From Escherichia phage P479, in the sequence record MW269952.1: a stretch of DNA of 64,000 nt; one strand, written 5' to 3'. This document shows, piece after piece, positions 1 to 64,000 of this stretch. The first letter of the stretch is position 1, and each line of letters begins with the position of its first letter. The position numbers and the translations under genes were made by a program. The notes below the pieces were generated by a model. It was not told where the DNA came from. It made no database searches and saw only the letters and a program-made list of their open reading frames with translations.

Positions 1-2
1 TA

Positions 3-89
3 GATAAATCTGGCAAAGAAGTGGATTATTTGTTTAATCAGAAATTGGGTGATATCGCTAAACTTATGGGTCAATACTCTAAGAAATGA
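3..89 (+). CDS. 3' end of an upstream gene (partial), product not recognised
   Basis: Open frame from window edge to TGA at 87-89 (...DIAKLMGQYSKK*). Confidence 0.3.
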   Translation, partial: DKSGKEVDYLFNQKLGDIAKLMGQYSKK

Positions 90-140
90 TGTACATCTCC
101 AAATGATAGGGTTATAATGACCCTATCAACTACGGAGAAC
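90..140 (+). promoter_or_regulatory. T4-type early promoter, -10 in hairpin loop (PeSL-like)
   Basis: TGTACA 90-95, 17-bp spacer, TATAAT 113-118 flanked by inverted repeat GATAGGG/CCCTATC, then conserved ATCAACTAC..GGAG leader. Confidence 0.6.
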
Positions 141-144
141 AAAC

Positions 145-561
145 ATGACTCGCATTAATTTAACCCTGGTATCTGAACTTGCTGACCAACATCTTATGGC
201 CGAATACCGTGAGCTTCCTCGCGTTTTTGGCGCTGTTCGTAAGCATGTACAAAATGGTAAAAAGGTTTCTGACTTTAAAATCCCATCATCTTTTCTTTTA
301 GGGACTGGTCATGTCACCTTCTTTTATGATAAACTTTTGTTCCTTAAAAACCGCCATCAAGAACTTATTGCGGAATGTTTAAAGCGAGGATTTAACATAA
401 AAGATATTTCTACCCAAGATTTAAATGATATTCCTGATGAATGGAAGAATGATTATCAACCATCAATCTGGTCAATTGAAATCAGTCAAGCCAGACTGAA
501 TGAGAAAATTTCTCAAAAGCCTACCTGGTACAAATACTATGGGAAAGCTGTGTACGCTTAA
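145..561 (+). CDS. denV: Endonuclease V, pyrimidine-dimer DNA glycosylase/AP lyase
   Basis: 138 aa, N-terminus [27 protein letters not shown] matches T4 endonuclease V almost residue for residue. Confidence 0.95.
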
Positions 562-609
562 CTAAAAAGGTTGTATAATGATTTTATCAACCAAACAATG
601 GAATATAAA

Positions 610-873
610 ATGAAAACGTATCAAGAATTTATTACTGAATCTGCTAAAGCTCCTGCTGGTTCCTTTAAAGTCCGCGCGTTTGCTGGTGATGCTGAAGACT
701 TTGGCACCATGAAGCGCAATGGTTATTCTTTCTTTGGCGGCGATGGTAAAGAAATTGTCACCTATGCAAAACGTCGCGAAATCGCATTCGTGGTTGCTGG
801 TAAGAAAGTTGATGTTGACGATATTGAATGGGACTTTGAGACCTTTGGTATTGTTTCTGGCGGTAAAGCATAA
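610..873 (+). CDS. ipII: Internal protein with capsid-targeting sequence (IPII-like)
   Basis: N-terminus MKTYQEFITE matches the T4 internal-protein CTS (cleaved after I-x-E); ATG 610 chosen over the TTG at 571 because a TATAAT box lies at 574-579. Confidence 0.65.
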   Translation: MKTYQEFITESAKAPAGSFKVRAFAGDAEDFGTMKRNGYSFFGGDGKEIVTYAKRREIAFVVAGKKVDVDDIEWDFETFGIVSGGKA

Positions 874-875
874 CT

Positions 876-925
876 GTTTACTTTTTGATGGGATAGTGTA
901 TAATTATCCCATCAACTTGGAGAGA
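876..925 (+). promoter_or_regulatory. T4-type early promoter (PeSL-like)
   Basis: GTTTAC 876-881, 17-bp spacer, TATAAT 899-904 within GGGATA/TATCCC inverted repeat, GGAG Shine-Dalgarno before ATG 930. Confidence 0.65.
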
Positions 926-929
926 ATAA

Positions 930-1229
930 ATGAAAACTTATCAAGAATTTATCACAGAAGCTAAAGCTCCTAAAGCATTTCAAATTGGGGTTCAAGGCAA
1001 TTTAGACCAACAATATGTTGATGCCATTGTAGCAAGCCTCGGTAAACAGGGCGTACAAGTGGATTCGGTTGATTTTACTAAAGGCAATACTTTTAATATT
1101 GTCACATCTAAAGGTTCTTTAGCTAAAGTTAAAAAGGCCTTTGGTGTAGCACAAGCATATGAAATCGACCACTCTGAATTAGAAAATAAAGGTCGCCAGA
1201 ACACAATTAAAGGTTCTGGTTCTTTCTAA
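930..1229 (+). CDS. ipIII: Internal protein with capsid-targeting sequence (IPIII-like)
   Basis: N-terminus MKTYQEFITEAKAP; 99 aa; adjacent paralogue of the previous ORF. Confidence 0.65.
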   Translation: MKTYQEFITEAKAPKAFQIGVQGNLDQQYVDAIVASLGKQGVQVDSVDFTKGNTFNIVTSKGSLAKVKKAFGVAQAYEIDHSELENKGRQNTIKGSGSF

Positions 1230-1389
1230 TAAAGGCAAGCCGACCCTCTCCTCATGAACGTCGCGTCCTCTGAGTGATGGACCTTTCCCTACCTGTAATA
1301 AGGTCGAGCCCAAGTGCGGTAAAGGGTTTACATACGGATACATGGACGAATTATGTGCCAAGGAATGGCCCCACAACTAAGAGACAACT

Positions 1390-1917
1390 ATGAAATTTTT
1401 AACTCCCATTTATCTAACCTTAATGCACGCCTTCGCTGAACGCGCCATTGAACGCTTAGATTCAGACCAATATACCTGGTATGAACCCGCTTCAAGAATG
1501 CAAGAGTTTGGTACTCTGAGACTTGACGGTGGAAGACAAACAGGTAAAACAAGTGCCATTGCACAGTTTGCTGCGGATTGGGTTTCCAAAGGTAATGATG
1601 TGATTGTTATGTCGAGTTCTTCGCATCGCTCACGAGAAATCTGTAATATAATAAAGCGGGTTTCTAAGGCACAACCACATCTTAATGTTGAACGACCTGG
1701 ATTCGTTGTCTATGATACTGTACGCAGTTTCCTTGATGAAGATAATTTCCATAAGTACCGTGGATTGCGTTTTACGCGTCTTTTAATCATTATTGAAGAA
1801 CCTATTCGCCTCCCTGCAATGGATAAGTTCTATGAAGCTTATCAGGTAATGATGAATAAATTTATGTGTCAAGGTGATAAGCCTTTGCCACTGTTCTTTG
1901 TGATAGGAATGCAATGA
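1390..1917 (+). CDS. Hypothetical P-loop NTPase-like protein
   Basis: 175 aa; Walker-A-like GGRQTGKTS and Walker-B-like LLIIIEEP; first of five overlapping ORFs. Confidence 0.45.
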   Translation: MKFLTPIYLTLMHAFAERAIERLDSDQYTWYEPASRMQEFGTLRLDGGRQTGKTSAIAQFAADWVSKGNDVIVMSSSSHRSREICNIIKRVSKAQPHLNVERPGFVVYDTVRSFLDEDNFHKYRGLRFTRLLIIIEEPIRLPAMDKFYEAYQVMMNKFMCQGDKPLPLFFVIGMQ

Positions 1918-2210
1918 TGACTGATGAAGAACTTTTTGAGTTCTGTTATTTCTCACGTAAGGTCCGAAGAGAGGACCTTACTACAAATTTTGAATATGCT
2001 TATTTCTATCCATTAGAATATGTATTCATGTCAGGGCCCTTTAAGGGCTCTCGTTTTAGATGTCATGCTCCAAGTATCCGATTAATGAAACAGGTTCCTT
2101 ACTTTACTCTCGAGTTCATCTCTGGGCCTTGTAAGGGTATTATTACTCGTAGTCTCTTGACTTATGACCAAGAGATTCATATGATTTCTGATTGGAAAAA
2201 ATATGTCTAA
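1914..2210 (+). CDS. Hypothetical protein
   Basis: 98 aa; ATGA overlap with upstream stop; internal repeat SGPFKGSRF / SGPCKGIITRS. Confidence 0.4.
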   Translation: MMTDEELFEFCYFSRKVRREDLTTNFEYAYFYPLEYVFMSGPFKGSRFRCHAPSIRLMKQVPYFTLEFISGPCKGIITRSLLTYDQEIHMISDWKKYV

Positions 2211-2417
2211 ATTGACTATTGAAGGTTCTGACGAAGCTCTGAAAAGATTTGTTGAATGGTTTAATGGACCAGGTGAACAAGACTTTCTGGAAGTCTGGGA
2301 TGGCGGTCGGTGGAATGGTAAAGAAATGATTTACCCGACTACCTATATCTCCGTGCAAGGTTGGACTGAAGGCCTTCGTTTGGTAGAATATGATATCGCA
2401 ACTGGCGAGGAAGTGAA

Positions 2418-2421
<4 letters not shown>
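2203..2421 (+). CDS. Hypothetical protein
   Basis: 72 aa; overlaps neighbours. Confidence 0.4.
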
Positions 2422-3001
<580 letters not shown>

Positions 3002-3045
3002 TGTACAAGCAGGTTGAAATGAGTTATGATTATCCCATCAAACAA
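3002..3045 (+). promoter_or_regulatory. T4-type early promoter (PeSL-like)
   Basis: TGTACA 3002-3007, 17-bp spacer, TATGAT 3025-3030, TATCCCATCAA leader, AAGGAG Shine-Dalgarno before ATG 3058. Confidence 0.55.
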
Positions 3046-3057
3046 AAGGAGATAATC

Positions 3058-3516
3058 ATGACTACTATCGATTCAAGTGTTTACATTCGCCGCAATAAAC
3101 TTCGTCGCATTTTTGAAACGGAGTTCCTCAAAATTAATAATGCTATCAACAAGGCTTGTAAAGAAGCAGGCCTTGAGGCATTCTTCATTAAGTACAGTCC
3201 GCACCTGTTGGACCGTGCAATCCAACGTGAAATTGATGAACAATATGTTTTTGACTTGTTTGGAAAAATCACACCACATGTAAAAGAAATCGTTGAATTC
3301 CTGGAGATGAAACCACTCCCGGAAGTTGAAGCACAAATTGACCCGAATGTGAACTATCGTCCACTTCGTCTGGAAATCACAGACAAGAACCTATGGTTAG
3401 GAATGACAGTTAACCCAGCTCTTCCTGGGAAGTCTCCGACCATGTGTTGTCGTATGGCGTTTGTTAACTCTAATCGTCTGGAAGGAAAAATTAGCACAAA
3501 AGTGATTTATATCTAA
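3058..3516 (+). CDS. regB: RegB sequence-specific endoribonuclease
   Basis: 152 aa; VYIRRNKLRR..HLLDRAIQREIDE..RLEITD..NLWLG..CRMA motifs match T4 RegB. Confidence 0.9.
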   Translation: MTTIDSSVYIRRNKLRRIFETEFLKINNAINKACKEAGLEAFFIKYSPHLLDRAIQREIDEQYVFDLFGKITPHVKEIVEFLEMKPLPEVEAQIDPNVNYRPLRLEITDKNLWLGMTVNPALPGKSPTMCCRMAFVNSNRLEGKISTKVIYI

Positions 3517-3526
3517 TGGGGAATTC

Positions 3527-4069
3527 ATGAAAAAAGTAATCGCCACCTTACTATTGACAGTTAGTATGTCTGCCCATAGCGTAGAGCCTACTTTCAGTAA
3601 TGAACAAATGGGGAACCTCCAGTATGCTTATGCGTTTGGAGAACAGTTCCAGAAAAATGGTAAGTACAAAGAAAATCCGCACCAACATAATGGTTTGGGA
3701 TATATCATGGCTGGTTTAGCCTGGCAGGAAAGTTCTGCTGGGATTAATACTGGATTAAATAAAGATAAGCATCATGCATATGGTATATTCCAAAATTATC
3801 TTCCAACCGTGCGCGAACGCGTGAAACAGGTTGGGTGGACAATGACAGATAAAGAAATAATCAAGATGATAAGCAAGAGAGAGAACAGTACACGCTGGGC
3901 TTATATTGAGCTTTCATACTGGTTGAATATTCATAAGGGGGATATAAGGAAAACACTATCATCATATAACGCAGGGTGGAATGTGAAAGCTGGTAATACG
4001 TATGCTTCACAGGTCCTAGAAAAAGCTAACTACTTAAAATCACGAGGCCTATTAAAAACGGTGGATTAA
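3527..4069 (+). CDS. Secreted lytic-transglycosylase-like protein (SLT fold)
   Basis: 180 aa; N-terminal signal peptide; ES...AYGIFQ motif typical of SLT domains; lies next to regB. Confidence 0.5.
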   Translation: MKKVIATLLLTVSMSAHSVEPTFSNEQMGNLQYAYAFGEQFQKNGKYKENPHQHNGLGYIMAGLAWQESSAGINTGLNKDKHHAYGIFQNYLPTVRERVKQVGWTMTDKEIIKMISKRENSTRWAYIELSYWLNIHKGDIRKTLSSYNAGWNVKAGNTYASQVLEKANYLKSRGLLKTVD

Positions 4070-4071
4070 AA

Positions 4072-4431
4072 ATGGTAAGAGTTATCACTTTAGCCATAGG
4101 GTTAGTATTCAGCATGGGAGGAATAGCTTCAGTACAGAGCGACGACAACAACAGCATCATAGAATATGCAACGAGGACGGCTAAAGATTATTGTGCAGCA
4201 AGCAATGTGGATTGTATAATCCAGTTCAGTGCCAAGCTCACCGCAGCCTATAAAGATGGTCAAAATGATGTTGAACATACGCTTTTGAAAAAGAATGTAT
4301 TATCCAACAAATATGAAAAGAAATTATTTGAAATGGATTGCATTCTATCAAGTGCAAAATACAAGGCGGCCTGCACCAGTATGGTTGACAGGTTAGTGGA
4401 TTCATATAATAGAGGATTGAACTCTAAATGA
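4072..4431 (+). CDS. Hypothetical secreted protein
   Basis: 119 aa; hydrophobic N-terminus, several Cys. Confidence 0.4.
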   Translation: MVRVITLAIGLVFSMGGIASVQSDDNNSIIEYATRTAKDYCAASNVDCIIQFSAKLTAAYKDGQNDVEHTLLKKNVLSNKYEKKLFEMDCILSSAKYKAACTSMVDRLVDSYNRGLNSK

Positions 4432-4907
4432 TTACCCAGTATATTAAGGGCGATATCGTCGCCCTCTTTCTTCAAGGCAATATTATTGCACATGGTTGCA
4501 ACTGCTTTCACACAATGGGTTCCGGTGTAGCTGGACAGTTGGCGAAGGCTTATCCAAAAGTTTTAGAAATAGATAAAACCACTACTGAATACGGTTCTCG
4601 TGATAAATTAGGCGATATGTCTATTGTTTTTAAACATAAGCCTACAGGTTTTGGCATGTGCTATAACTTGTATACGCAATACGAACCAGGCCCTAATCTT
4701 GATTATGGTGCTTTAGTAAATTGTATGATAGAATTAAATCTACAAGCAGAAACCCTTTTGTTTAAACCGGTAATTTATATTCCTCGTATTGGTTGTGGTA
4801 TTGCAGGTGGAGATTGGGATAAGGTATCTCAATTAATTGATATGTTTACTCCTGATATTGATTTAATAGTGGTGGATTATGAAAGCACATTACCCGCATC
4901 CGTTTGA
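4428..4907 (+). CDS. Macro-domain protein (putative ADP-ribose binding/hydrolase)
   Basis: 159 aa; GDIVALFLQGNIIAHGCNC...MGSGVAGQL...IGCGIAGGDW matches the macro-domain nucleotide-binding signature. Confidence 0.65.
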   Translation: MITQYIKGDIVALFLQGNIIAHGCNCFHTMGSGVAGQLAKAYPKVLEIDKTTTEYGSRDKLGDMSIVFKHKPTGFGMCYNLYTQYEPGPNLDYGALVNCMIELNLQAETLLFKPVIYIPRIGCGIAGGDWDKVSQLIDMFTPDIDLIVVDYESTLPASV

Positions 4908-5091
4908 CCCTAAAAACAAAGCGGAAATTATTCGACGCTGGACCGAAACTCGAGTAACCAAATGTCCTATAAAAAGTCAACACAACACTGATAAATGGTA
5001 TATCGGTGAATATGTTGAATATACTTTTATAGATAAAAATAAACGCAAACAGCACGTAGAAGAATATTGCTTAAAGGTGCAATGGTTATGA
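4879..5091 (+). CDS. Hypothetical protein
   Basis: 70 aa; GGTGGA Shine-Dalgarno; overlaps the macro-domain gene 3' end. Confidence 0.3.
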   Translation: MKAHYPHPFDPKNKAEIIRRWTETRVTKCPIKSQHNTDKWYIGEYVEYTFIDKNKRKQHVEEYCLKVQWL

Positions 5092-5294
5092 GCCAAGCCC
5101 GAATTCTTAAAACGGCCAAATGTGAAAAATGTGAATGGCCGGTAATCGCAGCTTTATGCAACGATGAAATGAATTGCGAATATGATTACTGGTGGTACTG
5201 TTCTAATAAAGGATGTTCTAATCATAAGGGTGAAGGTTTTCATTCTGGTTATTGCGAACATCCTAAATTTGTGCGATATGGGGAACCGAAATGA
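5088..5294 (+). CDS. Hypothetical Cys-rich (zinc-binding?) small protein
   Basis: About 68 aa with 10 Cys (CEKCEW, CNDEMNCEYDYWWYC, CSNHKGEGFHSGYCEH); AAGGTG Shine-Dalgarno. Confidence 0.4.
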   Translation: MSQARILKTAKCEKCEWPVIAALCNDEMNCEYDYWWYCSNKGCSNHKGEGFHSGYCEHPKFVRYGEPK

Positions 5295-5476
5295 GTTTAA
5301 GCATTAGTCAGAAAAGTAGATTATTTGAGCTCATCCATGAGCTTTTGGATGAGCATACAGAAGCAAACGCCTTTTATGATGAATACGGTCCAATAGATGC
5401 CGAACATCAGGAAGAATTTGCCAATCGATTTGATGCGAAAGAAAACGAATTAATAGCTTATGTGAATACGCTTTAA
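5291..5476 (+). CDS. Hypothetical acidic protein
   Basis: 61 aa; overlapping start. Confidence 0.35.
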   Translation: MSLSISQKSRLFELIHELLDEHTEANAFYDEYGPIDAEHQEEFANRFDAKENELIAYVNTL

Positions 5477-5485
5477 GAAGGTGAT

Positions 5486-6058
5486 ATGGCGAGTTTAATT
5501 TATCATTACGCAGCAATGAATGCAGGCAAAACAGCTTCATTGCTGACTGCAGCTTATTCCTATAAAGAGCGTGGAATGAGTGTGCTTTTGCTAAAACCTG
5601 TTATTGATAATCGGGACTCGGAAGGCGAAATTAAATCACGCATCGGTATTAGCCAGGAAGCAAACCTGGTAACGGCCGACATGAACCTGTTTGAATTCTA
5701 TAAATGGGCCGAGTCTCAAAAGGATATCCATTGTGTCCTGGTCGATGAAGCTCAATTTTTGTTACCAGAGCAAATTGACCAGTTAGCTCAAGTGGTTGAT
5801 AATTACAATATCCCCGTTATGTGTTACGGGTTAAGAACAGATTTTCGGGGTCAATTATTTCCCGGTTCGGCCAGACTTCTGGCTATTTCGGATAAACTGG
5901 TTGAATTAAAGGGCGTCTGTCATTGCGGCCGGAAAGCAACCATGACCGCTCGAGTAATCGACGGTGCTGCTGTAAAGGACGGCGAGCAAGTATTGGTCGG
6001 TGGGAATGAATCGTACGTATCTTTGTGCAGAAAACATTGGCTCGAATTAACAAGCTGA
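5486..6058 (+). CDS. tk: Thymidine kinase
   Basis: 190 aa; P-loop NAGKTASLL, VDEAQF, C-terminal zinc ribbon CHCG...LCRKH; matches T4 Tk. Confidence 0.95.
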   Translation: MASLIYHYAAMNAGKTASLLTAAYSYKERGMSVLLLKPVIDNRDSEGEIKSRIGISQEANLVTADMNLFEFYKWAESQKDIHCVLVDEAQFLLPEQIDQLAQVVDNYNIPVMCYGLRTDFRGQLFPGSARLLAISDKLVELKGVCHCGRKATMTARVIDGAAVKDGEQVLVGGNESYVSLCRKHWLELTS

Positions 6059-6065
6059 GGTTCAC

Positions 6066-6341
6066 ATGGTATACAAGGTTTGGACGTATATCTCTATTTT
6101 GATATTCCTGGTTTTGGTTTTTGTTCCTATGCAACAGGACCAGGAAAGGTATGAGCGCGAAGTCGAAATCGTTGCAAGTACCTATCACTCGTTCAACAAA
6201 GAGTGCCCCAATAAAAACGGAATAAGCCTGCAACAAGCATACTATTTGTCAACGATTACCAGCCCAAAACAACGGGTCTGGGTTGAACGTAATTTTGCAG
6301 GTTTATTTTCAGAGTACTGCTTTAATTTTAAACGTCTATAA
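6066..6341 (+). CDS. Hypothetical membrane protein
   Basis: 91 aa; N-terminal transmembrane helix; GAGG Shine-Dalgarno. Confidence 0.4.
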   Translation: MVYKVWTYISILIFLVLVFVPMQQDQERYEREVEIVASTYHSFNKECPNKNGISLQQAYYLSTITSPKQRVWVERNFAGLFSEYCFNFKRL

Positions 6342-6344
6342 ATA
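6337..6344 (+). promoter_or_regulatory. T4 late promoter (TATAAATA)
   Basis: Exact TATAAATA about 70 bp upstream of the rI start. Confidence 0.45.
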
Positions 6345-6413
6345 CAGTTACTAACTAGTATTCCGCTATGTTAAGGCTGCAAAGCGTAATCATGACCAAC
6401 AATAGGAGTCCTT

Positions 6414-6707
6414 ATGGACCTTATTCGAGGACTTTCATTAAGTCTAATAATCCTGGGCTGTTTAGGCCCAAATCTGTCCTCTGCAACAGAGGGGAAGTTT
6501 ACCCAATATGCAGATAGTGCGATGAAGATTTATTCGCAATTCAAAGAACCAAGCGTGCACCAATCCGAACAGTTCTGGGCGTTTATCAAGACTGAATGGA
6601 ACAACAAAAGCCAATGCGAAACTGAAATTACCTGCAAAAGCGATGGTAAAGCTGCGGCGAGAGAGTACGCTAAATTAATGAAGGTAAAATTGGAAGATGA
6701 AATTTGA
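6414..6707 (+). CDS. rI: Lysis-inhibition regulator membrane protein RI
   Basis: 97 aa; N-terminal signal-anchor; SEQFWAFIKT...C...AREYAKLMKVKLE resembles T4 RI C-terminal domain. Confidence 0.7.
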   Translation: MDLIRGLSLSLIILGCLGPNLSSATEGKFTQYADSAMKIYSQFKEPSVHQSEQFWAFIKTEWNNKSQCETEITCKSDGKAAAREYAKLMKVKLEDEI

Positions 6708-7080
6708 TGATTTCGTAACGGGTCGTGGGTCTGAGGTGGATTCATATATTGGGTGGTTGTTAGTCTCTTTGGCTTATTTTAAGTCCGCCCATCTTGAAAC
6801 CAAAAGTTACGCCCGCCATAAAGCTTATGATTTCTACTTCACAGAAATCCAAGGTCCACTCGACCAGTTCAGTGAGCAATGGTTAGGTTACAGCGGGAAA
6901 CAATACAAAGCTGCATTACCGTCCGCCTCGGACTTGCCGAAAGATACAATTTTGTTTTTAGATGAAATGATTAAAAGCTCGGAAAGAGTCTATAAAGTTG
7001 TACCCAAGGCTATTCAATCGACTCTGGACGATATCGTTGGAGTTTTCTTTCAGACTAAGTATCTGTTAACATTAGAGTAA
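6697..7080 (+). CDS. Hypothetical protein
   Basis: 127 aa; overlaps rI stop. Confidence 0.4.
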   Translation: MKFDDFVTGRGSEVDSYIGWLLVSLAYFKSAHLETKSYARHKAYDFYFTEIQGPLDQFSEQWLGYSGKQYKAALPSASDLPKDTILFLDEMIKSSERVYKVVPKAIQSTLDDIVGVFFQTKYLLTLE

Positions 7081-7105
7081 TTCAAAAGGTCTGCCTTCGG
7101 GTGGA

Positions 7106-7174
7106 CCTTTTTTCATTTAGGGGTTTACAACACCATAAAAAGGGTGTACTATTATCCCATCAACTACTGAGGAG
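7106..7174 (+). promoter_or_regulatory. Early promoter cassette (PeSL), near-identical copy at 38369-38438
   Basis: GTTTACA..GGGTGTACTATTATCCCATCAACTACTGAGGAG, preceded by UUCG hairpin 7087-7113. Confidence 0.65.
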
Positions 7175-7180
7175 AACACA

Positions 7181-7384
7181 ATGAGAATTAAAAATATCAA
7201 GATTGATGCAGTTAATACTGGTGATGAGGTTGTTATCTATCTTAATGATTATGCAATCTTTATGGACAGTGCCACTGATGAAGAAGTGGTTGAACTCTTA
7301 CAGAAAGCTCCATTTGAACTGTGTGAAGAAGATGCTACCCATCTTTCATCAGCAATTTTCTCATTATCATATGTGGTGGAATAA
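7181..7384 (+). CDS. Hypothetical acidic protein
   Basis: 67 aa; starts just after the PeSL cassette. Confidence 0.4.
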   Translation: MRIKNIKIDAVNTGDEVVIYLNDYAIFMDSATDEEVVELLQKAPFELCEEDATHLSSAIFSLSYVVE

Positions 7385-7620
7385 TGAAACTTACAAATAC
7401 CATGGTTTCATTGGAATATGAAACCAATAATCATATTCTTGAAATTAAGATATTTGATGACGGAAGCATATTTGCTGATTACAGAGGATATAGAATCCGC
7501 CTGGAAAAGGACGAGCTCAAGGAACCATGGCTCCTTAAAGACACCTTAAAAGGTTGTGGGTGCAAGCTGAAGAACACTCAAGTCCAAGAATTAATTTCTA
7601 CCATCAAAAAATACTGGTGA
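7384..7620 (+). CDS. Hypothetical protein
   Basis: 78 aa; start overlaps upstream stop. Confidence 0.4.
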   Translation: MKLTNTMVSLEYETNNHILEIKIFDDGSIFADYRGYRIRLEKDELKEPWLLKDTLKGCGCKLKNTQVQELISTIKKYW

Positions 7621-7624
7621 TATT

Positions 7625-7807
7625 ATGTTAACTACTGAACAGATTGAAAAAATTATCAAACTCGCCTGGCACATTGAAAATGCATCCAATGACCTGGCTG
7701 TTGAATATTGTGAAGGTTATTCATATTCTGGAATAGAACAGTGTAAACGAGATTTGGCTAACTCTAAAGCAGCCTTGGTTGAGTATCTGAATGAGTTGAA
7801 AGAATAA
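7625..7807 (+). CDS. Hypothetical protein
   Basis: 60 aa. Confidence 0.35.
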   Translation: MLTTEQIEKIIKLAWHIENASNDLAVEYCEGYSYSGIEQCKRDLANSKAALVEYLNELKE

Positions 7808-8064
7808 TGGCTGTTGGATTTGCAAAAGATGGTGCTGAACAGTTAGAGATGGAAGCGGTTGTACAGGCCGCCATCACCCATGCGAGAGCACAAGTTGCAG
7901 TTGAAAGGGAGTCTGCTGAATTCTGTTTTGACTGCGACGAAAAAATTCCTGAAGCGCGGAGACAAGCGATTAAAGGCGTGATATATTGTGTTGGTTGTCA
8001 ATCAATGCATGATGAAATTTTTAAACGTGAGCCAAGAAACTGTTGGCACAGGAGCATGAGATGA
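7807..8064 (+). CDS. DksA/TraR-type C4 zinc-finger protein
   Basis: 85 aa; CFDCDEKIPEARRQAIKGVIYCVGC is a Cys-x2-Cys-x17-Cys-x2-Cys finger of the TraR/DksA type. Confidence 0.5.
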   Translation: MAVGFAKDGAEQLEMEAVVQAAITHARAQVAVERESAEFCFDCDEKIPEARRQAIKGVIYCVGCQSMHDEIFKREPRNCWHRSMR

Positions 8065-8155
8065 TTTACTATCTTGAACCTTGGGCTTGGTTAACAATGG
8101 CTGTAGGGCCTGTTTTAATTGGTTTATTCTTTTCATGGTTAGCGAGGAAACTGTA

Positions 8156-8371
8156 ATGTTATATGACCCAAGTGGTAATTCTGAAAATGGTGTGATTGTT
8201 CTGGAGCCTGAGCATCCAGTTGGTGACGTATACCGCCCAGTTGAAGTGTGCGAATGTAATTTTGTTAAAGGTAATACTGGTGGGATTTCCATTGAGCAAG
8301 ATGATGATGTTATTTACCTGGATGCAAGCCAAGTAGAAGCTCTTTATAGTATTTTAAAACATAACCGTTGA
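8156..8371 (+). CDS. Hypothetical protein
   Basis: 71 aa from ATG 8156 with GAGGAA Shine-Dalgarno. Confidence 0.35.
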   Translation: MLYDPSGNSENGVIVLEPEHPVGDVYRPVEVCECNFVKGNTGGISIEQDDDVIYLDASQVEALYSILKHNR

Positions 8372-8381
8372 GGAACAGAAA

Positions 8382-8942
8382 ATGATTATTGAAACAACTG
8401 AATTGTTTGGCGAACTGACCGCTGAAGTAGTTAATAACGCAATTGAGCTTTGTCAAGAAGACGATAAAATCGTACTGACTATCGCTGATATTAAACCGCT
8501 TTACGATTTAAAGGTTTTGGACAGACACGATTATCTTAATGGTCGTGCTAGTGCTCCTGTTGATATCAATGATGATATGTATGCCTATATCTATAAAAAT
8601 GAAAACGGGTTTAATCTGGAAAATGGTATTGAATGTCTGAGCATCAGCGATTCTGATAAATTCTTTGATTGTATTTTCAAACTCTTCCAGGAAGAATGCA
8701 AGCCAGAAGTTGAATGGAAAGTCCCTGGTCAAGACGCACTGATTCGCTCTAGCGAAACGTTTGAAGGCGATGAAGAGGAATTAGATTATAATACTGAACT
8801 GACTGTGTATCAACATAACGGCCGTGACTTGTTGTCCATTGTCCAAAGACATGACGGTGAAAGTGAAGTTGTATTTACTAAAGACGAGCTAAAAGTTTTA
8901 GTCTCTTATCTGAACTCTGTTATCCCAACTATGAACTCTTAA
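8382..8942 (+). CDS. Hypothetical strongly acidic protein
   Basis: 186 aa; Asp+Glu far exceed Lys+Arg by eye. Confidence 0.45.
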   Translation: MIIETTELFGELTAEVVNNAIELCQEDDKIVLTIADIKPLYDLKVLDRHDYLNGRASAPVDINDDMYAYIYKNENGFNLENGIECLSISDSDKFFDCIFKLFQEECKPEVEWKVPGQDALIRSSETFEGDEEELDYNTELTVYQHNGRDLLSIVQRHDGESEVVFTKDELKVLVSYLNSVIPTMNS

Positions 8943-8952
8943 GGAAAATATT

Positions 8953-9405
8953 ATGATTATCAATGCAAACTCTTGGCATGCTCGTTTCCACGATAAATTT
9001 TATGACCGCCATTCTCGTCCGCACTCATTGTGTGCTTACTTTTGGAAAATGGTTTGGGCCTGTTTTGTTTGTGCCATTTTTATCGGTAGTATGGTTTTTG
9101 GATTAACTGTCGCGGGGGCTGGTGTATTAGAGCATTTCTTTGTATTAAGTACCCCGGTTGGTTTAGGTTTAGGGTTTATTTTAGGACTAGCTACACTGGC
9201 TCTTATTCTGGCGGTAGCATTTGGTTTAATGTATGGTCTAATGAATTTATGGTCCTGGTATGATTTACGTAAAGAAGAAAAGGAATGGCAACGTATTCTA
9301 GCCAAACGTGAAGGAAAGGAAACTAAAGAAAACATCGTTATTCAATACATTAAAGCTCGTAAATCTAAGATGTGTCCTGTAATCCACTTCGAGGACAAAA
9401 AATGA
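8953..9405 (+). CDS. Hypothetical multi-pass membrane protein
   Basis: 150 aa; hydrophobic helices in residues 30-110; overlaps the next gene. Confidence 0.45.
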   Translation: MIINANSWHARFHDKFYDRHSRPHSLCAYFWKMVWACFVCAIFIGSMVFGLTVAGAGVLEHFFVLSTPVGLGLGFILGLATLALILAVAFGLMYGLMNLWSWYDLRKEEKEWQRILAKREGKETKENIVIQYIKARKSKMCPVIHFEDKK

Positions 9406-10412
9406 GAACAGTTATGAAAGGCTACTTCGGTAGCCACCTTTATGGAACAAGTACCCCAGAATCTGATGTCGATTTTAAAGAAATCTTTGTTCCACATCCT
9501 CGTGATATTCTACTTGGGACGGCGATGAACCATACCAACCTGAACACAAATAACACGGCCACCAAAAATACAAAAGATGATGTTGACCATGAACTTTATA
9601 GTCTGAAATATTTCTTTAAACTGGCAGCCGAAGGCGAAACCGTTGCTCTGGACATGATTCACACCCCGGCTGACCTGGTAGTCAAATCCGATTTACCAGA
9701 TGTATGGAAGTTTATTCAAGACAACCGTTCACGGTTTTATACAACTAACATGAAAGCCTATTTAGGGTATGTCCGTAAGCAAGCTTCTAAATATGGTGTT
9801 AAAGGTTCTCGTCTGGCTGCTCTGCGTGGTGTACTGGCTATTGTTAACCAGATTCCTGAACAGTGGGTCGATTATCAAGAAGACGGTTCGACTAAGCAAC
9901 GTCGCACTAAGGTAGAAGATATCAAACATCGACTCCCTGAAAATGAGTTCTGTGAATGGGTATTCCATAACCACGAGAAAACAGGTCCTCAAACGTTCTA
10001 TACTGTTCTTGGACGTAAGTACCAAACCACCTTGTCTTTAATCGAGCTCAAGCAATCTCTGAATAAGCTCGATGCGGAATATGGTGAACGTGCTCGTAAG
10101 GCTGAAGCCAATGAAGGTATTGACTGGAAAGCATTGAGTCATGCTTACCGAGCTGGATATCAGCTGAAGGAAATTTATATGACCGGTGACCTTCAGTATC
10201 CTTTACGAACAGCACCGTTTATCCTTGAAATCAAACAAGGGCTACATGCTTTTAAAGATGTACAGGCTGAACTTGAAGCTATCGTTGATGAAGTCGAAAC
10301 TAATGCCATCTGGGCTGCTAAGAACGGTATGCCTGCGAAGGTGGACATGAAGTTCTGGGACAAGTTTGTTGAAGAGGTATATCTTGACAACCACAATTCC
10401 TATTATCGTTAA
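9402..10412 (+). CDS. Pol-beta-superfamily nucleotidyltransferase-like protein
   Basis: 336 aa from ATG 9402 (GAGGA Shine-Dalgarno); GSHLYGTSTPESDVDF fits the G[SG]-x9-D-x-D nucleotidyltransferase motif. Confidence 0.55.
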   Translation: MRTVMKGYFGSHLYGTSTPESDVDFKEIFVPHPRDILLGTAMNHTNLNTNNTATKNTKDDVDHELYSLKYFFKLAAEGETVALDMIHTPADLVVKSDLPDVWKFIQDNRSRFYTTNMKAYLGYVRKQASKYGVKGSRLAALRGVLAIVNQIPEQWVDYQEDGSTKQRRTKVEDIKHRLPENEFCEWVFHNHEKTGPQTFYTVLGRKYQTTLSLIELKQSLNKLDAEYGERARKAEANEGIDWKALSHAYRAGYQLKEIYMTGDLQYPLRTAPFILEIKQGLHAFKDVQAELEAIVDEVETNAIWAAKNGMPAKVDMKFWDKFVEEVYLDNHNSYYR

Positions 10413-10418
10413 ATTCTA

Positions 10419-10442
10419 AGGACCCTTCGGGGTCCTTTTTTA
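10419..10442 (+). terminator. Rho-independent terminator (UUCG tetraloop)
   Basis: AAGGACCC-TTCG-GGGTCCTT followed by a T-run. Confidence 0.7.
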
Positions 10443-10455
10443 TTTTAAAAAGTAG

Positions 10456-10510
10456 TGTACAACCAGATGGTCATGAGGCATAATGTTCCCATACTGAGTT
10501 ACCAAATAAA
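10456..10510 (+). promoter_or_regulatory. T4-type early promoter (family with CCATACTGAGTTACCAAA leader)
   Basis: AAAAGTAGTGTACA, 17-bp spacer, CATAAT 10479-10484, then GTTCCCATACTGAGTTACCAAA. Confidence 0.6.
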
Positions 10511-10525
10511 CAAACGGAGAATAAA

Positions 10526-10732
10526 ATGTTAGAATTAATCAAAGCTGCTGGTGAAAAAGGTCTGATGGTTAACACTCGTGACCCAGAACAACGTCAAGCA
10601 TTTGGTGAGTTAAAAGCCAAAGGTCTGGTTAAAGCATCCCTTGGTATTGGTAATGCTTTGCGTGTGACTTTGACCCCTGCGGGTAAAGCAATGTTCTTCC
10701 CTAAACCATTACCAAAACGTCGTCGCAAGTGA
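10526..10732 (+). CDS. Hypothetical small basic protein
   Basis: 68 aa; C-terminal KRRRK tail; GGAG Shine-Dalgarno. Confidence 0.4.
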   Translation: MLELIKAAGEKGLMVNTRDPEQRQAFGELKAKGLVKASLGIGNALRVTLTPAGKAMFFPKPLPKRRRK

Positions 10733-10738
10733 GGAATT

Positions 10739-11041
10739 ATGAAGAAGTATGAACTTGACATGATTGATGCATGTCTGAAATCTGCTGACCATTTTAAGTT
10801 GAAAATGCACAAGTTAAGAGGAATGGTCAAAACTCCAGAAGAGAAGAAGCGATATGCTCTGAAGGAGAAATGTAAAGCTCTTATCATGATGGATAAGCTG
10901 CAAATGGTCGCCGCAGAAGCTCACAGGACACGTAAAGCTGAGGCCCTTGGTGTTTATATGGCAGAGCAGCTCCATCGCGCCCAGCAAGCCGTTAAGAGCG
11001 TCTGGTTCAGCGGTGAAAATACTGAAAGAACTTTTAATTAA
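10739..11041 (+). CDS. Hypothetical protein
   Basis: 100 aa; basic, helical. Confidence 0.4.
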   Translation: MKKYELDMIDACLKSADHFKLKMHKLRGMVKTPEEKKRYALKEKCKALIMMDKLQMVAAEAHRTRKAEALGVYMAEQLHRAQQAVKSVWFSGENTERTFN

Positions 11042-11044
11042 ATG

Positions 11045-11095
11045 TGTACATAGTATGGGGATAGACGTATAATGTTCCCATACTGAGTTACCAAA
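11045..11095 (+). promoter_or_regulatory. T4-type early promoter (same family as 10456)
   Basis: TGTACA 11045-11050, 17-bp spacer, TATAAT 11068-11073, GTTCCCATACTGAGTTACCAAA leader. Confidence 0.6.
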
Positions 11096-11109
11096 TACTG
11101 GAGAATAAA

Positions 11110-11634
11110 ATGGAAGCTAAATCAATCTTTAATCTGATTAATTACAATAATGGTAATTTTAAATCAGAATCGCAAAGCAAGTTCTTTAATGATGTTGCTT
11201 GTGCGGGTGAGATTACAGTATCAGGTGGTCAGACTTATAAAAACGCCTGGAACTGGATTGTGACTGTTGATTCAGTTGGTATTGTTGATGTGTATAAAAA
11301 CACCAACAAAAACCACTCTTTGTTCTGGTCAAGAGAGACTAATGCAGAATATCAAGCGGCAAGAGCGAAGAAAAATATGCCTACTGAATCTGATGTACAA
11401 AACATCAAATCAGATATCCAATATTATGATGGTCTGATTGCTGAACAACAAGCGGTGCTTGATAAGTTTAATGAAATCAAGGCATGTAAAGAGATTCCTG
11501 AATTCATGCGGGAATCAGTTAATGAACAATACAATCTCACTTCAGAGCGTATTGAAACCTATACCAAACAAAGAGCAGAGCGCCAGGTACTCCTTCAGAA
11601 GTTTGAAGAGCGTTTAAAGACGGTTCTCGCATAA
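11110..11634 (+). CDS. Hypothetical protein
   Basis: 174 aa. Confidence 0.45.
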   Translation: MEAKSIFNLINYNNGNFKSESQSKFFNDVACAGEITVSGGQTYKNAWNWIVTVDSVGIVDVYKNTNKNHSLFWSRETNAEYQAARAKKNMPTESDVQNIKSDIQYYDGLIAEQQAVLDKFNEIKACKEIPEFMRESVNEQYNLTSERIETYTKQRAERQVLLQKFEERLKTVLA

Positions 11635-11697
11635 ACGCTTTATACCAAGGATGGTATAATGGTTCTGACCTTTGATTAATCTATTGAGGAAATTATT

Positions 11698-12543
11698 ATG
11701 TCGCAAGCAATTAATGAAATTCGTTCTGAAGTTAAAAAAGTTGTTAAATTTAACAGTATTCCAAGTACTAAAGATGTGGTTTTAAAGGTTCTATATATGA
11801 TGTGGGATAAGTTCAATGTTTGTACTAATTCTGCTGAATTCACTAAAATCTTTAATAAAACAACGGGATTGCTTACATTAGAAGACCGAGTCATGAAATC
11901 TCTTCATCGTTCAGGTATGTTGTCTCGTGCTAATGCTAAAATTCTACTTAAAAATTATAACAAAGGCTATGACCTTTATGGTCGTGCGATTAGCACCATG
12001 ACATTTGATGAAGTGGTCAAAGACCTTTGGAAGAACCAACGTCGTTTACTGGCGCTTGGCGCGCGTCTTGCAAGTGGTCAAGATAAACAAATGACCTTTA
12101 AAACCAATAATTCTTTAGATTATAAACTATTTAATGTTATTAAAGGTCAAAATGAAGGTGAATACAGTATTTCTTCTTTTAGTGGATGTCAATACGAAAA
12201 CTGGAAATTCCATCTTCGTTTGGCGTTGTCTGTACTGGAATGTCATGGTGTTCTTACCTTTTATGATGTTCAAACTGGAGGCGTCCAGCGTATTAAATTA
12301 TGTCAAATTAAAGACCAAGTTGAAGTCAGTCCTTCAGAACAAGCTCCTAAAATGGAACCTGTTCCAGTGCGAAGCAATGAAAAATATTCAGAGCAAATTG
12401 AGCTTTTCACTAAACAGATTGAAGAGCTTAACATCACCATCCAGCAGCAAGATGATGAAATTTTCCGCCTGTCAGGACTGAACGGCGCGGCAAAAGCTGA
12501 ACGTCAGAAACTGATGGACGTTATTAAATTGCTTAAGGCTTAA
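11698..12543 (+). CDS. Hypothetical protein with C-terminal coiled coil
   Basis: 281 aa; heptad-like C-terminus (...EELNITIQQQDDEIFRLSGL...KLMDVIKLLKA). Confidence 0.45.
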   Translation: MSQAINEIRSEVKKVVKFNSIPSTKDVVLKVLYMMWDKFNVCTNSAEFTKIFNKTTGLLTLEDRVMKSLHRSGMLSRANAKILLKNYNKGYDLYGRAISTMTFDEVVKDLWKNQRRLLALGARLASGQDKQMTFKTNNSLDYKLFNVIKGQNEGEYSISSFSGCQYENWKFHLRLALSVLECHGVLTFYDVQTGGVQRIKLCQIKDQVEVSPSEQAPKMEPVPVRSNEKYSEQIELFTKQIEELNITIQQQDDEIFRLSGLNGAAKAERQKLMDVIKLLKA

Positions 12544-12544
12544 T

Positions 12545-12760
12545 ATGACCATTTTGATTATCAGTATTATTTTTGGTTATCTTGTGACGGGTTTTATTAC
12601 TACCCTGTTGCTTCACAAGTTTGATAGTCCCTACGAAAGTGGGGACGAGTATGATGCGGTGTTCACAACATTTTGCTGGCCTATATTCTGGGTAGTCGCT
12701 GTTATAATGTGTGTGACCTGGCCTTTTGCTAAACTCTATGAAAAATTATTTGGACTATGA
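12545..12760 (+). CDS. Hypothetical small membrane protein (CWP-motif family)
   Basis: 71 aa; two hydrophobic segments; FCWPIFWVVAV motif shared with ORF 15472-15633. Confidence 0.4.
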   Translation: MTILIISIIFGYLVTGFITTLLLHKFDSPYESGDEYDAVFTTFCWPIFWVVAVIMCVTWPFAKLYEKLFGL

Positions 12761-12761
12761 T

Positions 12762-13643
12762 ATGAACATTAAAACACGTAAAGAATATTCTCGATTTGAA
12801 CAGCGTGAAGGACGTGCAACCCGTCTTATCGCGATGAATTCTCTGGTTAACTTTGGCAAAATCAAATCAGGTTCTGCCACCCAGGGGTATGGACAACGTA
12901 TTGTAAGAATTAACTCTCTGAATGATTACTGCCGCCGCCCGGCGTTTTTGTTTGGTGCCACAGTTCGTAAGAGCATCAAGGAAATCCTGGCCGCTGGACT
13001 TCGTATTCGTAAAGCTCCAGTTAACATCAAGAACTATAATTTTACCTCCAGTAACTTGATTATCAATATCAAGAATGATGGTGTGCAGATTAAGTTCAAG
13101 CCAACCACCAAGGGTGATGTTGCTCTTTGTGATACCTTTAAAGAGGTTATGGGTATTGCGCTGTTTTATATGCGCCATGCTGTTGAAGCATACACGTTTG
13201 AAGAAGATACAAATTATATCCACCAAACGGAAAAATTCCTTAAAACTATAACCATTGATATTAAATTGACTAAAGAATATCTTTTGTCTTACGCTCCTTA
13301 TCAGGAGAAAAAGGAACCAGAAATGACAGAACGTATCCCTACCGCATCATATGGCCCAGCATTTGCAGGTCAGTTTAAATCTTACGACCAGGCTAAAATT
13401 TCACCGTTGGACGTTAAAAACATGTACAAATGGAAAGTTCAACCATCCAGCTCTCTTGAAATCTTTAACCCACCAATGAAGCCTATTGAGAGCTATCATG
13501 CTGATGCTATCCAGGAATCAGTCAACCGCTTAAATGGTCTGATTGAAGATGAGAAAAAGGGTATCCAGGATGTTCTGAATCGCATCAAGAACATGGAAAC
13601 ACAACGCAATAAATTGCAGGCGGCGATTTTAGCATTAAAATAA
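12762..13643 (+). CDS. Hypothetical protein with C-terminal coiled coil
   Basis: 293 aa from ATG 12762; C-terminus ...LNGLIEDEKKGIQDVLNRIKNMETQRNKLQAAILALK. Confidence 0.45.
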   Translation: MNIKTRKEYSRFEQREGRATRLIAMNSLVNFGKIKSGSATQGYGQRIVRINSLNDYCRRPAFLFGATVRKSIKEILAAGLRIRKAPVNIKNYNFTSSNLIINIKNDGVQIKFKPTTKGDVALCDTFKEVMGIALFYMRHAVEAYTFEEDTNYIHQTEKFLKTITIDIKLTKEYLLSYAPYQEKKEPEMTERIPTASYGPAFAGQFKSYDQAKISPLDVKNMYKWKVQPSSSLEIFNPPMKPIESYHADAIQESVNRLNGLIEDEKKGIQDVLNRIKNMETQRNKLQAAILALK

Positions 13644-13644
13644 T

Positions 13645-13690
13645 GTTTACTTCCAAGGATGGAGGGAGTATAATGAATTCCTACTTTATG
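13645..13690 (+). promoter_or_regulatory. T4-type early promoter
   Basis: GTTTAC 13645-13650, 18-bp spacer, TATAAT 13669-13674; GAGGAG Shine-Dalgarno before ATG 13702. Confidence 0.55.
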
Positions 13691-13701
13691 AGGAGAACAC
13701 T

Positions 13702-14691
13702 ATGACACGTAACGAATATATCCAGGCCTTTAACGCAACTATCGACACAAAAGTAAAACCATTGACAGGCGAATCGGCTATCCTTTTAATTATCAATTAT
13801 TGGTTAAATCAGATTGATTCGACGATTGTTGCATCTGGTCGCTTCAAGAAAGACATTGCAACTATTGCGAGTCGTGCCGGTAATGATGATATCAAGAAAA
13901 CTTTTAAAGGTTCCAGAGTCCTGGCGTACCTGGTTAATAAAGACCTTCTTCATAAGTTTGGTGTTGAATCCAACCGCGGTAAAGGTACAATTGGGTATCA
14001 TTGGTTTGGCGATGTTGAAAAATACTACCTTGATAAACAAGGCTATACTGTTTCTGAATTCGCACATTGCTGGGCTCGTGAATTCAGAGATAACAAAATG
14101 TCTATCATAAAATCAGCGACAAAATTGATGGGCGGTGATTTTCGCACTATCTCCCATTTGGCTGAGCACATGATAAAGGTTAAAGAGTCTGGTGAAAACC
14201 AGGTAATTATTACAGTTAAGCATGAGTTCTTTACGCCGGTGGCTACTCCAGAAAATGTCAAAAAGTATCTTGATGTTGCCTGTACGCTTACTCATCAGCT
14301 GGTGTGTGCCCTTAACTATATGCGCACTGTTGAAAAAATTAAAGTAGACCCTATCACCAGTGCTCATGGTTGGAAAGGTTGGAAAATTGTGGTGACATTA
14401 CGCGAAGTTAAATGTGCAAAACAACCAACTGATGCAGAAATTTATAAAAAGAAAAGTGAGGAAATTATGAATGCACCACAAGAAACCACCCTTGAAGACC
14501 TGATTGATAATCTGAATAATGAGCCAGCGGAACAAAAAGCGCCTGAAATTGTTGCTCTGGAAATGGCGTATAATAAAGCTCTTGCTGTTAATAAAAAGGC
14601 AACTGAAGACTATACTAAAGCCAAGCGACTTTGGGAAGAATCAACCAATCGTCTGGATAAACTGGAACAAGCTCTGGAGCTGCTGAAATGA
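13702..14691 (+). CDS. Hypothetical protein with C-terminal coiled coil
   Basis: 329 aa; C-terminus ...[32 protein letters not shown]. Confidence 0.45.
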   Translation: MTRNEYIQAFNATIDTKVKPLTGESAILLIINYWLNQIDSTIVASGRFKKDIATIASRAGNDDIKKTFKGSRVLAYLVNKDLLHKFGVESNRGKGTIGYHWFGDVEKYYLDKQGYTVSEFAHCWAREFRDNKMSIIKSATKLMGGDFRTISHLAEHMIKVKESGENQVIITVKHEFFTPVATPENVKKYLDVACTLTHQLVCALNYMRTVEKIKVDPITSAHGWKGWKIVVTLREVKCAKQPTDAEIYKKKSEEIMNAPQETTLEDLIDNLNNEPAEQKAPEIVALEMAYNKALAVNKKATEDYTKAKRLWEESTNRLDKLEQALELLK

Positions 14692-14981
14692 AACAACGTT
14701 TAGCTGAAGATATTGCAGAAACTGCATTTCCAGAATGGACCCCCGCAGCGGGGGTTAATAAAGGTCTTATAAACTGGACTGATGATTATAGTCAGGTTCC
14801 TGATTGGGATATGGTAATGGCTATGGTTCGCCGCCGGGAACGTGCTTCTAAGAGCGTTCCAAACTGTCCAGAATGTGGAACTGAACAGGTCCAGTTAGTC
14901 CATTGGCAGACTAGTAATCTTCGTTATAAATGCAGACATTGCAAACACAAATTTGAGCGAGAAGAAAATGGCAAAGCGTAA
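14688..14981 (+). CDS. Hypothetical zinc-ribbon protein
   Basis: 97 aa; CPECG...CRHC Cys4 pair. Confidence 0.4.
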
Positions 14982-15210
14982 AGAATATCTTGAGACTGCT
15001 GATAAGGCGGTCCGTGAATTAACTCTGGCCTATTATAAAGAACACGGTAAACTTCCGGATAGTTATTCAGTATTGAAATCTGCTTTAACTCGTTCATATA
15101 ATAATATGCGTTCAGAAGTTTATGGTATTATGGTCAAACATAAAGAACAAACCGGTCAATACCCCGATTATACTGAGACCTTCAAACAAGTATTAGGAAT
15201 TAAGGAATAA
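14968..15210 (+). CDS. Hypothetical protein
   Basis: 80 aa from ATG 14968 (alternative TTG at 14953). Confidence 0.35.
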
Positions 15211-15211
15211 T

Positions 15212-15475
15212 ATGTTTAAAGTATATGGTTACGATTCATCTATTCATCGCTGTGTTTTCTGTGATAATGCAAAACGTTTACTTGACGTTAAAAAACATCC
15301 TTATGAATTCATCAATGTTATGCCGGAAAAAGGTGTGTTTGATGATGAGAAGATTGCTCAACTCCTGGTTGCGCTTGGTCGCGAATCTCAAATTGGTTTG
15401 ACCTTGCCACAGGTATTTGCCCCTGATGGAAGTCATATTGGTGGCTTCGACCAACTGCGGGCATATTTCAAATGA
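15212..15475 (+). CDS. nrdC: Thioredoxin/glutaredoxin NrdC
   Basis: 87 aa; MFKVYGYDS.IH.CV.CDNAKRLL...PQVFAPDGSHIGGFDQLR.YFK nearly identical to T4 NrdC. Confidence 0.95.
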   Translation: MFKVYGYDSSIHRCVFCDNAKRLLDVKKHPYEFINVMPEKGVFDDEKIAQLLVALGRESQIGLTLPQVFAPDGSHIGGFDQLRAYFK

Positions 15476-15633
15476 TTGAATTAATGTTGGTTGTTTTGTA
15501 TCTTATCATCGGTATTGGTTATGCTAAGACCCTAGCTAAATTAGATGATTCCGGTGATTTTTGTTGGTGGCTGACGTCTATGATTTGTTGGCCTTTATTT
15601 CTGGTTGGTGCTTCATTCTGGAACTTTAAATGA
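15472..15633 (+). CDS. Hypothetical small membrane protein (CWP-motif family)
   Basis: 53 aa, below the ORF-track cutoff; ATGA overlap with nrdC; MICWPLFLVGAS motif paralogous to ORF 12545-12760. Confidence 0.4.
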   Translation: MIELMLVVLYLIIGIGYAKTLAKLDDSGDFCWWLTSMICWPLFLVGASFWNFK

Positions 15634-15938
15634 ACGAATTAAGTGGACAAACCATTTATCTGGGTGATGGTAAAGAAGACGACCTGGAATTTAAACTCTA
15701 CGAATATATGGTTGCATTAGCTAAAGAAGAAGGTATTGACTTCGCTGTAGCTAATCCGTATGGCGAGAACACTGTTGTAATCGGTGACACCGCTTATGAA
15801 GTCCAATGGCAATACGTTGGTCTTGAATCTGAAGAATATGACGTTACTGATGATGGTAAATGGTATCCTATAGGTCCTTGGTACTGGGACAACGGTGAAC
15901 CCGATTTTGAAGTATCGAGTTGGTGGTGTGACCGTTAA
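15630..15938 (+). CDS. Hypothetical strongly acidic protein
   Basis: 102 aa; rich in Asp/Glu and Trp/Tyr. Confidence 0.4.
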   Translation: MNELSGQTIYLGDGKEDDLEFKLYEYMVALAKEEGIDFAVANPYGENTVVIGDTAYEVQWQYVGLESEEYDVTDDGKWYPIGPWYWDNGEPDFEVSSWWCDR

Positions 15939-16069
15939 GCCATGGTATGTCGCTCGGTGGGATACGATAGAACCTACCGAGCCAGAGGAACCTGTTTACA
16001 ACGGTTCCGAAATAGAGTATAATGAACCTTCAAACAATGAGTTAATCGATATGGAGTTTGGGTTTTACT

Positions 16070-16246
16070 ATGAAAACTGGACTGATTTATACTGAAAAAC
16101 TAAATGGCACTAAGGTCTGGAAACTTCTTATCAAAGGAAGTCCAACTGACCAGTTTATGGCCACCTGTGTAGGATTATATACCCGTCCTACTAAAAAGAT
16201 GATTCGTCAATTTAAACGTTTGCATCGCTCGTTCTACGGGGTCTGA
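16070..16246 (+). CDS. Hypothetical small basic protein
   Basis: 58 aa from ATG 16070; start uncertain. Confidence 0.3.
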   Translation: MKTGLIYTEKLNGTKVWKLLIKGSPTDQFMATCVGLYTRPTKKMIRQFKRLHRSFYGV

Positions 16247-16376
16247 TATGGATGCTCTTATTACGGTATTTTGGGCCGGAGTTGCTTTATTCGGATTGTT
16301 GTTAGTGCTAAGTTGCACTGCTAAACTATTAGGATATTAATAAATACCCTTATCTAATAATGGTAAGGGTTTTATT

Positions 16377-16850
16377 ATGTTGTTGACTGGCAAATTATAC
16401 AAAGAAGAAAAACAAAAACTTTATGATGCACAAGCTGGTAAGTGTCCAATTTGCCACCGTGATTTGGACTCTGATGTTCAGGCCAACCATCTTGACCATG
16501 ACCACGAATTGAACGGACCAAAAGCCGGTAAGGTTCGCGGGTTACTATGCAATCTGTGCAATGGAACAGAAGGACAAATGAAGCATAAGTTCAGCCGTTC
16601 GGGTCTAAAAAGTCGCGATGTTGACTACCTGGAATGGTTAGAGAGTTTGCTTGTCTATCTGAAATCTGATTATACCGAAAACAATATTCACCCCAATTTT
16701 GTAACAGACAAAGCCAAAGAGTTTGGCCGCCTGGGGAAAGAAGAAATGATTCGGGAAATGCTTTTGAATGGTATGACTTATAATGAATCTGACACCAAAA
16801 CACAATTAATGGCTTCATTTAAGAAGCAGCTTAGAAAGAGTTTAAAATGA
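16377..16850 (+). CDS. 49: Endonuclease VII (Holliday-junction resolvase)
   Basis: 157 aa; MLLTGKLYKEEKQK.YDAQ.GKC.IC.R...HLDHDHELNGPKAGKVRGLLCNLCN nearly identical to T4 gp49. Confidence 0.95.
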   Translation: MLLTGKLYKEEKQKLYDAQAGKCPICHRDLDSDVQANHLDHDHELNGPKAGKVRGLLCNLCNGTEGQMKHKFSRSGLKSRDVDYLEWLESLLVYLKSDYTENNIHPNFVTDKAKEFGRLGKEEMIREMLLNGMTYNESDTKTQLMASFKKQLRKSLK

Positions 16851-18664
16851 CAATTGAAAACGAAATTGAAGGATTGATTCATAAAACTAATAAAGACCTT
16901 TTAAACGAGAATGCTAATAAAGATTCTCGTGTTTTTCCAACTCAACGTGACCTTATGGCTGGTATTGTATCTAAACACATTGCCAAAAATATGGTCGCGT
17001 CTTTTATTATGAAAGCACATGAAAGCGGAATTATTCATTTCCATGATATTGATTATTCCCCTGCTCTTCCATTTACTAATTGTTGTTTAGTAGATTTAAA
17101 AGGAATGCTTGAGAACGGATTTAAGCTCGGTAATGCGCAGATTGAAACTCCCAAATCAATCAGTGTTGCTACTGCAATTATGGCACAAATTACTGCGCAG
17201 GTTGCTTCCCATCAATATGGTGGAACGACTTTTGCGAATGTAGATAAAGTACTTTCTCCTTATGTTAAACGTACCTATGCGAAACATATTGAGGACGCGG
17301 AAAAATGGCAAATCACCGATGCATTGAATTATGCCCAATCTAAAACAGAAAAAGACGTATATGATGCATTCCAAGCTTATGAATATGAAGTAAATACTCT
17401 CTTTAGCTCAAATGGTCAGACTCCTTTTGTGACAATTACATTTGGTACCGGAACTGACTGGACCGAACGAATGATTCAGAAAGCAATTCTGAAAAATCGT
17501 ATTAAAGGGCTTGGTCGTGATGGGATAACTCCTATTTTCCCTAAACTTGTTATGTTCGTTGAAGAAGGTGTTAATCTTTATAAAGACGACCCGAACTATG
17601 ATATTAAGCAGCTTGCTTTAGAGTGTGCAAGCAAAAGAATGTATCCTGATATCATTTCAGCTAAGAATAACAAAGCTATCACTGGTTCATCTATTCCTGT
17701 TTCTCCAATGGGTTGTCGTAGTTTCTTGAGCGTATGGAAAGATTCGACTGGTAATGAAATTCTTGATGGACGTAATAATCTTGGTGTTGTAACATTAAAT
17801 CTTCCTCGTATTGCGTTAGATTCTTATATTGGAACGCAGTTCAATGAACAGAAATTTACTGAATTGTTCAATGAGCGAATGGATTTATGTTTTGAAGCTT
17901 TGATGTGTAGAATTAGTTCCTTAAAAGGAGTTAAAGCGACTGTTGCTCCTATTCTTTACCAAGAAGGTGCATTCGGGGTTCGTCTTAAACCTGATGATGA
18001 TATAATTGAGTTATTTAAAAACGGTAGAAGTTCAGTGTCCCTGGGATACATTGGTATTCACGAATTGAATATTCTTGTCGGTCGTGATATTGGACAGGAA
18101 ATTTTGACTAAAATGAATGCTCGTCTTAAGCAGTGGACCGAAAGAACCGGATTTGCTTTTAGCTTGTATTCTACTCCTGCTGAAAACCTGTGTTATCGCT
18201 TCTGTAAACTTGATACCGAAAAATATGGAAGTGTAAAAGATGTTACCGATAAAGGCTGGTACACTAATAGTTTCCATGTTTCAGTAGAAGAAAATATCAC
18301 TCCGTTTGAAAAGATTTCTCGCGAAGCACCATATCATTTCATTGCGACAGGTGGTCACATTTCTTATGTTGAACTTCCTGATATGAAAAATAACCTAAAA
18401 GGTCTTGAGGCTGCATGGGATTATGCCGCACAACATTTAGATTATTTTGGTGTTAATATGCCAGTAGATAAATGTTTTACGTGCGGAAGTACCCATGAAA
18501 TGACTCCTACTGAAAACGGATTTGTTTGTTCTATTTGTGGAGAAACTGACCCTAAAAAGATGAACACAATAAGAAGAACATGTGGCTATTTGGGGAATCC
18601 GAACGAACGTGGATTTAATCTCGGCAAAAATAAAGAAATCATGCATAGGGTTAAACACCAATGA
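16847..18664 (+). CDS. nrdD: Anaerobic ribonucleoside-triphosphate reductase
   Basis: 605 aa; glycyl-radical C-terminus and Cys4 zinc site (CFTCGS...CSICG); uninterrupted. Confidence 0.9.
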   Translation: MTIENEIEGLIHKTNKDLLNENANKDSRVFPTQRDLMAGIVSKHIAKNMVASFIMKAHESGIIHFHDIDYSPALPFTNCCLVDLKGMLENGFKLGNAQIETPKSISVATAIMAQITAQVASHQYGGTTFANVDKVLSPYVKRTYAKHIEDAEKWQITDALNYAQSKTEKDVYDAFQAYEYEVNTLFSSNGQTPFVTITFGTGTDWTERMIQKAILKNRIKGLGRDGITPIFPKLVMFVEEGVNLYKDDPNYDIKQLALECASKRMYPDIISAKNNKAITGSSIPVSPMGCRSFLSVWKDSTGNEILDGRNNLGVVTLNLPRIALDSYIGTQFNEQKFTELFNERMDLCFEALMCRISSLKGVKATVAPILYQEGAFGVRLKPDDDIIELFKNGRSSVSLGYIGIHELNILVGRDIGQEILTKMNARLKQWTERTGFAFSLYSTPAENLCYRFCKLDTEKYGSVKDVTDKGWYTNSFHVSVEENITPFEKISREAPYHFIATGGHISYVELPDMKNNLKGLEAAWDYAAQHLDYFGVNMPVDKCFTCGSTHEMTPTENGFVCSICGETDPKKMNTIRRTCGYLGNPNERGFNLGKNKEIMHRVKHQ

Positions 18665-19131
18665 ATTATGATAGATTTTATCCTTGCGATTTTGTGAATG
18701 GCCCTGGATGCAGGGTCGTTCTTTTCGTTACAGGTTGTTTGCATAAATGTGAAGGGTGTTATAATAAATCAACATGGAATGCTAGAAATGGTGTTCCATT
18801 CACTGGTGAAACACTAGAACAATTAATTGAATGTTTGAATAATGATTATATAGAAGGATTAACTATAACCGGGGGAGACCCTTTCTATCCCGATAACCGA
18901 GATGTTATTCACTCTGTGGTTCAAACTATTAAAAATCTTTATCCCAATAAAAGCATTTGGATGTGGACAGGATATAAGTTTGAAGATATTAAACAACTAG
19001 AAATGCTTAAATATGTTGATGTTATTATTGATGGGAAGTATGAGAAAAATCTTCCGACCAAAAAACTGTGGCGAGGGTCAGATAATCAGCGACTTTGGTC
19101 AAATACCGATGGGGTGTGGAAACATGATTAA
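18661..19131 (+). CDS. nrdG: Anaerobic RNR activating enzyme (radical SAM)
   Basis: 156 aa; CxxxCxxC radical-SAM cluster (CLHKCEGCYN). Confidence 0.9.
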   Translation: MNYDRFYPCDFVNGPGCRVVLFVTGCLHKCEGCYNKSTWNARNGVPFTGETLEQLIECLNNDYIEGLTITGGDPFYPDNRDVIHSVVQTIKNLYPNKSIWMWTGYKFEDIKQLEMLKYVDVIIDGKYEKNLPTKKLWRGSDNQRLWSNTDGVWKHD

Positions 19132-19245
19132 ATTGAATTACATTATGGGTACTATAAATGATATGATTTTTCATTTTGGTCCAGAATTTTATTCGCAGTA
19201 TAGTTTAGTGCTTATCAATGCTTGGTTAATCAATTAAGGGTAAAT

Positions 19246-19461
19246 ATGGATAAATTTAGAAATGCTGCAGCAGATATTCTGGCAAACATAACGCTTGTTT
19301 TGTTCATCGTTTGTCTGCTTATTCTGGCTATCCCGTTTGGTTTGCTGTTTGTTATCATCGGTTGGTTAAGCACCAATCCTGGCCTCGAAAGCTCTGAATT
19401 CAACAAACGAATCCAGGCTATCCATAGTACCATTGCAAAAATGATGAAGGTGAAAGAATGA
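19246..19461 (+). CDS. Hypothetical membrane protein
   Basis: 72 aa from ATG 19246; central transmembrane helix. Confidence 0.4.
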   Translation: MDKFRNAAADILANITLVLFIVCLLILAIPFGLLFVIIGWLSTNPGLESSEFNKRIQAIHSTIAKMMKVKE

Positions 19462-19757
19462 AACGTTTTGAAGAATATGTAACTACTAATTGGACCGCAT
19501 GGGACAAGTTCGGTGATGAATGGTACTTCCATGACTGTGACCTGAACCCGGAATTCTTTGTCGGTAAGGAAGAAGACCTTAAAGACATCTATGCTCTATC
19601 AGAGATTCATGGAATCAAACCGACGGTTTATTTCTCTTTCGATGACACGGGTTTCCTGGTACAGGTTTATGTCCCGTACGCAACTGCCAGCGATGAAGAA
19701 GTTATTAAAACCTGGAACTACCAAGGAGTGATTTCCTGTGGGCCAAAACTCGACTAA
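19458..19757 (+). CDS. Hypothetical protein
   Basis: 99 aa. Confidence 0.4.
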   Translation: MKRFEEYVTTNWTAWDKFGDEWYFHDCDLNPEFFVGKEEDLKDIYALSEIHGIKPTVYFSFDDTGFLVQVYVPYATASDEEVIKTWNYQGVISCGPKLD

Positions 19758-20055
19758 GATTGAAATCTATGGTATCCCCGAAGAAGTCGGTCGATGCCCC
19801 GGTTGTATGCACGTCAGGAGCCTTCTGGGCTCCTTAAACCTTCCTTATACATTCTATTCAGTCCTTAACAAACAAGGCTCTGAAATCGCTTATGACAGGC
19901 CTTTAATCGTGTCTCTGGCTAAGCGTGCTGGATATCCTACCCTTAACATTCGGTACCCGGTGATTTTTGTCAATGATGAAAAAATGACCAATATTCCTGC
20001 CTTTAAAACAAAACTGATATCCCTGGGGTATGACCAGGATTTAATTGAAGATTAA
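19738..20055 (+). CDS. nrdH: Glutaredoxin-like protein (NrdH-like)
   Basis: 105 aa with GTG start; CPGC active site after a beta-strand (KIEIYGIP); T4 has nrdH beside nrdG. Confidence 0.55.
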   Translation: MGQNSTKIEIYGIPEEVGRCPGCMHVRSLLGSLNLPYTFYSVLNKQGSEIAYDRPLIVSLAKRAGYPTLNIRYPVIFVNDEKMTNIPAFKTKLISLGYDQDLIED

Positions 20056-20056
20056 A

Positions 20057-20115
20057 AAAGGGGTGTACAAGCCCCTTTGAATGATGTATCATTATCCCAT
20101 CAACTACTGATGAGG
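20057..20115 (+). promoter_or_regulatory. Hairpin plus early promoter (PeSL)
   Basis: AAAGGGG-TGTACAAG-CCCCTTT hairpin carrying TGTACA (-35), TATCAT 20087-20092, leader TATCCCATCAACTACTGATGAGGAG. Confidence 0.55.
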
Positions 20116-20123
20116 AGAACATT

Positions 20124-20300
20124 ATGACTATCCAAGATAAAGAAATTAAAGTCAACCAGTATTATTCAATCAACGGCAAAGCTGTTCTAGTAACTGAAAT
20201 ATCTAGCCTGGATGTGTGGTATACCATAATTGACCTTAATATTAAAATGATTTGTGACCGTGGTGTATTTTGTTCGATAGCTAAGGAAATTAAATTATGA
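20124..20300 (+). CDS. Hypothetical small protein
   Basis: 58 aa, below ORF-track cutoff; immediately after PeSL leader. Confidence 0.35.
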   Translation: MTIQDKEIKVNQYYSINGKAVLVTEISSLDVWYTIIDLNIKMICDRGVFCSIAKEIKL

Positions 20301-20551
20301 GCCTGAAATTACATTCAATTAAAAATGTCGCCACCCTTAATCTGGATGATGAACGTTTGATTTTTATCACCGTCACTGATAAGAATATTGAAATTGCAAA
20401 TGGTCCTAAGACTTATTGTTGCCCAGTGAAGAATTGGAAACATGTAACCTTTTTGACCCTGGGTGACCGTCTGAAAGACCTTAAGTTGGATTTGGATGTC
20501 AAAGATATCCAGTACATTAAAAATCTTATTGGATATAAACTGCTGAGGTAA
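20297..20551 (+). CDS. Hypothetical protein
   Basis: 84 aa. Confidence 0.4.
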   Translation: MSLKLHSIKNVATLNLDDERLIFITVTDKNIEIANGPKTYCCPVKNWKHVTFLTLGDRLKDLKLDLDVKDIQYIKNLIGYKLLR

Positions 20552-20553
20552 CT

Positions 20554-20847
20554 ATGGGTAAAACTATTCGTCGCAAAGAATTGTCTGTAAAAGATTTTTA
20601 TTATTCAGGGCGTCGTCAGGCGCCTGATGGTGTAAGTCAGGAACAAGTTGAAGAAAATATCTTCCGTTCAGACAAATGGAAGCGTATGCGTGGTGTTGAT
20701 TCAGAAGTCAAGAATGAGATGAATCGTCAACTGCGTAAAGAAGTTCGTCAGTTGAAAAAAGATGTATACGTTGAGGATGATTTTGATTATAATACTTCTC
20801 ACCGTGTTGCAAAACGTAAATCAAACGAGTGCTATCGTTATAGCTGA
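20554..20847 (+). CDS. Hypothetical basic protein
   Basis: 97 aa; Lys/Arg-rich. Confidence 0.4.
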   Translation: MGKTIRRKELSVKDFYYSGRRQAPDGVSQEQVEENIFRSDKWKRMRGVDSEVKNEMNRQLRKEVRQLKKDVYVEDDFDYNTSHRVAKRKSNECYRYS

Positions 20848-20854
20848 GGAAAAT

Positions 20855-21052
20855 ATGAATCCTGAATCTAAATTATCACAGCGAATTGCTGAATCTCGTC
20901 GTCAGTTCTTTGAAAATATGATAGCTCAAGGTATTGATGACGAAGTTTTTCTAAACTGGTTTTGGAATCACAAATATTCAAGTTGCTCGGGTGCTTTGTT
21001 AATTTCCGCCGCAATGATGTATGAAGGCTGGAAAGCCGCTAAAGCGCAATAA
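20855..21052 (+). CDS. Hypothetical protein
   Basis: 65 aa from ATG 20855 with GAGGAAAATATG initiation context. Confidence 0.4.
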   Translation: MNPESKLSQRIAESRRQFFENMIAQGIDDEVFLNWFWNHKYSSCSGALLISAAMMYEGWKAAKAQ

Positions 21053-21110
21053 AAACCAACGGGGTCATGGTATAATGACCCCAGGATAATAAAATTTTAA
21101 TTGAATGAGA
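21048..21110 (+). promoter_or_regulatory. PeSL hairpin with -10 box in loop
   Basis: GGGGTCA-tggTATAATg-TGACCCC (21061-21081). Confidence 0.5.
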
Positions 21111-21124
21111 CTGAGGAATATATC

Positions 21125-21451
21125 ATGACTGCATCTATCACTAACACCATCGCTAATTTCGCATTTGCTAAAGTTAACACTCTGATGAAATCTGGTTTCG
21201 TCACCCCTGAGATTCTGGACCAGTGGGAAGGCGATGTACAGAAGTTGATTATTGCAGAAGGTCAGACAATGGGTAAAGCGCGTATTCGTGAAAGCCTTGT
21301 CCAGTATATCCTGAATGAATTTGATGTAGTAGCGTTTGGTCTACCGCTCCCACGTGAAAACAAAGAAGTTTCCGATAAAGCCATCAAGCGTATGAACTCC
21401 CAGCGCAAGAAAGGTTTTGTTGACCTGAAAATTATTAAGGGTGCGAAATGA
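21125..21451 (+). CDS. Hypothetical protein
   Basis: 108 aa from ATG 21125; GAGGAA Shine-Dalgarno. Confidence 0.4.
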   Translation: MTASITNTIANFAFAKVNTLMKSGFVTPEILDQWEGDVQKLIIAEGQTMGKARIRESLVQYILNEFDVVAFGLPLPRENKEVSDKAIKRMNSQRKKGFVDLKIIKGAK

Positions 21452-21711
21452 TGTGTCCCGCTATTGAATTACCTGAAGGTGTTGCGGTAATAGTATCATA
21501 CAAACATACGTATGCTAATGGAATTCGCCGAGCTCATAAAATTAGTCAAGGTTACTATTTACAAAGGACTTTAAATTATTTCATTTCAATGGGGTATGAA
21601 TTCAAAATCTATCCTATGTGTACTAAAACCAAGTACACTAAAATCGATGCTTGGGAAGCTTGGGCGGAAGGCATGACATTAGACGAATTCCTGGACTACT
21701 TAAATGATTAA
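21448..21711 (+). CDS. Hypothetical protein
   Basis: 87 aa. Confidence 0.4.
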   Translation: MMCPAIELPEGVAVIVSYKHTYANGIRRAHKISQGYYLQRTLNYFISMGYEFKIYPMCTKTKYTKIDAWEAWAEGMTLDEFLDYLND

Positions 21712-21970
21712 AATAAAACTCTCTAATTACGATAAAAACTTGGAAATGATTACTATGAAAGAAGAACTCCTGAATGATGTCCGCTTTACGGGTTATGCAG
21801 TTCAATTTAATGGTGATGGGGTTCTCCAGATTGAAGGTGACCACTTTATTATTGAATATGAATTCCATCAGTATTGGTTGTATGCCAAAGATGAAGTAGG
21901 TGGGATTGATTATGTTGACCAGTTTGATAAGCTTGACGATGTTTTAGAAGCTGCCCAGATGGTGTACTGA
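21704..21970 (+). CDS. Hypothetical acidic protein
   Basis: 88 aa; start uncertain. Confidence 0.35.
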   Translation: MIKIKLSNYDKNLEMITMKEELLNDVRFTGYAVQFNGDGVLQIEGDHFIIEYEFHQYWLYAKDEVGGIDYVDQFDKLDDVLEAAQMVY

Positions 21971-22236
21971 TGCACATCAATCATACAATGATATCCATCC
22001 AGGACCTGGGAACGTTTTGGGTGGATGAATTCATGAAAATAACATTCTTCCCACATGCAGAAGGGTATGGCTCTTGGGAGTCCCATATCGGCATGTTGAA
22101 TGAAGGGCAATACCGCAACGAGCATGACCGTCTGATGGAATTCATTAGTGATGCCGAGGTTATCCCTTATATTGATATTCACGAATTTAAGGCAATTATG
22201 GAGAAGGTCTTTCAGGCGTACTGTTTACTTCGCTAA
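21970..22236 (+). CDS. Hypothetical protein
   Basis: 88 aa. Confidence 0.4.
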   Translation: MHINHTMISIQDLGTFWVDEFMKITFFPHAEGYGSWESHIGMLNEGQYRNEHDRLMEFISDAEVIPYIDIHEFKAIMEKVFQAYCLLR

Positions 22237-22284
22237 TGCTTTGTATTAAGGATGATATAATATTCATATACTAAGTGAGGCGAT

Positions 22285-22842
22285 ATGAACGAAATTAAAT
22301 TAACCAAGAATAACTATGTAAATAATAAAGAGCTTTTGAAAGCTATTTCGGAGTGGAAACAGAAGCTGAATGCGAACACCGACCCGAACAAAATTATTCG
22401 CCAGAACGATGTTATCGGTCTGGCGATTATGCTTATAGCCGAAGGTCTTAGCAAACGTTTCAACTTCTCCGGATATACCCAATCCTGGAAGCAAGAAATG
22501 ATAGCAGACGGAATTGAGGCCGCAATAAAAGGTCTTCACAACTTCGACGAAACAAAATACGATAATCCACATGCTTACATAACAATGGCTTGCTTCAATG
22601 CTTTCGTTCAGCGTATCAAAAAAGAACGTAAAGAAATGGCAAAGAAATATAGCTACTTCGTCCATAACGTATATGATTCACGTGACGACGATATGGTGGC
22701 TCTGGCTGATGAAACATTTATCCAGGACATCTATGACAAAATGACACAGTACGAATCCTCTTTAGTTAAAGCGCCAGGGTCTGATAAGAGCGCCAAAGAT
22801 AAAGAAGGTGATTTGGATTTTTTATATGGAACATCAATTTGA
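22285..22842 (+). CDS. 55: Late-transcription sigma factor gp55
   Basis: 185 aa; NYVNNKELL...[36 protein letters not shown] matches T4 gp55. Confidence 0.95.
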
Positions 22843-23059
22843 TATTACCGATTTTTTAGATAAAATCGAGGAAGACTTTACGGCTCTCCCATATTTCATT
22901 AAACTTTATCTACGAGACATAAAAGGTCTTCCAATTGATATCGACCCTTTAAACGTCCGGAATCTGGAATTTACTTCACCGGATAATAACGTTGATTACC
23001 GTTATCATGTGGATAATGCTAATCTATATTTTACAATTGAGTTAACTCCCAAGGATTAA
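22826..23059 (+). CDS. Hypothetical protein
   Basis: 77 aa from ATG 22826; overlaps gene 55 end. Confidence 0.35.
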
Positions 23060-23060
23060 T

Positions 23061-23372
23061 ATGCAAGCTCCAGATATTTCTCAACTGACCGATAAGCAGA
23101 TTGAAGAAGCACAGGAACGTCTCGAAGAAGCGAACGCACTCGAAGCAACCAGTCAAGCCGCGAAGATTCTGAAAAAGAATGCTCGTGAAATTGCACGACT
23201 GAACAAGCATGCTCAAGGCGCAGTGCTGGAAAACAATTTTGAAGCATACAAATACGCTTTAGTTAAACTGCGTGGGATTTACCGCCAACCCGTTACGGAA
23301 GACCTGATTAAGTTGATGTGGGATTCTACTCGCAAACAAATTTGGGAAATCGTAAATGGCATTAGTAAATAA
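23061..23372 (+). CDS. Hypothetical helical protein
   Basis: 103 aa. Confidence 0.4.
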   Translation: MQAPDISQLTDKQIEEAQERLEEANALEATSQAAKILKKNAREIARLNKHAQGAVLENNFEAYKYALVKLRGIYRQPVTEDLIKLMWDSTRKQIWEIVNGISK

Positions 23373-23562
23373 ACCTTTTAAACGGCTTCTTATTGGAGCC
23401 GCTTTCAGACTTCGCTCATACGGTAATATCTGTATCAAGCAGTCCGAAACCGAATGTAAGCTCCTTGGCCCTTATGGTGTTCCAAAAGGTATTGTTAAAA
23501 TTGAGCCGACATCCAAAGTTTGGGTAGACTCACATCAACTTAAGAAATGGTGGCAACGATGA
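23356..23562 (+). CDS. Hypothetical protein
   Basis: 68 aa. Confidence 0.35.
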   Translation: MALVNKPFKRLLIGAAFRLRSYGNICIKQSETECKLLGPYGVPKGIVKIEPTSKVWVDSHQLKKWWQR

Positions 23563-23783
23563 TAACATGGACAGCAGGCTAATGAACGACGAATACGAAA
23601 AAGTTTAAGAGGTCATATGAATGACGAATTCGACGGATTTTGATAAGATTAAATCTGACAAAAATGAGATGATACTTCAATTTGAAGCCGCTCGCATTAA
23701 AGCAGAAAATGAAGGTACTATTACCTATAAGCCTATCAAGTTCAGGTCTTCTCACGAACCTCTGTACGGTGTATTAATTGGAA

Positions 23784-23808
23784 AGGAAGCCTAGCGCTTC
23801 CTTTTTTG
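23784..23808 (+). terminator. Rho-independent terminator
   Basis: AGGAAGC-ctagc-GCTTCCT followed by TTTTTT. Confidence 0.65.
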
Positions 23809-23991
23809 CTTTATATTCGGGATGATAAAATGAACCAACTGAGGAGAACATATGGAATTATTTTTAGGATATGTCGTGTTATTCATGGCATTCTACACAT
23901 TCACACGAGCTTGTTGGATAGGATTCTTTTCTACTCCTGACGGGTTCATTTCAATAATTTTATTTTGCACTGCGATAACGGCGCTTGGCTT

Positions 23992-25011
23992 ATGAAAATT
24001 TTAAATTTAGGTGATTGGCACTTGGGTGTCAAAGCTGACGACCCATGGGCTCAAAACATTCAACGCGATGGTATTTTACAGGCGATTGCATATTCCAAAG
24101 CGAATGGGATTAAAGTCTGGATTCAATATGGTGATATTTTTGACGTCCGTAAGGCCGTAACGCATAAGACGATGGAATTCAGCCGTGAGATTATGGAACT
24201 CCTTCGTGAAGCAGGAATTACTATGCACACGATAGTCGGGAATCATGACATGAATCTGAAGAATAAGATTCATCCTAATGCTATCACCGAACTCCTGAAT
24301 AAGTATGACCATGTTAAAATCTATGATAAGCCAACGACTGTTGATTTTGACGGTTGCCAGATTGATATGATTCCATGGATGTGCGACGAGAACGCAACTG
24401 ACATTCATCAACACATCAAAACTTCTGGGGCTGAATATTGCATCGGTCACTGGGAATTAACCGGGTTTTATTTCTATAAAGGATTGAAATCCCACGGGCT
24501 TGAGCCTGATTTCCTTAAGAAGTACAAGCAAGTTTGGTCTGGTCACTTCCACACAATTTCAGAAGCTGCAAACGTTAAGTACATCGGGACACCATGGACA
24601 TTAACAGCAGGTGATGAGAACGACCCGCGCGGGTTCTGGGAATTTGATACCGAAACCGAAGAGATGAAATTTATTCCGAATGAAACCACCTGGCATCGGA
24701 AGATTTTCTATCCAAACGAAACTATTAACTACGACGACTTCAAAGACTTATCAGTCCGTGTTATTGTAGAAAAAGTCGATAAAGACCTGACCAAGTTCGA
24801 ATCTGAATTAGAAAAGCGTGTGCATGAATTGCGTGTTGTCAATAAGGTTGATAACAGTGTTGATACGACTGACTCCGAAGAAGAGTTAGACATAAAACGC
24901 TTAACTGATATGATGGCAGAATATATTGATGCATTACCTGACACCAATGAGAAAGAATCAAAAGCTCTTAAAGCATTGGCCAACAAATTATATCTTGAGG
25001 TGCAACCGTGA
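23992..25011 (+). CDS. 47: Recombination endonuclease subunit gp47 (Mre11-like)
   Basis: 339 aa from ATG 23992 (MKILNLGDWHLG); phosphoesterase motifs GDIFD, GNHD, GHFH. Confidence 0.9.
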   Translation: MKILNLGDWHLGVKADDPWAQNIQRDGILQAIAYSKANGIKVWIQYGDIFDVRKAVTHKTMEFSREIMELLREAGITMHTIVGNHDMNLKNKIHPNAITELLNKYDHVKIYDKPTTVDFDGCQIDMIPWMCDENATDIHQHIKTSGAEYCIGHWELTGFYFYKGLKSHGLEPDFLKKYKQVWSGHFHTISEAANVKYIGTPWTLTAGDENDPRGFWEFDTETEEMKFIPNETTWHRKIFYPNETINYDDFKDLSVRVIVEKVDKDLTKFESELEKRVHELRVVNKVDNSVDTTDSEEELDIKRLTDMMAEYIDALPDTNEKESKALKALANKLYLEVQP

Positions 25012-25271
25012 AACTTTATGATTTTAATGAAGCGGGGCTTGAACATATCCGCGAATGTGATGTGGTTGACGACGATAATCAACCGAATACTATTAAGTAT
25101 TGGTTTGAAGCTATCACTGACCGGGAAACCGGTCAACTTATCAAAGTCTATGTAGTCACCGATTGGGCCGTAGAATTTAGCTTTAATGTAATGGAAGATG
25201 ATACCCCAGAGACATTAATTCATATGGCTGAATCATGCATCAAGGATGCTTATTATGATGAAGACTTTTGA
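25008..25271 (+). CDS. Hypothetical acidic protein
   Basis: 87 aa; between genes 47 and 46. Confidence 0.4.
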   Translation: MKLYDFNEAGLEHIRECDVVDDDNQPNTIKYWFEAITDRETGQLIKVYVVTDWAVEFSFNVMEDDTPETLIHMAESCIKDAYYDEDF

Positions 25272-25464
25272 ATTTAATCTTGATGATGAATTTGTAGCAA
25301 ATATTGATTATACCGAAGAAGATTCTAGATATGTCGGAATAATTTATATCACATCAAAAACGGCGCAGGGAGTGGTTTGCATGGCTGAATTTGATGAATG
25401 CTTTTTAGATTATGATGATATGATAGAATGGTCTAAAAGATACATTAAAAGGAATCTTTTGTGA
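25246..25464 (+). CDS. Hypothetical acidic protein
   Basis: 72 aa. Confidence 0.35.
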   Translation: MLIMMKTFEFNLDDEFVANIDYTEEDSRYVGIIYITSKTAQGVVCMAEFDECFLDYDDMIEWSKRYIKRNLL

Positions 25465-27143
25465 AGACTTTTAAGCTTAAGAAAGTTATCTATAAAAATA
25501 TTATGTCGGTTGGTGCTCAACCGATTACTGTTGAACTGGATAAAGTCCAGAAAACTCTGGTCACCGGCAAGAATGGTGCGGGTAAATCTACGTTCCTTGA
25601 AGCGGTTACCTTTGCTATGTTCGGTAAGCCTTTCCGTGATGTAAAGAAAGGCCAGTTGATTAACTCGAGCAACAAAAAAGATATGCTCGTTGAATTGTGG
25701 ATGGAATATGATGGAAAAGAATACTATATCAAACGCGGGCAAAAACCCAATGTTTTTGAAATCTCTTGTGGCGGTAAACGTCTTGATGAATCTGCCAGCA
25801 GTAAAGACTTCCAAGCGGAATTTGAACAGCTCATCGGAATGTCCTATGCAAGCTTCAAACAGATTGTCGTACTCGGCACAGCTGGATATACCCCTTTTAT
25901 GGGCCTATCCACTCCTGCAAGAAGAAAACTTGTCGAAGACCTTTTAGAGGTTTCTGTACTGGCCGATATGGATAAGCTGAACAAATCTCTTATCCGCGAA
26001 GTCAATAGTCAAATCCAGGTGATGGATGTGCAGCATGACGGGATTGTTCAACAGATTAAAATCTATCAGGACAACGAAGACCGTCAAAGAAAATTATCAG
26101 GTGATAATCTGTTGCGGCTGCAAACGATGTATGATGAACTTGCCACAGAAGCACGTGGAATCAAGACAACTATCGAAGAAGCAACGACAAGACTGACCGA
26201 GATAATCTTGGGAGAAGACCCTGAGCATGAACTCACGAAGTTAAAGCAGGAATCATTCCTGATTAAGTCGAAGATAGACGATTACCGAAAGGTTGTTGGT
26301 CTGTACGAGAAAGGTGGTTGCTGTCAGACTTGCGCCAGTCAGTTGCATCCAGGAGACCCTATTGTCGCCAGGATTGAGTCAAAGATTGAAGAATGTAATG
26401 TATCAGCTGATAACCATAAAGCTCGCCAGAACGCTGTTCAGGAGCAATTTGATGCGTATTCTGCTGCAAGACAAAAACAACGTACAATAGCTCAAGACAT
26501 TCAAACCAAGAAACAAACCTTAGTCCAGACTGTCGAAAAAGCTAAAAAGGTTAAAGCATTAATCGAGCAAGCTAAGTCAGAATTCATCGACCATGCAGCA
26601 GACATTAAAATGCTTCAAGACCAGCTTGATAAAATAGTCAAACAGAAATCCGACCTTGTGATGGAAAAATATCAACGTGGTATTCTAACGGATATGTTGA
26701 AAGATTCCGGTATCAAAGGCGCGATTATTAAGAAATATATTCCCATCTTTAATAAGCAGATAAACGCTTATCTTAAAGTTATGGAAGCTGATTATAGTTT
26801 TACGTTAGATGAAGAGTTCAACGAAACGATTAAATCTCGTGGACGTGAAGACTTCAGCTATGCATCATTTAGCCAGGGTGAAAAAGCTCGTATCGATATC
26901 GCATTGCTGTTTACATGGCGTGATATTGCTGCGAAAGTATCTGGTGTGCAAATTAGTACGTTGATTCTGGATGAGGTCATGGATTCAGCCACTGACGCCG
27001 AAGGCATCAAAGCTATCCAGGCAATTATTAATAAATTGGAAGGTCAAAACGTGTTTATCATTAGCCATCGTGAACACGACCCAGAAGCATATGGACAGCA
27101 TCTTCAAATGAAAAAAGTCGGTCGATTTACTGTTCTGGAATGA
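25461..27143 (+). CDS. 46: Recombination endonuclease subunit gp46 (Rad50/SbcC-like ATPase)
   Basis: 560 aa; Walker A GKNGAGKST, coiled-coil middle with CxxC zinc hook (CCQTCAS), signature FSQGE and Walker B LILDEV. Confidence 0.9.
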   Translation: MKTFKLKKVIYKNIMSVGAQPITVELDKVQKTLVTGKNGAGKSTFLEAVTFAMFGKPFRDVKKGQLINSSNKKDMLVELWMEYDGKEYYIKRGQKPNVFEISCGGKRLDESASSKDFQAEFEQLIGMSYASFKQIVVLGTAGYTPFMGLSTPARRKLVEDLLEVSVLADMDKLNKSLIREVNSQIQVMDVQHDGIVQQIKIYQDNEDRQRKLSGDNLLRLQTMYDELATEARGIKTTIEEATTRLTEIILGEDPEHELTKLKQESFLIKSKIDDYRKVVGLYEKGGCCQTCASQLHPGDPIVARIESKIEECNVSADNHKARQNAVQEQFDAYSAARQKQRTIAQDIQTKKQTLVQTVEKAKKVKALIEQAKSEFIDHAADIKMLQDQLDKIVKQKSDLVMEKYQRGILTDMLKDSGIKGAIIKKYIPIFNKQINAYLKVMEADYSFTLDEEFNETIKSRGREDFSYASFSQGEKARIDIALLFTWRDIAAKVSGVQISTLILDEVMDSATDAEGIKAIQAIINKLEGQNVFIISHREHDPEAYGQHLQMKKVGRFTVLE

Positions 27144-27900
27144 GCCTCTTATTGAGGCTTCATTTTGCAGTTATCAAAATGCCAACGTTTCATATTGGCT
27201 GGCGTACCGACTACATTACAATGTGGACACTGAATTTTGGGGTCCACCTTTTTCTTCCGGTTTGGATTGGATTTGCAGAATTGTTGGTGAGTGGATATAA
27301 CACACTTTTTACCTTCAAGACCACAAAATTCACAAGTTAAAATTTCATGTTTAGCTTGTTTTAATCCTACTGAAATTTTTTGCTTTTGTTTTTCTGGAAT
27401 AGTATGAACAACCTTGTTTGGACCTTTGGAACAGTTATCAAAATGCCAACGATTCATATTGCCAACGAGACCGGTTTTTCCACAGTGTGGACATTCAACT
27501 CTCGGTTTTAATTTGGCGGATTCTGACATTTTCTTTCTGGTTTCATCGGAGAAAATTTTATTTTGTTGAGCTTCCAAGTTTTTACGACGAAGCCATCCAA
27601 ATAATTTGTTTTTGCTTCTGTCGGCGTTTGGTGAGGAAACTGTCATCATGCGCGCGGCATAGACCAAAGAAGCATTATTTGGATGCATTTTGACCAACAG
27701 TTGATGACAAACGAAATGTTCCTCGGGAGTTAAATCAACAAGATTTGAAGCGTCGTCTGCCCCACCCATACAACGGGGTATAATGTGATGACTTTCAGAG
27801 TATGTGGTTAATTTGCGATTCAATGCTCTGCTAATAAGCTTTTGGTAAATGATGTTATAATTCATATCAGACCCTTGTTTGATACTGCAACGGATAATAT
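27144..27900 (-). mobile_element. Homing-endonuclease insertion between genes 46 and 45
   Basis: Only antisense gene in a co-directional replication-gene block; HNH family. Confidence 0.55.
27149..27865 (-). CDS. Free-standing HNH homing endonuclease with three zinc-ribbon repeats
   Basis: 238 aa from the internal Met (MNYNIIYQKL); HNH motif SHHIIPRCMGGADDASNLVDLTPEEHFVCH; three CPHCGKTG/NMNRWHFDNC-type repeats; AAGGG Shine-Dalgarno. Confidence 0.75.
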   Translation of the reverse strand: MNYNIIYQKLISRALNRKLTTYSESHHIIPRCMGGADDASNLVDLTPEEHFVCHQLLVKMHPNNASLVYAARMMTVSSPNADRSKNKLFGWLRRKNLEAQQNKIFSDETRKKMSESAKLKPRVECPHCGKTGLVGNMNRWHFDNCSKGPNKVVHTIPEKQKQKISVGLKQAKHEILTCEFCGLEGKKCVISTHQQFCKSNPNRKKKVDPKIQCPHCNVVGTPANMKRWHFDNCKMKPQ

Positions 27901-28121
27901 TATTTATGAGCAATTTTTTAACCGGGCAGCATTTACTGGCTGTCCCTGAAATTAAACGGTATGTGTTAGTTAATACCTTTTCGAAAGATGAACACCTTGT
28001 TACTGAACGTGACTTACAAAACGCTTTCGGTGAAGAATATGTTAAAATAATCGCGAACAGACACAATGCCTGGTTCGCATATGAATACTTTGATTAATTG
28101 ATAATGAATAGAGAGAATATT

Positions 28122-28529
28122 ATGAACAACGTAACTGCTAAAGATATCCAAGTTAAAACCATCCGCACCGACGCTAACCCACACAACCAAAACCGCATCC
28201 GCAAATCCTGGGTCCTGGCATGTGATGAAGCATCTGCTGCCCGTCTGCAGTCTCTGCCGCAAGAAGTTAAATTCATGCTGTACGGTGTGATTGATACTGA
28301 TGTATCTGATAAGTGGATTGAACTGATGCGTAATCACTACAACGATTCACTGGCTGCTGGTGCTAAACTGGTTATCGACCGTGACGGTTCCGAACGTCTT
28401 GAAGATGATTATTGTGTTAACTCTGACGACCATCTGGTGCAAGCTGGTTCTATTATTGCTGCGCAACTTCCAGAGTATATTGAATCTCTTCCAGAAGCTA
28501 TCCGCAAACAAATGGCAGTTGTTGCTTAA
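28122..28529 (+). CDS. rpbA: Hypothetical protein, RpbA-like by position
   Basis: 135 aa from ATG 28122; sits between genes 46 and 45 where T4 encodes RpbA; sequence not verified. Confidence 0.35.
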   Translation: MNNVTAKDIQVKTIRTDANPHNQNRIRKSWVLACDEASAARLQSLPQEVKFMLYGVIDTDVSDKWIELMRNHYNDSLAAGAKLVIDRDGSERLEDDYCVNSDDHLVQAGSIIAAQLPEYIESLPEAIRKQMAVVA

Positions 28530-28559
28530 TTAATTTTGATTTGAATAAAAGGTAATTAA

Positions 28560-29255
28560 ATGAAATTCTCTAAAGACACTATCGCAGTTCTGAAAAACTT
28601 CACTTCCATTTACTCTGGCATTATGCTTAAGCCAGGTAATACCATCCTGACTCGTTCTGTAACTGGAGCGTCATATGGTGAATCTGAAATCAATGATACA
28701 ATCGACTTTGAAGCTGCAATTTATGACCTGAACGGCTTCTTAAGTATCCTGGGCCTGGTAACTGACCAAGCCGAAGTATCTCTGGCTGAAGATGCATCGA
28801 ATATCATTATCAAAGACCAACGTTCAACGATTCACTGGCCAGCGGCTGACCCGAGCACTATCGTGTTCCCTGCTAAGAAGATTCCTTTCCCGGTAGCTAA
28901 GGTTATCTTCGACCTGAAAGGCAGTGACTTGCAGCAGCTTCTGCGTGTGGCTGGCGGTTTGTCTCTGGATACCTTTGCAATCACCAACAAAGACGGTAAG
29001 ATTGTTATCCATGGTTATAACCAGCTCGAAGATAAAGAATTAGCGCGCCCATTGTATTCCCTGGTGTGTGGTGATTATGAAGGCGATGCAGCGTTCAAAT
29101 TTATCATTAACAAACTGAACATGAAAATGATTCCGGCTGATTACCGTGTTATGCTTTGGGCGAAAGATGATAAATTTGCTACGAAGTTTGAAGGCACACA
29201 AGCAAGCTATGTGATTGCAATGGAACAAGGCTCTAGCCACGAATTCCAAGATTAA
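28560..29255 (+). CDS. 45: Sliding clamp gp45
   Basis: 231 aa; SGIMLK, IHWPAADPST, FPVA, LQQLLRV, KFEG match T4 gp45. Confidence 0.95.
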   Translation: MKFSKDTIAVLKNFTSIYSGIMLKPGNTILTRSVTGASYGESEINDTIDFEAAIYDLNGFLSILGLVTDQAEVSLAEDASNIIIKDQRSTIHWPAADPSTIVFPAKKIPFPVAKVIFDLKGSDLQQLLRVAGGLSLDTFAITNKDGKIVIHGYNQLEDKELARPLYSLVCGDYEGDAAFKFIINKLNMKMIPADYRVMLWAKDDKFATKFEGTQASYVIAMEQGSSHEFQD

Positions 29256-29258
29256 TAA

Positions 29259-29276
29259 ATGGGGCTTCGGCCCCAT
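29259..29276 (+). promoter_or_regulatory. UUCG-tetraloop hairpin between genes 45 and 44
   Basis: ATGGGGC-TTCG-GCCCCAT with no T-run after it. Confidence 0.45.
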
Positions 29277-29311
29277 GGAGTACAAAGTAGAAACTAATAT
29301 GAGGAAAATAT

Positions 29312-30271
29312 ATGTTAACGGTTAATGACAAAGAATTCATGTGGGAACAAAAATACCGCCCAGGTACATTATCAGAGTGTATTCTCCCGGCTCATGATAA
29401 AGAAACATTAGAGGCGATTGTTAAAAAAGGTTTGATTCCTAACTTGATTCTGGTCAGTAGTTCCCCTGGTACTGGTAAGACAACAGTTGCAAAAGCTATG
29501 TGCGCAGATACGAATTCTGATATGCTGTTTGTTAACGGCTCCGATTGTCGAATTGACTTTGTGCGTAATGAATTGACTCGCTTTGCATCATCCAAATCAA
29601 TCGAAGGTCGCCGCAAGGTAATCGTTATCGATGAGTTCGACCGTGCAGGTCTGGCTGAATCACAACGGCACCTCCGTAGCTTTATGGAAGCTTATTCGAG
29701 CAACTGTTCAATCATTATGACCGCGAACAATATCGATGGCATTATCACTCCGTTGCAGTCTCGTTGTCGCGTCATTAAGTTTGGTGAAGCAACTCCGGCT
29801 GACCAGACTACCATGATGAAAGAGATGATTCATCGTGCAGTTGCGGTATGTAAAAACGAAGGCGTTGAAATCGAAGACCTGAAAGTTGTTGCTGCTCTGG
29901 TTAAGCATAATTTCCCGGACCTGCGTAAGACAATTAACGAGCTTGACCGTTACTCTGCAAAGGGTGTTATCGATTCTGGTATTCTGAGCATCGTAACAAA
30001 CAATCGCACGCCAATTGATGATGTGATTGATGCCCTTAAGGACCGTAACTTTAAAGTTCTCCGTGGTCTGGCTCCTAAGCATGCAAATGATTATTCAAGC
30101 TTCATTGCAAAGCTGGCTGATGAAATGTATGGCAAACTGACTGGTGCAAGTATCATCCGTATGTATGAGATTGTGGGTGAGAACAATCAGTATCATGGCA
30201 TTGCGGCCAATACCGAAGTTCACTTGACTTATCTGTTTGCTCAACTGGCTGGGGAAATGAAATGGCTGTAA
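29312..30271 (+). CDS. 44: Clamp-loader large subunit gp44 (AAA+)
   Basis: 319 aa; Walker A SPGTGKTT, VIVIDEFDRAGLAESQRHLRSFMEAYSSNCSII and C-terminal EIVGENNQYHGIAANTE match T4 gp44. Confidence 0.95.
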   Translation: MLTVNDKEFMWEQKYRPGTLSECILPAHDKETLEAIVKKGLIPNLILVSSSPGTGKTTVAKAMCADTNSDMLFVNGSDCRIDFVRNELTRFASSKSIEGRRKVIVIDEFDRAGLAESQRHLRSFMEAYSSNCSIIMTANNIDGIITPLQSRCRVIKFGEATPADQTTMMKEMIHRAVAVCKNEGVEIEDLKVVAALVKHNFPDLRKTINELDRYSAKGVIDSGILSIVTNNRTPIDDVIDALKDRNFKVLRGLAPKHANDYSSFIAKLADEMYGKLTGASIIRMYEIVGENNQYHGIAANTEVHLTYLFAQLAGEMKWL

Positions 30272-30840
30272 GTCTCTTTGATGATGACGTTCAATTAAAC
30301 GAACATGAGGTTGCGTGGAAATCACGCGACTTTAACAAAATTCAGGAATTGTCCGATTCATACAAAGAGAAAGCAGAAAATGAATTGTTCGCGATTCTTA
30401 ATGACATAACCGTTAGCAAAAAACCACGGAATCTGATTCAATCGGAAAACTACAATAAATTCTGGCTGGATAACGCATTGAGTCAACATGTTGATTGCAT
30501 CATGCAGGTGAACGTGATGAACTTAATCGGTTCTGGGTTAACAGACCAACAGCATTATAATTATTTGCTGCATGCAGTTCCACAAGGCAAGCGTTATGGC
30601 AAATGGGCCAAGGCTGAACCGGATGTAGTCAACGTCCAGCTTGTGCTCAAGCTTTTAATGAAATATTATACAATTAATGCAGATGATGCTTTGATGTATA
30701 TGGAAACATTGAAAGTCAAAGGTAGTCTTAAAGATGTTTTGAAAAAGACAAAAGGTCTGGTAACGGATGAATTCTTAAAGACCGTTACCAGTAATGTGAA
30801 AGAACAAAAAGAAATTAAAAAACAAATATTGGAATGGTAA
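30262..30840 (+). CDS. 62: Clamp-loader small subunit gp62
   Basis: 192 aa; DDVQLNEH.VAW, FKEKAENE, MNLIGSGL, GKRYGKWAK, KGLVTD.FLK.VT.NVKEQK match T4 gp62. Confidence 0.9.
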   Translation: MAVSLFDDDVQLNEHEVAWKSRDFNKIQELSDSYKEKAENELFAILNDITVSKKPRNLIQSENYNKFWLDNALSQHVDCIMQVNVMNLIGSGLTDQQHYNYLLHAVPQGKRYGKWAKAEPDVVNVQLVLKLLMKYYTINADDALMYMETLKVKGSLKDVLKKTKGLVTDEFLKTVTSNVKEQKEIKKQILEW

Positions 30841-30841
30841 A

Positions 30842-31210
30842 ATGATTGAAATTACATTAAAGCAACCTGAAGACTTCCTGAAAGTTAAAGAAACTCTGAC
30901 CCGTATGGGCATCGCAAATAATAAAGACCGTGTGCTGTACCAGAGCTGCCACATCCTCCAGAAGCAAGGTCGTTATTATATTGTTCACTTCAAAGAAATG
31001 CTGCGCATGGATGGTCGTCAGGTGGATATTGACGGCGAAGACTATCAGCGCCGTGATTCCATCGCTCAACTGCTCGAAGACTGGGGCTTAATCGCTATTA
31101 AAGAAGAAGAGCATAATGAATTGTTCGCAGTAACAAATAACTTCCGTGTTATCTCCTTCAAACAAAAAGACGACTGGAAGCTCGTAGCCAAATATACAAT
31201 TGGTAATTGA
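30842..31210 (+). CDS. regA: Translational repressor RegA
   Basis: 122 aa; MIEITLK.PEDFLKVKETLTRMGIANNKD.VLYQSCHILQK nearly identical to T4 RegA. Confidence 0.95.
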   Translation: MIEITLKQPEDFLKVKETLTRMGIANNKDRVLYQSCHILQKQGRYYIVHFKEMLRMDGRQVDIDGEDYQRRDSIAQLLEDWGLIAIKEEEHNELFAVTNNFRVISFKQKDDWKLVAKYTIGN

Positions 31211-31427
31211 TATGAAGCATGAAATTGAAACATGTGAACGCCTTAAAGAAGTATACGGACTTTCCCCAACTCAAACTATTTTTGACCTTTCCGAAGAACT
31301 TCAAATAGAATTTCAAAAGGAACTCAATAAATTATTGCATCCTGGTCAGAGAGTCTTCCAGGCTATGGTTAGAACTAAAGATGAAAATGGTAATCCGACC
31401 ATCGAACGTCGTACAATAGAAATTTAA
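31200..31427 (+). CDS. Hypothetical protein
   Basis: 75 aa; between regA and gene 43. Confidence 0.4.
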   Translation: MVIDMKHEIETCERLKEVYGLSPTQTIFDLSEELQIEFQKELNKLLHPGQRVFQAMVRTKDENGNPTIERRTIEI

Positions 31428-31430
31428 AGC

Positions 31431-31452
31431 AAAGGGACTTCGGTCCCTTTTG
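31431..31452 (+). terminator. Rho-independent terminator (UUCG tetraloop)
   Basis: AAAGGGAC-TTCG-GTCCCTTT then TTG; followed by a TAGTATAAT promoter-like box. Confidence 0.65.
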
Positions 31453-31512
31453 TAGTATAATAGCGTCAAGTCATAAAACAAAAGTCAATCACTCGACTAT
31501 AAAGGAAACCAA

Positions 31513-34227
31513 ATGCAAGAATTTTATTTAACTATCGAACAAATCGGTGACAACCTACACGAACGATATATTGACAAGAATGGTCATGAACGTGTTCGTG
31601 AAATCCCTTATGCTCCATGCTTGTTTATGCACGCCCGTGAAGACCAGGCTGCAAAGTATACAGACATCTATAATAAAGGTTGTGTGAAAAAAGAATTCGA
31701 TTCCATGCGTGATGCATCCCAGTGGATGAAGCGAATGAATGACATGGGTCTCGAAGCTATGGGTATGGATGACTTTAAACTCGCATACTTGTCCGACCGT
31801 TACCCACACGAAATCAAATATGATTCAAGTAAAATCCGTGTTGCTAACTTCGATATCGAGGTGACATCTCCTGACGGGTTCCCTGAGCCGTCTGAAGCAC
31901 GTCACCCTATTGATGCCCTGACGCACTATGATTCGGTAGACGATAAATTCTATGTCTTTGACCTTTTGGGCTCACCATACGCCACTGTGGAGCAATGGTC
32001 TATTGATATTGCTGCTAAGCTGCAGGAAGACGGTGGTGATGAAGTCCCTGAAGAAATCCTGGAAAAAATTGTTTATATGGCTTTCGATTCAGAAGAAGAA
32101 ATGCTCCAGCAGTATTTGGTATTCTGGAACGAGAAAACTCCGGTTATGTTAACTGGTTGGAACATTGAGAAGTTTGATATTCCATATATCTACAACCGCC
32201 TTAAAAATGTATTTGGTGAAGCTACAGCAAAACGTCTGAGCCCACATCGTCGTACAAAAGTTAAGGTCATTAACAACGGCTTTGGTGAAGAACAAGAAAT
32301 CATTCAGATTCTGGGTATCTCTGTTCTGGATTATCTGGACCTGTATAAAAAGTTCAGCTTCACAAACCAACCGTCTTATTCGTTGGATTATGTTGCGGAA
32401 TCTGAACTGGGTGTTGGTAAACTCCCGTATGATGGCCCGATTTCTAAACTGCGCGAATCAAATCACCAGCGGTATATTTCTTATAACATCATCGACGTTT
32501 ATCGTGTTGTGCAGATTGACCGTAAGCGGCAGTTTATTAACCTGAGTCAGTCAATGGGTTATTATGCAAAGATGCAGATTCAGTCTGTATTCAGCCCAAT
32601 CAAAACTTGGGATGCGATTATCTTTAACAGCCTGAAGACTCAAAACAAAGTCATTCCGGAAACCAAATCGCATGTTCGTCAATCGTTCCCTGGTGCATTT
32701 GTTAAGGAACCGATTCCAAACGCGTACAAATATGTAATGAGCTGTGACTTAACATCTCTGTATCCGAGCATCATCCGACAGATTAACATCAGTCCAGAAA
32801 CGATTGCCGGTTCATTTGCTCCAGCCCAGATGTATGAATACATCGCAGGAACTGCTGACCGTCCATCTGATACATTTAGTTGTGCTCCAAATGGTATGAT
32901 GTATTTTAAAGATGTTGCGGGTATTATTCCGACAGAAGTCACCAAGGTGTTTAATCAGCGTAAAGAACACAAAGGCTATATGCTTGCGGCTCAACGTAAT
33001 GGTGAACTGATTAAGGAAGCTCTGCGTAATCCAGGAACTGGTACAACCGAGCCTGAAGTTGATTATCGTTATGACTTTGATGATAATATGAAAACAACCT
33101 TGCATGGTCTGAATCAAACAGTTCTGAATGGTATGTTGTACAAAGCGCAGATGGAAGAAGTTGCAGGCATGACCGCACAGATTAACCGTAAACTACTTAT
33201 CAACAGTTGTTATGGTGCTCTGGGTAATATCTGGTTCCGTTACTTTGACCTGCGAAATGCGACCGCGATTACATCTTTCGGACAACTTGCATTGCAGTGG
33301 ATTGAGCGTAAAGTTAACGAATACTTCGATAGTGTTTGTGGGACAAGCGGCGAAACTTATGTATTCTATGGCGATACTGACTCCATTTATATCCAGTGCG
33401 ATAACCTGATTAAAAAGGTTGGTGGCGAATCTAAATTCCGTGATACAAACCACCTGGTTGACTTCATGGACAAGTTTGCGAAAGACCGTCTGGAACCGGC
33501 AATCGATAAAGCTTTCCGTGAGCTGGCTGAATACATGAACAACAAACAGCACCTTATGTTTATGGACCGTGAAGCGATTGCATGTCCTCCGCTAGGTTCT
33601 AAAGGTGTGGGTGGATTCTGGACGGCGAAGAAGCGTTATGCGCTGAACGTGTACGATATGGAAGGCACACGATATGCTGTTCCGAAACTGAAAATCATGG
33701 GTCTGGAAACTCAAAAGTCGAGTACTCCAAAGGCATGTCAGAAAGCTCTGAAAGAATGTATCCGCCGTATGCTGCAAGAAGGTGAAGAATCTCTGCAGAC
33801 ATACTTCAAGGAATTCAATAAGGAATTTAATGAGCTTAACTACATGACCATCGCTGGTGTATCATCGGTTAACAACATCCAGAAATATAATGAAGGTGGT
33901 TTCCCTGGATTTAAGTGTCCGGCTCATATCAAAGGTGTGCTTGCATATATGCGTGCAACTAAAGGCCTGAAGACTGTTCCACAAATCATGGAAGGGGAAA
34001 AGGTGTATGTACTTCCTCTTAAAGTTGGCAACCCGTTTGGTGAAACCGTGATTGCATGGCCATCAGGGATTGAACTCCCGATTGAAATTCGTGACCAAGT
34101 CCTGCAGTGGATGGACTACAACACACTGTTCCAGAAGACTTTTGTTAAGCCATTAACAGGTTTCTCTGAAGCCGCAAAGGTTGATTACGAAAAGAAAGCA
34201 ACTCTTTTTGACATGTTTGACTTTTAA
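31513..34227 (+). CDS. 43: DNA polymerase gp43 (family B, with 3'-5' exonuclease)
   Basis: 904 aa; exo motifs FDIEV and YNIIDV, polymerase motifs SLYPSII, KILINSCYG and YGDTDS; no intron. Confidence 0.95.
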   Translation: MQEFYLTIEQIGDNLHERYIDKNGHERVREIPYAPCLFMHAREDQAAKYTDIYNKGCVKKEFDSMRDASQWMKRMNDMGLEAMGMDDFKLAYLSDRYPHEIKYDSSKIRVANFDIEVTSPDGFPEPSEARHPIDALTHYDSVDDKFYVFDLLGSPYATVEQWSIDIAAKLQEDGGDEVPEEILEKIVYMAFDSEEEMLQQYLVFWNEKTPVMLTGWNIEKFDIPYIYNRLKNVFGEATAKRLSPHRRTKVKVINNGFGEEQEIIQILGISVLDYLDLYKKFSFTNQPSYSLDYVAESELGVGKLPYDGPISKLRESNHQRYISYNIIDVYRVVQIDRKRQFINLSQSMGYYAKMQIQSVFSPIKTWDAIIFNSLKTQNKVIPETKSHVRQSFPGAFVKEPIPNAYKYVMSCDLTSLYPSIIRQINISPETIAGSFAPAQMYEYIAGTADRPSDTFSCAPNGMMYFKDVAGIIPTEVTKVFNQRKEHKGYMLAAQRNGELIKEALRNPGTGTTEPEVDYRYDFDDNMKTTLHGLNQTVLNGMLYKAQMEEVAGMTAQINRKLLINSCYGALGNIWFRYFDLRNATAITSFGQLALQWIERKVNEYFDSVCGTSGETYVFYGDTDSIYIQCDNLIKKVGGESKFRDTNHLVDFMDKFAKDRLEPAIDKAFRELAEYMNNKQHLMFMDREAIACPPLGSKGVGGFWTAKKRYALNVYDMEGTRYAVPKLKIMGLETQKSSTPKACQKALKECIRRMLQEGEESLQTYFKEFNKEFNELNYMTIAGVSSVNNIQKYNEGGFPGFKCPAHIKGVLAYMRATKGLKTVPQIMEGEKVYVLPLKVGNPFGETVIAWPSGIELPIEIRDQVLQWMDYNTLFQKTFVKPLTGFSEAAKVDYEKKATLFDMFDF

Positions 34228-34296
34228 GTGTTTACAACGGCAATGGATTGCCGTATGATTACCGCATCAACTGATGAATAACTTAAGGATATTAAA

Positions 34297-34539
34297 ATGG
34301 AAACATTAATTGCGGGTACTGTTGTTCTTGGGGCTGGTTCTTTCTTCCTGGCTGCACTGACATATTTTCTGCCGTGGATTATCGCGCTGCTGCGTGGTAC
34401 CAAAAGTAATTGCGGAATCTTCTTTGTTAACCTCCTGTTAGGTTGGACAATGGTCGGATGGTTTATTGCATTTATCTGGGCACTCGTTGCTGAACGTAAA
34501 TCAAACGCACAAGTAATTATCATCAAGGAAGCAAAATGA
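34297..34539 (+). CDS. imm: Small membrane protein, Imm-like by position
   Basis: 80 aa; two transmembrane helices; directly after gene 43 as in T4. Confidence 0.4.
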   Translation: METLIAGTVVLGAGSFFLAALTYFLPWIIALLRGTKSNCGIFFVNLLLGWTMVGWFIAFIWALVAERKSNAQVIIIKEAK

Positions 34540-34680
34540 AGATAATTACAATTATTGTACTGATTGCATTTTTTAGTATGTCAATCTACTGGGCAATAAT
34601 GACTCCACATATGATTCCAACTTTAATTTTGGGTTGGGTATTTTTGGGGCTCCAAGCCCGCTATGAATGTTTTAATTAGG
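34537..34680 (+). CDS. Hypothetical small membrane protein
   Basis: 47 aa (MKIITIIVLIAFFSMSIYWAIMTP...), below ORF-track cutoff. Confidence 0.3.
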
Positions 34681-34687
34681 AAGCAAA

Positions 34688-35191
34688 ATGAAAAAGTTAG
34701 CTATCGCAGCTGTTATGCTGCTATCTGGTTGTGCTTACCAGGGCGATGTTGTTAATGCCAACGAGATTGGTAAAGCGCGAATTGCTGCAGACCGTCAGGT
34801 GCACAATGGTTCCTTTGATTTCAAAGGTGGTACTGGACTTATCTACAAACGCGACAACAATCAATGTGGAAACAACTGCGCGAAATATGCTCAACAAGAA
34901 ATTGAGTACAAACGCGAGCAAGCTGCGAAGCATGACGAAATCATTGCCAAGCTGGAAGCAGAAACCAAGCGACAAAATGACCTGGATACTGTTAACCAGA
35001 TTTCACAGGTCTGCATGTCATACATCAATATGCAGATAAACATCATGCGCGCAGAAGCTTATCAGGCAGCAGAGACGGGTTCTCCAAAAGCTAATGAGTA
35101 CCGCGATATGTATCAGCGTTCTGCTCAAAACCGTCTGAGCTATATTAATAAATGTGTAGCTAAAGAGAAAGCACGCCAAGGTATTAACTAA
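34688..35191 (+). CDS. Predicted lipoprotein
   Basis: 167 aa; signal peptide with lipobox LLSGC; occupies the slot where T4 has gene 42 and beta-gt. Confidence 0.5.
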   Translation: MKKLAIAAVMLLSGCAYQGDVVNANEIGKARIAADRQVHNGSFDFKGGTGLIYKRDNNQCGNNCAKYAQQEIEYKREQAAKHDEIIAKLEAETKRQNDLDTVNQISQVCMSYINMQINIMRAEAYQAAETGSPKANEYRDMYQRSAQNRLSYINKCVAKEKARQGIN

Positions 35192-35420
35192 ACAAACTGC
35201 GAGAAGAATATTATGATTGGTATGTTATTGATTAGCCTATGGTTGTTGTCTGCATTTGGTATTGGTTTTATGTACTGGTGGGACAAACGTCAGACCCGGA
35301 AGATTGTTGAACGTGCAATTAATCGTGGATTCAATCGTTAATTGCTCTGAAAATACAGTGATATAATTATCCTATCTTAAACCTGTGAGAAAAATATAAT
35401 GGTGCCTATGGAAAAAATGA

Positions 35421-36599
35421 ATGTCTATTGCAGATTTGAAATCCCGTTTGATTAAAGCTTCTACATCCAAAATGACCGCGACTCTTACCAAGTCCAAGTT
35501 TTTTAATGATAAAGATGTAGTTCGTACAAAAATCCCGATGCTGAACATTGCAATCAGCGGTGCACTAGATGGTGGTATGCAGTCAGGTTTGACTATTTTT
35601 GCTGGTCCGTCAAAACACTTTAAATCCAATATGGGTTTAACGATGGTCTCTGCATATATGAACAAATACCCCGATGCAATCTGTTTGTTCTATGATTCAG
35701 AATTTGGTATCACAGAAGCATATCTTCGTGCAATGAAAGTTGACCCGGAACGTGTTATCCACACGCCAATCCAGTCGGTTGAACAATTGAAAGTTGATAT
35801 GGTTAACCAGCTTGAAGCAATTGAGCGTGGTGAAAAAGTCATTATCTTTATTGACTCAATCGGTAACATGGCGTCGAAAAAAGAAACAGAAGATGCGATG
35901 AACGAAAAAGTTGTTGGCGATATGACTCGTGCTAAATCCCTGAAATCTCTGTTCCGTATTGTTACTCCATATTTTAGCATCAAGGATATTCCTTGTGTCG
36001 CGGTTAACCATACAATCGAGACGATTGAGATGTACAGTAAAACCGTTATGACCGGCGGTACAGGTGTTATGTATTCCGCGGACACCGTATTCATTATCGG
36101 TAAACGTCAGATTAAAGAAACTGGTAAAGAACTTGAAGGCTTCCAATTTGTTCTGAACGCCGAAAAATCCCGTATGGTCAAAGAGAAAAGTAAATTCTTC
36201 ATTGATGTAAAATTCGATGGGGGTATTGACCCGTATTCTGGCCTGCTTGATATGGCAATGGAAATCGGATTTGTGGTGAAACCAAAAGTTGGTTGGTATA
36301 ACCGTGAATATCTTGATGTTGAGACCGGTGAAATGGTCCGCGAAGAAAAATCATGGCGTGCAAAAGATACTAACTGCACCGAATTCTGGGGCCCGCTGTT
36401 CAAACACGAACCTTTCCGTGATGCAATCAAACGCCATTACCAACTGGGTGCAATCGATAGCAATGCTGTTGTTGATGCCGAAGTTGATGCGCTTATTGCT
36501 TCCAAGGTTGAAAAATACACTGCTCCTGAAGGTAAGACAAAACCGTCCGCTGCAGATATCGAAAACGATTTAGATATGATGGAAGACCTTGATGAATGA
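35421..36599 (+). CDS. uvsX: RecA-like recombinase UvsX
   Basis: 392 aa; DLKSRLIKASTSK..., Walker A GPSKHFKS, close match to T4 UvsX along its length. Confidence 0.95.
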   Translation: MSIADLKSRLIKASTSKMTATLTKSKFFNDKDVVRTKIPMLNIAISGALDGGMQSGLTIFAGPSKHFKSNMGLTMVSAYMNKYPDAICLFYDSEFGITEAYLRAMKVDPERVIHTPIQSVEQLKVDMVNQLEAIERGEKVIIFIDSIGNMASKKETEDAMNEKVVGDMTRAKSLKSLFRIVTPYFSIKDIPCVAVNHTIETIEMYSKTVMTGGTGVMYSADTVFIIGKRQIKETGKELEGFQFVLNAEKSRMVKEKSKFFIDVKFDGGIDPYSGLLDMAMEIGFVVKPKVGWYNREYLDVETGEMVREEKSWRAKDTNCTEFWGPLFKHEPFRDAIKRHYQLGAIDSNAVVDAEVDALIASKVEKYTAPEGKTKPSAADIENDLDMMEDLDE

Positions 36600-36933
36600 T
36601 ATCGATTTATCTGATTTAGATAATTTCGAGAAAGATGCGGAGGGAGCTAAGGCTCCTTCTGTACCTTACTACGAAAAAAGTTTGGAGATTATCCGGCAAT
36701 CCATGGGAACTGTGCGACAGGAAATTCTGTTATCACTCCCTGATGGGTCCAGTCACATTGTGTACGTAACCGGAATTAAAATTGAACCATCTGGAAAAGT
36801 TTCAGTTGATTTCGGCACCCCTTCTGAAGACCGCAAAGCGGAGCTTGCAGTGCATGTAGAAAAGTGTGTTACAATGCAAATACAAGATGAAATTGATAAG
36901 ATTAAAATGAAAAAGAGGTGGTGGAAGTGGTAG
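36589..36933 (+). CDS. 40: Hypothetical protein, gp40-like by position
   Basis: 114 aa between uvsX and gene 41 as in T4; sequence not verified. Confidence 0.4.
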   Translation: MMNDIDLSDLDNFEKDAEGAKAPSVPYYEKSLEIIRQSMGTVRQEILLSLPDGSSHIVYVTGIKIEPSGKVSVDFGTPSEDRKAELAVHVEKCVTMQIQDEIDKIKMKKRWWKW

Positions 36934-38357
36934 AAACTATTTTATCCCAGCTACTCTTTAACAAGGAATATTTTGTTAAAGTCTGGCCATATCTGAATAA
37001 CACATATTTTGAAAAGGGTCCTGCAAAGACCCTTTTTAATACGATTAACGAACACGTAAAAGAATATCAAGCGGTACCAACTAAGACTGCACTTGATATC
37101 GCGCTCGACAGTTCTGACCTTTCTGAAGTCGAATATGAAGGCACAAAGAAACTCTTAGGAGTCCTGGCCGATACACCAGAAGACCAGGAATGGTTGGTTA
37201 AAGAAACCGAGAAGTATGTACAGAAGTCTGCGATGTTCAATGCCACATCCAGGATTATCGAAATCCAGAGTAATGCCGAACTTCCGAAAGACAAACGTGA
37301 TAAACGAATCCCGGATATTGGTGCCATCCCTGACATCATGCGCGATGCATTGTCTATCTGTTTTGACTCTGCTCTGGGCCATGACTGGTTAAACGATTAC
37401 GAAGCTCGATTCCAGACTTATCTGAACAAATCGAAGAAGGTTCCGTTCCGTATTAACATCCTGAATAAAATCACAAAGGGTGGGGTTGAGTACGGTACAG
37501 AGAATGTTTTACTGGCCGGGACGAACGTCGGCAAATCCCTTGGACTTTGTTCGTTAGCCGCTGACTATCTTCAGACTGGTCATAATGTGCTTTATATAAG
37601 CATGGAAATGGCTGAAGAAGTATGTGCCAAACGTATTGATGCCAACTTGCTGGATGTATCTCTGGATGATATTGATGAAGGTCATGTGTCATGGGCAGAA
37701 TACAAAAGTAAGATGGAAAAATGGCGCGCAGCAGGGACTCTTGGGACTCTGAAGATAAAACAATATCCAACTGGTGGTGCTCATGCGGATACCTTCCGCG
37801 CATTATTGAATGAATACAAACTGAAGCAAGGGTTTGTGCCGGATGTGATTATTGTTGACTACCTGGCAATCTGTGCAAGCTCAAGACTGAAAACGTTTAC
37901 CGAAAACAGTTACGGTCTGATTAAGATGGTTGCAGAAGAACTTCGTGGTCTGGCGGTCGAGAAAAATGTGGTCCTGTGGACTGCAGCACAGACAACCAGG
38001 GGTGCGAACGTTGCAGCTGAGATTGATATGGCTGACATTGCAGAATCCTTTGGTATTGCTCACACGGCCGACTTTATGTTGGGTGTTGTTGAGACCGAAG
38101 AATTCGCTCAAATGGGACTACAGTTAATCAAACAACTTAAGTCTCGTTATGGCGATAAGAACTACTATAATAAATTCAAGATGGGTGTTAAGAAAGGTAA
38201 TCAGCGCTGGTACGAGGTTGATGATGATTCAGCTCCTAAACAAGGCTCTACGGTTAAAGAAGCCACTGGTGAGATGAATCGCCAGGCTGAAATGAATAGA
38301 CAAACCAGGGTCAACAGGAGCGACCTGGACGACCTTGCTGCTCAAATGAAATTCTAA
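36918..38357 (+). CDS. 41: Replicative DNA helicase gp41 (DnaB-like)
   Basis: 479 aa with GTG start; Walker A GTNVGKSLGLCSLAADYLQ.GHNVLYISMEMAEEVCAKRIDAN matches T4 gp41. Confidence 0.95.
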   Translation: MVEVVETILSQLLFNKEYFVKVWPYLNNTYFEKGPAKTLFNTINEHVKEYQAVPTKTALDIALDSSDLSEVEYEGTKKLLGVLADTPEDQEWLVKETEKYVQKSAMFNATSRIIEIQSNAELPKDKRDKRIPDIGAIPDIMRDALSICFDSALGHDWLNDYEARFQTYLNKSKKVPFRINILNKITKGGVEYGTENVLLAGTNVGKSLGLCSLAADYLQTGHNVLYISMEMAEEVCAKRIDANLLDVSLDDIDEGHVSWAEYKSKMEKWRAAGTLGTLKIKQYPTGGAHADTFRALLNEYKLKQGFVPDVIIVDYLAICASSRLKTFTENSYGLIKMVAEELRGLAVEKNVVLWTAAQTTRGANVAAEIDMADIAESFGIAHTADFMLGVVETEEFAQMGLQLIKQLKSRYGDKNYYNKFKMGVKKGNQRWYEVDDDSAPKQGSTVKEATGEMNRQAEMNRQTRVNRSDLDDLAAQMKF

Positions 38358-38376
38358 AGACCTTCGGGTCTTTTTC
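38357..38376 (+). terminator. Rho-independent terminator (UUCG tetraloop)
   Basis: AAGACC-TTCG-GGTCTT followed by TTTTT. Confidence 0.7.
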
Positions 38377-38438
38377 ATTTTAGAGGTTTACATCACCATA
38401 AAAAGGGTGTACTATTATCCCATCAACTACTGATGAGG
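38369..38438 (+). promoter_or_regulatory. Early promoter cassette (PeSL), copy of 7106-7174
   Basis: About 92 percent identical over roughly 68 bp to 7106-7174 (GTTTACA..GGGTGTACTATTATCCCATCAACTACTGATGAGG). Confidence 0.65.
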
Positions 38439-38446
38439 ATAATAAA

Positions 38447-38695
38447 ATGTTATTAGTTAATGTGCATTACCAGTTCAAATCTGAAGAAGCTCTCCAAAAG
38501 TATGCTGATATTTGTGAGCATAATAAAAGAACAGCTGCCATTGTTGGTCTGAAGCCTTTTAAAATTTTGGATTGCTCCTTGAACAGAGCAAGGCGCTGGT
38601 GTAGTGTTGCCTGTCATGCTTCAGTTGAAGGGAATGATTATTTTTTCATTACTTTCAATGCACAAGATTTTCATTTAATTAATGAATTAAAATAG
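38447..38695 (+). CDS. Hypothetical protein
   Basis: 82 aa; first ORF of the 41-61 island. Confidence 0.4.
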   Translation: MLLVNVHYQFKSEEALQKYADICEHNKRTAAIVGLKPFKILDCSLNRARRWCSVACHASVEGNDYFFITFNAQDFHLINELK

Positions 38696-38750
38696 TGTAC
38701 AAGCCCCTTGTCTTAGGACATAATGATTTCATATTGAGTTACACAATAAA
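38696..38750 (+). promoter_or_regulatory. T4-type early promoter
   Basis: TGTACA 38696-38701, 17-bp spacer, CATAAT 38719-38724. Confidence 0.55.
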
Positions 38751-38773
38751 CCAACTGTTAAAAGGAAAACCAT

Positions 38774-39076
38774 ATGTTTAATCAAACCGACATGAATCGT
38801 TACTATTTTGGACAATTCGCTCGCCGTGATGAAAACTGTGCTGCTCTTATCGCATCAGGCATTCAAACTGGTAAATTAATAAAGCTCAAAAGCGATGTTC
38901 AACCTTCATCTGTTCGCAGCTCTCTTCGTGAATATCTGCTTGCAGGCGGTGAAGTATATGTTATCGCTGAACCTTTTGTTAATGTGTGCGATGATTACAC
39001 AATTAGTGTGACTGTTATGCACCCAACTACTGGGAAAATTCGTTGTCTGACTATGCACAACTATGAGTTGGCATAA
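38774..39076 (+). CDS. Hypothetical protein
   Basis: 100 aa. Confidence 0.4.
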   Translation: MFNQTDMNRYYFGQFARRDENCAALIASGIQTGKLIKLKSDVQPSSVRSSLREYLLAGGEVYVIAEPFVNVCDDYTISVTVMHPTTGKIRCLTMHNYELA

Positions 39077-39082
39077 GTGAAC

Positions 39083-39108
39083 AAAGGGGCTTACAGCCCC
39101 TTTTTCTT
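39083..39108 (+). terminator. Rho-independent terminator
   Basis: AAAGGGGC-ttaca-GCCCCTTT followed by TTC. Confidence 0.65.
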
Positions 39109-39144
39109 ATGTTATAATGACCCTATCAACTACTGGAGAATAAA

Positions 39145-39462
39145 ATGAAAACCATTGATTGCAAGGCAGAATACAAAGTTTATTATCATGGGTCAAGCTC
39201 TAATGCTGGAATCCAAAATATGCTTTGTCCTCCTGATGCAACTGGTGTTCTGTCAGAAGTTGGGCGTAAGAAAAATTTAGGGCGTGTGTTTTTTACTGAA
39301 GATATTGGTTTGGCGCGTATCTATGCAGGAAGAGCAGCTCGCTCATATGGAGGAGAACCCCGTCTTTATCGTGTGATTGCACCTGTTGACGTGGTTTGTT
39401 TAAATGATACTAAAGGCGCAACAGTTTATCATGCTGCCTGGGCGTTTTGTGAGGAAATCTAA
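39145..39462 (+). CDS. Hypothetical protein with H-G-S motif (possible minimal NAD-utilising/ART-like fold)
   Basis: 105 aa; YYHGSSSNAGIQNML...GRVFFTEDIGLARIYAG is reminiscent of H-G-S ... aromatic signatures of H-Y-E ADP-ribosyltransferases or Tpt1; speculative. Confidence 0.35.
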   Translation: MKTIDCKAEYKVYYHGSSSNAGIQNMLCPPDATGVLSEVGRKKNLGRVFFTEDIGLARIYAGRAARSYGGEPRLYRVIAPVDVVCLNDTKGATVYHAAWAFCEEI

Positions 39463-39666
39463 ATGTATAAATTAGAGAACGTAGTGTTTATTGGTTGGTT
39501 TGAAAATGGCAATATGTTTACCAAAGAAACTGCGCTGGATGTCAGTGACAAAAATATGATTGAATGGGTTACAGTGCAGTATGCAGAAGTGAATAATGCG
39601 CTGGTTAAAGCCTTTGTTAATGATAATAAAGTTTTTGAATATGATTATCGTTCTAACGAAAAATAA
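39463..39666 (+). CDS. Hypothetical protein
   Basis: 67 aa. Confidence 0.35.
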   Translation: MYKLENVVFIGWFENGNMFTKETALDVSDKNMIEWVTVQYAEVNNALVKAFVNDNKVFEYDYRSNEK

Positions 39667-39726
39667 CAGTTTACATCAAAGGGATAATGCTGTATATTAT
39701 CCCTATCAACTACTGAGGAGATTGAA

Positions 39727-40020
39727 ATGAAAAAGTTATTAATCGCAGCAATTCTTACCGTAGCATCATGTGGTACAGCTCCAGTTACTGCTGGACTTGA
39801 TAAAGACCTTTGTGAGTGGTCTATGACCGCCGACCAGACTGATGTTGAACATCAGATTTATGCTGATATCATGAACATTACTAAACGTGACCGTCCAGAT
39901 ATGGTTAAAGAAGTATCTGACCAACTGGCTTCTGGTGACGTTATGCAGTATAACTATGTTCTGTATTGCGATGCTTCATTTGACAACAGCAAGATTGTTC
40001 AATGGGTTACAGGTGAATAA
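39727..40020 (+). CDS. Predicted lipoprotein
   Basis: 97 aa; signal peptide with lipobox TVASC; AGGAG Shine-Dalgarno. Confidence 0.5.
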   Translation: MKKLLIAAILTVASCGTAPVTAGLDKDLCEWSMTADQTDVEHQIYADIMNITKRDRPDMVKEVSDQLASGDVMQYNYVLYCDASFDNSKIVQWVTGE

Positions 40021-40021
40021 A

Positions 40022-40459
40022 ATGATTAACAGAACTTTAGTTATCAAAAAACTTCGTTGTAAAAATCAAAATGCACAAGCATACAGGATGTTTTGGAGCG
40101 ACGAAATTCAATACCTGGGTTATTTTCTTGTTGATAGTGATAATAGAATTACGTTTGCTCATAAACTTCTTAACAAAGAATTAAACCATTGGCAAGAACT
40201 TATTGCGGTCAAGTCTAAATTATTTTCGCGCAATACAATGCACCAATTGGTTTATTTTTTCGCTGACGGTATTCCCGACAAGGTTGAGTTTGACGGGTTT
40301 GAATTTAAAGACATCAACCCTGATAATGAATTGAATGGCAGTATTGTTAATATGGGTATCCCAGGTAAGTACATCAAAAACAGTCTTTTGAAACTTCTGG
40401 AAACCCCTGTTTATTCAGTTGATGACCAGATTTTTAATGCCTTCATGAAGCGAGATTAG
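40022..40459 (+). CDS. Hypothetical protein (C-terminal DDQIFNAFMKR tag)
   Basis: 146 aa from ATG 40022; 3' end carries a 36-bp direct repeat shared with the next gene. Confidence 0.4.
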   Translation: MINRTLVIKKLRCKNQNAQAYRMFWSDEIQYLGYFLVDSDNRITFAHKLLNKELNHWQELIAVKSKLFSRNTMHQLVYFFADGIPDKVEFDGFEFKDINPDNELNGSIVNMGIPGKYIKNSLLKLLETPVYSVDDQIFNAFMKRD

Positions 40460-40460
40460 T

Positions 40461-40817
40461 ATGAGTTATTATAATTTTCTGAATTTTGAACTGGCGAGCA
40501 ATAATGATGGTAATGCCCATTATGAATTCCGTGAGCCTCGGTTTAATCAGGCGATTGGTTATATTATCGTCAAAGATGATGTTATCATAAAGGCTCGCTC
40601 ATTCATGGTAATGAATGGACCTTATGAAGATACTCGCGGCTATCCATTTGATAAAAAGAATGTGCGCGATTGTGCAGCATGGATAACCGGAAACCCTGAA
40701 ATTGGGGTCATGATATCTACTGAAGCGAATGACATTCTGGAAGGGGTCGTCAAAGCTCAAGAACCGCCTACTGATATTGATGACCAGATTTTTAATGCCT
40801 TCATGAAGCGAGGTTGA
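40461..40817 (+). CDS. Hypothetical protein (C-terminal DDQIFNAFMKR tag)
   Basis: 118 aa; last 11 codons are a near-exact DNA repeat of the previous gene's 3' end. Confidence 0.4.
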   Translation: MSYYNFLNFELASNNDGNAHYEFREPRFNQAIGYIIVKDDVIIKARSFMVMNGPYEDTRGYPFDKKNVRDCAAWITGNPEIGVMISTEANDILEGVVKAQEPPTDIDDQIFNAFMKRG

Positions 40818-40818
40818 T

Positions 40819-41040
40819 ATGTATGTTTTGACCCAATTCTCTAAAGCAATATATAGTTACTCTTGCCAGTGGGAAGTCTTTATTGATACCCCTTCGCCTA
40901 AGTATGGTGTTTTTGGGCGAGTAACTACGCAAGCTTACGTTGCGCGACCGACTAAACGTCAGATTCGTAAACTTAAAAAGGCACATCGTCAATTGATTAA
41001 AAGAAGGGAACAATATGAGTGCAATGTGTACGGGCTCTAA
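40819..41040 (+). CDS. Hypothetical basic protein
   Basis: 73 aa. Confidence 0.35.
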   Translation: MYVLTQFSKAIYSYSCQWEVFIDTPSPKYGVFGRVTTQAYVARPTKRQIRKLKKAHRQLIKRREQYECNVYGL

Positions 41041-41206
41041 GATTTCTGTCTTCCAGATTTTTGAAGAATATGAAATCGTGTCGCAAGACCAAGAAGCAAT
41101 CCATGTTATCGCTGATGATGGGGTTACCTGGATTATTCCGTTGTATCATGAAGACACTTATGAAGTGACTGATGCAAATGGTGATAAAGCTATCTTCGTT
41201 GTATAA
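41015..41206 (+). CDS. Hypothetical acidic protein
   Basis: 63 aa. Confidence 0.35.
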   Translation: MSAMCTGSKISVFQIFEEYEIVSQDQEAIHVIADDGVTWIIPLYHEDTYEVTDANGDKAIFVV

Positions 41207-41209
41207 ATA
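41202..41209 (+). promoter_or_regulatory. T4 late promoter (TATAAATA)
   Basis: Exact TATAAATA 17 bp upstream of ATG 41226, with AAGGGGG Shine-Dalgarno between. Confidence 0.6.
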
Positions 41210-41225
41210 GCGGAAAGGGGGTGTT

Positions 41226-41393
41226 ATGAAAACATTCAAAGATTTTATCAACGAAAATATGGTTGCCGGTGATGCAGGTGGAAACCCAACTAATATCGCA
41301 ACAGGTACCACTTCCGGGGCAGTTGTCAATAAAGGCCCTGAACAAATCCCATCAAAAAAGCGTAAGAACAAAGACGATAAACCTACAGTATAA
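41226..41393 (+). CDS. Small internal-protein-like peptide with capsid-targeting sequence
   Basis: 55 aa, below ORF-track cutoff; N-terminus MKTFKDFINE parallels the IP CTS MKTYQEFI(A/T)E with I-x-E cleavage motif; basic C-terminus SKKRKNKDDK. Confidence 0.5.
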   Translation: MKTFKDFINENMVAGDAGGNPTNIATGTTSGAVVNKGPEQIPSKKRKNKDDKPTV

Positions 41394-41425
41394 TGGTCCT
41401 TCGGGGCCATTGAAATGAGGAAACT

Positions 41426-42454
41426 ATGTCATATATTGATAAAGAATTTGCAGTCAGAGCTTTATCGTATCAACCACGTTATAGAGAAGTCACCGGGAGC
41501 ACATTTAAAGCAAACTGTCGTTGCAAGGTTTGTGGGGACTCCCAGAAAGATTCACACAAGGCTCGATTCTGGGCGTATACTAATCCGGCTGATGGCGCGG
41601 TTTACGTGAAATGTTTTAACTGTGACTACTCCACGCATATAAGCAAATACATAAAAGAGTTTGAGCCTGATTTACACCGGGAATATATGGTTGAGAAGTA
41701 CAAGGAGAACGCCTTCGGGCGACAACGTAATGAAGTTGCAGAAGCTCCGAAAGAACCAGAAAAAACTCCGGTTATCGAACAGCTTGCTTTTTGTGAAAGA
41801 CTCGATACTTTACCAGAAGCACATCCGATAGTTAAGTATGTAAAAAGTCGATGTATTCCAAGCAATGTTTGGAACCGACTATGGTTTACAAACCAATGGC
41901 CTGCATTAGTTAACTCCGTTAATCCTGGGACGTATAAGAATGAAACGAATGAACCACGCTTGGTTATTCCTATCTTCAACGGCAAAAAAGAAATCGAATC
42001 TTTCCAAGGACGAGCTCTTCGCAAAGATGCACCACAAAAATATATCACAATCAAAGCTCACCCAGAAGCTTCCAAAGTCTATGGCGTAGACAAGATTGAT
42101 GAGCGTAAACGCGTATGGGTAATGGAAGGTCCGATTGATAGTTTGTTTATCCCTAACAGCATTGCGATAACTGGTGGAACATTGTCATTGGAAGCCGTTC
42201 CTTATCCAGAAACCAGAGTATGGGTAATGGACAACGAACCAAGACATCCGGATACGATTAAACGTATGAAGAAGCTCGTTGAAGCTGGCGAAGCTGTTAT
42301 GTTCTGGGACAATGCACCATGGCATACGAAAGACATAAATGAGATGGTTAAATCAGAAGGAGCAACCCCTGAACAAATCGAATCATATATGGCCGATAAC
42401 GTTGCTCAAGGATTGATGGCGAGAATGCGACTTTCGAAGTACGCAAAAGTTTAG
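41426..42454 (+). CDS. 61: DNA primase gp61
   Basis: 342 aa; N-terminal zinc ribbon (CRCKVCGDS...CFNCDYS) and TOPRIM region (VMEGPIDS); matches T4 gp61 length. Confidence 0.9.
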   Translation: MSYIDKEFAVRALSYQPRYREVTGSTFKANCRCKVCGDSQKDSHKARFWAYTNPADGAVYVKCFNCDYSTHISKYIKEFEPDLHREYMVEKYKENAFGRQRNEVAEAPKEPEKTPVIEQLAFCERLDTLPEAHPIVKYVKSRCIPSNVWNRLWFTNQWPALVNSVNPGTYKNETNEPRLVIPIFNGKKEIESFQGRALRKDAPQKYITIKAHPEASKVYGVDKIDERKRVWVMEGPIDSLFIPNSIAITGGTLSLEAVPYPETRVWVMDNEPRHPDTIKRMKKLVEAGEAVMFWDNAPWHTKDINEMVKSEGATPEQIESYMADNVAQGLMARMRLSKYAKV

Positions 42455-42651
42455 GAAGGGATTCCGGTAAAGTAACCGATGATGGAATGGATATGTTCCA
42501 TTGTGACCTGGAGTAAGTGTACCCCTTGTGTTGCAGCGATAGGCACAACCAGTAAGTTCCACAGGAAAACATCAAGAGCTAAAAAGCCCATGATGAGCTT
42601 CTTGTCTTTCTTACTGGTTAATTTCCAAATCTGATAGAATAATGTTCCCAT
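42451..42651 (-). CDS. Hypothetical small membrane protein (paralogue B)
   Basis: 66 aa; AGGTGGA Shine-Dalgarno 8 nt after paralogue A stop; shares LWN(F/L)(I/L)V.P(V/I)A...GV motif with A. Confidence 0.5.
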   Translation of the reverse strand: MGTLFYQIWKLTSKKDKKLIMGFLALDVFLWNLLVVPIAATQGVHLLQVTMEHIHSIIGYFTGIPS

Positions 42652-42659
42652 AGTTCCAC

Positions 42660-42857
42660 CTATATAAGGCCGATTAATGCCAGTGAAACATCTACAACTG
42701 ATTCGAGCGCGACGACTGGTAATATAACACCATGTGCCATTGCAACTGGAGCAACAATGAAGTTCCAGAGTAGAACTAAACAGAGTACCGAAAGGACCAG
42801 AATCGTTCGCTTACGACTGCCTTTGATGGCTTGAATTAGACTAGATAGTTTTAGCAT
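42660..42857 (-). CDS. Hypothetical small membrane protein (paralogue A)
   Basis: 65 aa; AAGGGGGA Shine-Dalgarno; late-promoter-like CATAAATA upstream on the minus strand; one transmembrane helix. Confidence 0.5.
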   Translation of the reverse strand: MLKLSSLIQAIKGSRKRTILVLSVLCLVLLWNFIVAPVAMAHGVILPVVALESVVDVSLALIGLI

Positions 42858-42941
42858 ACATCCCCCTTTCTTGTATTTATGCTTTAAACCAATACGATAT
42901 AATTAACATACAAACAACATGAATTGATAAGGAAAAATATA

Positions 42942-43457
42942 ATGGCTCATTTTAATGAATGTTCTCAACTGATTGCTGGTGTTGATAAAGCTCAGGGCGC
43001 TTATGATAATGCAATTTTTGAAGGCACTGACCCACTGCAAGTTATGCTTGATATGCAGAAATCATTGCAGGTTCGTCTGGCTAATGACCGTGATTATTGC
43101 TACCATCCAGATAAATTAGCGACTGCTGGTGATGTTGTTGCTTGGATGCGCGAACAAAAAGACTGCATTGACGATGAATTCCGTGAACTGATTACTTCAT
43201 TGGGTGAAATGTCTAAAGGTGAAAAAGATGCATCTGCTGTCTGGAAAAAATGGAAGGCTCGTTATACTGAAGCGCAAGCTAAACCAATTTCAGAAATGTC
43301 CCCAGAAGACCAGCTTGAAATTAAATTTGAATTAATTGATATCATGCATTTCGTATTCAATATGGCTATTGGTTTGAATATGTCTGCGGAAGAATTGTTC
43401 AAACTGTATTATCTGAAAAATGCCGAGAACTTTGCGAGACAGGACCGTGGCTATTAA
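42942..43457 (+). CDS. 56: dCTP pyrophosphatase gp56 (MazG-like)
   Basis: 171 aa from ATG 42942; MAHFNEC...DPLQVMLDMQ...YCYHPDKL.TAGDVV.WMREQKDCIDDEFREL.TSLGEMS.GEK.ASAVWKKWKARY nearly identical to T4 gp56. Confidence 0.9.
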   Translation: MAHFNECSQLIAGVDKAQGAYDNAIFEGTDPLQVMLDMQKSLQVRLANDRDYCYHPDKLATAGDVVAWMREQKDCIDDEFRELITSLGEMSKGEKDASAVWKKWKARYTEAQAKPISEMSPEDQLEIKFELIDIMHFVFNMAIGLNMSAEELFKLYYLKNAENFARQDRGY

Positions 43458-44103
43458 GGCAAGATTTCATAGGACGTATATAATTAAAGTTAAAACGCCG
43501 AAAGGCGTTTTTTGGTATGGTGGTAAACACGAAACCAATGTACTAGACCCATATAAAGACCGATATTCAGGCTCCGGAAAAATACTCTGGAACATATATA
43601 AAAAGTATGGAGTCAAATATCAAATTCGCTGGTTTGTTGGTCACCAGAATAGGGAAATGGCGTTTGAACATGAAAGATATCTAATATCATTATTAAATTC
43701 TAAACATGGTTCAAACTGTATTAATATTTTACCTGGTGGGCAGGGCGGAGGCGGATATGAATGGACTGATGAAATGAAGTTGGCCCAAACACTACGTTTA
43801 AATAAGCCCGAAACTAAAGCTAAAATGAAAAGCGCCCAATGTGTTGCTCAAAATCGCCCTGAACGCAAATCCAGACAATCAAAAGCAATGAGCGAGTTTT
43901 ATGCAAATGGTGGAAATAAAATCGTATCAGAAGCCACATCTAAAGCGCAAAGAACTGCAGCTCATTGGCATGAACCATTGAAAAGTGAAATCTATCAGAT
44001 TTGGCTTTCATTAGGTAAACCCGGTGGAGCTTCTGCTGTGGTTAAAGCACTTAAGGGAAAATACGAAACAACCCCCAGCGCACTTAAACTTTTAATATAT
44101 TAA
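43420..44103 (+). CDS. segF: GIY-YIG-like homing endonuclease (SegF-like by position)
   Basis: About 227 aa; YIIKV...VFWYGGKH, HERYLISLL and NILPGG resemble GIY-YIG elements; between gene 56 and soc as T4 segF; start uncertain, overlaps gene 56 end. Confidence 0.5.
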   Translation: MPRTLRDRTVAIKARFHRTYIIKVKTPKGVFWYGGKHETNVLDPYKDRYSGSGKILWNIYKKYGVKYQIRWFVGHQNREMAFEHERYLISLLNSKHGSNCINILPGGQGGGGYEWTDEMKLAQTLRLNKPETKAKMKSAQCVAQNRPERKSRQSKAMSEFYANGGNKIVSEATSKAQRTAAHWHEPLKSEIYQIWLSLGKPGGASAVVKALKGKYETTPSALKLLIY

Positions 44104-44117
44104 TTTAGAGGCATTTA

Positions 44118-44345
44118 ATGAAAAATAAATTACGCTTGGTTATAGACGCAGAAATTGATGAAAACATAAATTATGATTTTCAGCAAGTCACAATTGAAAA
44201 TTTTAAATCATCTCTTATGCGCACTGGATATGAAGTCAAGGAACACGAAGGTGTATTGTCCTTTATCAAAGATGCGAAAGCAACTATTGACTTTAGCGTT
44301 AGTTTAAATGGGGTTGAAGAAAAAGAAACATTTAAAATGTATTGA
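44118..44345 (+). CDS. Hypothetical protein
   Basis: 75 aa. Confidence 0.35.
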   Translation: MKNKLRLVIDAEIDENINYDFQQVTIENFKSSLMRTGYEVKEHEGVLSFIKDAKATIDFSVSLNGVEEKETFKMY

Positions 44346-44353
44346 TATAAATA
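44346..44353 (+). promoter_or_regulatory. T4 late promoter (TATAAATA)
   Basis: Exact TATAAATA 32 bp upstream of the soc start; AAGGAG Shine-Dalgarno. Confidence 0.7.
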
Positions 44354-44384
44354 CACCTGTAATTAAACAACAAAGGAGTTAATT

Positions 44385-44618
44385 ATGGGTGGTTTCGTTA
44401 ATATCAAAACCTTTACGCATCCAGCTGGTGAAGGTAAAGAAGTTAAAGGTGTTGAAGTATCAGTTCCGTTTGAAATCTATTCGAACGAGCACCGTATTGC
44501 GGATGCACACTATCAGACTTTCCCTTCGGCCGTTGCAGCCTATACTACTGTAGTGACTGATGCAGCCGATTGGCGAACTAAGAACGCGGCGATGTTTACG
44601 CCTACCCCAGTAGTTTAA
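44385..44618 (+). CDS. soc: Small outer capsid protein Soc
   Basis: 77 aa; VNIKTF, AHYQTFPS and AAY motifs match T4 Soc; late promoter upstream. Confidence 0.85.
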   Translation: MGGFVNIKTFTHPAGEGKEVKGVEVSVPFEIYSNEHRIADAHYQTFPSAVAAYTTVVTDAADWRTKNAAMFTPTPVV

Positions 44619-44622
44619 TTAT

Positions 44623-44647
44623 AGGGAACCTTCGGGTTCCCTTTTTG
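44623..44647 (+). terminator. Rho-independent terminator (UUCG tetraloop)
   Basis: AGGGAACC-TTCG-GGTTCCCT followed by TTTTT. Confidence 0.75.
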
Positions 44648-44694
44648 CTTTTAATAGAGATGGTATAATTATCTCAACTACAGAGGAGAATACT

Positions 44695-44892
44695 ATGTTA
44701 AACCGTTGGATTAAACCAAACAAAACTTTAGACGAAGTTATTGCCCATGATGTACATTTTAAGTATGGTCTGGGTGCGTTTGATGAGGTTGTCGTACATT
44801 CATTCATGATGCACGATGATGATTCTTTAGAATTCAATATTGAAATCCGTTGTGATGATGGTAAAGTTGAATTTAAACGAGGTTTCCTATGA
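44695..44892 (+). CDS. Hypothetical protein
   Basis: 65 aa; preceded by early promoter with GAGAT/ATCTC hairpin around TATAAT. Confidence 0.4.
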   Translation: MLNRWIKPNKTLDEVIAHDVHFKYGLGAFDEVVVHSFMMHDDDSLEFNIEIRCDDGKVEFKRGFL

Positions 44893-45248
44893 TTAGTTGG
44901 CTCAAGAATTTATTCAAGACCAAAGCAGGCGAAGGTGTGGTTCCTGTTAGCCTACCAGATGTCAAGCTAAGAGAATATGTTTACATGGGCGATGGTATGA
45001 TGGAAGAAGTTCGTCGCCGACCAGAAAAAGCCGGTAATGTCGGACCAGGTGCATTGCCATTGAATTCGAAAAAGTTAAAAGAGCATCTGGATTCAAGACG
45101 TTCTACGAGTCATGTTGATACTACACCACATATCGATACTACTTCGATTGTGGTTACTGCAGCTGCAGTTAGTTCGTGGACTGGTGATTCGTCTTATTCC
45201 TCCTATGATTCAGGAAGCTGTGATTCGTCTTCCAGCTCGTGTGATTAA
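44889..45248 (+). CDS. Hypothetical protein with Ser/Cys-rich C-terminus
   Basis: 119 aa; low-complexity tail SSYSSYDSGSCDSSSSSCD and repeat HVDTTPHIDTTS. Confidence 0.4.
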   Translation: MISWLKNLFKTKAGEGVVPVSLPDVKLREYVYMGDGMMEEVRRRPEKAGNVGPGALPLNSKKLKEHLDSRRSTSHVDTTPHIDTTSIVVTAAAVSSWTGDSSYSSYDSGSCDSSSSSCD

Positions 45249-45443
45249 ATGAGAATTACAAGTTGGCTTAAAGATTGGTTGGTTACTCCAGGGATTGATG
45301 ATTCCTGGGTGGCCAGAGCCGAGGAAGAAATGCAGCGCGAAGCTGAAGAATGGGCCGCCGCAAGCGTCAAAGATATGCAGGAAAAGAAGACCGAACGAGC
45401 TGCGCTTAAACTGATGCGTGATATCTACGGAGATAAATCATGA
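45249..45443 (+). CDS. Hypothetical protein
   Basis: 64 aa. Confidence 0.35.
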
Positions 45444-45585
45444 CACAAGAAGAAGCTGAACGTCAGGCAAAAGAAGCACTGGATTTGCTTTTGAAAATTG
45501 GCAGTAAAATGATGGAAGAAAATGAAAAGTACATCAAGGAAAATAAAGTTCCTGATGGTCCATTAGTTGGTAAGAGGAAAACATT

Positions 45586-46068
45586 ATGAAAGTATATGAA
45601 TTAGAATTCTATATCCGTGATTCATCCGGCCAAACACGACCTTACGATGCAACAGCCTGTCTTATCATGGTTTACAATGGCATGGATTCGGTTACTGAGT
45701 TGGAAACAAAATTAATGAACCTGACGATGCCAGAAAATGTCACGATGAAGGTATTTCATAACAAAAACGTTAATGTGGCTGAAGGGTGTCCGTTTACTGT
45801 TTCCGAAGCTCTGCATATCAAAGGCTATCGCCACCCGGACCTTTATGGCGAAGATATCATTTTCTATAAAGATAGAGATAAAATGGCCACTGAACGCCTT
45901 AAAGGTCGCACATATCTGATTTCCACTACCGACGACCTTGCTGAAGTTGAACGTCAGATTTGGAAGCACTTTGATATCGGCTTGCGCTTTACTTTAACAG
46001 AAGAAGCTATTCAAGATACTAAAATGCGTGCTCGTATGTATGGTTACGGTCCTATCGGTGGCTACTAA
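45586..46068 (+). CDS. Hypothetical protein (Mrh-like by position)
   Basis: 160 aa; between soc and the mod-like genes where T4 encodes mrh; not verified. Confidence 0.35.
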
Positions 46069-46243
46069 TGGATTTATTTGAACTTTTTGAAGAGCCTAAA
46101 GCTCCCACAGAAGCCCGTGTGGACCTATTTGACGAACTTGATGCGATTATACAGAAGCATGGTTTTAGTCTCCCAATGGAAGTTCTACGCGACCTGGCCT
46201 CATATTACGACGACCCACCTCCATGGGCACCATGGGTGAAACG

Positions 46244-46477
46244 ATGAACTGGTTAACAAATATTCCCACATCGGCGCTGGATATCGACCGTAAACACGCT
46301 CATAAGGAAATTGAGCAACAAAAAATTAATCGCTTACAAAGGATTAAGACTGAATCCGAGACAATTAAAGTCAAACGCCCGACAGAATCGAAAAGTTCTT
46401 ACTCATCATATCAATCTCCGATTGGCATGGCCGCAGACATTGCAGTCTTTGGCGTCCCACTTGGAGTATTTAAGTAG
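46244..46477 (+). CDS. Hypothetical protein
   Basis: 77 aa from ATG 46244. Confidence 0.3.
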   Translation: MNWLTNIPTSALDIDRKHAHKEIEQQKINRLQRIKTESETIKVKRPTESKSSYSSYQSPIGMAADIAVFGVPLGVFK

Positions 46478-46533
46478 TTTACTTACTCCCCTCCTAATGA
46501 CATAATGGTCTTTCTTACAACAGAGAGGCCATT

Positions 46534-47094
46534 ATGAACATCATCAAATCTGATACCGAACCCAACCAGTTAAAATTTAGTGAAATGGAGATAGCTTCAT
46601 TATTTGAATGCCGCACATCAAAAGTCGATAAGACCTTGCATTCAAACGTTAACTCAATCATCAAGTCAAGGTTATCTGTACCTGATACAGTCTTGTATCG
46701 TGGGGTTACCCAGCAAGAGATTGATTTGTTAGATGAAGCAAAAGAATCAATGCAACCTTTTGAATTTGGAAGGATAACCTCCTTTACAGAAGACTATGGT
46801 ATTGCCAGGGATTTTGCTGCAATGGAATATGTGTCAAGGACTATCATCAGATTGAATCATACAAAAGCTTTTTGTTACCATGATGCGATGCGCAAAATCG
46901 CGCTTGATGTTCCACTGGAATTCTTCAATACAGCCTCTGGTTCCAAACAGGCAGCAACGTTAAGACGTGAAGAATACATGGACATGATTGATTCTGAGCT
47001 TGAATGGTTTGTTCCAGTTGACCAGAAATTCGTGGTGGTTGATGCTGGATTTGTTGGTGATTATTATGTTCTTGACTGTGTACAAGAGCAATAA
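46534..47094 (+). CDS. modB: Mono-ADP-ribosyltransferase, ModB-like (R-S-E class)
   Basis: 186 aa; LYRG, SFTEDYGIARDFA and ELEW fit the R, S-x-S, E-x-E triad; position matches T4 modB. Confidence 0.5.
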   Translation: MNIIKSDTEPNQLKFSEMEIASLFECRTSKVDKTLHSNVNSIIKSRLSVPDTVLYRGVTQQEIDLLDEAKESMQPFEFGRITSFTEDYGIARDFAAMEYVSRTIIRLNHTKAFCYHDAMRKIALDVPLEFFNTASGSKQAATLRREEYMDMIDSELEWFVPVDQKFVVVDAGFVGDYYVLDCVQEQ

Positions 47095-47138
47095 GACACG
47101 TTAAGATGTTCCTATCAACTACTGATGAGGATAATAAA

Positions 47139-47753
47139 ATGCTGTACGCAAGTCACCAATTAGCAGAGTACATCAATGCAGTTAAATGTGAATATTTTCG
47201 TGAAAATACCCAGATTGAAATTGATGAAATTTACTCTGAGTTGGAACAGAGTACACTCTGGCAGTGCATGGAAAATAAGCCAGACACTATCCAGGAAACT
47301 TTGAACAAAATTATTCGTAAGAATTTGACTTCTGTTGTGCCTGGTAAGTTATATCGCGGGATTTCTAAGAAAACTTTGGCATATCTTGAAACCGTAGGAT
47401 GTGTTGGTGCTACGATTGAGTTTGACCGTGTAATGAGTTTCTCCAAAGATTTCAGTGTTGCGCGTAACTTTGCTTCCTTTAGCTTCTATGGAACCAAAAA
47501 TATTTTCTGTATTAATGATGCACCATTCGCATTTGATTATCAGGAAGCGATTTTTAAAATGATTTGTGCGGCACCTCCTGAAGAGTTCAACGGACTATAT
47601 CCTGAAATAACTCGTTCTTCAAACTTGCAATTAGTAAATGATGAAGATGAGATGATGTTCCCTGCGGGAACTACGCTACGCGTGGACTCTATTGAGAGCA
47701 TTTATAGATGGGAAGACTATAAATTATGGAATCTTTCCGTTCTTTCTTACTGA
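47139..47753 (+). CDS. modA: Mono-ADP-ribosyltransferase, ModA-like (R-S-E class)
   Basis: 204 aa from ATG 47139; LYRG, SFSKDFSVARNFA and EDEMMF; paralogue of the upstream gene. Confidence 0.5.
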   Translation: MLYASHQLAEYINAVKCEYFRENTQIEIDEIYSELEQSTLWQCMENKPDTIQETLNKIIRKNLTSVVPGKLYRGISKKTLAYLETVGCVGATIEFDRVMSFSKDFSVARNFASFSFYGTKNIFCINDAPFAFDYQEAIFKMICAAPPEEFNGLYPEITRSSNLQLVNDEDEMMFPAGTTLRVDSIESIYRWEDYKLWNLSVLSY

Positions 47754-47834
47754 AGTATTCTGGGTTAACAAAAGGCCAAAGACCTTAGAACCATTATACA
47801 CAGTAAAAATAAAAGCGTTAAAGGCTAAAAAGTA

Positions 47835-47885
47835 GTGTACATAAAAGATGTATAGTGTATAATGAATCCATACTGAGTTTTCAAT
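47835..47885 (+). promoter_or_regulatory. T4-type early promoter (AAAAGTAGTGTACA family)
   Basis: TGTACA 47835-47840, 16-bp spacer, TATAAT 47857-47862, then CCATACTGAGTT. Confidence 0.55.
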
Positions 47886-47909
47886 CGTCCGTAAGATGAG
47901 AAAAATATC

Positions 47910-48653
47910 ATGAATATGTCAAAAGAAGAGTTTGAATTAAAAGTTTACAAACGTCGCGAGCATACCAAAACGTCTGCAAAACGTCGTAACAAGGATTTCA
48001 ATCTGTCTAGTAAGTATATCGCCAATCTTTTGAAACAAGAATTCTGTGCGTATTCTGGTGAACGTTTTGATGAAAATTCAACTCAAGATAAAGTTTCCTT
48101 TGAACGCTTTAACAATGATATAGGTTATATTGAAGGCAATGTTATCCCTGTCAAAACTAAGTACAACGGTTTACGTGCTGATTTATCTCTTGATGAACTT
48201 AAACGTGCGCAGACTCGTTTGGCGGTGCGTATTAATGGCGGTTCTAAGATGCCCAATAGTTTTAAAGTAACTCCTGCTGACTATTATAAAATTCGCAAAA
48301 TTGTTAAAAATATTAAAGATACCGAACGTGGAATCAAGAAACGTCAAAAACATTTAAAAGAGCTTTATAAAAGTGGCGCTAAAGATACCACCCCTTCTGT
48401 GATTGCAGTCAAGGCTCGTATCCATGGACAAATGGCTTCCATCGGAACTAGTCAACGTGGGCTGAAAATGGTTATGGGTGGTCCTGACTGGCGTCTGAAA
48501 ATGAAATCATCTGACGCTGAAACGCGTTACGATATGTATGATAAAATTATTCAAGGTCTGGAGCGTTTAGATAAGTTGTCATTCATTGACCGCCTTAAAC
48601 TGAAACGTGGTCTACCTTTGAACGCGTCAATTTTTAAACTGATTAGAGGTTAA
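47910..48653 (+). CDS. Hypothetical basic protein (Srd-like by position)
   Basis: 247 aa; Lys/Arg-rich; between the mod-like genes and dda where T4 has srd; not verified. Confidence 0.35.
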   Translation: MNMSKEEFELKVYKRREHTKTSAKRRNKDFNLSSKYIANLLKQEFCAYSGERFDENSTQDKVSFERFNNDIGYIEGNVIPVKTKYNGLRADLSLDELKRAQTRLAVRINGGSKMPNSFKVTPADYYKIRKIVKNIKDTERGIKKRQKHLKELYKSGAKDTTPSVIAVKARIHGQMASIGTSQRGLKMVMGGPDWRLKMKSSDAETRYDMYDKIIQGLERLDKLSFIDRLKLKRGLPLNASIFKLIRG

Positions 48654-48654
48654 T

Positions 48655-48954
48655 GTGATGTACTACGCATATGTGCTGGTTCACAAAGATAAAGATGGTT
48701 TTGAACGCCCATTGGAGTATGATGGAAAGGTTACCTTATACACCACAAAAGCGGGCGCAGAATATGAACTTGCCAACTATTCATATACTACAAACCGCTA
48801 TTTACGCATGGGACGTATTGAAACACGGTATACTCCCAGAAAATGGTGGTTTGATAAGCGGGAAACAAAAACTGTTTTTCCTACTGAAGAACACGCACGA
48901 GAATTGAAATTAGTTTTAGATACTTTATATGTTAAGCGAGTAAAATTGGCATGA
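48655..48954 (+). CDS. Hypothetical protein (dda.1 position)
   Basis: 99 aa. Confidence 0.4.
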   Translation: MMYYAYVLVHKDKDGFERPLEYDGKVTLYTTKAGAEYELANYSYTTNRYLRMGRIETRYTPRKWWFDKRETKTVFPTEEHARELKLVLDTLYVKRVKLA

Positions 48955-50279
48955 TTAAATTTGAAGACTTGAACACAGGACAAAAAGAAGCTTTTGATTA
49001 TATCACTGAAGCTATTCAGCGACGTTCAGGGGAATGTATCACTCTGAATGGTCCAGCTGGTACAGGTAAAACTACTCTGACAAAATTTGTCATTGACCAT
49101 TTAGTGCGTAATGGAGTTATGGGAATTGTGCTTGCTGCACCAACTCACCAGGCGAAAAAAGTTTTATCTAAATTGTCTGGTCAAACAGCGAATACAATCC
49201 ATAGTATCTTGAAGATTAACCCGACCACATATGAAGACCAAAACGTTTTTGAACAGCGCGAAATGCCTGATATGTCAAAATGTAATGTTCTGGTTTGTGA
49301 TGAAGCGAGTATGTATGACGGGTCTCTGTTTAAGATTATTCTTAACTCTGTTCCTGAATGGTGTACTATTCTTGGGATTGGTGATATGCACCAGCTGCAG
49401 CCAGTTGACCCAGGAAGCACACAACAAAAGATAAGCCCATTCTTTACGCATCCTAAGTTCAAACAGATTCATCTGACTGAGGTCATGCGAAGCAATGCTC
49501 CTATCATTGAAGTGGCGACAGAAATTCGTAATGGTGGCTGGTTCCGTGATTGTATGTATGAAGGTCATGGCGTACAGGGGTTTACCTCACAAACCGCTTT
49601 AAAGGATTTCATGATAAACTATTTCGGTATTGTAAAAGATGCTGATATGTTGATGGAAAACCGGATGTATGCTTACACGAATAAATCAGTTGAAAAACTG
49701 AACAATATTATTCGTCGCAAGCTCTATGAAACGGATAAAGCATTTTTACCGTATGAAGTCCTGGTTATGCAAGAGCCGCACATGAAAGAGCTGGAATTTG
49801 AAGGCAAGAAATTCAGCGAAACCATTTTTAATAATGGTCAGTTGGTTCGCATCAAGGATTGCAAATACACTTCCACCATTCTCCGTTGTAAAGGGGAATC
49901 ACACCAGTTAGTGATTAATTACTGGGACCTGGAAGTTGAGTCAATTGATGAAGATGAAGAATATCAGGTTGACCGCATCAAAGTTTTACCAGAAGACCAG
50001 CAACCAAAATTCCAGGCATATCTGGCTAAAGTTGCTGACACATACAAACAGATGAAAGCCGCTGGTAAACGTCCAGAGTGGAAAGACTTCTGGAAAGCTC
50101 GCCGGACCTTCTTGAAAGTTCGTGCTCTTCCGGTCAGTACAATCCACAAGGCCCAGGGCGTTTCAGTGGACAAAGCATTCATCTATACTCCATGCATCCA
50201 TATGGCCGAAGCTTCATTAGCGAGCCAGTTGGCTTATGTTGGAATCACACGAGCGAGGTACGACGCATATTATGTATAA
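48951..50279 (+). CDS. dda: DNA helicase Dda (SF1B)
   Basis: 442 aa; Walker A GPAGTGKTTL, ILAAPTH.AKK.LSKL and FHKAQG..VD.AFIYTPCIH match T4 Dda. Confidence 0.95.
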   Translation: MIKFEDLNTGQKEAFDYITEAIQRRSGECITLNGPAGTGKTTLTKFVIDHLVRNGVMGIVLAAPTHQAKKVLSKLSGQTANTIHSILKINPTTYEDQNVFEQREMPDMSKCNVLVCDEASMYDGSLFKIILNSVPEWCTILGIGDMHQLQPVDPGSTQQKISPFFTHPKFKQIHLTEVMRSNAPIIEVATEIRNGGWFRDCMYEGHGVQGFTSQTALKDFMINYFGIVKDADMLMENRMYAYTNKSVEKLNNIIRRKLYETDKAFLPYEVLVMQEPHMKELEFEGKKFSETIFNNGQLVRIKDCKYTSTILRCKGESHQLVINYWDLEVESIDEDEEYQVDRIKVLPEDQQPKFQAYLAKVADTYKQMKAAGKRPEWKDFWKARRTFLKVRALPVSTIHKAQGVSVDKAFIYTPCIHMAEASLASQLAYVGITRARYDAYYV

Positions 50280-50511
50280 GGTACATAAAGAAGATTTAGA
50301 TAATCTTATCTATGGTATTCAGGACGCGGTTGAATTTTTCGAAGATAATCCGACTATCGTCGTGCAGGGTAATTACGTTTTACTGGAACTGAATCTTATT
50401 CGGAAACGTATGGCCGCGATTGAATATTTTAACAATGAAGAGCCAGGGATTTTTATCTCCGACTATGTTGCTGGCGAAATTCAGAAATTAAAAGAGATGT
50501 GCGATGATTGA
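50272..50511 (+). CDS. Hypothetical protein
   Basis: 79 aa from ATG 50272. Confidence 0.35.
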   Translation: MYKVHKEDLDNLIYGIQDAVEFFEDNPTIVVQGNYVLLELNLIRKRMAAIEYFNNEEPGIFISDYVAGEIQKLKEMCDD

Positions 50512-51187
50512 TGCTATTATTGACTTTGAAACTCTGGGAAACGGCTCGAAGGGAGCCGTTATTGACCTGGCTCTGATTACATTCGAATCTGACCCTGCTA
50601 TTGTAGAATCATTCGAAACTCTGGTTAATCGCGGCAAACGCATTAAGTTCAGCCTTGAATATCAAAAAGGTAAGCGGCTGTTCGACACAACAACTATGGG
50701 TTGGTGGAAAAAGCAATCAGCCGAAGCACGTGTTAACCTGGTCCCTTCTGCGCAAGATGTTGATACTTTAACTGGTATCCAACAGGCGATTGACTATCTG
50801 AATGGTAATGGAATTAACAAATATGAAAGCCTTATGTGGTGTCGTGGAATGTCTTTTGACTTCCCGTTATTTGTTGACCTTATCCGTGACCTGCAGCGCA
50901 ATGAGGGCATTCCCGAGCGTGAATTGAATACCTATAACCTGGAGCCGGTTGTATTCTGGAACCAGCGAGATATCAGAACCGCAATCGAAGCCCTGTCACT
51001 CGTCCGTAAAATGTGTGAAACTCCATTACCAAAGGGGACTTTAGATGGATTCGTGGCACACGATTCGGTGCATGACTGCGCGAAAGATATTTTGATGTTG
51101 AAGTATGCCCAGCGCTATGCTCTTGGTTTAGATGAAGTTCCTTCCGAAGAAGATGCAGACCCATTATCTTTGCCGAAAAAACGATAA
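50504..51187 (+). CDS. dexA: Exonuclease A (DEDDh 3'-5' exonuclease)
   Basis: 227 aa; IIDFET.G.G.K.AVIDLA, WCRGMSFDFP and GFVAHDS.HDCAKDI match T4 DexA. Confidence 0.9.
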   Translation: MIDAIIDFETLGNGSKGAVIDLALITFESDPAIVESFETLVNRGKRIKFSLEYQKGKRLFDTTTMGWWKKQSAEARVNLVPSAQDVDTLTGIQQAIDYLNGNGINKYESLMWCRGMSFDFPLFVDLIRDLQRNEGIPERELNTYNLEPVVFWNQRDIRTAIEALSLVRKMCETPLPKGTLDGFVAHDSVHDCAKDILMLKYAQRYALGLDEVPSEEDADPLSLPKKR

Positions 51188-51194
51188 AAAGTAG

Positions 51195-51250
51195 TGTACA
51201 AGGCCAATGGAAAGAGACATAATCATCTCATCAACTACTGATGAGGATAA
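51195..51250 (+). promoter_or_regulatory. T4-type early promoter (PeSL)
   Basis: TGTACA 51195-51200, 17-bp spacer, CATAAT 51218-51223 within GAGA/TCTC hairpin, leader CATCAACTACTGATGAGGATAA. Confidence 0.6.
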
Positions 51251-51254
51251 CAAA

Positions 51255-51512
51255 ATGATTACTTCTTTTGAAATTGGCCAACAATATGAAATGTCTGCTC
51301 TTCAAGCTGCTGAAGCAGGTCTGACTAAAGCGTTTGAATGCGCATTTACAAATATTCGTGGTAAAATCTTTACTGTCAATAAAATTGCGGTATATGATAA
51401 AGAAACAGACATGAACAAAGGCATCTACCTGAACGTGTCAAATGCAAAAGGTCGTCGTGAAATTATGGTTGTACAACCTAATCAACTGGCGATGTTCAAT
51501 AAGGTTGCATAA
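51255..51512 (+). CDS. Hypothetical protein
   Basis: 85 aa from ATG 51255. Confidence 0.4.
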   Translation: MITSFEIGQQYEMSALQAAEAGLTKAFECAFTNIRGKIFTVNKIAVYDKETDMNKGIYLNVSNAKGRREIMVVQPNQLAMFNKVA

Positions 51513-52267
51513 TGAAACCAGAATTTATTGACTTTGATGTTGTAAGTATGTATGTTCGCCCAATTAAACCATTAAAACTTGAGAAACAAAATATGACTAT
51601 TGAAATTAACAAAACTTATCAACTGATTGAACCTATTATTCAAAACGCAGCTATGGTTTCTGGGTATAATACTCTGGCTGATGCTTTAGGTGAAGGTGAA
51701 TTTATTGTTGAAACTTTTGTAAAAAGTAACTGGTTTGATAAAGCATATATTCTGCATGCACGTCGCCTTGATACAAATGAAGTAGAAAAAATTATGGTTT
51801 ATGAAGCTGAGATTGAACTCTTCAAAGAAGTTGAAGAAACTCCTATCAAAGTTGGTAAAACCTACCAGCTTATTGAAGATGATAGTCAATTTGGAAAGAC
51901 TGTCGCAATGCATGCTGGTTGGCGGGTACTGAAAGGTATTTTTGGATTTACTCCATTTACCGTTAAAACAGTTAAGTACCACAATCACCAAAGCATCTTT
52001 GAATTTACTGCAGTCAATGAATCAGGTGACAATCTTGAAGCTATCCTTTATCCGCGTGAATCTGTACTGCTGGAAGAAGTTAGCGAACTGGGCGACCCTA
52101 TTGACTTGCTATGTAAACCAGTTCAAATCAAACGCCCATTTAACAGTTCCATTTGTGGTTGGGTAACAGACCAGTGGATTGAAGATGGTGTTGAACTCCT
52201 GAACGTTGTCCATGCTGGTGAATTTACTGTTGTACCACGTTCCATGGTTGTTGAAATTTTTAATTAA
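51512..52267 (+). CDS. Hypothetical protein with repeated domain
   Basis: 251 aa; C-terminus (ICGWVTDQWIEDGVELLNVVHAGEFTVVPRSMVVE) paralogous to the C-terminus of ORF 52347-52838. Confidence 0.45.
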   Translation: MKPEFIDFDVVSMYVRPIKPLKLEKQNMTIEINKTYQLIEPIIQNAAMVSGYNTLADALGEGEFIVETFVKSNWFDKAYILHARRLDTNEVEKIMVYEAEIELFKEVEETPIKVGKTYQLIEDDSQFGKTVAMHAGWRVLKGIFGFTPFTVKTVKYHNHQSIFEFTAVNESGDNLEAILYPRESVLLEEVSELGDPIDLLCKPVQIKRPFNSSICGWVTDQWIEDGVELLNVVHAGEFTVVPRSMVVEIFN

Positions 52268-52273
52268 ATTTAA

Positions 52274-52317
52274 AGTGTACAAACTCATGGGGTCAGAGTA
52301 TAATGACCCCACTGGAG
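52274..52317 (+). promoter_or_regulatory. Early promoter cassette with -10 in hairpin loop (PeSL), copy at 63304-63347
   Basis: AGTGTACAAACTCaTGGGGTCAGAGTATAATGACCCCACTGGAG; GGGGTCA/TGACCCC stem around TATAAT. Confidence 0.65.
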
Positions 52318-52346
52318 AATAAACTTATTAATCAAGAGAGAAAATT

Positions 52347-52838
52347 ATGAAAGTTGAAGAAGGTGATATTGTACGTGTTTCTAAAGAATCTCGTTCTAAA
52401 GCTGCTGGTCGTTTTGTTGAGGTTGTGAGTCTTCGCACTAATTTAGTAGGTGGAATTAAAGAAGTTAAAGTGCGTATTATTCCTAAACATGGTCATGCTG
52501 AAACTCAATTGGCTTATGTACATCCTAAATTCCTGGAATCAACTGAATTTACTGGATACATCGCTCCAGTAGTTGAAGAAGTTGAAACCATCGACCAGTC
52601 TCATGTTGGGGTTGATTTTAAATGGAAATTAGGTAAAGGTGTCTTTTTCGTTTCACCTAAACCGTTTGAATACAATTGCATGTACGGTCCGACTTATGAA
52701 ACCACTAGTATGTCCGGTTACATCACCGACCAGTGGGTTGAAGAAGGTGTTAAGCTGTATAATATCGTGTTCCTTGGAACCTTTAAAGTAGTTCCTGAGA
52801 GCTTTATCGTTGAGTATGCCGATATTCATTTTGCCTAA
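52347..52838 (+). CDS. Hypothetical protein (MotB-like by size and position)
   Basis: 163 aa; C-terminal domain shared with ORF 51512-52267; T4 has 162-aa motB near dexA; not verified. Confidence 0.35.
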   Translation: MKVEEGDIVRVSKESRSKAAGRFVEVVSLRTNLVGGIKEVKVRIIPKHGHAETQLAYVHPKFLESTEFTGYIAPVVEEVETIDQSHVGVDFKWKLGKGVFFVSPKPFEYNCMYGPTYETTSMSGYITDQWVEEGVKLYNIVFLGTFKVVPESFIVEYADIHFA

Positions 52839-52884
52839 ATTATAAAATAATGATAGGGTTTGCCCTATCATTGAGGAGAATATT

Positions 52885-53109
52885 ATGTTTAATGAAGATT
52901 GTGTGACCACTTCCCTGACCGCTGAAGAGTTTTGGGAAACCGCTGAAAGTGATAAAGTGATTGTGAAGAAAAACATCAATGAATTTCTTTGTACCACTGA
53001 TATCATTTATGTGTATGCGTATGAAGGTGCGGAATTACCTAGCTATGCATTGTTCCGCGAAGAATCAGAAGATGGTACAGATTTCTGGAAGGAGACTTAT
53101 AATGTCTAA
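52885..53109 (+). CDS. Hypothetical acidic protein
   Basis: 74 aa; GAGGAG Shine-Dalgarno. Confidence 0.4.
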   Translation: MFNEDCVTTSLTAEEFWETAESDKVIVKKNINEFLCTTDIIYVYAYEGAELPSYALFREESEDGTDFWKETYNV

Positions 53110-53473
53110 ATTTGAAACTGACAAGTGGTATTATTTTAAAGATAATGTTGCTGAAAGCAGATTCCGTTTGTTATGCACAGATAATGATAATATAGCTGAT
53201 GCTATAATCAATGGCGAGGGATTTAGACCAGTCAGAATTGAAGGCGGTGATGTGTATAAAATGGAATTATCAACTGGTGAATTTGTGAGCCTATTCATAA
53301 AGGAAGATGAATTCCGTTTCTTTGAAGAAGAAAAAGATGGCGATACTGAAGATGAATGCGAAGACGCAGCTCCATCTGAGCCAAGCGAATTCCCTTTGAC
53401 TAAAATCACCATTTCTAATAACTCTGAAGCCTGGACCGTTTACCAGATGTTGAAAGCACACTTTAAGGAATAA
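53102..53473 (+). CDS. Hypothetical acidic protein
   Basis: 123 aa from ATG 53102 overlapping upstream stop. Confidence 0.4.
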   Translation: MSKFETDKWYYFKDNVAESRFRLLCTDNDNIADAIINGEGFRPVRIEGGDVYKMELSTGEFVSLFIKEDEFRFFEEEKDGDTEDECEDAAPSEPSEFPLTKITISNNSEAWTVYQMLKAHFKE

Positions 53474-53475
53474 CA

Positions 53476-53652
53476 TGCCACTTTATGACTATAAATGCCA
53501 ATCCAATGACTGCGCGAAAGAATACGAAAAAATCAAGAAAATCTCTGAAAGAGATAATGATGTTTGCCCTGATTGCCATCGGCTGGCTGTTCGGTTAGTC
53601 TCGGCTCCTAAACATGTTAATGGTGGTTTTTACGACCTGCTGACTAAGTGAG
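53476..53652 (+). CDS. FmdB-type zinc-ribbon protein
   Basis: 58 aa, below ORF-track cutoff; MPLYDYKCQSNDC...CPDCH is the FmdB-family CxxC...CxxC ribbon. Confidence 0.45.
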
Positions 53653-53657
53653 AAATT

Positions 53658-53918
53658 ATGAAGTACATTAATCGTTCTATTGCAGCGCTGGTTCTGGCAG
53701 TTTCATTGGCTGGCTGTACTGATACAGATAATGCTATTCGTGTGTTAGATGCAAACGGCTATGAACAAATCCAAATCACCGGATATAACTGGTTCTCTTG
53801 CGGTAAAGATGATTTCCAACATACAGGCTTTACGGCCGTGGGTCCAACTGGTAAGAAAGTTGAAGGAACTGTTTGTTCTGGTTTGCTATTCAAGAACAGT
53901 ACCATCCGATTTGAATAA
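53658..53918 (+). CDS. Predicted lipoprotein
   Basis: 86 aa; signal peptide with lipobox SLAGC. Confidence 0.5.
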   Translation: MKYINRSIAALVLAVSLAGCTDTDNAIRVLDANGYEQIQITGYNWFSCGKDDFQHTGFTAVGPTGKKVEGTVCSGLLFKNSTIRFE

Positions 53919-53937
53919 GGCCTTCGGGCCTTTTTGC
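53917..53937 (+). terminator. Rho-independent terminator (UUCG tetraloop)
   Basis: AAGGCC-TTCG-GGCCTT followed by TTTTG. Confidence 0.7.
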
Positions 53938-53981
53938 TTTAAAATATGTGACTTATAATACCTCCATACACAAGAGGAAAG

Positions 53982-54782
53982 ATGATGATTAATGAAGTAT
54001 TCGGGATAATAAAAAATAAATTTCCTGATTATATTCCACCATCGAGTGGAAATAGTGGGATTTATATAATTTATAATTTAATATCTCAAAAATATTATAT
54101 AGGAAGTTCAAATGATTTTCATCGTAGAATTGCCACGCATTTTCGGAATTTATCCAAAGGTGTTGGCATAAACAGCCATTTACAGTTTGCATATGACAAA
54201 TACGGTAAAGAATCATTTGTATGCGAACTAATAGAAAATATAGAAGTTTATAATAAAAAATATTTCTTGAAAAGAGAAAGTTTCTGGATAACTGAATTAA
54301 ATTCTATCAAAAACGGTTATAATATAACGTTGGCGGATTTTGGTGGTGACACAATGTCCAATCATCCAAGAAAAGCGGAAATTAATTTACTTAAAGGCGA
54401 AGCCGTTAAAAAACGGAATAAACTGTTAGATAAAACCGAATATAATAGAATATATGGAACTGGTGTTAAAAGAAAGCCATACCCCGATGATTTTGGTTAT
54501 AATGTCTCCCTGCGTAAAGCAGGCGAAAATCATCATTTCTTTGGCAAACATCTTTCTCTTGAACACAAAGATAAATTATCAAAATTATTCTCTGGTGGTA
54601 AAAATCCCGAGGCTAAAACGTACTCTATAAATGGGGTCATATTCACAACCCGAAAAGAAGCCGCCGAAGTTCTTGGTATTAGTTATCCTACATTACGAAA
54701 ACGCTGCAAATCCGATGATGTAAAATGGTCCAGTTGGAAATGTTTAGGTTATACTAAAAATTTAGAGGTCAAAAATGATTAA
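53982..54782 (+). CDS. GIY-YIG homing endonuclease (Seg-like)
   Basis: 266 aa; GIYIIYN...YYIGSS GIY-YIG motif, catalytic R/E/N spacing like I-TevI; AT-rich coding; immediately upstream of gene 39. Confidence 0.75.
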   Translation: MMINEVFGIIKNKFPDYIPPSSGNSGIYIIYNLISQKYYIGSSNDFHRRIATHFRNLSKGVGINSHLQFAYDKYGKESFVCELIENIEVYNKKYFLKRESFWITELNSIKNGYNITLADFGGDTMSNHPRKAEINLLKGEAVKKRNKLLDKTEYNRIYGTGVKRKPYPDDFGYNVSLRKAGENHHFFGKHLSLEHKDKLSKLFSGGKNPEAKTYSINGVIFTTRKEAAEVLGISYPTLRKRCKSDDVKWSSWKCLGYTKNLEVKND

Positions 54783-56607
54783 GAATGAAATTCAAATCCT
54801 TTCTGATGTAGCTCACGTAAAAGCTCGCCCATCAATGTACATCGGTAGTGTTACCAATGAAGACAAAGAAATTTTTCTGTTTGGTGAATATAAAAAGGTT
54901 CAATACGTTCCAGGTTTAATTAAATTAATCGAAGAAATTGCAAATAACTCTATTGATGAAGCTATTCGCACCAATTTTAAATTTGCAAACAAAATTTCAT
55001 TGAATATTGATATCAAAACAAACGAAGTGACCGTTGAAGATAATGGTCGAGGCATTCCACAGGCGATTGTTGTAACCCCAGAAGGCGAAGAAATTCCTGG
55101 GCCGGTCGCTGCATGGACCAAGGTTCGTTCGGGTGGAAACTTTAGTGATGATGCAAATCGTGTTACCACTGGGATGAACGGAGTGGGGTCCAGTCTTACC
55201 AACATTTTTTCAATATTGTTCACAGGCACCACATCAGATGGGAAAAATGAATTAACCGTTAATTGTTCAAATGGACTTGATAATATTTCATGGAAATCAA
55301 AACCATCAAAGTTGCAAGGAACTAAAGTTAAATTTATTCCGGATTTTTCGAATTTTGAAACGTCTGGTTTTGACGAAACATATGTCCAAATTATGCTTGA
55401 CCAAATCCAGACTCTTGCAGTCATTTATCCGGATATCGAATTCAAGTTCAATGGTAAAAAAGTGCAAGGTCACTTTAAAAAATATGCCAAGCAATACGAT
55501 GATGAAATCATTATTCAGGAACAAGATAATTGCTCAATTGCAATTGGTCGGTCACCCGATGGTTTCCGTCATGTGACTTATGTTAACGGAATCCATACAA
55601 AAAATGGTGGTCACCATATTGAATGTGTTATGGATGAAATGTGTGATGTGTTAATCCCGGCGATTAAACGCAAGTATAAAATTGAAGTAACCAAAGCACG
55701 CGTTAAAGAATGTATTACATTGTTGATGTTTATTCGCAATATGAAGAACATGCGATTTGATTCCCAGACCAAGGAGCGATTGACTTCTCCGGCTGGCGAA
55801 ATCAAATCACATATCCAGGTTGATGGCAAAAAGTTAGCTGGTTCGTTGTTAAAATCAGAAGCTGTTCTGATGCCTATTATTGAAGCTGCATTAGCCCGTA
55901 AATTGGCTGCAGAGAAAGCAGCAGAGACTAAGGCAAATAAGAAAGCTTCAAAGGCCAAGGTACAAAAGCATATCAAGGCCAACGAATGGGGCAATGATAA
56001 GCTGGAAACGACTCTATTCCTGACCGAAGGGGATTCTGCAACTGGTCCATTTATCAAGGTTCGCGACCGTGAATTGCAAGGTGCTTATCCATTACGTGGT
56101 AAGTTTAAAAACACATGGGGTTTGAAAGCGGTTGACGTTATGAAGAACGCTGAAGCCTTTGATGTGTGTGCAATTACTGGATTAACGATTGGACAACCAG
56201 CCGAGAATATGAATTACCGAAACATTGCTATCATGACAGATGCGGATGTGGATGGCGTCGGTAGTATCTATCCATCGTTATTGGCGTTTTTCAGTAACTG
56301 GCCAGAGCTGTTCCATGAAGGGCGAATTCGCTTTGTGAAAACTCCTGTTATTATTGCACAGCTCAAAGATAAACAAGAATGGTTCTATTCTCTTCCTGAC
56401 TATGAAGAAGCTAAGGATAAACTTCCGAAGCACACCATCCGATATATCAAGGGGCTTGGTTCTCTGGAAGATTCCGAGTACAAACGCGTATTGCTCGAAC
56501 CAGTATTCGAAGTTGTTCAATTACCTGACAACTGGAAAGAACTGTTTGAAATGTTATTCGGTAAAGATTCCCAGCAGCGTAAAGACTGGATGAATGCGAC
56601 GCTATAA
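54775..56607 (+). CDS. 39: DNA topoisomerase II large subunit gp39 (ATPase plus TOPRIM in one frame)
   Basis: 610 aa; GHKL ATPase N-terminus, TOPRIM LTEGDSA and IMTDADVDG; single continuous frame with no gene-60-style split. Confidence 0.9.
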   Translation: MIKNEIQILSDVAHVKARPSMYIGSVTNEDKEIFLFGEYKKVQYVPGLIKLIEEIANNSIDEAIRTNFKFANKISLNIDIKTNEVTVEDNGRGIPQAIVVTPEGEEIPGPVAAWTKVRSGGNFSDDANRVTTGMNGVGSSLTNIFSILFTGTTSDGKNELTVNCSNGLDNISWKSKPSKLQGTKVKFIPDFSNFETSGFDETYVQIMLDQIQTLAVIYPDIEFKFNGKKVQGHFKKYAKQYDDEIIIQEQDNCSIAIGRSPDGFRHVTYVNGIHTKNGGHHIECVMDEMCDVLIPAIKRKYKIEVTKARVKECITLLMFIRNMKNMRFDSQTKERLTSPAGEIKSHIQVDGKKLAGSLLKSEAVLMPIIEAALARKLAAEKAAETKANKKASKAKVQKHIKANEWGNDKLETTLFLTEGDSATGPFIKVRDRELQGAYPLRGKFKNTWGLKAVDVMKNAEAFDVCAITGLTIGQPAENMNYRNIAIMTDADVDGVGSIYPSLLAFFSNWPELFHEGRIRFVKTPVIIAQLKDKQEWFYSLPDYEEAKDKLPKHTIRYIKGLGSLEDSEYKRVLLEPVFEVVQLPDNWKELFEMLFGKDSQQRKDWMNATL

Positions 56608-56610
56608 ATA
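56603..56610 (+). promoter_or_regulatory. T4 late promoter (TATAAATA)
   Basis: Exact TATAAATA followed by 16-bp perfect palindrome GGGAGAATATTCTCCC (56616-56631) and a small ORF. Confidence 0.5.
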
Positions 56611-56649
56611 GATGTGGGAGAATATTCTCCCGTCTTATAGGAGAAGTCC

Positions 56650-56802
56650 ATGAAAAAGTGGTGGGTTACGTTGTCAAATGGCGAATACGGTTATCTGTGG
56701 GCCGATACTAAACCTTTGTTTGCATCCTTTGTCACCATTATGTGCGAGACCTGGGATGGCGAATACTATACCGCATATGGGCAAGTCTATAAAGTTGAGT
56801 AG
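56650..56802 (+). CDS. Hypothetical small Trp/Tyr-rich protein
   Basis: 50 aa; TAGGAGAAG Shine-Dalgarno; late promoter upstream, terminator downstream. Confidence 0.4.
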   Translation: MKKWWVTLSNGEYGYLWADTKPLFASFVTIMCETWDGEYYTAYGQVYKVE

Positions 56803-56804
56803 CC

Positions 56805-56829
56805 AAAAGGACCTTCGGGTCCTTTTTTA
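56805..56829 (+). terminator. Rho-independent terminator (UUCG tetraloop)
   Basis: AAAAGGACC-TTCG-GGTCCTTTT followed by TT. Confidence 0.75.
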
Positions 56830-56878
56830 TTATGTACAAGCCATAAAAATTGTGTTAAGATGTCCTTGAGGTGAAAAT

Positions 56879-57163
56879 ATGATTATGTCCGACGGAAGTT
56901 TAGTTAATCTGCAGAATGTTGCACGTTGTATTATGGAAGCTGGTCTGAGGAAGGTGCAGGAGCTCCCAGATAGCGACAGGAAGCGAAGTTACTTGTTAGC
57001 TGTAAGAACAGCAGCCATGAGCATTAAGGCTGGCCAGAAGGTCCCTGAGGAGCGAATTGAAGCACTCCTTGCATTGATATACCATGACCAAGAACATAAA
57101 GCTACCATGCGTAGTATGAGAAAAATATTACAGGAGATTGGAAATGACGAACTTCAAAGTTAA
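56879..57163 (+). CDS. Hypothetical protein
   Basis: 94 aa; upstream of rIIA. Confidence 0.4.
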   Translation: MIMSDGSLVNLQNVARCIMEAGLRKVQELPDSDRKRSYLLAVRTAAMSIKAGQKVPEERIEALLALIYHDQEHKATMRSMRKILQEIGNDELQS

Positions 57164-57347
57164 TATGGAACTGTTTGATAAAGCTGTTCATAAAGAATAC
57201 CGCGTTATCCAACGATTTTTTGATATAAGAGAAGCTGAAGAGTTTAAAGAACGCTTCAAAGAAATCCGTATTAAAATAGCTTCAGACACCGCAACAAAGG
57301 ATGAACTTCTTGAAGTTGCAGAATTAATCAAACGTAACATAAAGTGA
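57138..57347 (+). CDS. Hypothetical protein
   Basis: 69 aa. Confidence 0.35.
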   Translation: MEMTNFKVNMELFDKAVHKEYRVIQRFFDIREAEEFKERFKEIRIKIASDTATKDELLEVAELIKRNIK

Positions 57348-57354
57348 GAAAAAC

Positions 57355-59589
57355 ATGATTTTAGAAACTGAAAAGGAAACAATCCTTGGTAATGGTGCCA
57401 AGGCATCAGCATTCACAATCCAGGCATCTCCGAAGGTGTTTAAGATTCTGACCAGCGACCTTTATACAAACAAGGTGCGCGCGGTTGTCCGTGAGCTGAT
57501 TACCAATATGATTGATGCTCATATGCTCAATGGCTGTCAGGATAAATTCATTGTGCAAGCTCCTGGTGAACTGGACCCACGTTTTGTATGTCGTGACTTT
57601 GGTCCGGGTATGAGTGATTTCCAGATTCGTGGTGATGAAAATACCCCAGGTCTGTATAACAGTTTCTTTGCATCATCCAAGGCAGAATCCAATGATTTTA
57701 TTGGTGGCTTTGGTCTGGGTTCTAAATCTCCGTTTAGTTATACAGAGACGTTTAGCCTGATTTCATATCATGATGGACAAGTTAATGGTTATGTCGCTTA
57801 TATGGACGGCGATGGTCCACAGATTAAGCCAACCTTTAGCGAACCAATGAAACCTGGTGACCGGACGGGGATTGAAGTTGTTGTCCCGGTTGATAGTAAT
57901 GATTTTGGTAAGTTCCGCCACGAGATTGCATATATCATGCGCCCATTTGCCGGACTGGCTGAAGTACAAGGCGTAGGCGAAATTAATTACTTCCCAGAAT
58001 TTGATGATTATTATGCTCCAGCGCGTATTGATTATAGCAGCCCAGAACGTTATGGACTTTATGCAATTTATGGTGGAATTGTTTATCCGATTGGTGATGG
58101 TTATACAAAGAAAACCTGGATGACTGCCAAAAATGATGTTGTCTTTATTAAGTTCCCGATGGGTTCGCTGGATATTGCACCTTCTCGCGAAGCGTTATCA
58201 CTGGACAAACGTACGGTCGCAAATATCGTTGAACGTATTGAAGCCCTTGATAAGAAAGTCATGGAAGATGATTGTAAGAAATGGCAGGAATCAGAATGTA
58301 TCCGCCATACGTATCGCGAATTGCAGAGTCTGAGTTATGAAGCTCGTAATTTTCTGAAAGCTCGTAATGCTGAAACGAAATTTACAAAATCACAATTGAC
58401 TTTTAACCAGATGTACGAAATGTTCGAGCTGGACAAAGACCTTATTAATGCCGGGGTTGTCTATGATATCTATAGCACCACCCGTCTGAAACGTCTGCGT
58501 AACTCAAGCTCGAACACGAATACTGCAAGCCTGACAAGCATGTTTGGTATTCATAATGATACCTTGAATATTGTTATTGACGATGCTAAAGGGCGAATTG
58601 CGATGATTCGTGGTATCAGTTCAATGCTGTATGACACCAGCGCGAAAGCCAAAAAGCTCAAAGCATCTGGTAAAGTCCCGACTGTACAAGGTAGCAGTCT
58701 ATTGTTCGTTGACCCAACCAGCGAAATTCAAACACGTCTGATGGTTCAACTTCAAGAACGATTTAAAGGCGATACAGTTAATATCTATCGTACGTCTGAA
58801 CTGACCGCCCTTGTAAAAGACTGGATTCCGGTTGCGGACCCGAAAGAGCGTGTTAAGTCAAAGACTCCATCGGTGATTCGTTGGACTAAAACCAATGGTC
58901 GCTGGCAGTCTGTTGAAGAATTTACATGTGCAGCTGATGCAGAGGAAATCGATGGTTATGCTGTATTCATTAACCGCAGTAGCATTTCCCCGTTGAATCA
59001 AGAATATGGCACCACGACCTTCGGGACTCAAACATTATGCAAACTGGCAAACCTGTTGGAAATCAATGAATTCTGTGTTATTCGTCCACAGCTTCAGAAA
59101 AAGGTTACCAAGCTGGCACAGTGCGATTGTCTGATTGAAGCTGCAGTCAATCGTTATGTGGAATTGATTGATGCGGTTGATGTGGACCAGTACATTGCCG
59201 CTTCAAGCCGTTCGCGTTATTATATTCCTATCCTGTCTGAATATGCAGAACTGAATTTTATGTTCAAGTATTTTTATGCAAAAGACGTTCAGAAAGATGT
59301 GAATACTGACTATGCTGAACTAATGCAGTTCAATAAGTTCTTTGCTTATAACGCATATAACAGTGGAACAGTTGATAAGACCATGCAGGAAACTCTGGTC
59401 CTTTGCAATAAGATTTATGACGACCTGACCAAAAACGCTTCGGTAACAAGCGATAAAATGGTTTTTGAATTTGAAAAGAATCACCCGATTGTTTCACACT
59501 TTTTATATAACCGTAACGCTATGTCAACTGAACAAGTACAGAACGTTGCTCAAATCATGAAGGCCGTGGAAGCGGCCAATAAGGAATAA
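57355..59589 (+). CDS. rIIA: Membrane-associated protein RIIA
   Basis: 744 aa; ETEKETILGNGAKA, KVFKIL.SDLYTNK.RAVVRELITNMIDAH, GGFGLGSKSPFSYT and GSLDIAPSREALSLD match T4 rIIA. Confidence 0.95.
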   Translation: MILETEKETILGNGAKASAFTIQASPKVFKILTSDLYTNKVRAVVRELITNMIDAHMLNGCQDKFIVQAPGELDPRFVCRDFGPGMSDFQIRGDENTPGLYNSFFASSKAESNDFIGGFGLGSKSPFSYTETFSLISYHDGQVNGYVAYMDGDGPQIKPTFSEPMKPGDRTGIEVVVPVDSNDFGKFRHEIAYIMRPFAGLAEVQGVGEINYFPEFDDYYAPARIDYSSPERYGLYAIYGGIVYPIGDGYTKKTWMTAKNDVVFIKFPMGSLDIAPSREALSLDKRTVANIVERIEALDKKVMEDDCKKWQESECIRHTYRELQSLSYEARNFLKARNAETKFTKSQLTFNQMYEMFELDKDLINAGVVYDIYSTTRLKRLRNSSSNTNTASLTSMFGIHNDTLNIVIDDAKGRIAMIRGISSMLYDTSAKAKKLKASGKVPTVQGSSLLFVDPTSEIQTRLMVQLQERFKGDTVNIYRTSELTALVKDWIPVADPKERVKSKTPSVIRWTKTNGRWQSVEEFTCAADAEEIDGYAVFINRSSISPLNQEYGTTTFGTQTLCKLANLLEINEFCVIRPQLQKKVTKLAQCDCLIEAAVNRYVELIDAVDVDQYIAASSRSRYYIPILSEYAELNFMFKYFYAKDVQKDVNTDYAELMQFNKFFAYNAYNSGTVDKTMQETLVLCNKIYDDLTKNASVTSDKMVFEFEKNHPIVSHFLYNRNAMSTEQVQNVAQIMKAVEAANKE

Positions 59590-59590
59590 T

Positions 59591-60565
59591 ATGTTTAATA
59601 TTAAAGCTTTATCCAAATTTGACCAAAACCAGGTAGTTTCTCTTTATAAAACTGGTAATTATACCCAACAGGAACTAGCAGATAATTTCGGTGTATCGGT
59701 TGACACCATTCGCCGCGTTTTGAAAAATGATAAAGAATCAAAATTAGCTAAAACCATTTCTGCATCATTGAAAGCCGCTGTCGGGGTGGCGATTAATGCT
59801 CCAGTGACAGTAACGGTTGAAGTTCCGGTTGTTGAAGATACAATCGGCGGTAGCCGTCCAGAAATCGTATGGAACGCATCAAGCAAATTCGTTTCCATCA
59901 CTGAAGGTCGTACAGTCTGGAACGCAACAAAAGACCATAAACACTTTGATGATATTATTCAGGCATTGATTGAATTCCGTTATGAAGATGCTATCGAGTT
60001 TATTTCAATCAAAGCTGCAGTACAAAAATATGTGAAAGGCGATGTGCGTATTGAAGGTGGTAGTCTGTTCTATCAGGGAATTGAACTGCGCTCCGGCCTG
60101 GTTACTCGTATCATTGATTCAATGCAAAATGGCGAAGACTTTGAATTCTATCTGCCGTTCCTTGAGAATCTCCTTGAGAACCCGAGTGAGAAAGCTGTAC
60201 AGCGTTTGTTTGACTTCCTGGTTGCAAACGATATCGAAATCACCGAAGACGGTCATTTCATCGCATGGAAAATGGTTCGTTCAACCTACAAAGATTGCCA
60301 CTCAAACACATTCGACAACAGCCCTGGCCAATATGTTAAAATGCCGCGCTCTCGTGTGAATGACAATGACGAACAGACCTGTTCAACTGGGCTGCACGTT
60401 TGTTCTAAAGGTTATATCGGAAGTGGCTTTGGCCATGGTGATGGCCGCATCGTATCCTGTAAAGTTCACCCGCGTGATGTTGTAAGTATCCCGGTGGATT
60501 ATGGGGATAGTAAGATGAGGGTCTGTGGTTACCTGGTTCTTGATGATGTAACTGAACAATTCTAA
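59591..60565 (+). CDS. rIIB: Protein RIIB
   Basis: 324 aa; GNYTQQELAD..GVSVDTIRRVLKN, IEGGSLFYQ.IELRSGLV and CSTGLHVCSKGYIG match T4 rIIB. Confidence 0.95.
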   Translation: MFNIKALSKFDQNQVVSLYKTGNYTQQELADNFGVSVDTIRRVLKNDKESKLAKTISASLKAAVGVAINAPVTVTVEVPVVEDTIGGSRPEIVWNASSKFVSITEGRTVWNATKDHKHFDDIIQALIEFRYEDAIEFISIKAAVQKYVKGDVRIEGGSLFYQGIELRSGLVTRIIDSMQNGEDFEFYLPFLENLLENPSEKAVQRLFDFLVANDIEITEDGHFIAWKMVRSTYKDCHSNTFDNSPGQYVKMPRSRVNDNDEQTCSTGLHVCSKGYIGSGFGHGDGRIVSCKVHPRDVVSIPVDYGDSKMRVCGYLVLDDVTEQF

Positions 60566-60598
60566 ATTAATCGGGGCTTCGGCCCCTAATGAGGCTTT

Positions 60599-60796
60599 AT
60601 GTTAGGTTTCCAAGCACGTGCAGTTGAAGAACATGACCAGCTGGTTTTGAAAATCAATGCTCTTGAAGAATTTATTAAGGGCGGTGTTTTTGAAACTCTC
60701 GATGCTCGTCAACAAGGTCTTTTGATTGCCCAGTTAGACGCGATGGGCGCATATGCTCATGTACTGGCAACTCGTATCTCTTATTTTGGTGAATAA
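60599..60796 (+). CDS. Hypothetical protein
   Basis: 65 aa. Confidence 0.35.
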   Translation: MLGFQARAVEEHDQLVLKINALEEFIKGGVFETLDARQQGLLIAQLDAMGAYAHVLATRISYFGE

Positions 60797-60799
60797 ATT

Positions 60800-61069
60800 A
60801 TGATTAAGCATTTCAATGTGTCAGACCGTGACATCAAAGTTTCAAATCTCCGGGGTCATCATTATGCAGGAATAGTTTACTGCGGTAAGCTCATCAAGCA
60901 TGAAGGTGATGTTCACTATGGTTGGTTGGAATGTGATGAAGTAGTTGTTGGGGAATTCCCTGACCCGGATTCTGATACATTTGATGCTCATGACCGTTTG
61001 TATTATGGCGAGCTTCACATCCGTGGAATCGTCGGTATCGATGAGGTCGTAAATGATTCAGAAGAGTAA
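60800..61069 (+). CDS. Hypothetical acidic protein
   Basis: 89 aa. Confidence 0.4.
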   Translation: MIKHFNVSDRDIKVSNLRGHHYAGIVYCGKLIKHEGDVHYGWLECDEVVVGEFPDPDSDTFDAHDRLYYGELHIRGIVGIDEVVNDSEE

Positions 61070-61646
61070 AACATGGGAGCATCTGAAAAAGATGCCCTCC
61101 TTTCTTTATACAAAGGAAGACTTAAACCCCGAATCCCTGCAGAAGATTGTAGATACTGCCAGGTATTCATTGCGTAAAGACCCAGGTCAGGACCGTGAGC
61201 AAGTCATGCAAAGATGCATGGTTGCTACAATGGCTGAACAAGCTATTGCTAAATGGACCTCCGGTTTTTTATGTGGCGGCGATGAAGATTACGATAATCC
61301 TTACTCCTTTGCATTTGATGTAGTTTCGAAGGAAGGGGTAAGAATCGAAGTCAAGACCCACCAGTCTGGTTCCAAATGGATATCCGTGCATACTGGCCAC
61401 CAGGGCGATTATCCGCATGGTTACGGGATTAATCTTGGGCCATTTATGCAGCACAAGCTTGCTGACCTTATGATTATGCTCGATGTAAAAGAGACTCACA
61501 AAGGTTATAGATTTAAACCAAAATTCCTTGCTGGGCCTGGTGCTTTCGTTCCTGAGTCTGGTCTTGTGCAGAAGTCACAAGGGGATGGTTGGTACCTCCG
61601 TTCTTGTTCAGAAGAAAAATTTCCCTATCACCGGTTTACAAGCTGA
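61053..61646 (+). CDS. denB: Hypothetical protein, DenB (endonuclease IV)-like by position
   Basis: 197 aa; lies between rIIB and ndd where T4 encodes denB; sequence identity not verified from memory. Confidence 0.4.
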   Translation: MIQKSKTWEHLKKMPSFLYTKEDLNPESLQKIVDTARYSLRKDPGQDREQVMQRCMVATMAEQAIAKWTSGFLCGGDEDYDNPYSFAFDVVSKEGVRIEVKTHQSGSKWISVHTGHQGDYPHGYGINLGPFMQHKLADLMIMLDVKETHKGYRFKPKFLAGPGAFVPESGLVQKSQGDGWYLRSCSEEKFPYHRFTS

Positions 61647-61693
61647 ACCAACTGTGTAATAATGTCCTCATACCAACAAATGAGGACATTATC

Positions 61694-61969
61694 ATGGAAC
61701 ACGTTACTACTCACAACATCAAACAAATTCTTATCCAAGCACTCAAAAACAACAACATCAATTTTCCAACTCATGAAATTTTTGATGTAACATTCAACGA
61801 AGTCCAGGGTCAAGTTGCATATTATGACGTTATTGTTTATCTTTCAGAATTTGAAGTCTACCACCTGACTGAAATTGCTTTATATCTCTATCGCGGGACT
61901 GCAGATTTTACTGGGGTTGTGAATGCGGTTGGTGCATATAAAGAAGTTAAAGAACAAATGCACAATTAA
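61694..61969 (+). CDS. Hypothetical protein
   Basis: 91 aa from ATG 61694; GAGGA Shine-Dalgarno. Confidence 0.4.
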   Translation: MEHVTTHNIKQILIQALKNNNINFPTHEIFDVTFNEVQGQVAYYDVIVYLSEFEVYHLTEIALYLYRGTADFTGVVNAVGAYKEVKEQMHN

Positions 61970-61976
61970 AAAGTAG

Positions 61977-62030
61977 TGTACATCAGTATGGAGTCAGTGC
62001 ATAATGGCTTCATACTGAGTTACCAAACAG
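61977..62030 (+). promoter_or_regulatory. T4-type early promoter (AAAAGTAGTGTACA family)
   Basis: TGTACA 61977-61982, 17-bp spacer, CATAAT 62000-62005, then CTTCATACTGAGTTACCAAA. Confidence 0.6.
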
Positions 62031-62044
62031 TCTGGAGAAACAAA

Positions 62045-62308
62045 ATGAAATTTAAATTTTACTATGTCAAGCATAAAGTTACTGGGGAATTTGTTGCATC
62101 CGCGACCTTTGTCACCGGCGAAGGCGATACATACACCACAATGTTTTTATCAAAATGGGAATCAGACCAACCATATCTGTCAACTCGCGAAGACCTTCAA
62201 CGTTTGATTGATGGGCAATATAATAATTCCTGGTCCATTGATGTGTATAAATGTATTCAACATGCAATTGTTGAAAATCAACTTGAAATCATTGAGGTGG
62301 AATTGTGA
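62045..62308 (+). CDS. Hypothetical protein
   Basis: 87 aa from ATG 62045. Confidence 0.4.
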   Translation: MKFKFYYVKHKVTGEFVASATFVTGEGDTYTTMFLSKWESDQPYLSTREDLQRLIDGQYNNSWSIDVYKCIQHAIVENQLEIIEVEL

Positions 62309-62399
62309 GCAGCAGAACCTGGTGTTTTATCTGGATGTTGTGCATCCCAGTAATTTGTGTTTGTTTTAGTTTATTATTATTGAAACTTGCATAAAAGAG

Positions 62400-62452
62400 T
62401 GTACATCTCCGGTGGTTGTAGTATAATGAACCTATCAACTACTGGAGATGAT
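62400..62452 (+). promoter_or_regulatory. T4-type early promoter
   Basis: TGTACA 62400-62405, 16-bp spacer, TATAAT 62422-62427, leader CCTATCAACTACTGGAG. Confidence 0.55.
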
Positions 62453-62563
62453 TATGAAAAAGTTACTTAAAGCCATTTGGAACATGTTTGTACTGTTTGT
62501 TGTCCTGAGCATTTTCCCAATTGTTTTTATGATTGACCATGTGCGTGTTTACTTTAACTTCTG
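62453..62563 (+). CDS. Hypothetical small membrane peptide
   Basis: 36 aa (MKKLLKAIWNMFVLFVVLSIFPIVFMI...), below ORF-track cutoff. Confidence 0.3.
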
Positions 62564-62574
62564 AGGAAAATATT

Positions 62575-62721
62575 ATGGGTAATCGAATTTATAAAGTAAA
62601 GCTGCATGGTAAAGTGATTAAAACCCTTAGCTTTAATGCTTATATCAGTGCTGATTGTGCTCGTGATATCCTCATTGAGGAAGGTTATAGCAAATACATT
62701 CAAATTGAAGAAATTCTTTAA
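62575..62721 (+). CDS. Hypothetical protein
   Basis: 48 aa; TGAGGAAAATATTATG initiation context. Confidence 0.3.
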   Translation: MGNRIYKVKLHGKVIKTLSFNAYISADCARDILIEEGYSKYIQIEEIL

Positions 62722-62738
62722 TTACTGAGGAAAATATT

Positions 62739-62942
62739 ATGAAACTTTTTAAAGATGTGGTAGTCGGTGAGAGCTTTGTATTGCATAATGGCCAACAACT
62801 GATTCGTATTTCTCCTTTGCAAGTTGGGACCGAATTACAACCTGTTAATGCTACAGACCTCAATGATTCAACTAAGCGTTTTTGCGTAGGTCCTAGTGTA
62901 CAGTGTCTTACTGTTGATGAACTGATGGCTATTTCTGAATAA
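62739..62942 (+). CDS. Hypothetical protein
   Basis: 67 aa; same GAGGAAAATATTATG context. Confidence 0.4.
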   Translation: MKLFKDVVVGESFVLHNGQQLIRISPLQVGTELQPVNATDLNDSTKRFCVGPSVQCLTVDELMAISE

Positions 62943-62952
62943 GGAAAATATT

Positions 62953-63297
62953 ATGTCTAAAGTATTTTTTGGTAATCGCAACATTATGTTCTTTAAACAG
63001 ATTAGCATATCAGAAGCATTTGATTTAAGTTATTCAGGTGGTACAAAAGCTGTTAGCCTTAAAAATTTGATGTCTGCAGAATTTGCATTCTATCAGGACC
63101 CTGAAACTGGTTTCTACAAATTTATTAAGTTCCGCATGACTATGGACCGCGATTATCGTGACGTTTATTATACAAGTTATGAAAGTGTTATCAATGCAAT
63201 TCGTGAAGCTTATGGATTGGATTCGTTGTCTCTTGACCGCCTGTACAATGCAAGCCTTTACACCAGCGGATTTATTTTAGAACAGCTTCAAAAATAG
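62953..63297 (+). CDS. Hypothetical protein
   Basis: 114 aa. Confidence 0.4.
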   Translation: MSKVFFGNRNIMFFKQISISEAFDLSYSGGTKAVSLKNLMSAEFAFYQDPETGFYKFIKFRMTMDRDYRDVYYTSYESVINAIREAYGLDSLSLDRLYNASLYTSGFILEQLQK

Positions 63298-63303
63298 TGT
63301 ACA

Positions 63304-63347
63304 AACTCTTGGGGTCAGAGTATAATGACCCCACTGGAGCACAAAAC
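63304..63347 (+). promoter_or_regulatory. Early promoter cassette (PeSL), copy of 52274-52317
   Basis: 44 bp with one mismatch relative to 52274-52317; GGGGTCA/TGACCCC hairpin around TATAAT. Confidence 0.65.
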
Positions 63348-63370
63348 TTTAACTTATTGAGGAAATTAAT

Positions 63371-63820
63371 ATGTCTACTTACATGACCCGTCGTGACGTA
63401 CTGAATGCTGGCGCTACTACTGTTGCTTACATCCATAATGGTAATTATGTTGCAGGGCGCCCAACTAAAGAAGCTGTCACTCAACCAGGTTTTTATTTCG
63501 TGGTTAAAGGCGAAGGCGAATCACGTATTGTTGCTGCACGTTTTTATGTTGGTAACCAACGTTCACAACAAGGGTTTGACACTGTATTAAGTCACATCCG
63601 CAAACAACGTTCACAACTGTCGCGCACAATGGCGAACAATGGTGTTATCTATGAAGTCCTGTTTGTTCCAGTTTCTAAAATGAAACCTTTGACAACTGGT
63701 TATGGTAAAGGTCAAATTGCGATGGCGTTCACACGCTCACATAGTTCTGATTGTCAGACCCTTTCAGAAATGAATCGCATGCTTGCTGATAACTTTAAAT
63801 TCATTCTACAGAGCTATTAA
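63371..63820 (+). CDS. ndd: Nucleoid disruption protein Ndd
   Basis: 149 aa; [39 protein letters not shown] and C-terminal [15 protein letters not shown] match T4 Ndd. Confidence 0.9.
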
Positions 63821-64000
63821 TATGAGTAATTTCCATAATGAACATGTGATGCAATGGCATCGTCATAATCTGAAATTAACTGGCGTCTTTGGACGCCTGT
63901 GAGGAAAATATGCAATCAGTTTTTACTTTTATCTGGCTTGTAGCTGTTATCGTTGCTGTGACTCTTTTTGCTACAGGTGTATGGGTCCCAAGTACTCTTT

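Follow-up and report, generated by a model that had tools for sequence, protein, structure and literature searches.

The open reading frame between vs and tk.3 in the analyzed stretch of Escherichia phage P479 DNA (64 kb, hereafter called the window) encodes a macrodomain of the ALC1-like class, which comprises TARG1, DarG, Poa1p, and SCO6735. It is the Gaprivervirus (SP18-type) ortholog of the T4 gene tk.4/adfM and codes for a stand-alone ALC1-like macrodomain. The protein is probably an ADP-ribose–thymidine DNA glycohydrolase, which would counter DarT2 via a mechanism dependent on Gln and Asn and free of a catalytic lysine. The gene is not a new one, as it is already annotated in the nearest relative and known in T4. 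The present analysis itself covers the identification and classification of the macrodomain, its orthology and synteny, and the make-up of its active site; the need for the gene under DarTG2 was taken from T4 genetics published in a preprint, and the cleavage of thymidine-linked ADP-ribose from a Gln-type relative.

Macrodomain assignment and genomic context of tk.4

The window protein matched the Pfam family Macro (PF01661) with 33.2 bits (E=5.4e-8, profile positions 2–117 of 118), above the curated gathering score of 22 bits, and PHROG 335 with an E-value of 9e-71. It is encoded by the sole macrodomain ORF in the window. An AlphaFold2 model calculated with 64 homologs as input (mean pLDDT 93.5, pTM 0.88) displayed the macro fold of three alpha/beta layers, in which the ADP-ribose cleft is lined by two loops rich in Gly. 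A macro-domain protein had been proposed by the sequence-only reading on the basis of four motifs, all of which were found in the order stated (G8-D-I-V11, N18-I-I-A-H-G-C-N25, G31-S-G-V-A-G36, and G122-C-G-I-A-G-G128), and the proposal was confirmed by the HMM search suggested there and agrees with the predicted fold. Sequence searches of the PDB retrieved BT1257, yeast Poa1p, SCO6735, M. tuberculosis DarG, and human TARG1. The nearest neighbors in structure and sequence are ALC1-like proteins and not MacroD, viral, PARG, or macroH2A macrodomains, with identities within the class of 20–28% over about 150 columns. With a pI of 4.9 and a net charge of about −6, the window protein is acidic. In the AlphaFold2 model, pLDDT values fall below 50 for the four terminal residues, and the extra C-terminal residues (..STLPASV) are predicted to be disordered.

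Across the 4 kb around the gene, the identity to Escherichia phage 212 and to Shigella phage SP18 (Tevenvirinae, Gaprivervirus) amounts to 98.8–99.0%. The RefSeq record of SP18 lists this ORF (98.8% nucleotide identity) as gene tk.4 with the product "phosphatase," in the order vs.3-regB-vs.1-vs-tk.4-tk.3-(Zn-binding ORF)-tk.2-tk. The order regB-vs.1-vs-tk.4-tk.3...tk is common to the window, SP18, and T4, so that the locus, earlier described as an accessory island, is a conserved syntenic block. Pfam searches identified RegB, DUF7202 (tk.3), Phage_zn_bind, DUF7438 (tk.2), thymidine kinase, and the rI antiholin among the neighbors, together with a weak SLT match in vs.1. The product of vs, the valyl-tRNA synthetase modifier (119 amino acids), showed no Pfam match; in a T4 transposon study, no gene was more strongly depleted in minimal medium than vs (bioRxiv 10.1101/2025.11.20.689424). 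The Cys-rich ORF between tk.3 and tk.2 (68 amino acids) is designated "hypothetical" in SP18, and the T4 annotation has tk.3 and tk.2 adjacent with no gene between them.

T4 Tk.4 (NP_049723), whose record carries the note "contains A1pp phosphatase motif," is encoded at the same position, between vs and tk.3, and resembles the window protein over its full length, with 57% identity over 155 amino acids in an ungapped alignment. The remark of the sequence-only reading that no macro-domain gene was known in T4 itself is therefore wrong. Both proteins consist of a single domain (155 and 159 amino acids in T4 and the window, respectively) and share N25 and Q84 of the active site. They differ in 43% of the residues, among them the second Gly-rich loop, which reads GAGIGKGNW in T4, whereas GCGIAGGDW in the window is the family consensus, and in four additional C-terminal residues of the window protein, whose codons overlap tk.3. 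The overlap between tk.4 and tk.3 amounts to 29 nt in the window compared to 4 nt in T4. The 4-nt overlap of vs and tk.4 is likewise annotated in SP18 and T4, and a GAGGA motif resembling a Shine-Dalgarno sequence is located 11 nt upstream of tk.4. The ATGA overlap suggests translational coupling of vs and tk.4 within a co-directional run of early genes. A scan of positions 1500–7000 for promoter and terminator consensus sequences yielded 16 promoter-like sites versus 15.5 expected from shuffled sequence. Since such sites are no more common than in shuffled sequence, no dedicated promoter can be claimed for tk.4.

Table 1. Features of the tk.4 locus and the ModA/ModB-like genes (positions in the window)
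Feature	Position	Strand	Basis	Remarks
vs	4072-4431	+		
tk.4/adfM CDS	4428..4907 (stop codon included)	+	ORF list	ATG start; 159 amino acids; single macrodomain
ATGA overlap, tk.4 start codon/vs stop codon	4428..4431	+	Coordinates and sequence	
Terminator-like hairpin within tk.4	4447-4465	+		
Asn25 codon	4500..4502	+	MAFFT alignment	Corresponds to DarG N22, SCO6735 N27, PhiKZ gp104 N23 (active-site Asn)
Gly-rich loop 1, G31-S-G-V-A-G36	4518..4535	+	Sequence	Macrodomain GxG loop of the ADP-ribose cleft
Gln84 codon	4677..4679	+	Profile alignment and MAFFT	Column of the catalytic Lys (DarG K80, TARG1 K84); corresponds to SCO6735 Gln85
Gly-rich loop 2, G122-C-G-I-A-G-G128	4791..4811	+	Profile alignment and MAFFT	Diphosphate-binding loop
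29-nt overlap, tk.4 3' end/tk.3 start	4879..4907	+	SP18 annotation	tk.3 = 4879-5091, DUF7202 (Pfam)
Cys-rich ORF between tk.3 and tk.2	5088-5294	+	Phage_zn_bind (PF23895), E=1.4e-29	
Two tandem ModA/ModB-like genes	46534-47094 and 47106-47753	+	PHROG 832, E=3e-28 and 1e-42	Correspond to SP18 modB and modA

The 5' part of the tk.4 ORF contains a hairpin resembling a terminator, AGGGCGAU-AUC-GUCGCCCU followed by CUUUCUUC, that is, a GC-rich stem of 8 bp and then a U-rich tract. It sits 20 nt past the start codon of tk.4, a short way beyond the vs stop codon. For the local fold, a free energy of −17.3 kcal/mol (z=−2.4) was obtained, and the stem is built from minor codons (GGC 0.19, GTC 0.14, GCC 0.14, CTC 0.05). 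The hairpin recurs at this position in T4 and Dhakavirus ESCO10 as well as in Krischvirus Ec_Makalu_003, whose depositors entered a "terminator" for the site, and is lost in Klebsiella phage Roth66. As no compensatory double changes were found in it among the compared phages, selection on the RNA is no more than suggested for this element, a candidate attenuator after vs.

Relatives of the window protein were detected with tblastn in 2751 of 50,697 phage records, among them T-even-like, Felixounavirus-like, and Vequintavirus-like phages as well as phages of Vibrio and Pseudomonas. Their labels vary between phosphatase, macro domain protein, Poa1p-like, and O-acetyl-ADP-ribose deacetylase. In a published survey, 41% of myoviruses carried a macrodomain (PMC9503650). 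No darT gene was found beside a stand-alone homolog on a bacterial chromosome (Pelagimonas, P0104). This says nothing on function, although it agrees with a family of free-standing hydrolases rather than partners of toxin–antitoxin pairs.

Active site and relation to characterized macrodomains

Sequences of reference macrodomains, recovered from the PDB alignments and the publication on PhiKZ gp104, were aligned with MAFFT, complemented by a profile alignment to TARG1; conservation was assessed in a family set of 121 sequences with identities down to about 40%. Q84, N80, Y82, and D49 are present in all 121 sequences, and N25, H22, G23, and C26 in all of the 119 that cover these columns. G33 and A35 of the first Gly-rich loop are invariant in the family, and G31 and G33 in the eight reference macrodomains. 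Toward the C-terminus, the family alignment A1 shows no variation at P119, G122, G124, and W130, and the same residues occur in all sequences of the 121-sequence set covering these positions. The column of the catalytic lysine separates the reference proteins: it is occupied by Lys in DarG (K80), TARG1 (K84), and PhiKZ gp104, and by Gln in the window protein, T4 Tk.4, BT1257, and SCO6735. The latter four also have the H-x-C-N and N-x-x-x-Q motifs in common. In human TARG1/OARD1 (PDB 4J5S), Lys84 forms a catalytic dyad with Asp125, whereas the window protein carries Gln84 and, in the Asp125 column, Ala126. That the AdfM of T-even phages has no counterpart of the DarG lysine and is similar to SCO6735 of the Gln type was not found stated in the literature consulted.

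The Gln-type proteins SCO6735 (Streptomyces coelicolor, PDB 5E3B) and BT1257 (Bacteroides thetaiotaomicron, PDB 2FG1/2AFC) are only 25–28% identical to the window protein; Q84 and N25 align with Q85 and N27 of SCO6735. On single-stranded DNA modified by DarT, SCO6735 cleaves off thymidine-linked ADP-ribose more rapidly than DarG or TARG1 do; it can rescue E. coli from DarT and shows no activity toward guanine-linked ADP-ribose (PMC9411070). Exchange of the active-site Asn lowers or abolishes activity in SCO6735 (N27S, abolished, as with Q85A; PMC9411070) and in the AdfM of PhiKZ (N23A, reduced; PMC13309987). The SCO6735 authors propose that Gln85 serves to place the distal ribose, while the thymine receives its proton from a water molecule bound to the protein backbone (PMC9411070). 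The subclass of SCO6735 and BT1257 is further characterized by a mobile loop that exceeds that of DarG and TARG1 by five residues and carries Lys89/Lys94 (PMC9411070). In our alignment, an insertion of 5–6 residues in BT1257 and SCO6735 has no counterpart in the window protein or in T4 Tk.4. Because the longer loop is absent, the Tk.4 family was not placed in the SCO6735/BT1257 subclass but only likened to it in the way it would work. Additional differences are Val25 of SCO6735, which corresponds to Gly23 in the window protein, and the nature of the genes, since SCO6735 is a basic protein encoded by a chromosomal stress gene and the window protein an acidic one encoded by a phage.

DarG (T. 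aquaticus, PDB 5M31/5M3E; M. tuberculosis, PDB 5M3I) harbors the catalytic Lys80, replaced by Gln84 in the window protein, and a C-terminal DarT-binding domain, which the window protein with its single domain does not have. The scores for DarG models were low. With the PADLOC model, the window protein reached 27.6 bits (positions 4–144 of 329) compared to 132.9 bits for PhiKZ gp104, and with the NCBIfam model antitoxin_DarG 28.2 bits against a cut-off of 250. An adjacent darT is also lacking, the neighboring genes being vs and tk.3. An orphan antitoxin derived from DarG, as implied by the name AdfM, was ruled out on account of the missing catalytic lysine and C-terminal domain and the low DarG scores. 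The name AdfM was also given, independently of the T4 work, to gp104 of PhiKZ (Cell Reports 2026, PMC13309987), which in vitro strips the ADP-ribose attached by DarT2 off a TNTC oligonucleotide (PMC13309987). PhiKZ gp104 is close to DarG (E=9e-25 to the M. tuberculosis protein), and its equation with the window protein was ruled out, as BLASTP aligned the two only over 23 residues (E=0.001). Judged by sequence, the name AdfM covers two macrodomain subfamilies, the Gln-type T4 Tk.4 and the DarG-like, Lys-type PhiKZ gp104. Relatives of the latter were found in only 276 phage records, so that the Tk.4 type is about ten times more common in sequenced phages (2751 vs. 276 records). Yeast Poa1p (PDB 6LFQ-6LFU), an ADP-ribose-1''-phosphate phosphatase, is strongly similar to the window protein only over the N-terminal part of about 75 residues, is longer (180 amino acids), and acts on a small molecule for which a link to the T4 phenotype is not known.

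Proposed function and alternative explanations

The function of the T4 ortholog was approached genetically in a recent preprint (bioRxiv 10.1101/2025.11.20.689424). In a T4 transposon library on a darTG2 host, tk.4 was the single significant gene, and a clean tk.4 knockout was sensitized to DarTG2. The gene was renamed adfM (anti-DarT factor Macrodomain), and removal of ADP-ribose from DNA was proposed. The phenotype agrees with the observation that T4 devoid of both adfA and adfN (gene 30.3) is still resistant to DarTG2 (PMC11825919). Of the two T4 studies, one used M9-glucose at 30 °C and the other sub-MIC chloramphenicol. The T2 ortholog was found as a protein in infected cells (bioRxiv 10.64898/2026.06.19.733364). 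In the CmdTAC paper, macrodomains appear in the reference list only, with no link to tk.4. A role in countering host systems that use ADP-ribosylation, one of the two suggested by the sequence-only reading, thus gains support for DarTG2 from the T4 ortholog, and the plating test on DarTG hosts suggested there has in effect already been published for that ortholog.

Based on the orthology to T4 Tk.4, a probable function in countering DarT2 was assigned to the window allele, and we infer that it shares the activity of the T4 protein and acts enzymatically. The macrodomain would be produced early in infection and bind the ADP-ribose that host DarT2 attaches to thymidine N3 in single-stranded TNTC motifs of replicating DNA. 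Hydrolysis of the bond between ribose and thymine would release free ADP-ribose and restore replicable DNA, by which the phage would escape the DarTG2 toxin–antitoxin defense. Catalysis would follow the scheme proposed for SCO6735 and not that of DarG and TARG1: Gln84, held by Asn25, would position both the distal ribose and the transition state, the protein backbone would assist in activating a water molecule, and no catalytic lysine would be involved. The removal of thymidine-linked ADP-ribose has been described as the unifying activity of ALC1-like macrodomains (PMC9411070). Several properties of the window protein count against a hydrolase acting on DNA. It has neither the catalytic Lys of DarG and TARG1 nor the Asp of TARG1, it does not possess the mobile loop longer by 5–6 residues that has been tied to efficient DNA handling (PMC9411070), and it is only 57% identical to the T4 protein. 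Its acidity, which differs from the basic SCO6735, was also considered as an argument against DNA binding but was dropped, because PhiKZ gp104, a proven DNA–ADP-ribose hydrolase, is equally acidic. SCO6735 and TARG1 additionally act on Glu/Asp-linked ADP-ribose in proteins (PMC9411070) and on uracil-linked ADP-ribose in RNA (PMC13036486); there may therefore be substrates besides DNA, and DNA may not be the main one.

Other explanations of the macrodomain differ in the substrate or in the mode of action. It is unlikely that DarT2 or another ADP-ribosylating toxin is countered by stoichiometric binding of the toxin, or via a different nucleic-acid substrate such as RNA with uracil-linked ADP-ribose. 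The catalytically dead Q85A variant of SCO6735 still inhibits DarT in vitro (PMC9411070), which is in line with binding, but the window protein is a macrodomain alone and has no counterpart of the C-terminal domain by which DarG binds DarT, and the invariance of the active-site residues across the 121 homologs argues for catalysis. The variant with RNA as the substrate is compatible with the finding that DarG, like TARG1 and SCO6735, removes uracil-linked ADP-ribose from RNA (PMC13036486), but a bacterial defense that ADP-ribosylates uracil in RNA was not found in the literature consulted. A hydrolase of small molecules appears very improbable. Such an ADP-ribose-1''-phosphate phosphatase of the Poa1p type or O-acetyl-ADP-ribose deacetylase would clear by-products of RNA repair or of sirtuins, in agreement with the database label "phosphatase" and the similarity to Poa1p in sequence and fold. 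However, the "phosphatase" labels go back to homology transfer and cite no assay, the NCBIfam model of the O-acetyl-ADP-ribose deacetylase gave 12.9 bits against a cut-off of 291, and a metabolic clean-up leaves the specific DarTG2 phenotype of the T4 knockout unexplained. To our knowledge, RNA repair in T4, carried out by polynucleotide kinase/phosphatase and RNA ligase, yields no ADP-ribose-1''-phosphate, which also counts against such a role.

The least probable of these explanations is the removal of ADP-ribose from proteins, either of the marks set by the phage enzymes Alt, ModA, and ModB or of Glu/Asp-linked marks set by a host defense enzyme. The activity of SCO6735 and TARG1 on Glu/Asp-linked protein ADP-ribose speaks for it, as do the two ModA/ModB homologs in the same window (Table 1), which the sequence-only reading had correctly reported. 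In direct competition, however, SCO6735 prefers DNA over protein (PMC9411070). The distance of about 42 kb between tk.4 and modA/modB gives no indication of linkage, and no phenotype ties tk.4 to marks made by the phage. Alt, ModA, and ModB modify arginine. Arginine-linked ADP-ribose was not found as a substrate of the class in the hydrolase literature, in which thymine/uracil N3 linkages and Glu/Asp esters are reported (PMC9411070, PMC13036486). Since the linkages differ, the erasure of ModA/ModB marks is unlikely, and the other suggested role of the macrodomain, the editing of phage-made ADP-ribosylation, found no support.

Implications for T-even-like phages

The gene carries little weight as a discovery, because the macrodomain note in the reference record of the T4 ortholog is years old and the anti-DarTG2 role was put forward in a preprint in 2025. 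The assignment of this role is reasonably transferable to SP18-like phages and bears on the choice of phages for therapy where E. coli or Shigella strains possess DarTG2. The Gln-type nature of the AdfM of T-even phages matters for the design of catalytic mutants and for the use of the name AdfM. Since the catalytic lysine of DarG is absent, a catalytically dead AdfM of T-even phages cannot validly be designed after DarG mutants like K80A, and Q84A or N25A should serve as controls for the Tk.4 type instead.

A broader view, which we hold tentatively and with slightly less than even confidence, is that the Tk.4-type AdfM of T-even-like phages is not a captured DarG but represents a separate and much more widespread ALC1-like phage lineage, which would work with a lysine-free Gln84/Asn25 mechanism like SCO6735 but without the extended loop clamping the DNA. 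The Tk.4 type might accept a broader set of substrates as well, for example, uracil-ADP-ribose RNA or Glu/Asp-linked protein marks, and might thereby confer protection against ADP-ribosylating defenses besides DarTG2. If the proposed lineage is real, phages would have recruited two mechanistically different macrodomains against DarT2, both of which now bear the same name.

Follow-up and report, generated by a model that had tools for sequence, protein, structure and literature searches.

Short sequences recur in front of small open reading frames in the 64,000-nt stretch of Escherichia phage P479 DNA analysed here (MW269952.1; hereafter the window), raising the question of what they are and what the stem-loops associated with them do. 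The window is the early-gene region of a T4-like phage with about 95-98% identity to Shigella phage SP18 (Gaprivervirus; 97.7% over 3 kb), and seven Gaprivervirus relatives match it at 92-95% identity over 64 kb. We consider it highly likely that the repeats are immediate-early promoters for the host sigma-70 RNA polymerase, built as composite cassettes of the promoter-early stem-loop (PeSL) kind whose stem-loops form in read-through RNA. PeSL cassettes were described in RB49 and phi1 (Arbiol et al. 2010, PMC2839356) and later in PST/T4 and nt-1/KVP40 (Comeau et al. 2014, PMC4122927); with the present finding, early-promoter cassettes of this type are known from one more T4-like genus.

There are 25 co-oriented cassettes in the window, designated below by the first position of their -35 box, and one related element with a hairpin and a -10 box and no -35 box; all lie on the + strand. 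From 5' to 3', a cassette consists of an A-tract, the -35 box GT(G/T)TACA, a spacer of about 17 nt, the -10 box, CCC at positions -3 to -1, an A(+1)TCAACTAC leader and a Shine-Dalgarno sequence (SD), which in many cases conforms to the RegB/S1 cleavage consensus GGAGRAYARAA, i.e. GGAG(A/G)A(C/T)A(A/G)AA. Spacers of 16-17 nt between GT(G/T)TACA and TATAAT-like boxes, preceded by an A-tract, were found at 25 sites. All cassettes except the weak 15995 carry an SD and ATG at the 3' end and are intergenic and co-oriented with the downstream gene; these genes include the classic T4 early-gene orthologues denV, the internal-protein genes, regB, imm, sp, modB, modA, srd, motB and ndd. The motif search suggested in the preliminary description, run over the window with a position-weight matrix of the whole cassette, returned 25 + strand sites (scores 13.4-43.6), all above the best minus-strand score (10.9) and the best score in five shuffles (12.6). 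A generic sigma-70 scan of positions 36000-55999 found 68 promoter-like sites against 59.6 expected in shuffles, which is not above chance and indicates that the extended consensus carries the signal; a generic terminator scan of the same interval did no better (16 terminator-like sites vs. 14.4 in shuffles), and neither scan is usable as evidence. No Rfam family matched anywhere in the window at the gathering threshold. Transcription is predicted to begin about 7 nt past the -10 box, at the A of ATCAACTAC or ATACTGAG; the consensus-derived +1 positions would include 125, 911, 3037, 7159, 10491, 11080, 20099, 38422, 39125, 39705, 46513, 52311, 61670, 62012, 62434 and 63333.

The cassettes resemble the early promoters (Pe) of T4-type phages, known as 'über' UP/-35/TGn/-10 promoters (Hinton 2010, PMC2988021; Nolan et al. 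2006, PMC1524935), in their A-tract at about -40, GTTTAC-like -35, TATAAT -10, C-rich -3 to -1 (CCC at these positions is reported for RB69, RB49 and 44RR; Nolan 2006, PMC1524935) and position before T4 early-gene orthologues. They differ in the third base of the -35, which is G and not T in most copies, in a TGn element that is not prominent and in a strongly conserved transcribed leader, ATCAACTAC or ATACTGAGTTACCAAA. The earlier identification of the repeats as PeSL-type T4 early-promoter cassettes appears sound, every feature visible in the sequence being present: a sigma-70-like -35/-10 promoter behind an AT-rich tract, a stem-loop in the positions of Arbiol et al. 2010 (upstream, around -35, between the boxes or around -10), a 3' SD and ATG, an intergenic co-oriented position and near-identical copies before unrelated small genes. 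G·T pairs in stems and indel junctions at some cassettes are shared as well. In contrast to the published PeSLs, the genus is Gaprivervirus (JS98 was mentioned only in passing in 2010; PMC2839356), the -35 reads GT(G/T)TACA in place of TTGACA, the stems do not consist simply of polyG/polyC, and the association with gene-content breakpoints is weak. The published role of the stem-loop also differs, being that of a terminator or attenuator (PMC2839356, PMC4122927), and the 2010 PeSL paper makes no mention of translation, ribosomes or RegB (PMC2839356).

Unrelated genes are preceded by two pairs of cassettes with 91-98% identity across 44-68 nt, and other copies are 60-78% identical. The first pair comprises the cassette before mobD.5 (7085..7183; terminator 7085-7110, -35 7124, -10 TACTAT 7147, ATG 7181) and a second copy at 38356..38449 (terminator 38356-38373, -35 38387, -10 38410, ATG 38447); the repeat first described there is confirmed, 7107-7174 and 38370-38437 being 91% identical over 68 nt, with 16 of 17 spacer positions the same. 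The second pair precedes motB (52264..52349; -35 52276, -10 52299, ATG 52347) and ndd (63286..63373; -35 63298, -10 63321, ATG 63371), both also in repeat family D8, and again shares 16 of 17 spacer positions. The 44 nt at 52274-52317 do recur with one mismatch, while the second copy lies at 63296-63339 and not at 63304-63347, 8 nt away, where it had been placed. A third family is likewise borne out: its motif CCATACTGAGTTACCAAA occurs at 10489, 11078, 47868 and 62010 (four matches vs. 0.04 expected), and AAAGTAGTGTACA has nine + strand matches (1.7 expected on both strands together). The corresponding cassettes are 10418..10528 (terminator 10418-10437, -35 10456, -10 CATAAT 10479, ATG 10526), 11033..11112 before nrdC.8 (-35 11045, -10 11068, ATG 11110), 47824..47912 before srd (-35 47836, 16-nt spacer, -10 47858, ATG 47910) and 61965..62047 (-35 61977, -10 62000, ATG 62045), with a variant at 38684..38776 (-35 38696, -10 CATAAT 38719, ATG 38774). 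The conserved leader that had been proposed is also real, CCATCAACTACTGA matching 17 times against 5.9 expected; ten of these matches lie within the listed cassettes, all on the + strand.

Copies within one genome have exchanged sequence. In SP18 the spacer of the 11045 cassette sits at the 10456 locus, and the 7124 and 38387 loci have polymorphisms in common among the relatives. The promoters P-motB and P-ndd are 92% identical to each other in the window lineage and 72% in JS98-like phages, whereas their orthologues are only 40-50% identical across lineages. In one relative the DenV protein is 100% identical, but denV is preceded by a different cassette. The near-identical copies before unrelated genes would thus have arisen by copying or gene conversion between cassettes.

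This exchange is one of several observations that favour a possible, rather doubtful reading in which the cassettes are mainly portable recombination homology, as in the modular-shuffling model of PeSLs: crossovers would excise, insert or swap genes, and the cassettes would delimit variable islands. Mini-circles between PeSLs have been observed experimentally in RB49/phi1, and several junctions in the window do fall at cassette edges. At the denV cassette (78..147; -35 90-95, -10 113-118, predicted +1 125, ATG 145), homology with five relatives begins exactly at the -35 (position 90). Relatives also have insertions (191, 442 and 1011 bp) ending immediately 5' of the 10456 -35, and in six relatives 256-357 bp are inserted immediately 5' of that of the sp (spackle) cassette (39658..39729; -35 39670, -10 39693, ATG 39727). 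A 724-bp module absent from four relatives (38358-39083), of which the 38387 cassette is the first element, consists of two cassette-plus-ORF units and is bounded by the next cassette (39083..39147; -35 CTTACA 39090, -10 39113, ATG 39145). The gene after the 61977 cassette is replaced in six relatives (junction 62050). Junctions lie at 873 and 930 in EAWsc9, TH40, TH41 and TH44 at the second internal-head-protein cassette (865..932; -35 877, -10 899-904, ATG 930), and an indel junction lies at 610-642 beside the weaker first one (539..612; -35 TGTACG 551, -10 574-579, ATG 610; matrix score 15.6). The weak candidate 15983..16060 (TTTACA-17-TATAAT at 15995; matrix score 19.1) belongs to a remnant stretch flanked by two indel junctions, with no clear downstream gene start.

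Taken over the whole window, the cassettes are only weakly tied to gene gain and loss. Of 44 indel or replacement clusters against the seven relatives, six touch a window cassette by a strict count and 11 by a generous one that includes the relatives' cassettes. The excess over a uniform expectation is modest (p=0.03), whereas against the non-coding or gene-junction expectation there is no enrichment in these 44 clusters (p about 1), an approximate comparison because the gene caller was rough and missed 7181-7384 and 39727-40020. The preliminary description's placing of the cassettes at the boundaries of accessory islands is therefore weakly supported. Genes directly after a cassette are not significantly more variable (7/23 vs. 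21/114, odds ratio 1.9, p=0.25). The clearest events have one junction at a stop codon without cassette homology, some other junctions are insertions of homing-endonuclease genes, and any tolerated insertion would also show a junction just 5' of a -35. Simple crossover between flanking cassettes was tried as an explanation and rejected: it did not reproduce the junctions at 10412-10455 and 38358-39083 and cannot produce the observed spacers. Since the cassettes explain only a minority of gene-content differences in this genus, the shuffling model is tempered, and the cassettes would serve as occasional recombination junctions, not the main ones.

A stem-loop in one of the published PeSL positions is present in about 17 of the 25 cassettes, the rest having no convincing stem. 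It lies around the -10 in about nine elements (90, 877, 11045, 39670, 52276, 61977, 62400, 63298 and the -35-less element at 21071), around the -35 at 20064 and 39090, in the spacer at 34231 and upstream at 7124, 10456, 38387 and 56833. A -10 box in a hairpin loop had been claimed for many copies; a perfect stem of at least 7 bp around the -10 does occur in 7/23 cassettes, about one third, exceeding swapped partners (p=0.007) and shuffled spacers (p=0.0005), and the stems quoted at the time (GGGGTCA/TGACCCC, GGGATA/TATCCC and GATAGGG/CCCTATC) were all found. As RNA, 14 cassette hairpins fold with z-scores of -2.3 to -7.8. Among 218 distinct cassette-like sequences, 27% have a stem of at least 7 bp around the -10 compared to 4% with swapped partners; the group-wide sequence sets here and below include orthologues, and their statistics are not on independent sequences.

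Separate hairpins followed by a T-run, the form of an intrinsic terminator, occur at 7085, 10418, 38356, 39083 and 56805, the last in a weak cassette (56805..56881; terminator 56805-56826, -35 56833, -10 TAAGAT 56856, ATG 56879; matrix score 15.2). At 39090 the -35 itself lies in the loop of such a terminator-like hairpin, AAAGGGGC-TTACA-GCCCCTTTTT. An upstream terminator accompanies none of the cassettes with a hairpin at the -10 and five or six of the others, in which these ordinary hairpins with T-runs, upstream of or around the -35, would be terminators. The hairpins that enclose the -10 are not of this form, having no U-tract (the next bases are ACTGGAG, ATCAAC and similar), so that intrinsic termination by them is not expected from the sequence; in about nine elements they may act as attenuators or 3'-end structures, as proposed for PeSLs. 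They include TGATAGGGT/ACCCTATCA in the denV cassette (z = -6.7), an 11-bp perfect stem TTGATGGGATA/TATCCCATCAA at 877 (13 pairs in the predicted fold; z = -4.7), AGTATGGG/CCCATACT at 11045 (z = -4.3), GGGATAAT/ATTATCCC in the sp cassette (z = -4.4), a 14-pair hairpin UCAGUAUGGAGUCA/UGGCUUCAUACUGA at 61977 (z = -6.4), and TGGGGTCA/TGACCCCA in the motB cassette, with the same hairpin in the ndd cassette (z = -4.0). In the element before gp55.2 (21056..21127; no -35, -10 21071-21076, ATG 21125; repeat family D8), GGGGTCAT (21061-21068) and ATGACCCC (21075-21082) pair around TGgTATAAT (z = -3.2). The imm cassette, after gene 43 (34219..34299; -35 34231, -10 TATGAT 34254, ATG 34297), has a spacer hairpin ACGGCAA/TTGCCGT, and the gp55.6 cassette (20052..20126; -35 20064, -10 TATCAT 20087, ATG 20124; repeat families D2 and D4) has a hairpin AAAGGGG-TGTACAAG-CCCCTTT around the -35. 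The list of cassettes also includes those of nrdC.4 (13634..13704; -35 TTTACT 13646, -10 13669, ATG 13702) and modA (47067..47141; -35 47079, -10 TAAGAT 47102, ATG 47139).

It could be argued that strong promoters are alike merely through the constraint of RNA polymerase, hairpins and similarity between copies being incidental, given that T4 early promoters share an extended consensus beyond -35 and -10 (Hinton 2010, PMC2988021; Nolan 2006, PMC1524935) and that many window cassettes have no convincing hairpin. We regard this as very improbable. The spacers are free of promoter constraint and yet 16/17 identical in two pairs, the stems exceed both the swapped-partner and the shuffle controls, and compensatory changes across genera largely refute this view. 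The P-motB hairpin occupies the same register in three lineages with different stems (TGGGGTCA/TGACCCCA, GGGACCA/TGGTCCT and GAGAGCCAT/ATGGCTCTC), with both sides changed in five of 8-9 pairs. Paired cells amount to 92% of its alignment against 35-46% when the partner columns are slid, and an independent RNAalifold run predicted the identical helix. There are 13 G·U cells and one true mismatch, every G·U being on the sense strand; in the cassette-like sequence set, stems are likewise extended more by sense-strand than by antisense G·U (Wilcoxon p = 9e-5). The confinement of G·U pairs to the sense strand indicates that the hairpins act in RNA. That the inverted repeats act instead in DNA, as the operator of a dimeric early-promoter repressor or as a cruciform exposing the -10 or attracting endonuclease VII, is scarcely credible and was rejected: the repeats do straddle the -10, where a repressor would act, and T4 early-promoter shut-off is not fully understood (Uzan & Miller review; PMC2988021), but the arms differ completely between cassettes and between orthologues, so that there is no common operator, the intermediates are G·T on the sense strand only, equal to A·C mismatches on the cruciform's other strand, and many helices extend to the SD or AUG, far from the promoter.

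If the hairpins of the promoter cassettes work in RNA, the relevant transcripts would be those reading through from upstream. The 5' arm lies in the spacer, -10 or discriminator, upstream of the cassette's own predicted start, so that RNA initiated at the cassette cannot form the hairpin. Pairing of the SD/AUG or of GGAG with a 5' arm that precedes the predicted start is seen in 7-9 cassettes; an SD/AUG helix is predicted at 90, 3002, 20064, 38387, 46478, 61635 and 62400, and GGAG pairing at 52276 and 63298. In the denV cassette an outer helix TCTCC/GGAGA covers the SD. In the regB cassette (2990..3060; -35 3002, -10 TATGAT 3025, ATG 3058), ATGATTATC, comprising the -10 and discriminator, forms a helix with GATAATCAT of the SD-AUG region (fold z = -5.9), and the ribosome-binding site (RBS) is more buried than with a shuffled upstream part (z = -2.4). 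The gp55.6 cassette has a leader hairpin CCCATCA/TGATG-A-GG that takes in the SD (burial z = -4.2), and at 38387 the segment TATTATCC (positions -9 to -2) pairs with the SD region GGATAATA. The modB cassette (46466..46536; -35 46478, -10 CATAAT 46501, ATG 46534) forms a 15-pair stem from the -10 to the SD and AUG (fold z = -7.8, burial z = -3.2). A weak promoter match (61623..61696; -35 61635, -10 AATAAT 61658, ATG 61694; matrix score 13.4) has a 13-bp stem AATAATGTCCTCA/TGAGGACATTATC over the SD (fold z = -5.4, burial z = -5.2). In the ndd.4 cassette (62388..62456; -35 62400, -10 62422, ATG 62454), the whole spacer TCTCCGGTGGTTGTAG pairs with leader and SD CTATCAACTACTGGAGA and the -10 stays in the loop (fold z = -4.9, burial z = -2.1). 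The leader hairpin CTCATCA/TGATGAG of the cassette at 51183..51257 (-35 51195, -10 CATAAT 51218, ATG 51255) also extends to the SD.

In 21% of 252 sequences, orthologues included, the promoter (-30 to -1) is perfectly complementary over 8 bp or more to its own RBS (-16 to +4 around the AUG); with swapped partners the figure is 2.3%. Where a CTCC spacer faces a GGAG SD, the helix is extended by at least 3 bp in 22/34 cassettes, compared to 11.5% in all-against-all pairings. Burial of the RBS relative to a shuffled upstream part reaches z <= -2 in 6/24 window cassettes, whereas over all 24 the RBS is on average not significantly more buried in read-through RNA (0.49) than with the shuffled upstream part (0.54, p=0.15); in the read-through RNA of the 218 sequences, RBS accessibility has z < -2 in 14% and z > 2 in 5%. 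We therefore claim no general gating rule, and at best a subset would be gated. In five cassettes, whose hairpins are purely local, the RBS is more open than in the control. With leaders of only about 25 nt, overlap with the SD and a 5' arm located before the start are what an intergenic hairpin of any kind tends to show, and occlusion of the SD could be a by-product of selection for the hairpin as such.

The RegB consensus (Uzan & Miller review) describes RegB/S1 cleavage in T4 early mRNAs at GG*AGRAYARAA (Durand et al. 2006, cited in PMC3014915). With at most one mismatch, 11 of its 15 + strand matches in the window fall in 11 of the 26 listed elements (ten cassettes and the 21071 element), which cover less than 4% of the window. 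The three perfect matches are all inside listed elements, as the SDs at 10456 (GGAGAATAAAA), 11045 and 39090. The motif, which is that of the T4 RegB/S1 sites, lies at the SD or just past the hairpin; RegB-type GGAGAATAAAC stands 2 nt past the motB stem, GGAGCACAAAA lies past the ndd stem, and GGATAATAAAA follows the gp55.2 hairpin. The window also carries regB (3058-3513), with its own GGAG SD. The sites here differ from those of T4 in being predicted targets, and several cassettes would have their GGAG engaged in pairing when transcribed as read-through RNA.

Hairpins that sequester the RBS are known for T4 genes e, soc, 49 and I-TevI and for mobE in Aeh1 (PMC3014915), and sigma-B isoform-specific translation has been described in B. 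subtilis (PMC8208050). As in e, soc, 49 and I-TevI, the SD/AUG is predicted to be part of a helix with a 5' arm that precedes the proximal promoter's start, so that long transcripts would be closed and promoter-proximal ones open. The T4 proximal promoter, however, is a late one and the arrangement serves to silence early read-through, whereas here it is immediate-early, the arm would be the promoter's own spacer or -10, and the predicted arrangement recurs at many genes in several genera. In the 7-9 cassettes with a helix reaching the SD/AUG or GGAG, we propose that read-through RNA is poorly translated and shielded from RegB while the promoter-proximal RNA stays open. Tentatively, and with somewhat less than even probability, the stem-loops here and in PeSLs generally may be promoter-embedded RNA switches first and terminators or recombination handles only second. 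The spacer, -10 or discriminator of the promoter itself would serve as the 5' arm by which upstream transcripts fold and hide the SD/AUG or the RegB GGAG. If so, many immediate-early genes would depend on their own promoters for both expression and RegB inactivation, the e/soc/49/I-TevI principle would extend to early genes across T4-like genera, and the steep fall in early protein synthesis after the shut-off of early promoters would be partly explained. This may further reveal by what means T4-like phages restrict immediate-early expression to the first minutes of infection, a point that reviews describe as incompletely understood.

New here are the covariation of the hairpins across genera, the G·U pairs on the sense strand only and the pairing with SD/AUG or GGAG in 7-9 cassettes. 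The more useful outcome is mechanistic: covarying sense-strand RNA hairpins, a sizeable subset of which pair the promoter with the SD/AUG or a RegB site. Further variation is seen in individual helices. The CTCC/GGAG core in T4-like loci is accompanied by 11 different extension sequences, the regB orthologues use three different anti-SD arms, and in RB69 P-denV the pairing CCTCCAAG/CTTGGAGG is kept in 235 phage records. Within the window lineage itself, variation of the SD helix is limited. For modB, the IMG/VR search returned three close relatives only, to which the helix comparison is confined; pair 56-75 of the modB stem is U·G, U-A or C-G among relatives.

The window comes from a T4-like genome, of which it forms the early-gene arm. 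A 3-kb window probe shows 97.7% identity with Shigella phage SP18 (Gaprivervirus, Tevenvirinae); it matched 110 phage records. The + strand carries all substantial ORFs. The gene order, taken from the SP18 annotation, is denV, internal-protein genes, regB, tk, mobD, nrdC, 49, nrdD, 55, 47, 46, 45, 44, 62 and regA from the window start, and imm, uvsX, 41, sp, 61, modB/modA, srd, dda, dexA, motB, 39, rIIA, rIIB, denB and ndd 3' of gene 43 (31513-34227). The 2.4 kb at 16837-19246 include nrdD and nrdG; phage TH44 has 134 bp instead. The RefSeq lengths of modA (648 nt) and gp013 (306 nt) in SP18 lead to ATGs at 47106 and 51207, within a cassette -10 or spacer; ATGs preceded by an SD, at 47139 and 51255 respectively, look like the real starts.

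A whole-cassette matrix returned 25 + strand sites, and every minus-strand and shuffled site scored lower. Since a generic sigma-70 scan of 36000-55999 performed no better than on shuffled sequence, the signal resides in the extended consensus aaaaAa..GTgTACAa-N17-TATAATgatCCCATCAACTAcTGa. The putative early promoters agree with the RB69, RB49 and 44RR early-promoter logos in having CCC at -3 to -1 (PMC1524935), so the start is inferred to be the A of ATCAAC. The repeat families of the preliminary description were recovered: 7107-7174 and 38370-38437 are 91% identical (family 1), family 3 and the leader motifs occur far more often than chance predicts, and the family 2 44-mer of 52274-52317 is repeated with one mismatch, although its second copy lies at 63296-63339, 8 nt from the position first assigned. 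The proposed assignment to the promoter-early stem-loop (PeSL) type is supported: the stem-loop position classes match those that Arbiol et al. list for PeSLs (2010, PMC2839356), and the cassettes add to a kind already known.

The claim that many copies hold the -10 in a hairpin is right in that such stems are real and above controls, but the -10 lies within a perfect stem of 7 bp or more in 7 of 23 cassettes. Fewer were obtained with swapped partners (p=0.007) and with shuffled spacers (p=0.0005), and RNA folding gave z-scores of -2.3 to -7.8 for 14 cassette hairpins. With cassettes named by the position of their -35, a terminator-like hairpin has the -35 in its loop at 20064 and 39090, a hairpin occupies the spacer at 34231, and a separate terminator precedes 7124, 10456, 38387 and 56833; none of the -10-hairpin cassettes has an upstream terminator. 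Cassette hairpins may act in termination. The terminator hairpin before 56833 (56805-56826) has a constant TTCG loop and a different stem sequence in SP18 and TH57.

A further finding concerns the stem-loops themselves: they are conserved structures of sense RNA, are under selection, and take their 5' arm from promoter DNA. Loci for relatives of MotB, DenV, NrdC.8, Sp, Ndd, RegB and ModB were taken from IMG/VR. Before motB (52276), the -10 hairpin keeps its register over three lineages with the stems TGGGGTCA/TGACCCCA, GGGACCA/TGGTCCT and GAGAGCCAT/ATGGCTCTC; in a 14-sequence ungapped alignment 92% of its cells are paired, versus 35-46% with slid partner columns, and both sides have changed in 5 of 9 pairs. 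RNAalifold independently recovers this helix. In the eight pairs that it keeps, 14 cells are not Watson-Crick, and 13 of these are sense-strand G·U. Among 218 distinct cassette-like sequences, stem lengthening by sense-strand G·U exceeds that by antisense G·U (p = 9e-5), which argues for sense-RNA structures. The 5' arm lies ahead of the start of the cassette, so the hairpin would form only in transcripts from upstream.

We propose that a subset of the stem-loops hides the SD/AUG or a RegB site in such read-through RNA and thereby gates expression. A spacer that begins with CTCC right after the -35 is frequent among T4-like phages, the JS98-like and RB69-like ones included, and its CTCC pairs with GGAG downstream; this helix is lengthened by at least 3 bp in 22 of 34 distinct cassettes through 11 different extension sequences (for example TGTAGATG/CATCTACA, TTTTAGT/ACTAAAA, GTTTG/CAAAC and TCTTG/CAAGA), and regB orthologues have three different RBS-pairing solutions. 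In 21% of 252 sequences the promoter is complementary to its own RBS over 8 bp or more, compared with 2.3% with swapped partners. In the window, the entire spacer is predicted to pair with leader and SD at 62400, an outer helix TCTCC/GGAGA to be added at 90, the -10 and discriminator to pair with SD/AUG at 3002 (regB), 38387, 46478 (modB), 61635 and 20064, and CUCU to pair with GGAG 3' of the hairpin at 52276 and 63298. Over all window cassettes the mean unpaired RBS is 0.49 for read-through RNA, compared with 0.67 for the cassette's own transcript and 0.54 when the upstream part is shuffled. This average burial in read-through RNA is not significant against the shuffled upstream part (p=0.15) and 6 of 24 window cassettes reach z <= -2; gating is therefore treated as a property of a subset. 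RBS gating is already known from T4 e, soc, 49 and I-TevI, and from B. subtilis sigma-B isoforms (PMC8208050). The 2010 PeSL paper makes no mention of translation or RegB, and masking of RBS or RegB sites in sense RNA is a testable reinterpretation of the stem-loop role.

Upstream of denV (loci L030-L065) the promoter sequence would hide the denV SD in almost every T4-like lineage with an arm that differs each time, such as CTCCTGTAGATG, CCTCCAAG, CTCCGTTTG, ATGTCCTCC and ATAGTAGCCT; the RB69-type version occurs at 95% identity or more in 235 phage records.

A review (PMC3014915) gives GG*AGRAYARAA as the strong consensus for RegB/S1 cleavage. With at most one mismatch, 11 of its 15 + strand matches fall in the listed elements (10 cassettes and the hairpin element with its -10 at 21071 and no -35), where they are the SD or lie directly 3' of the hairpin; so do all three perfect matches (GGAGAATAAAATG) fall in listed elements. 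The regB gene is itself in the window with a cassette of its own, and RegB may cleave at cassette sites. In more distant T4-like contigs (L134-L139) the ndd leader, ~60 nt upstream of ndd and equivalent to 63298-63371, has no early promoter and carries a hairpin GGCCGC...GCGGCC followed directly by GGAGUAGAAAA; a hairpin joined to a RegB site thus also occurs with no promoter in the loop.

Sequence has been copied from one cassette to another. Within families 1 and 2 the spacers are 16/17 identical and the downstream genes unrelated; SP18 has, at the 10456 locus, the spacer that belongs to the 11045 cassette in the window, and relatives share identical polymorphisms between locus 7124 and locus 38387. 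The cassettes before motB and ndd (63298) are 92% identical in the window lineage and 72% in JS98-like phages, and their orthologues across lineages only 40-50%. A relative with a 100% identical DenV protein has a different cassette upstream of denV.

The idea that cassettes bound accessory islands has weak support. Alignment with seven relatives (92-95% identity) gave 44 indel/replacement clusters, of which 6 strictly touch a window cassette (11 when relatives' cassettes are included). Enrichment at cassettes reaches p=0.03 when a uniform expectation is used, and is absent against a non-coding/junction expectation for these 44 clusters, and genes downstream of cassettes are not significantly more variable. 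Events clearly at a cassette edge include the onset of homology at the -35 of position 90 and those of the internal-protein locus (610-965). Insertions immediately 5' of the -35 of 10456 and of 39670 also belong here, as do a 724-bp module of two cassette+ORF units (38358-39083) and replacement of the gene after 61977. A junction just upstream of the -35 is expected from any tolerated insertion. Some other junctions are homing-endonuclease genes, as with endonucleases annotated in DK-13 and with a window-specific gene at 53982-54782. This + strand ORF (266 aa), just upstream of gene 39, has GIY-YIG, NUMOD3 and I-TevI DNA-binding domains and is a Seg-like homing endonuclease; the 781-bp segment 53993-54775 is window-specific, absent in 7/7 relatives. 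Between genes 46 and 45.2/rpbA lies a segment of 773 bp (27141-27915) that is missing in 6/7 relatives. It holds the only long minus-strand ORF (27149-28066, 305 aa), which may encode a free-standing endonuclease; the sole Pfam match of this ORF is to a zinc ribbon, weakly and under the cut-off of that family.

A translation-initiation motif, CTTTAAnTnCTGAGGAAAATATTATG, is repeated without a promoter at 62552-62577 and 62716-62741, with similar copies at 8930, 11675, 35376 and 63349. Indel junctions 62561-62577 and 62739-62741 coincide exactly with two of the copies, which suggests that recombination may use repeated RBS leaders as well. Two adjacent ORFs carry at their 3' ends a 45-nt direct repeat of 93% identity (40419-40463 and 40777-40821), which adjoins a gene (40821-41012) absent from EAWsc9. 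The first codons (MKTYQEFI...) of two neighbouring internal-head-protein genes, 607-634 and 927-954, share 89% DNA identity, and indel junctions 610-642 and 930-965 lie inside the stretch common to both, recalling that the internal-protein locus is polymorphic in T-even phages.

Follow-up and report, generated by a model that had tools for sequence, protein, structure and literature searches.

A phage T4 nrdC.11 ortholog in Escherichia phage P479: a divergent RlaP-type nucleotidyltransferase with a possible role in tRNA repair

Identification of the nrdC.11 Ortholog

Analysis of a 64,000-nucleotide stretch of DNA from Escherichia phage P479 (sequence record MW269952.1; the whole stretch is called the window in the following) revealed an open reading frame (ORF) at positions 9402-10412 that, judged by its sequence, is the ortholog of nrdC.11 of phage T4, a gene already known. 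Its product is of the NrdC.11 type, which forms a divergent branch within the Pol-beta nucleotidyltransferases of the RlaP family (PF10127). The enzyme probably (roughly 60% in our estimate) adds nucleotides to RNA 3'-OH ends without a template, refilling cleaved tRNA before ligation, and would do so as a dispensable accessory of counter-defence. According to the initial annotation of this DNA, the sequence does not disclose the function; we no longer share this view, as the gene could be assigned to T4 nrdC.11 and an activity of the family has been published (PMC12776372).

The ORF (9402..10412, + strand) starts with ATG and encodes 336 aa, as had been described. The protein matched phrog_388 (“nucleotidyltransferase”, E 9e-132) and, with residues 8-134, the Pfam family PF10127 (RlaP), scoring 42.2 bits against a gathering cutoff of 23 bits (E 1e-10). 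RlaP had been one of the families proposed for a profile check; the other candidates, the cGAS/DncV-like, MNT/KNTase and CCA-adding enzymes, gave no significant profile match. The protein is identical (100%) to a GenBank protein of Escherichia phage 212; with NrdC.11 of T4 and RB32 it shares 82% identity along the full length, the alignment with the T4 protein covering all 336 residues with identical motif and length. The enzyme was found by tblastn in 1518 phage records, and in the RefSeq T-even genomes the nrdC.11 product is annotated as ‘nucleotidyltransferase’. Among 1.8 billion cluster representatives scanned, 3059 relatives were recovered at E <=0.001, 774 of them at E <=1e-30 and mostly full length; PF10127 was matched by 131 of 133 aligned relatives. 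T4 NrdC.11 itself has been explicitly assigned to PF10127, in sequence similarity network (SSN) cluster 5, while the characterised enzymes belong to cluster 1a (PMC12776372). Our literature search on nrdC.11 returned no study of what the phage gene does.

The surrounding DNA agrees with this identification. Positions 8300-10800 of the window show 95.6% identity with Escherichia phage vB_EcoM_VR20 and 93.9% identity with Shigella phage SP18 of the genus Gaprivervirus, and at this DNA identity of 94-96% the flanking genes of both phages are alike; the source of the window is a T-even phage. Annotated relatives have in common the gene order tk, rI-type gene, mobD.x genes, mobD.1, membrane protein, nrdC.11, nrdC.9. 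Also in T4, nrdC.11 lies in a tk – rI – mobD.x – nrdC.11 – nrdC.9 early region, between mobD.1 and nrdC.9, although a T4-type nrdC.10 is missing downstream in P479. High full-length identity and a conserved place in the tk-to-nrdC early region together put the P479 gene into the T4 NrdC.11 group.

Catalytic Motif and Predicted Structure

At the N-terminus of the enzyme (MRTVMKGYFGSHLYGTSTPESDVDF), G10-S11 is followed after ten residues by D22-V23-D24. This catalytic motif, G10-S11-x10-D22-V23-D24 (9429..9473, + strand), contains the first two metal-binding aspartates and is supported by conservation and by the alignment with canonical RlaP. The signature had previously been given as G-S-x9-D-V-D; the motif as such was confirmed, but its spacer has ten residues, not nine. 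On the same two lines of evidence, D62 in D60-V61-D62 (9579..9587, + strand) is the probable third catalytic aspartate, placed by the model in a beta strand (61-67).

Conservation was assessed in an alignment of the phage protein with 132 representatives at 34-52% identity (133 sequences). Eight residues (G10, S21, D22, D24, Y131, H247, R250 and P267) were invariant, and S11, D60, D62 and D84 individually reached a conservation of at least 90%. A loss of the D-x-D residues in homologues had been named as evidence that would speak against a nucleotidyltransferase; with D22 and D24 present in all 133 sequences, no such loss occurred, and the G-S-x10-D-x-D motif was retained in all 80 viral loci examined. 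Three of the viral loci (L032-L034) have a TTG start, with the motif present.

The AlphaFold model of the enzyme, computed from the family alignment, reached a pLDDT of 95.1 and a pTM of 0.85. It consists of an alpha/beta catalytic domain (~1-112), helices (118-149), a beta-rich insert (~154-208) and a helical bundle (213-335). The long helical domain expected behind the motif was therefore found in part: helical segments are present, but the region is not purely helical, as DSSP on the model places the insert (9861..10025, + strand) within the C-terminal region, where it is specific to the NrdC.11-type clade. All solved structures that matched the model were Pol-beta nucleotidyltransferases. 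Together with the PF10127 score and the conserved catalytic residues, this bears out the initial annotation as a Pol-beta-type nucleotidyltransferase. Predicted viral structures sharing its overall fold, including annotated phage nucleotidyltransferases, gave query-normalised TM-scores of up to 0.69. PDB sequence searches with the protein, the family profile and the canonical RlaP profile yielded no meaningful match, and nothing resembling PfRlaP in sequence turned up among the PDB entries.

Comparison With Characterised RlaP Enzymes

Two Pseudomonas RlaP enzymes, whose genes lie between rtcB and rtcA, were described in a preprint of December 2025 (PMC12776372). Their activity extends RNA 3'-OH ends by one or two NMPs and then stops; Mn2+ is their best metal, and on a mimic of cleaved tRNA the broken end in the anticodon loop was favoured over the acceptor end (PMC12776372). 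The enzymes were inactive on DNA and on protein, and partly restored the aminoacylation of a tRNA lacking one nucleotide of the anticodon loop (PMC12776372). The crystal structure of PfRlaP shows a C-terminal helical domain, the last helix of which packs back onto the catalytic domain (PMC12776372).

As a proxy for cluster 1a, we built a canonical RlaP profile from the paralogs located beside bacterial relatives of the phage enzyme. HHalign aligned the NrdC.11-type profile to it with 94.6% probability (E 6.7e-8) over the first ~130 residues only, mapping G10-S11, D22-x-D24 and D62 onto the canonical invariant G-S, D39-x-D41 and D72; no profile similarity was detected past about residue 130. 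The NrdC.11 type and canonical RlaP have the catalytic domain in common, whereas the C-terminal part is not detectably shared. The phage enzyme has what characterises the RlaP fold and motif, namely a Pol-beta fold, G-S, D-x-D and a third conserved aspartate.

PfRlaP and PaRlaP resemble the phage enzyme in family (PF10127), in this catalytic set and in the succession of an N-terminal catalytic domain and a largely helical region, and in both cases relatives are encoded within RNA-repair operons. They differ in their sequence cluster (see above), and the phage gene does not lie in an rtcB operon. In addition, canonical RlaP paralogs have ~255-290 aa, compared with ~336 aa including the beta insert in the NrdC.11 type.

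Genomic Context of Relatives

Context was sampled at 80 bacterial and archaeal loci with full-length relatives at 34-50% identity. Within 6 kb of the relative, Pnkp was found clearly at 7 of the 80 loci and weakly at another 2, Hen1 at 7 (1 more being weak) and RtcB at 8. An HD_4 phosphohydrolase was encoded within ~0.5 kb at 5 bacterial loci and 1 viral locus. This RNA-repair context was seen for full-length relatives at 34-43% identity. At three bacterial loci the order was Hen1, Pnkp, NrdC.11-type gene; the stop of Pnkp overlaps the start of the NrdC.11-type gene in one of them (L145), and Pnkp ends just before that start in the other two (L150 and L159). A Pfam scan of 116 immediate neighbours gave PF10127 (16), AAA_33 kinase (5), PNKP_ligase (4), Metallophos (4), HD_4 (3), RtcA (2) and a T4-type RNA ligase (1, Rnl1-type).

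Among the viral loci, the gene start is overlapped by an AAA_33 kinase in L069 and by an HD_4 gene in L075. An RNA-repair neighbourhood was thus found for bacterial and for some viral relatives. Locally, no RNA ligase or kinase genes lie beside nrdC.11 in the window or in T-even phages; the close relative SP18 encodes pseT, rnlA and rnlB (Pnk, Rnl1, Rnl2) elsewhere in its genome. Rfam and tRNA scans across the whole window gave no matches.

A canonical RlaP paralog lay directly downstream on the same strand at 23 of the 80 bacterial loci, and within 6 kb at 25. We searched for such a paralog in 83 viral loci and in the window, and it was absent from all of them. In bacteria, the NrdC.11-type enzyme is often followed by a canonical RlaP paralog; phages carry the NrdC.11 type only. 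Because this paralog is missing from the viral loci and the window, the phage enzyme may have a different mode of action or work alone.

A Possible Role in tRNA Repair

We propose that NrdC.11 would act after the ends of a broken tRNA have been healed by the phage polynucleotide kinase/phosphatase (Pnk). Like Pseudomonas RlaP, it would use a two-metal mechanism to add 1-2 nucleotides to the broken RNA 3'-OH without a template, and would in this way refill nucleotides lost from cleaved tRNA anticodon loops, such as those attacked by RloC-type nucleases, which excise the wobble nucleotide. A phage RNA ligase (Rnl1 or Rnl2) would then seal the refilled ends to give a usable tRNA. NrdC.11 would accordingly be a non-essential addition to the classical T4 tRNA repair pathway that serves counter-defence. 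The refilling role is suggested by the activity of the two Pseudomonas RlaP enzymes, which extend RNA 3'-OH ends by one or two nucleotides. As to the lesion, RloC excises the wobble nucleotide, and Davidov and Kaufmann proposed that this could impede repair by the phage (PMC2610378). The nrdC.11-mobD.3 region can be deleted from T4 (PMC9825161), which fits an accessory role in counter-defence. A counterpoint to the repair model is that the beta insert and the rest of the C-terminal region differ from characterised RlaP, and the literature that we searched contained no phenotype tying nrdC.11 to RloC or another nuclease.

It is possible, although rather unlikely, that the enzyme acts on RNA 3' ends for another purpose, either in repair or maturation of the tRNA 3'-CCA end or in tailing host or phage transcripts and so altering their stability. 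RlaP labels many cellular RNAs and has little NTP specificity (PMC12776372), and in Vibrio phage 11895-B1 the gene of a CCA-adding enzyme lies ~0.5 kb upstream of the homolog, with an AAA_33 P-loop kinase just beyond and both within ~3 kb. Yet the halt of RlaP after 1-2 nucleotides and its preference for the broken anticodon-loop end (PMC12776372) argue against such roles, and the association with Pnkp, Hen1 and RtcB points to the repair of breaks. No CCA-adding enzyme profile of Pfam or NCBIfam matched the protein at E <=0.1. Both CCA-end repair and transcript tailing are possible as variants of the main model.

We see only a small chance that the enzyme nucleotidylylates a protein or a small molecule, in the manner of MNT antitoxins or aminoglycoside nucleotidyltransferases, and for example inactivates a host toxin or metabolite. 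A marginal match to the NCBIfam MntA model (E 0.056) would agree with this reading; however, it reached 13.3 bits against a cutoff of 60 bits, NTP_transf_2 likewise remained at 14.2 bits against 21, and such weak matches, like the match in structure, are generic to the fold. Kanamycin nucleotidyltransferase/ANT(4') and the nucleotidyltransferase-like protein 3c18 differ from the phage enzyme in having no family-level sequence similarity to it and another genomic context. The assignment at the family level is to RlaP, the characterised RlaP left E. coli proteins unlabelled (PMC12776372), and the genomic context of the relatives is one of RNA repair.

Transcription Unit and Membrane-Protein Neighbour

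The ORF directly upstream (8953..9405, + strand) encodes a phage membrane protein of 150 aa, identified by its profile match to phrog_944 (E 1.4e-56), by hydropathy and by modelled helices. The hydropathy plot shows a single hydrophobic block (residues 25-101), and AlphaFold predicts two long helices spanning residues 26-62 and 67-119, with a moderate-confidence pLDDT of 72.7. The model is consistent with a two-pass membrane protein that has both ends in the cytoplasm. In the alignment of the membrane protein, an N-terminal MIINxNSWH...RPxxLCAYFW and a C-terminal KARKxKxCP are conserved, both of them cytoplasmic, and the membrane helices are variable. No family in Pfam, NCBIfam or PADLOC was found for it, and a large-database search returned close phage relatives only. 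Matches to NIPSNAP, oleosin and ABZJ_00895 were sub-threshold and were discarded.

Overlap of the enzyme gene with the 3' end of a multi-pass membrane-protein gene had been noted in the initial annotation and was found again, the TGA stop of the upstream ORF sitting inside the ATGA (9402-9405) that starts the enzyme ORF. As read from the sequence, the junction (9391..9405, + strand) consists of a GAGGA Shine-Dalgarno element (9391-9395), a 6-nt spacer and this ATGA; the same 4-nt overlap of the membrane gene and nrdC.11 is annotated in RB32. The strong terminator reported at the end of the ORF was also recovered. This intrinsic terminator (10418..10443, + strand; terminator scan and RNA fold) ends the transcription unit with a GC-rich 8-bp stem (AAGGACCC/GGGTCCTT), a TTCG loop and a T-run; the hairpin at 10418-10437 folds with -13.8 kcal/mol (z = -3.56), a stability equalled by 1 of 200 shuffled sequences.

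Not supported was the description of the two genes as a compact two-gene unit. The genes from 7181 to 10412 are tightly packed, with overlaps or gaps of at most 16 nt, and shortly before position 8953 the scan found neither a terminator nor a promoter-like site. The nearest upstream terminator lies at 7084-7111 and, with a promoter-like TTTACA-17-TACTAT at 7124-7152, forms the probable upstream boundary of the unit (7084..7152, + strand), which is derived from a consensus scan only. The membrane gene and the enzyme gene are consequently the last of ~8 genes in a unit of ~3.3 kb with a probable upstream boundary.

The two genes are also often apart. In 13 of the 80 viral loci the membrane gene directly abuts the enzyme gene. 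In another 30, other genes (in VR26 an HNH homing endonuclease) come between the two, and the membrane gene is found 0.35-1.85 kb upstream; the remaining 37 lack it in the 6-kb flank. T4 carries the homing endonuclease gene mobD at the position where P479, RB32 and SP18 have the membrane-protein gene, which in the RB32 annotation “replaces mobD” relative to T4. In Klebsiella-/Enterobacter-type phages, unrelated soluble proteins of 140-184 aa share the 4-nt overlap with the enzyme start. The membrane proteins of P479 and Tequatrovirus members are 29-37% identical, compared with ~82% for the enzymes; the membrane protein evolves fast. The window has 107 pairs of neighbouring same-strand ORFs; the ATGA overlap is found in 14 of these, and an overlap of any kind in 37. 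Because of this base rate and the variable upstream gene, we regard the ATGA overlap as a packing habit and not as a fixed partnership, and no longer count it as a sign of one. The membrane gene would be a separate accessory gene in the early transcription unit that it shares with nrdC.11, its coupling being incidental.

These observations bear on the idea that the membrane protein and the nucleotidyltransferase form a functional module, in which a product of the enzyme, for example an oligonucleotide, regulates the membrane protein in a Hailong-like way, or that the pair counters Hailong. We consider this very unlikely. The ATGA overlap permits coupled translation, the Hailong operon consists of a transmembrane protein and a nucleotidyltransferase (PMC13434031), 43 of the 80 viral loci have a phrog_944-type gene no more than 6 kb upstream, and the enzyme model matches the fold of HalB. 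HalB (PDB 9dbh) is alike in that its gene is paired with a membrane-protein gene, but it has ~217 aa and makes protein-primed poly-dA, and the similarity, with 12% identity, is limited to the catalytic domain of 150 residues. Hailong is characterised by a conserved transmembrane effector in an operon with a HalB-type enzyme, and of this we found only the match to HalB at the level of the fold. The enzyme matched none of the PDB chains in sequence, and neither protein had a PADLOC match, the 2023 PADLOC release being one that may lack Hailong. The low rate of direct adjacency, mobD in place of the membrane gene in T4, the divergence of the membrane proteins and the commonness of ATGA overlaps argue further against a module; the neighbours of the bacterial relatives are RNA-repair genes, and pairing with a membrane protein was seen in none of the bacterial relatives sampled. 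An even slimmer chance remains for the specific version in which an oligonucleotide or RNA product of the enzyme controls the co-translated two-helix protein, or serves as a decoy, be it Hailong-like or anti-Hailong. If true, such a Hailong-like pairing would amount to a membrane switch gated by nucleotides and encoded by a phage. A role in making or capping a signalling nucleotide (cGAS/DncV-like), or in sequestering or mimicking immune signals, is highly improbable, as the enzyme has only the Pol-beta fold in common with such enzymes, Pfam, NCBIfam and PADLOC gave no match to a profile of CD-NTase, SMODS or another signalling enzyme, and no CD-NTase-type structure was among the top fold matches.

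Implications for Phage RNA Repair

RNA repair was first discovered in T4. The gene described here is catalogued already and is nothing new in kind; its value lies in providing a test case for an RlaP-type enzyme in phage tRNA repair. If NrdC.11 refills nucleotides cut out by RloC-like, wobble-excising nucleases, it would add an extra step to the arms race of PrrC and RloC versus Pnk and Rnl1. The distribution of the paralogs, with the NrdC.11 type plus canonical RlaP in bacteria and the NrdC.11 type only in phages, may guide later work.

Naming and structure of the enzyme

The 336-aa nucleotidyltransferase encoded at 9402-10412, the nrdC.11 ortholog, is named 'thioredoxin' in many phage records and UniRef clusters, and among its GenBank/UniRef homologues one record/cluster carries the name 'HNH homing endonuclease'. 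The protein contains no thioredoxin domain; we suspect that the 'thioredoxin' label was derived from the gene symbol nrdC.11 and then propagated.

The AlphaFold model places a small beta-rich insert at residues ~154-208 (window 9861-10025) of the otherwise helical C-terminal region, and a conserved YxVxGxKxQ segment sits within this insert. Profile comparison with canonical RlaP, the distinct paralog type of the same family, revealed no counterpart of residues ~154-208. In the uncultured viral contigs L032-L034 the apparent start of the ortholog is TTG, not ATG (position 6001), and the catalytic motif is intact in these proteins.

Genes surrounding nrdC.11 in the window

The + strand carries 115 of the 123 ORF-level genes of the 64-kb window, and neither tRNA genes nor Rfam families at gathering threshold were detected across positions 1-64000. 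Upstream, the transcription unit of the nrdC.11 ortholog also includes a gene for an 85-aa DksA/TraR-type zinc-finger protein (7807-8064; PF01258, E 5.8e-9); Acinetobacter phage 133 has a TraR/DksA-like gene similarly placed, two genes upstream of nrdC.11. Downstream, the T4-type nrdC.10 is absent (window 10440-10740). Promoter-like sites were located at 10456-10535, 3' of the terminator that follows the ortholog, together with a 68-aa ORF (10526-10732, phrog_6001) and, after it, an nrdC.9-like DUF7203 gene (10739-11041).

In the membrane protein encoded at 8953-9405, the cytoplasmic motifs MIINxNSWH...RPxxLCAYFW and KARKxKxCP, which include two invariant cysteines, are conserved, while the two membrane helices vary freely. 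Between genera the identity of this protein is 29-37%, as against ~82% for the NrdC.11 proteins of the same genera. Homing endonuclease traffic was also observed at the junction of the membrane gene and nrdC.11: in phage VR26 (L007, 4779-6001), a 254-aa HNH endonuclease gene is inserted between the two. The RB32 record (L002, 4540-5001) annotates the membrane gene as one that 'replaces mobD' of T4.

RNA-repair genes beside NrdC.11-type relatives

A canonical PF10127 RlaP paralog of ~255-290 aa lies directly downstream of the NrdC.11-type gene, on the same strand, in 23 of the 80 bacterial and archaeal loci (L086-L165; for example, L145, 3338-7799, and L150, 894-7796). The two genes often overlap at their junction, and in some bacterial loci the order is Hen1, Pnkp, NrdC.11-type gene, RlaP. 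No canonical RlaP paralog was found in the viral loci (0/83) or within the 64-kb window.

Other neighbours were observed as well. In Vibrio phage 11895-B1 (L003, 1805-5921), the NrdC.11 homolog is clustered with genes for an AAA_33 P-loop kinase, an unclassified 'hydrolase' and a CCA-adding enzyme, the last of these split by an HNH endonuclease ORF. In five bacterial loci and one viral locus, an HD_4 phosphohydrolase gene lies at most ~0.5 kb from the NrdC.11-type gene (L075, 5447-5995; L144, 5484-5915; also L158, L111, L126, and L136). The HD_4 phosphohydrolase could function as a 3'-end healing enzyme, providing the 3'-OH required by the transferase.
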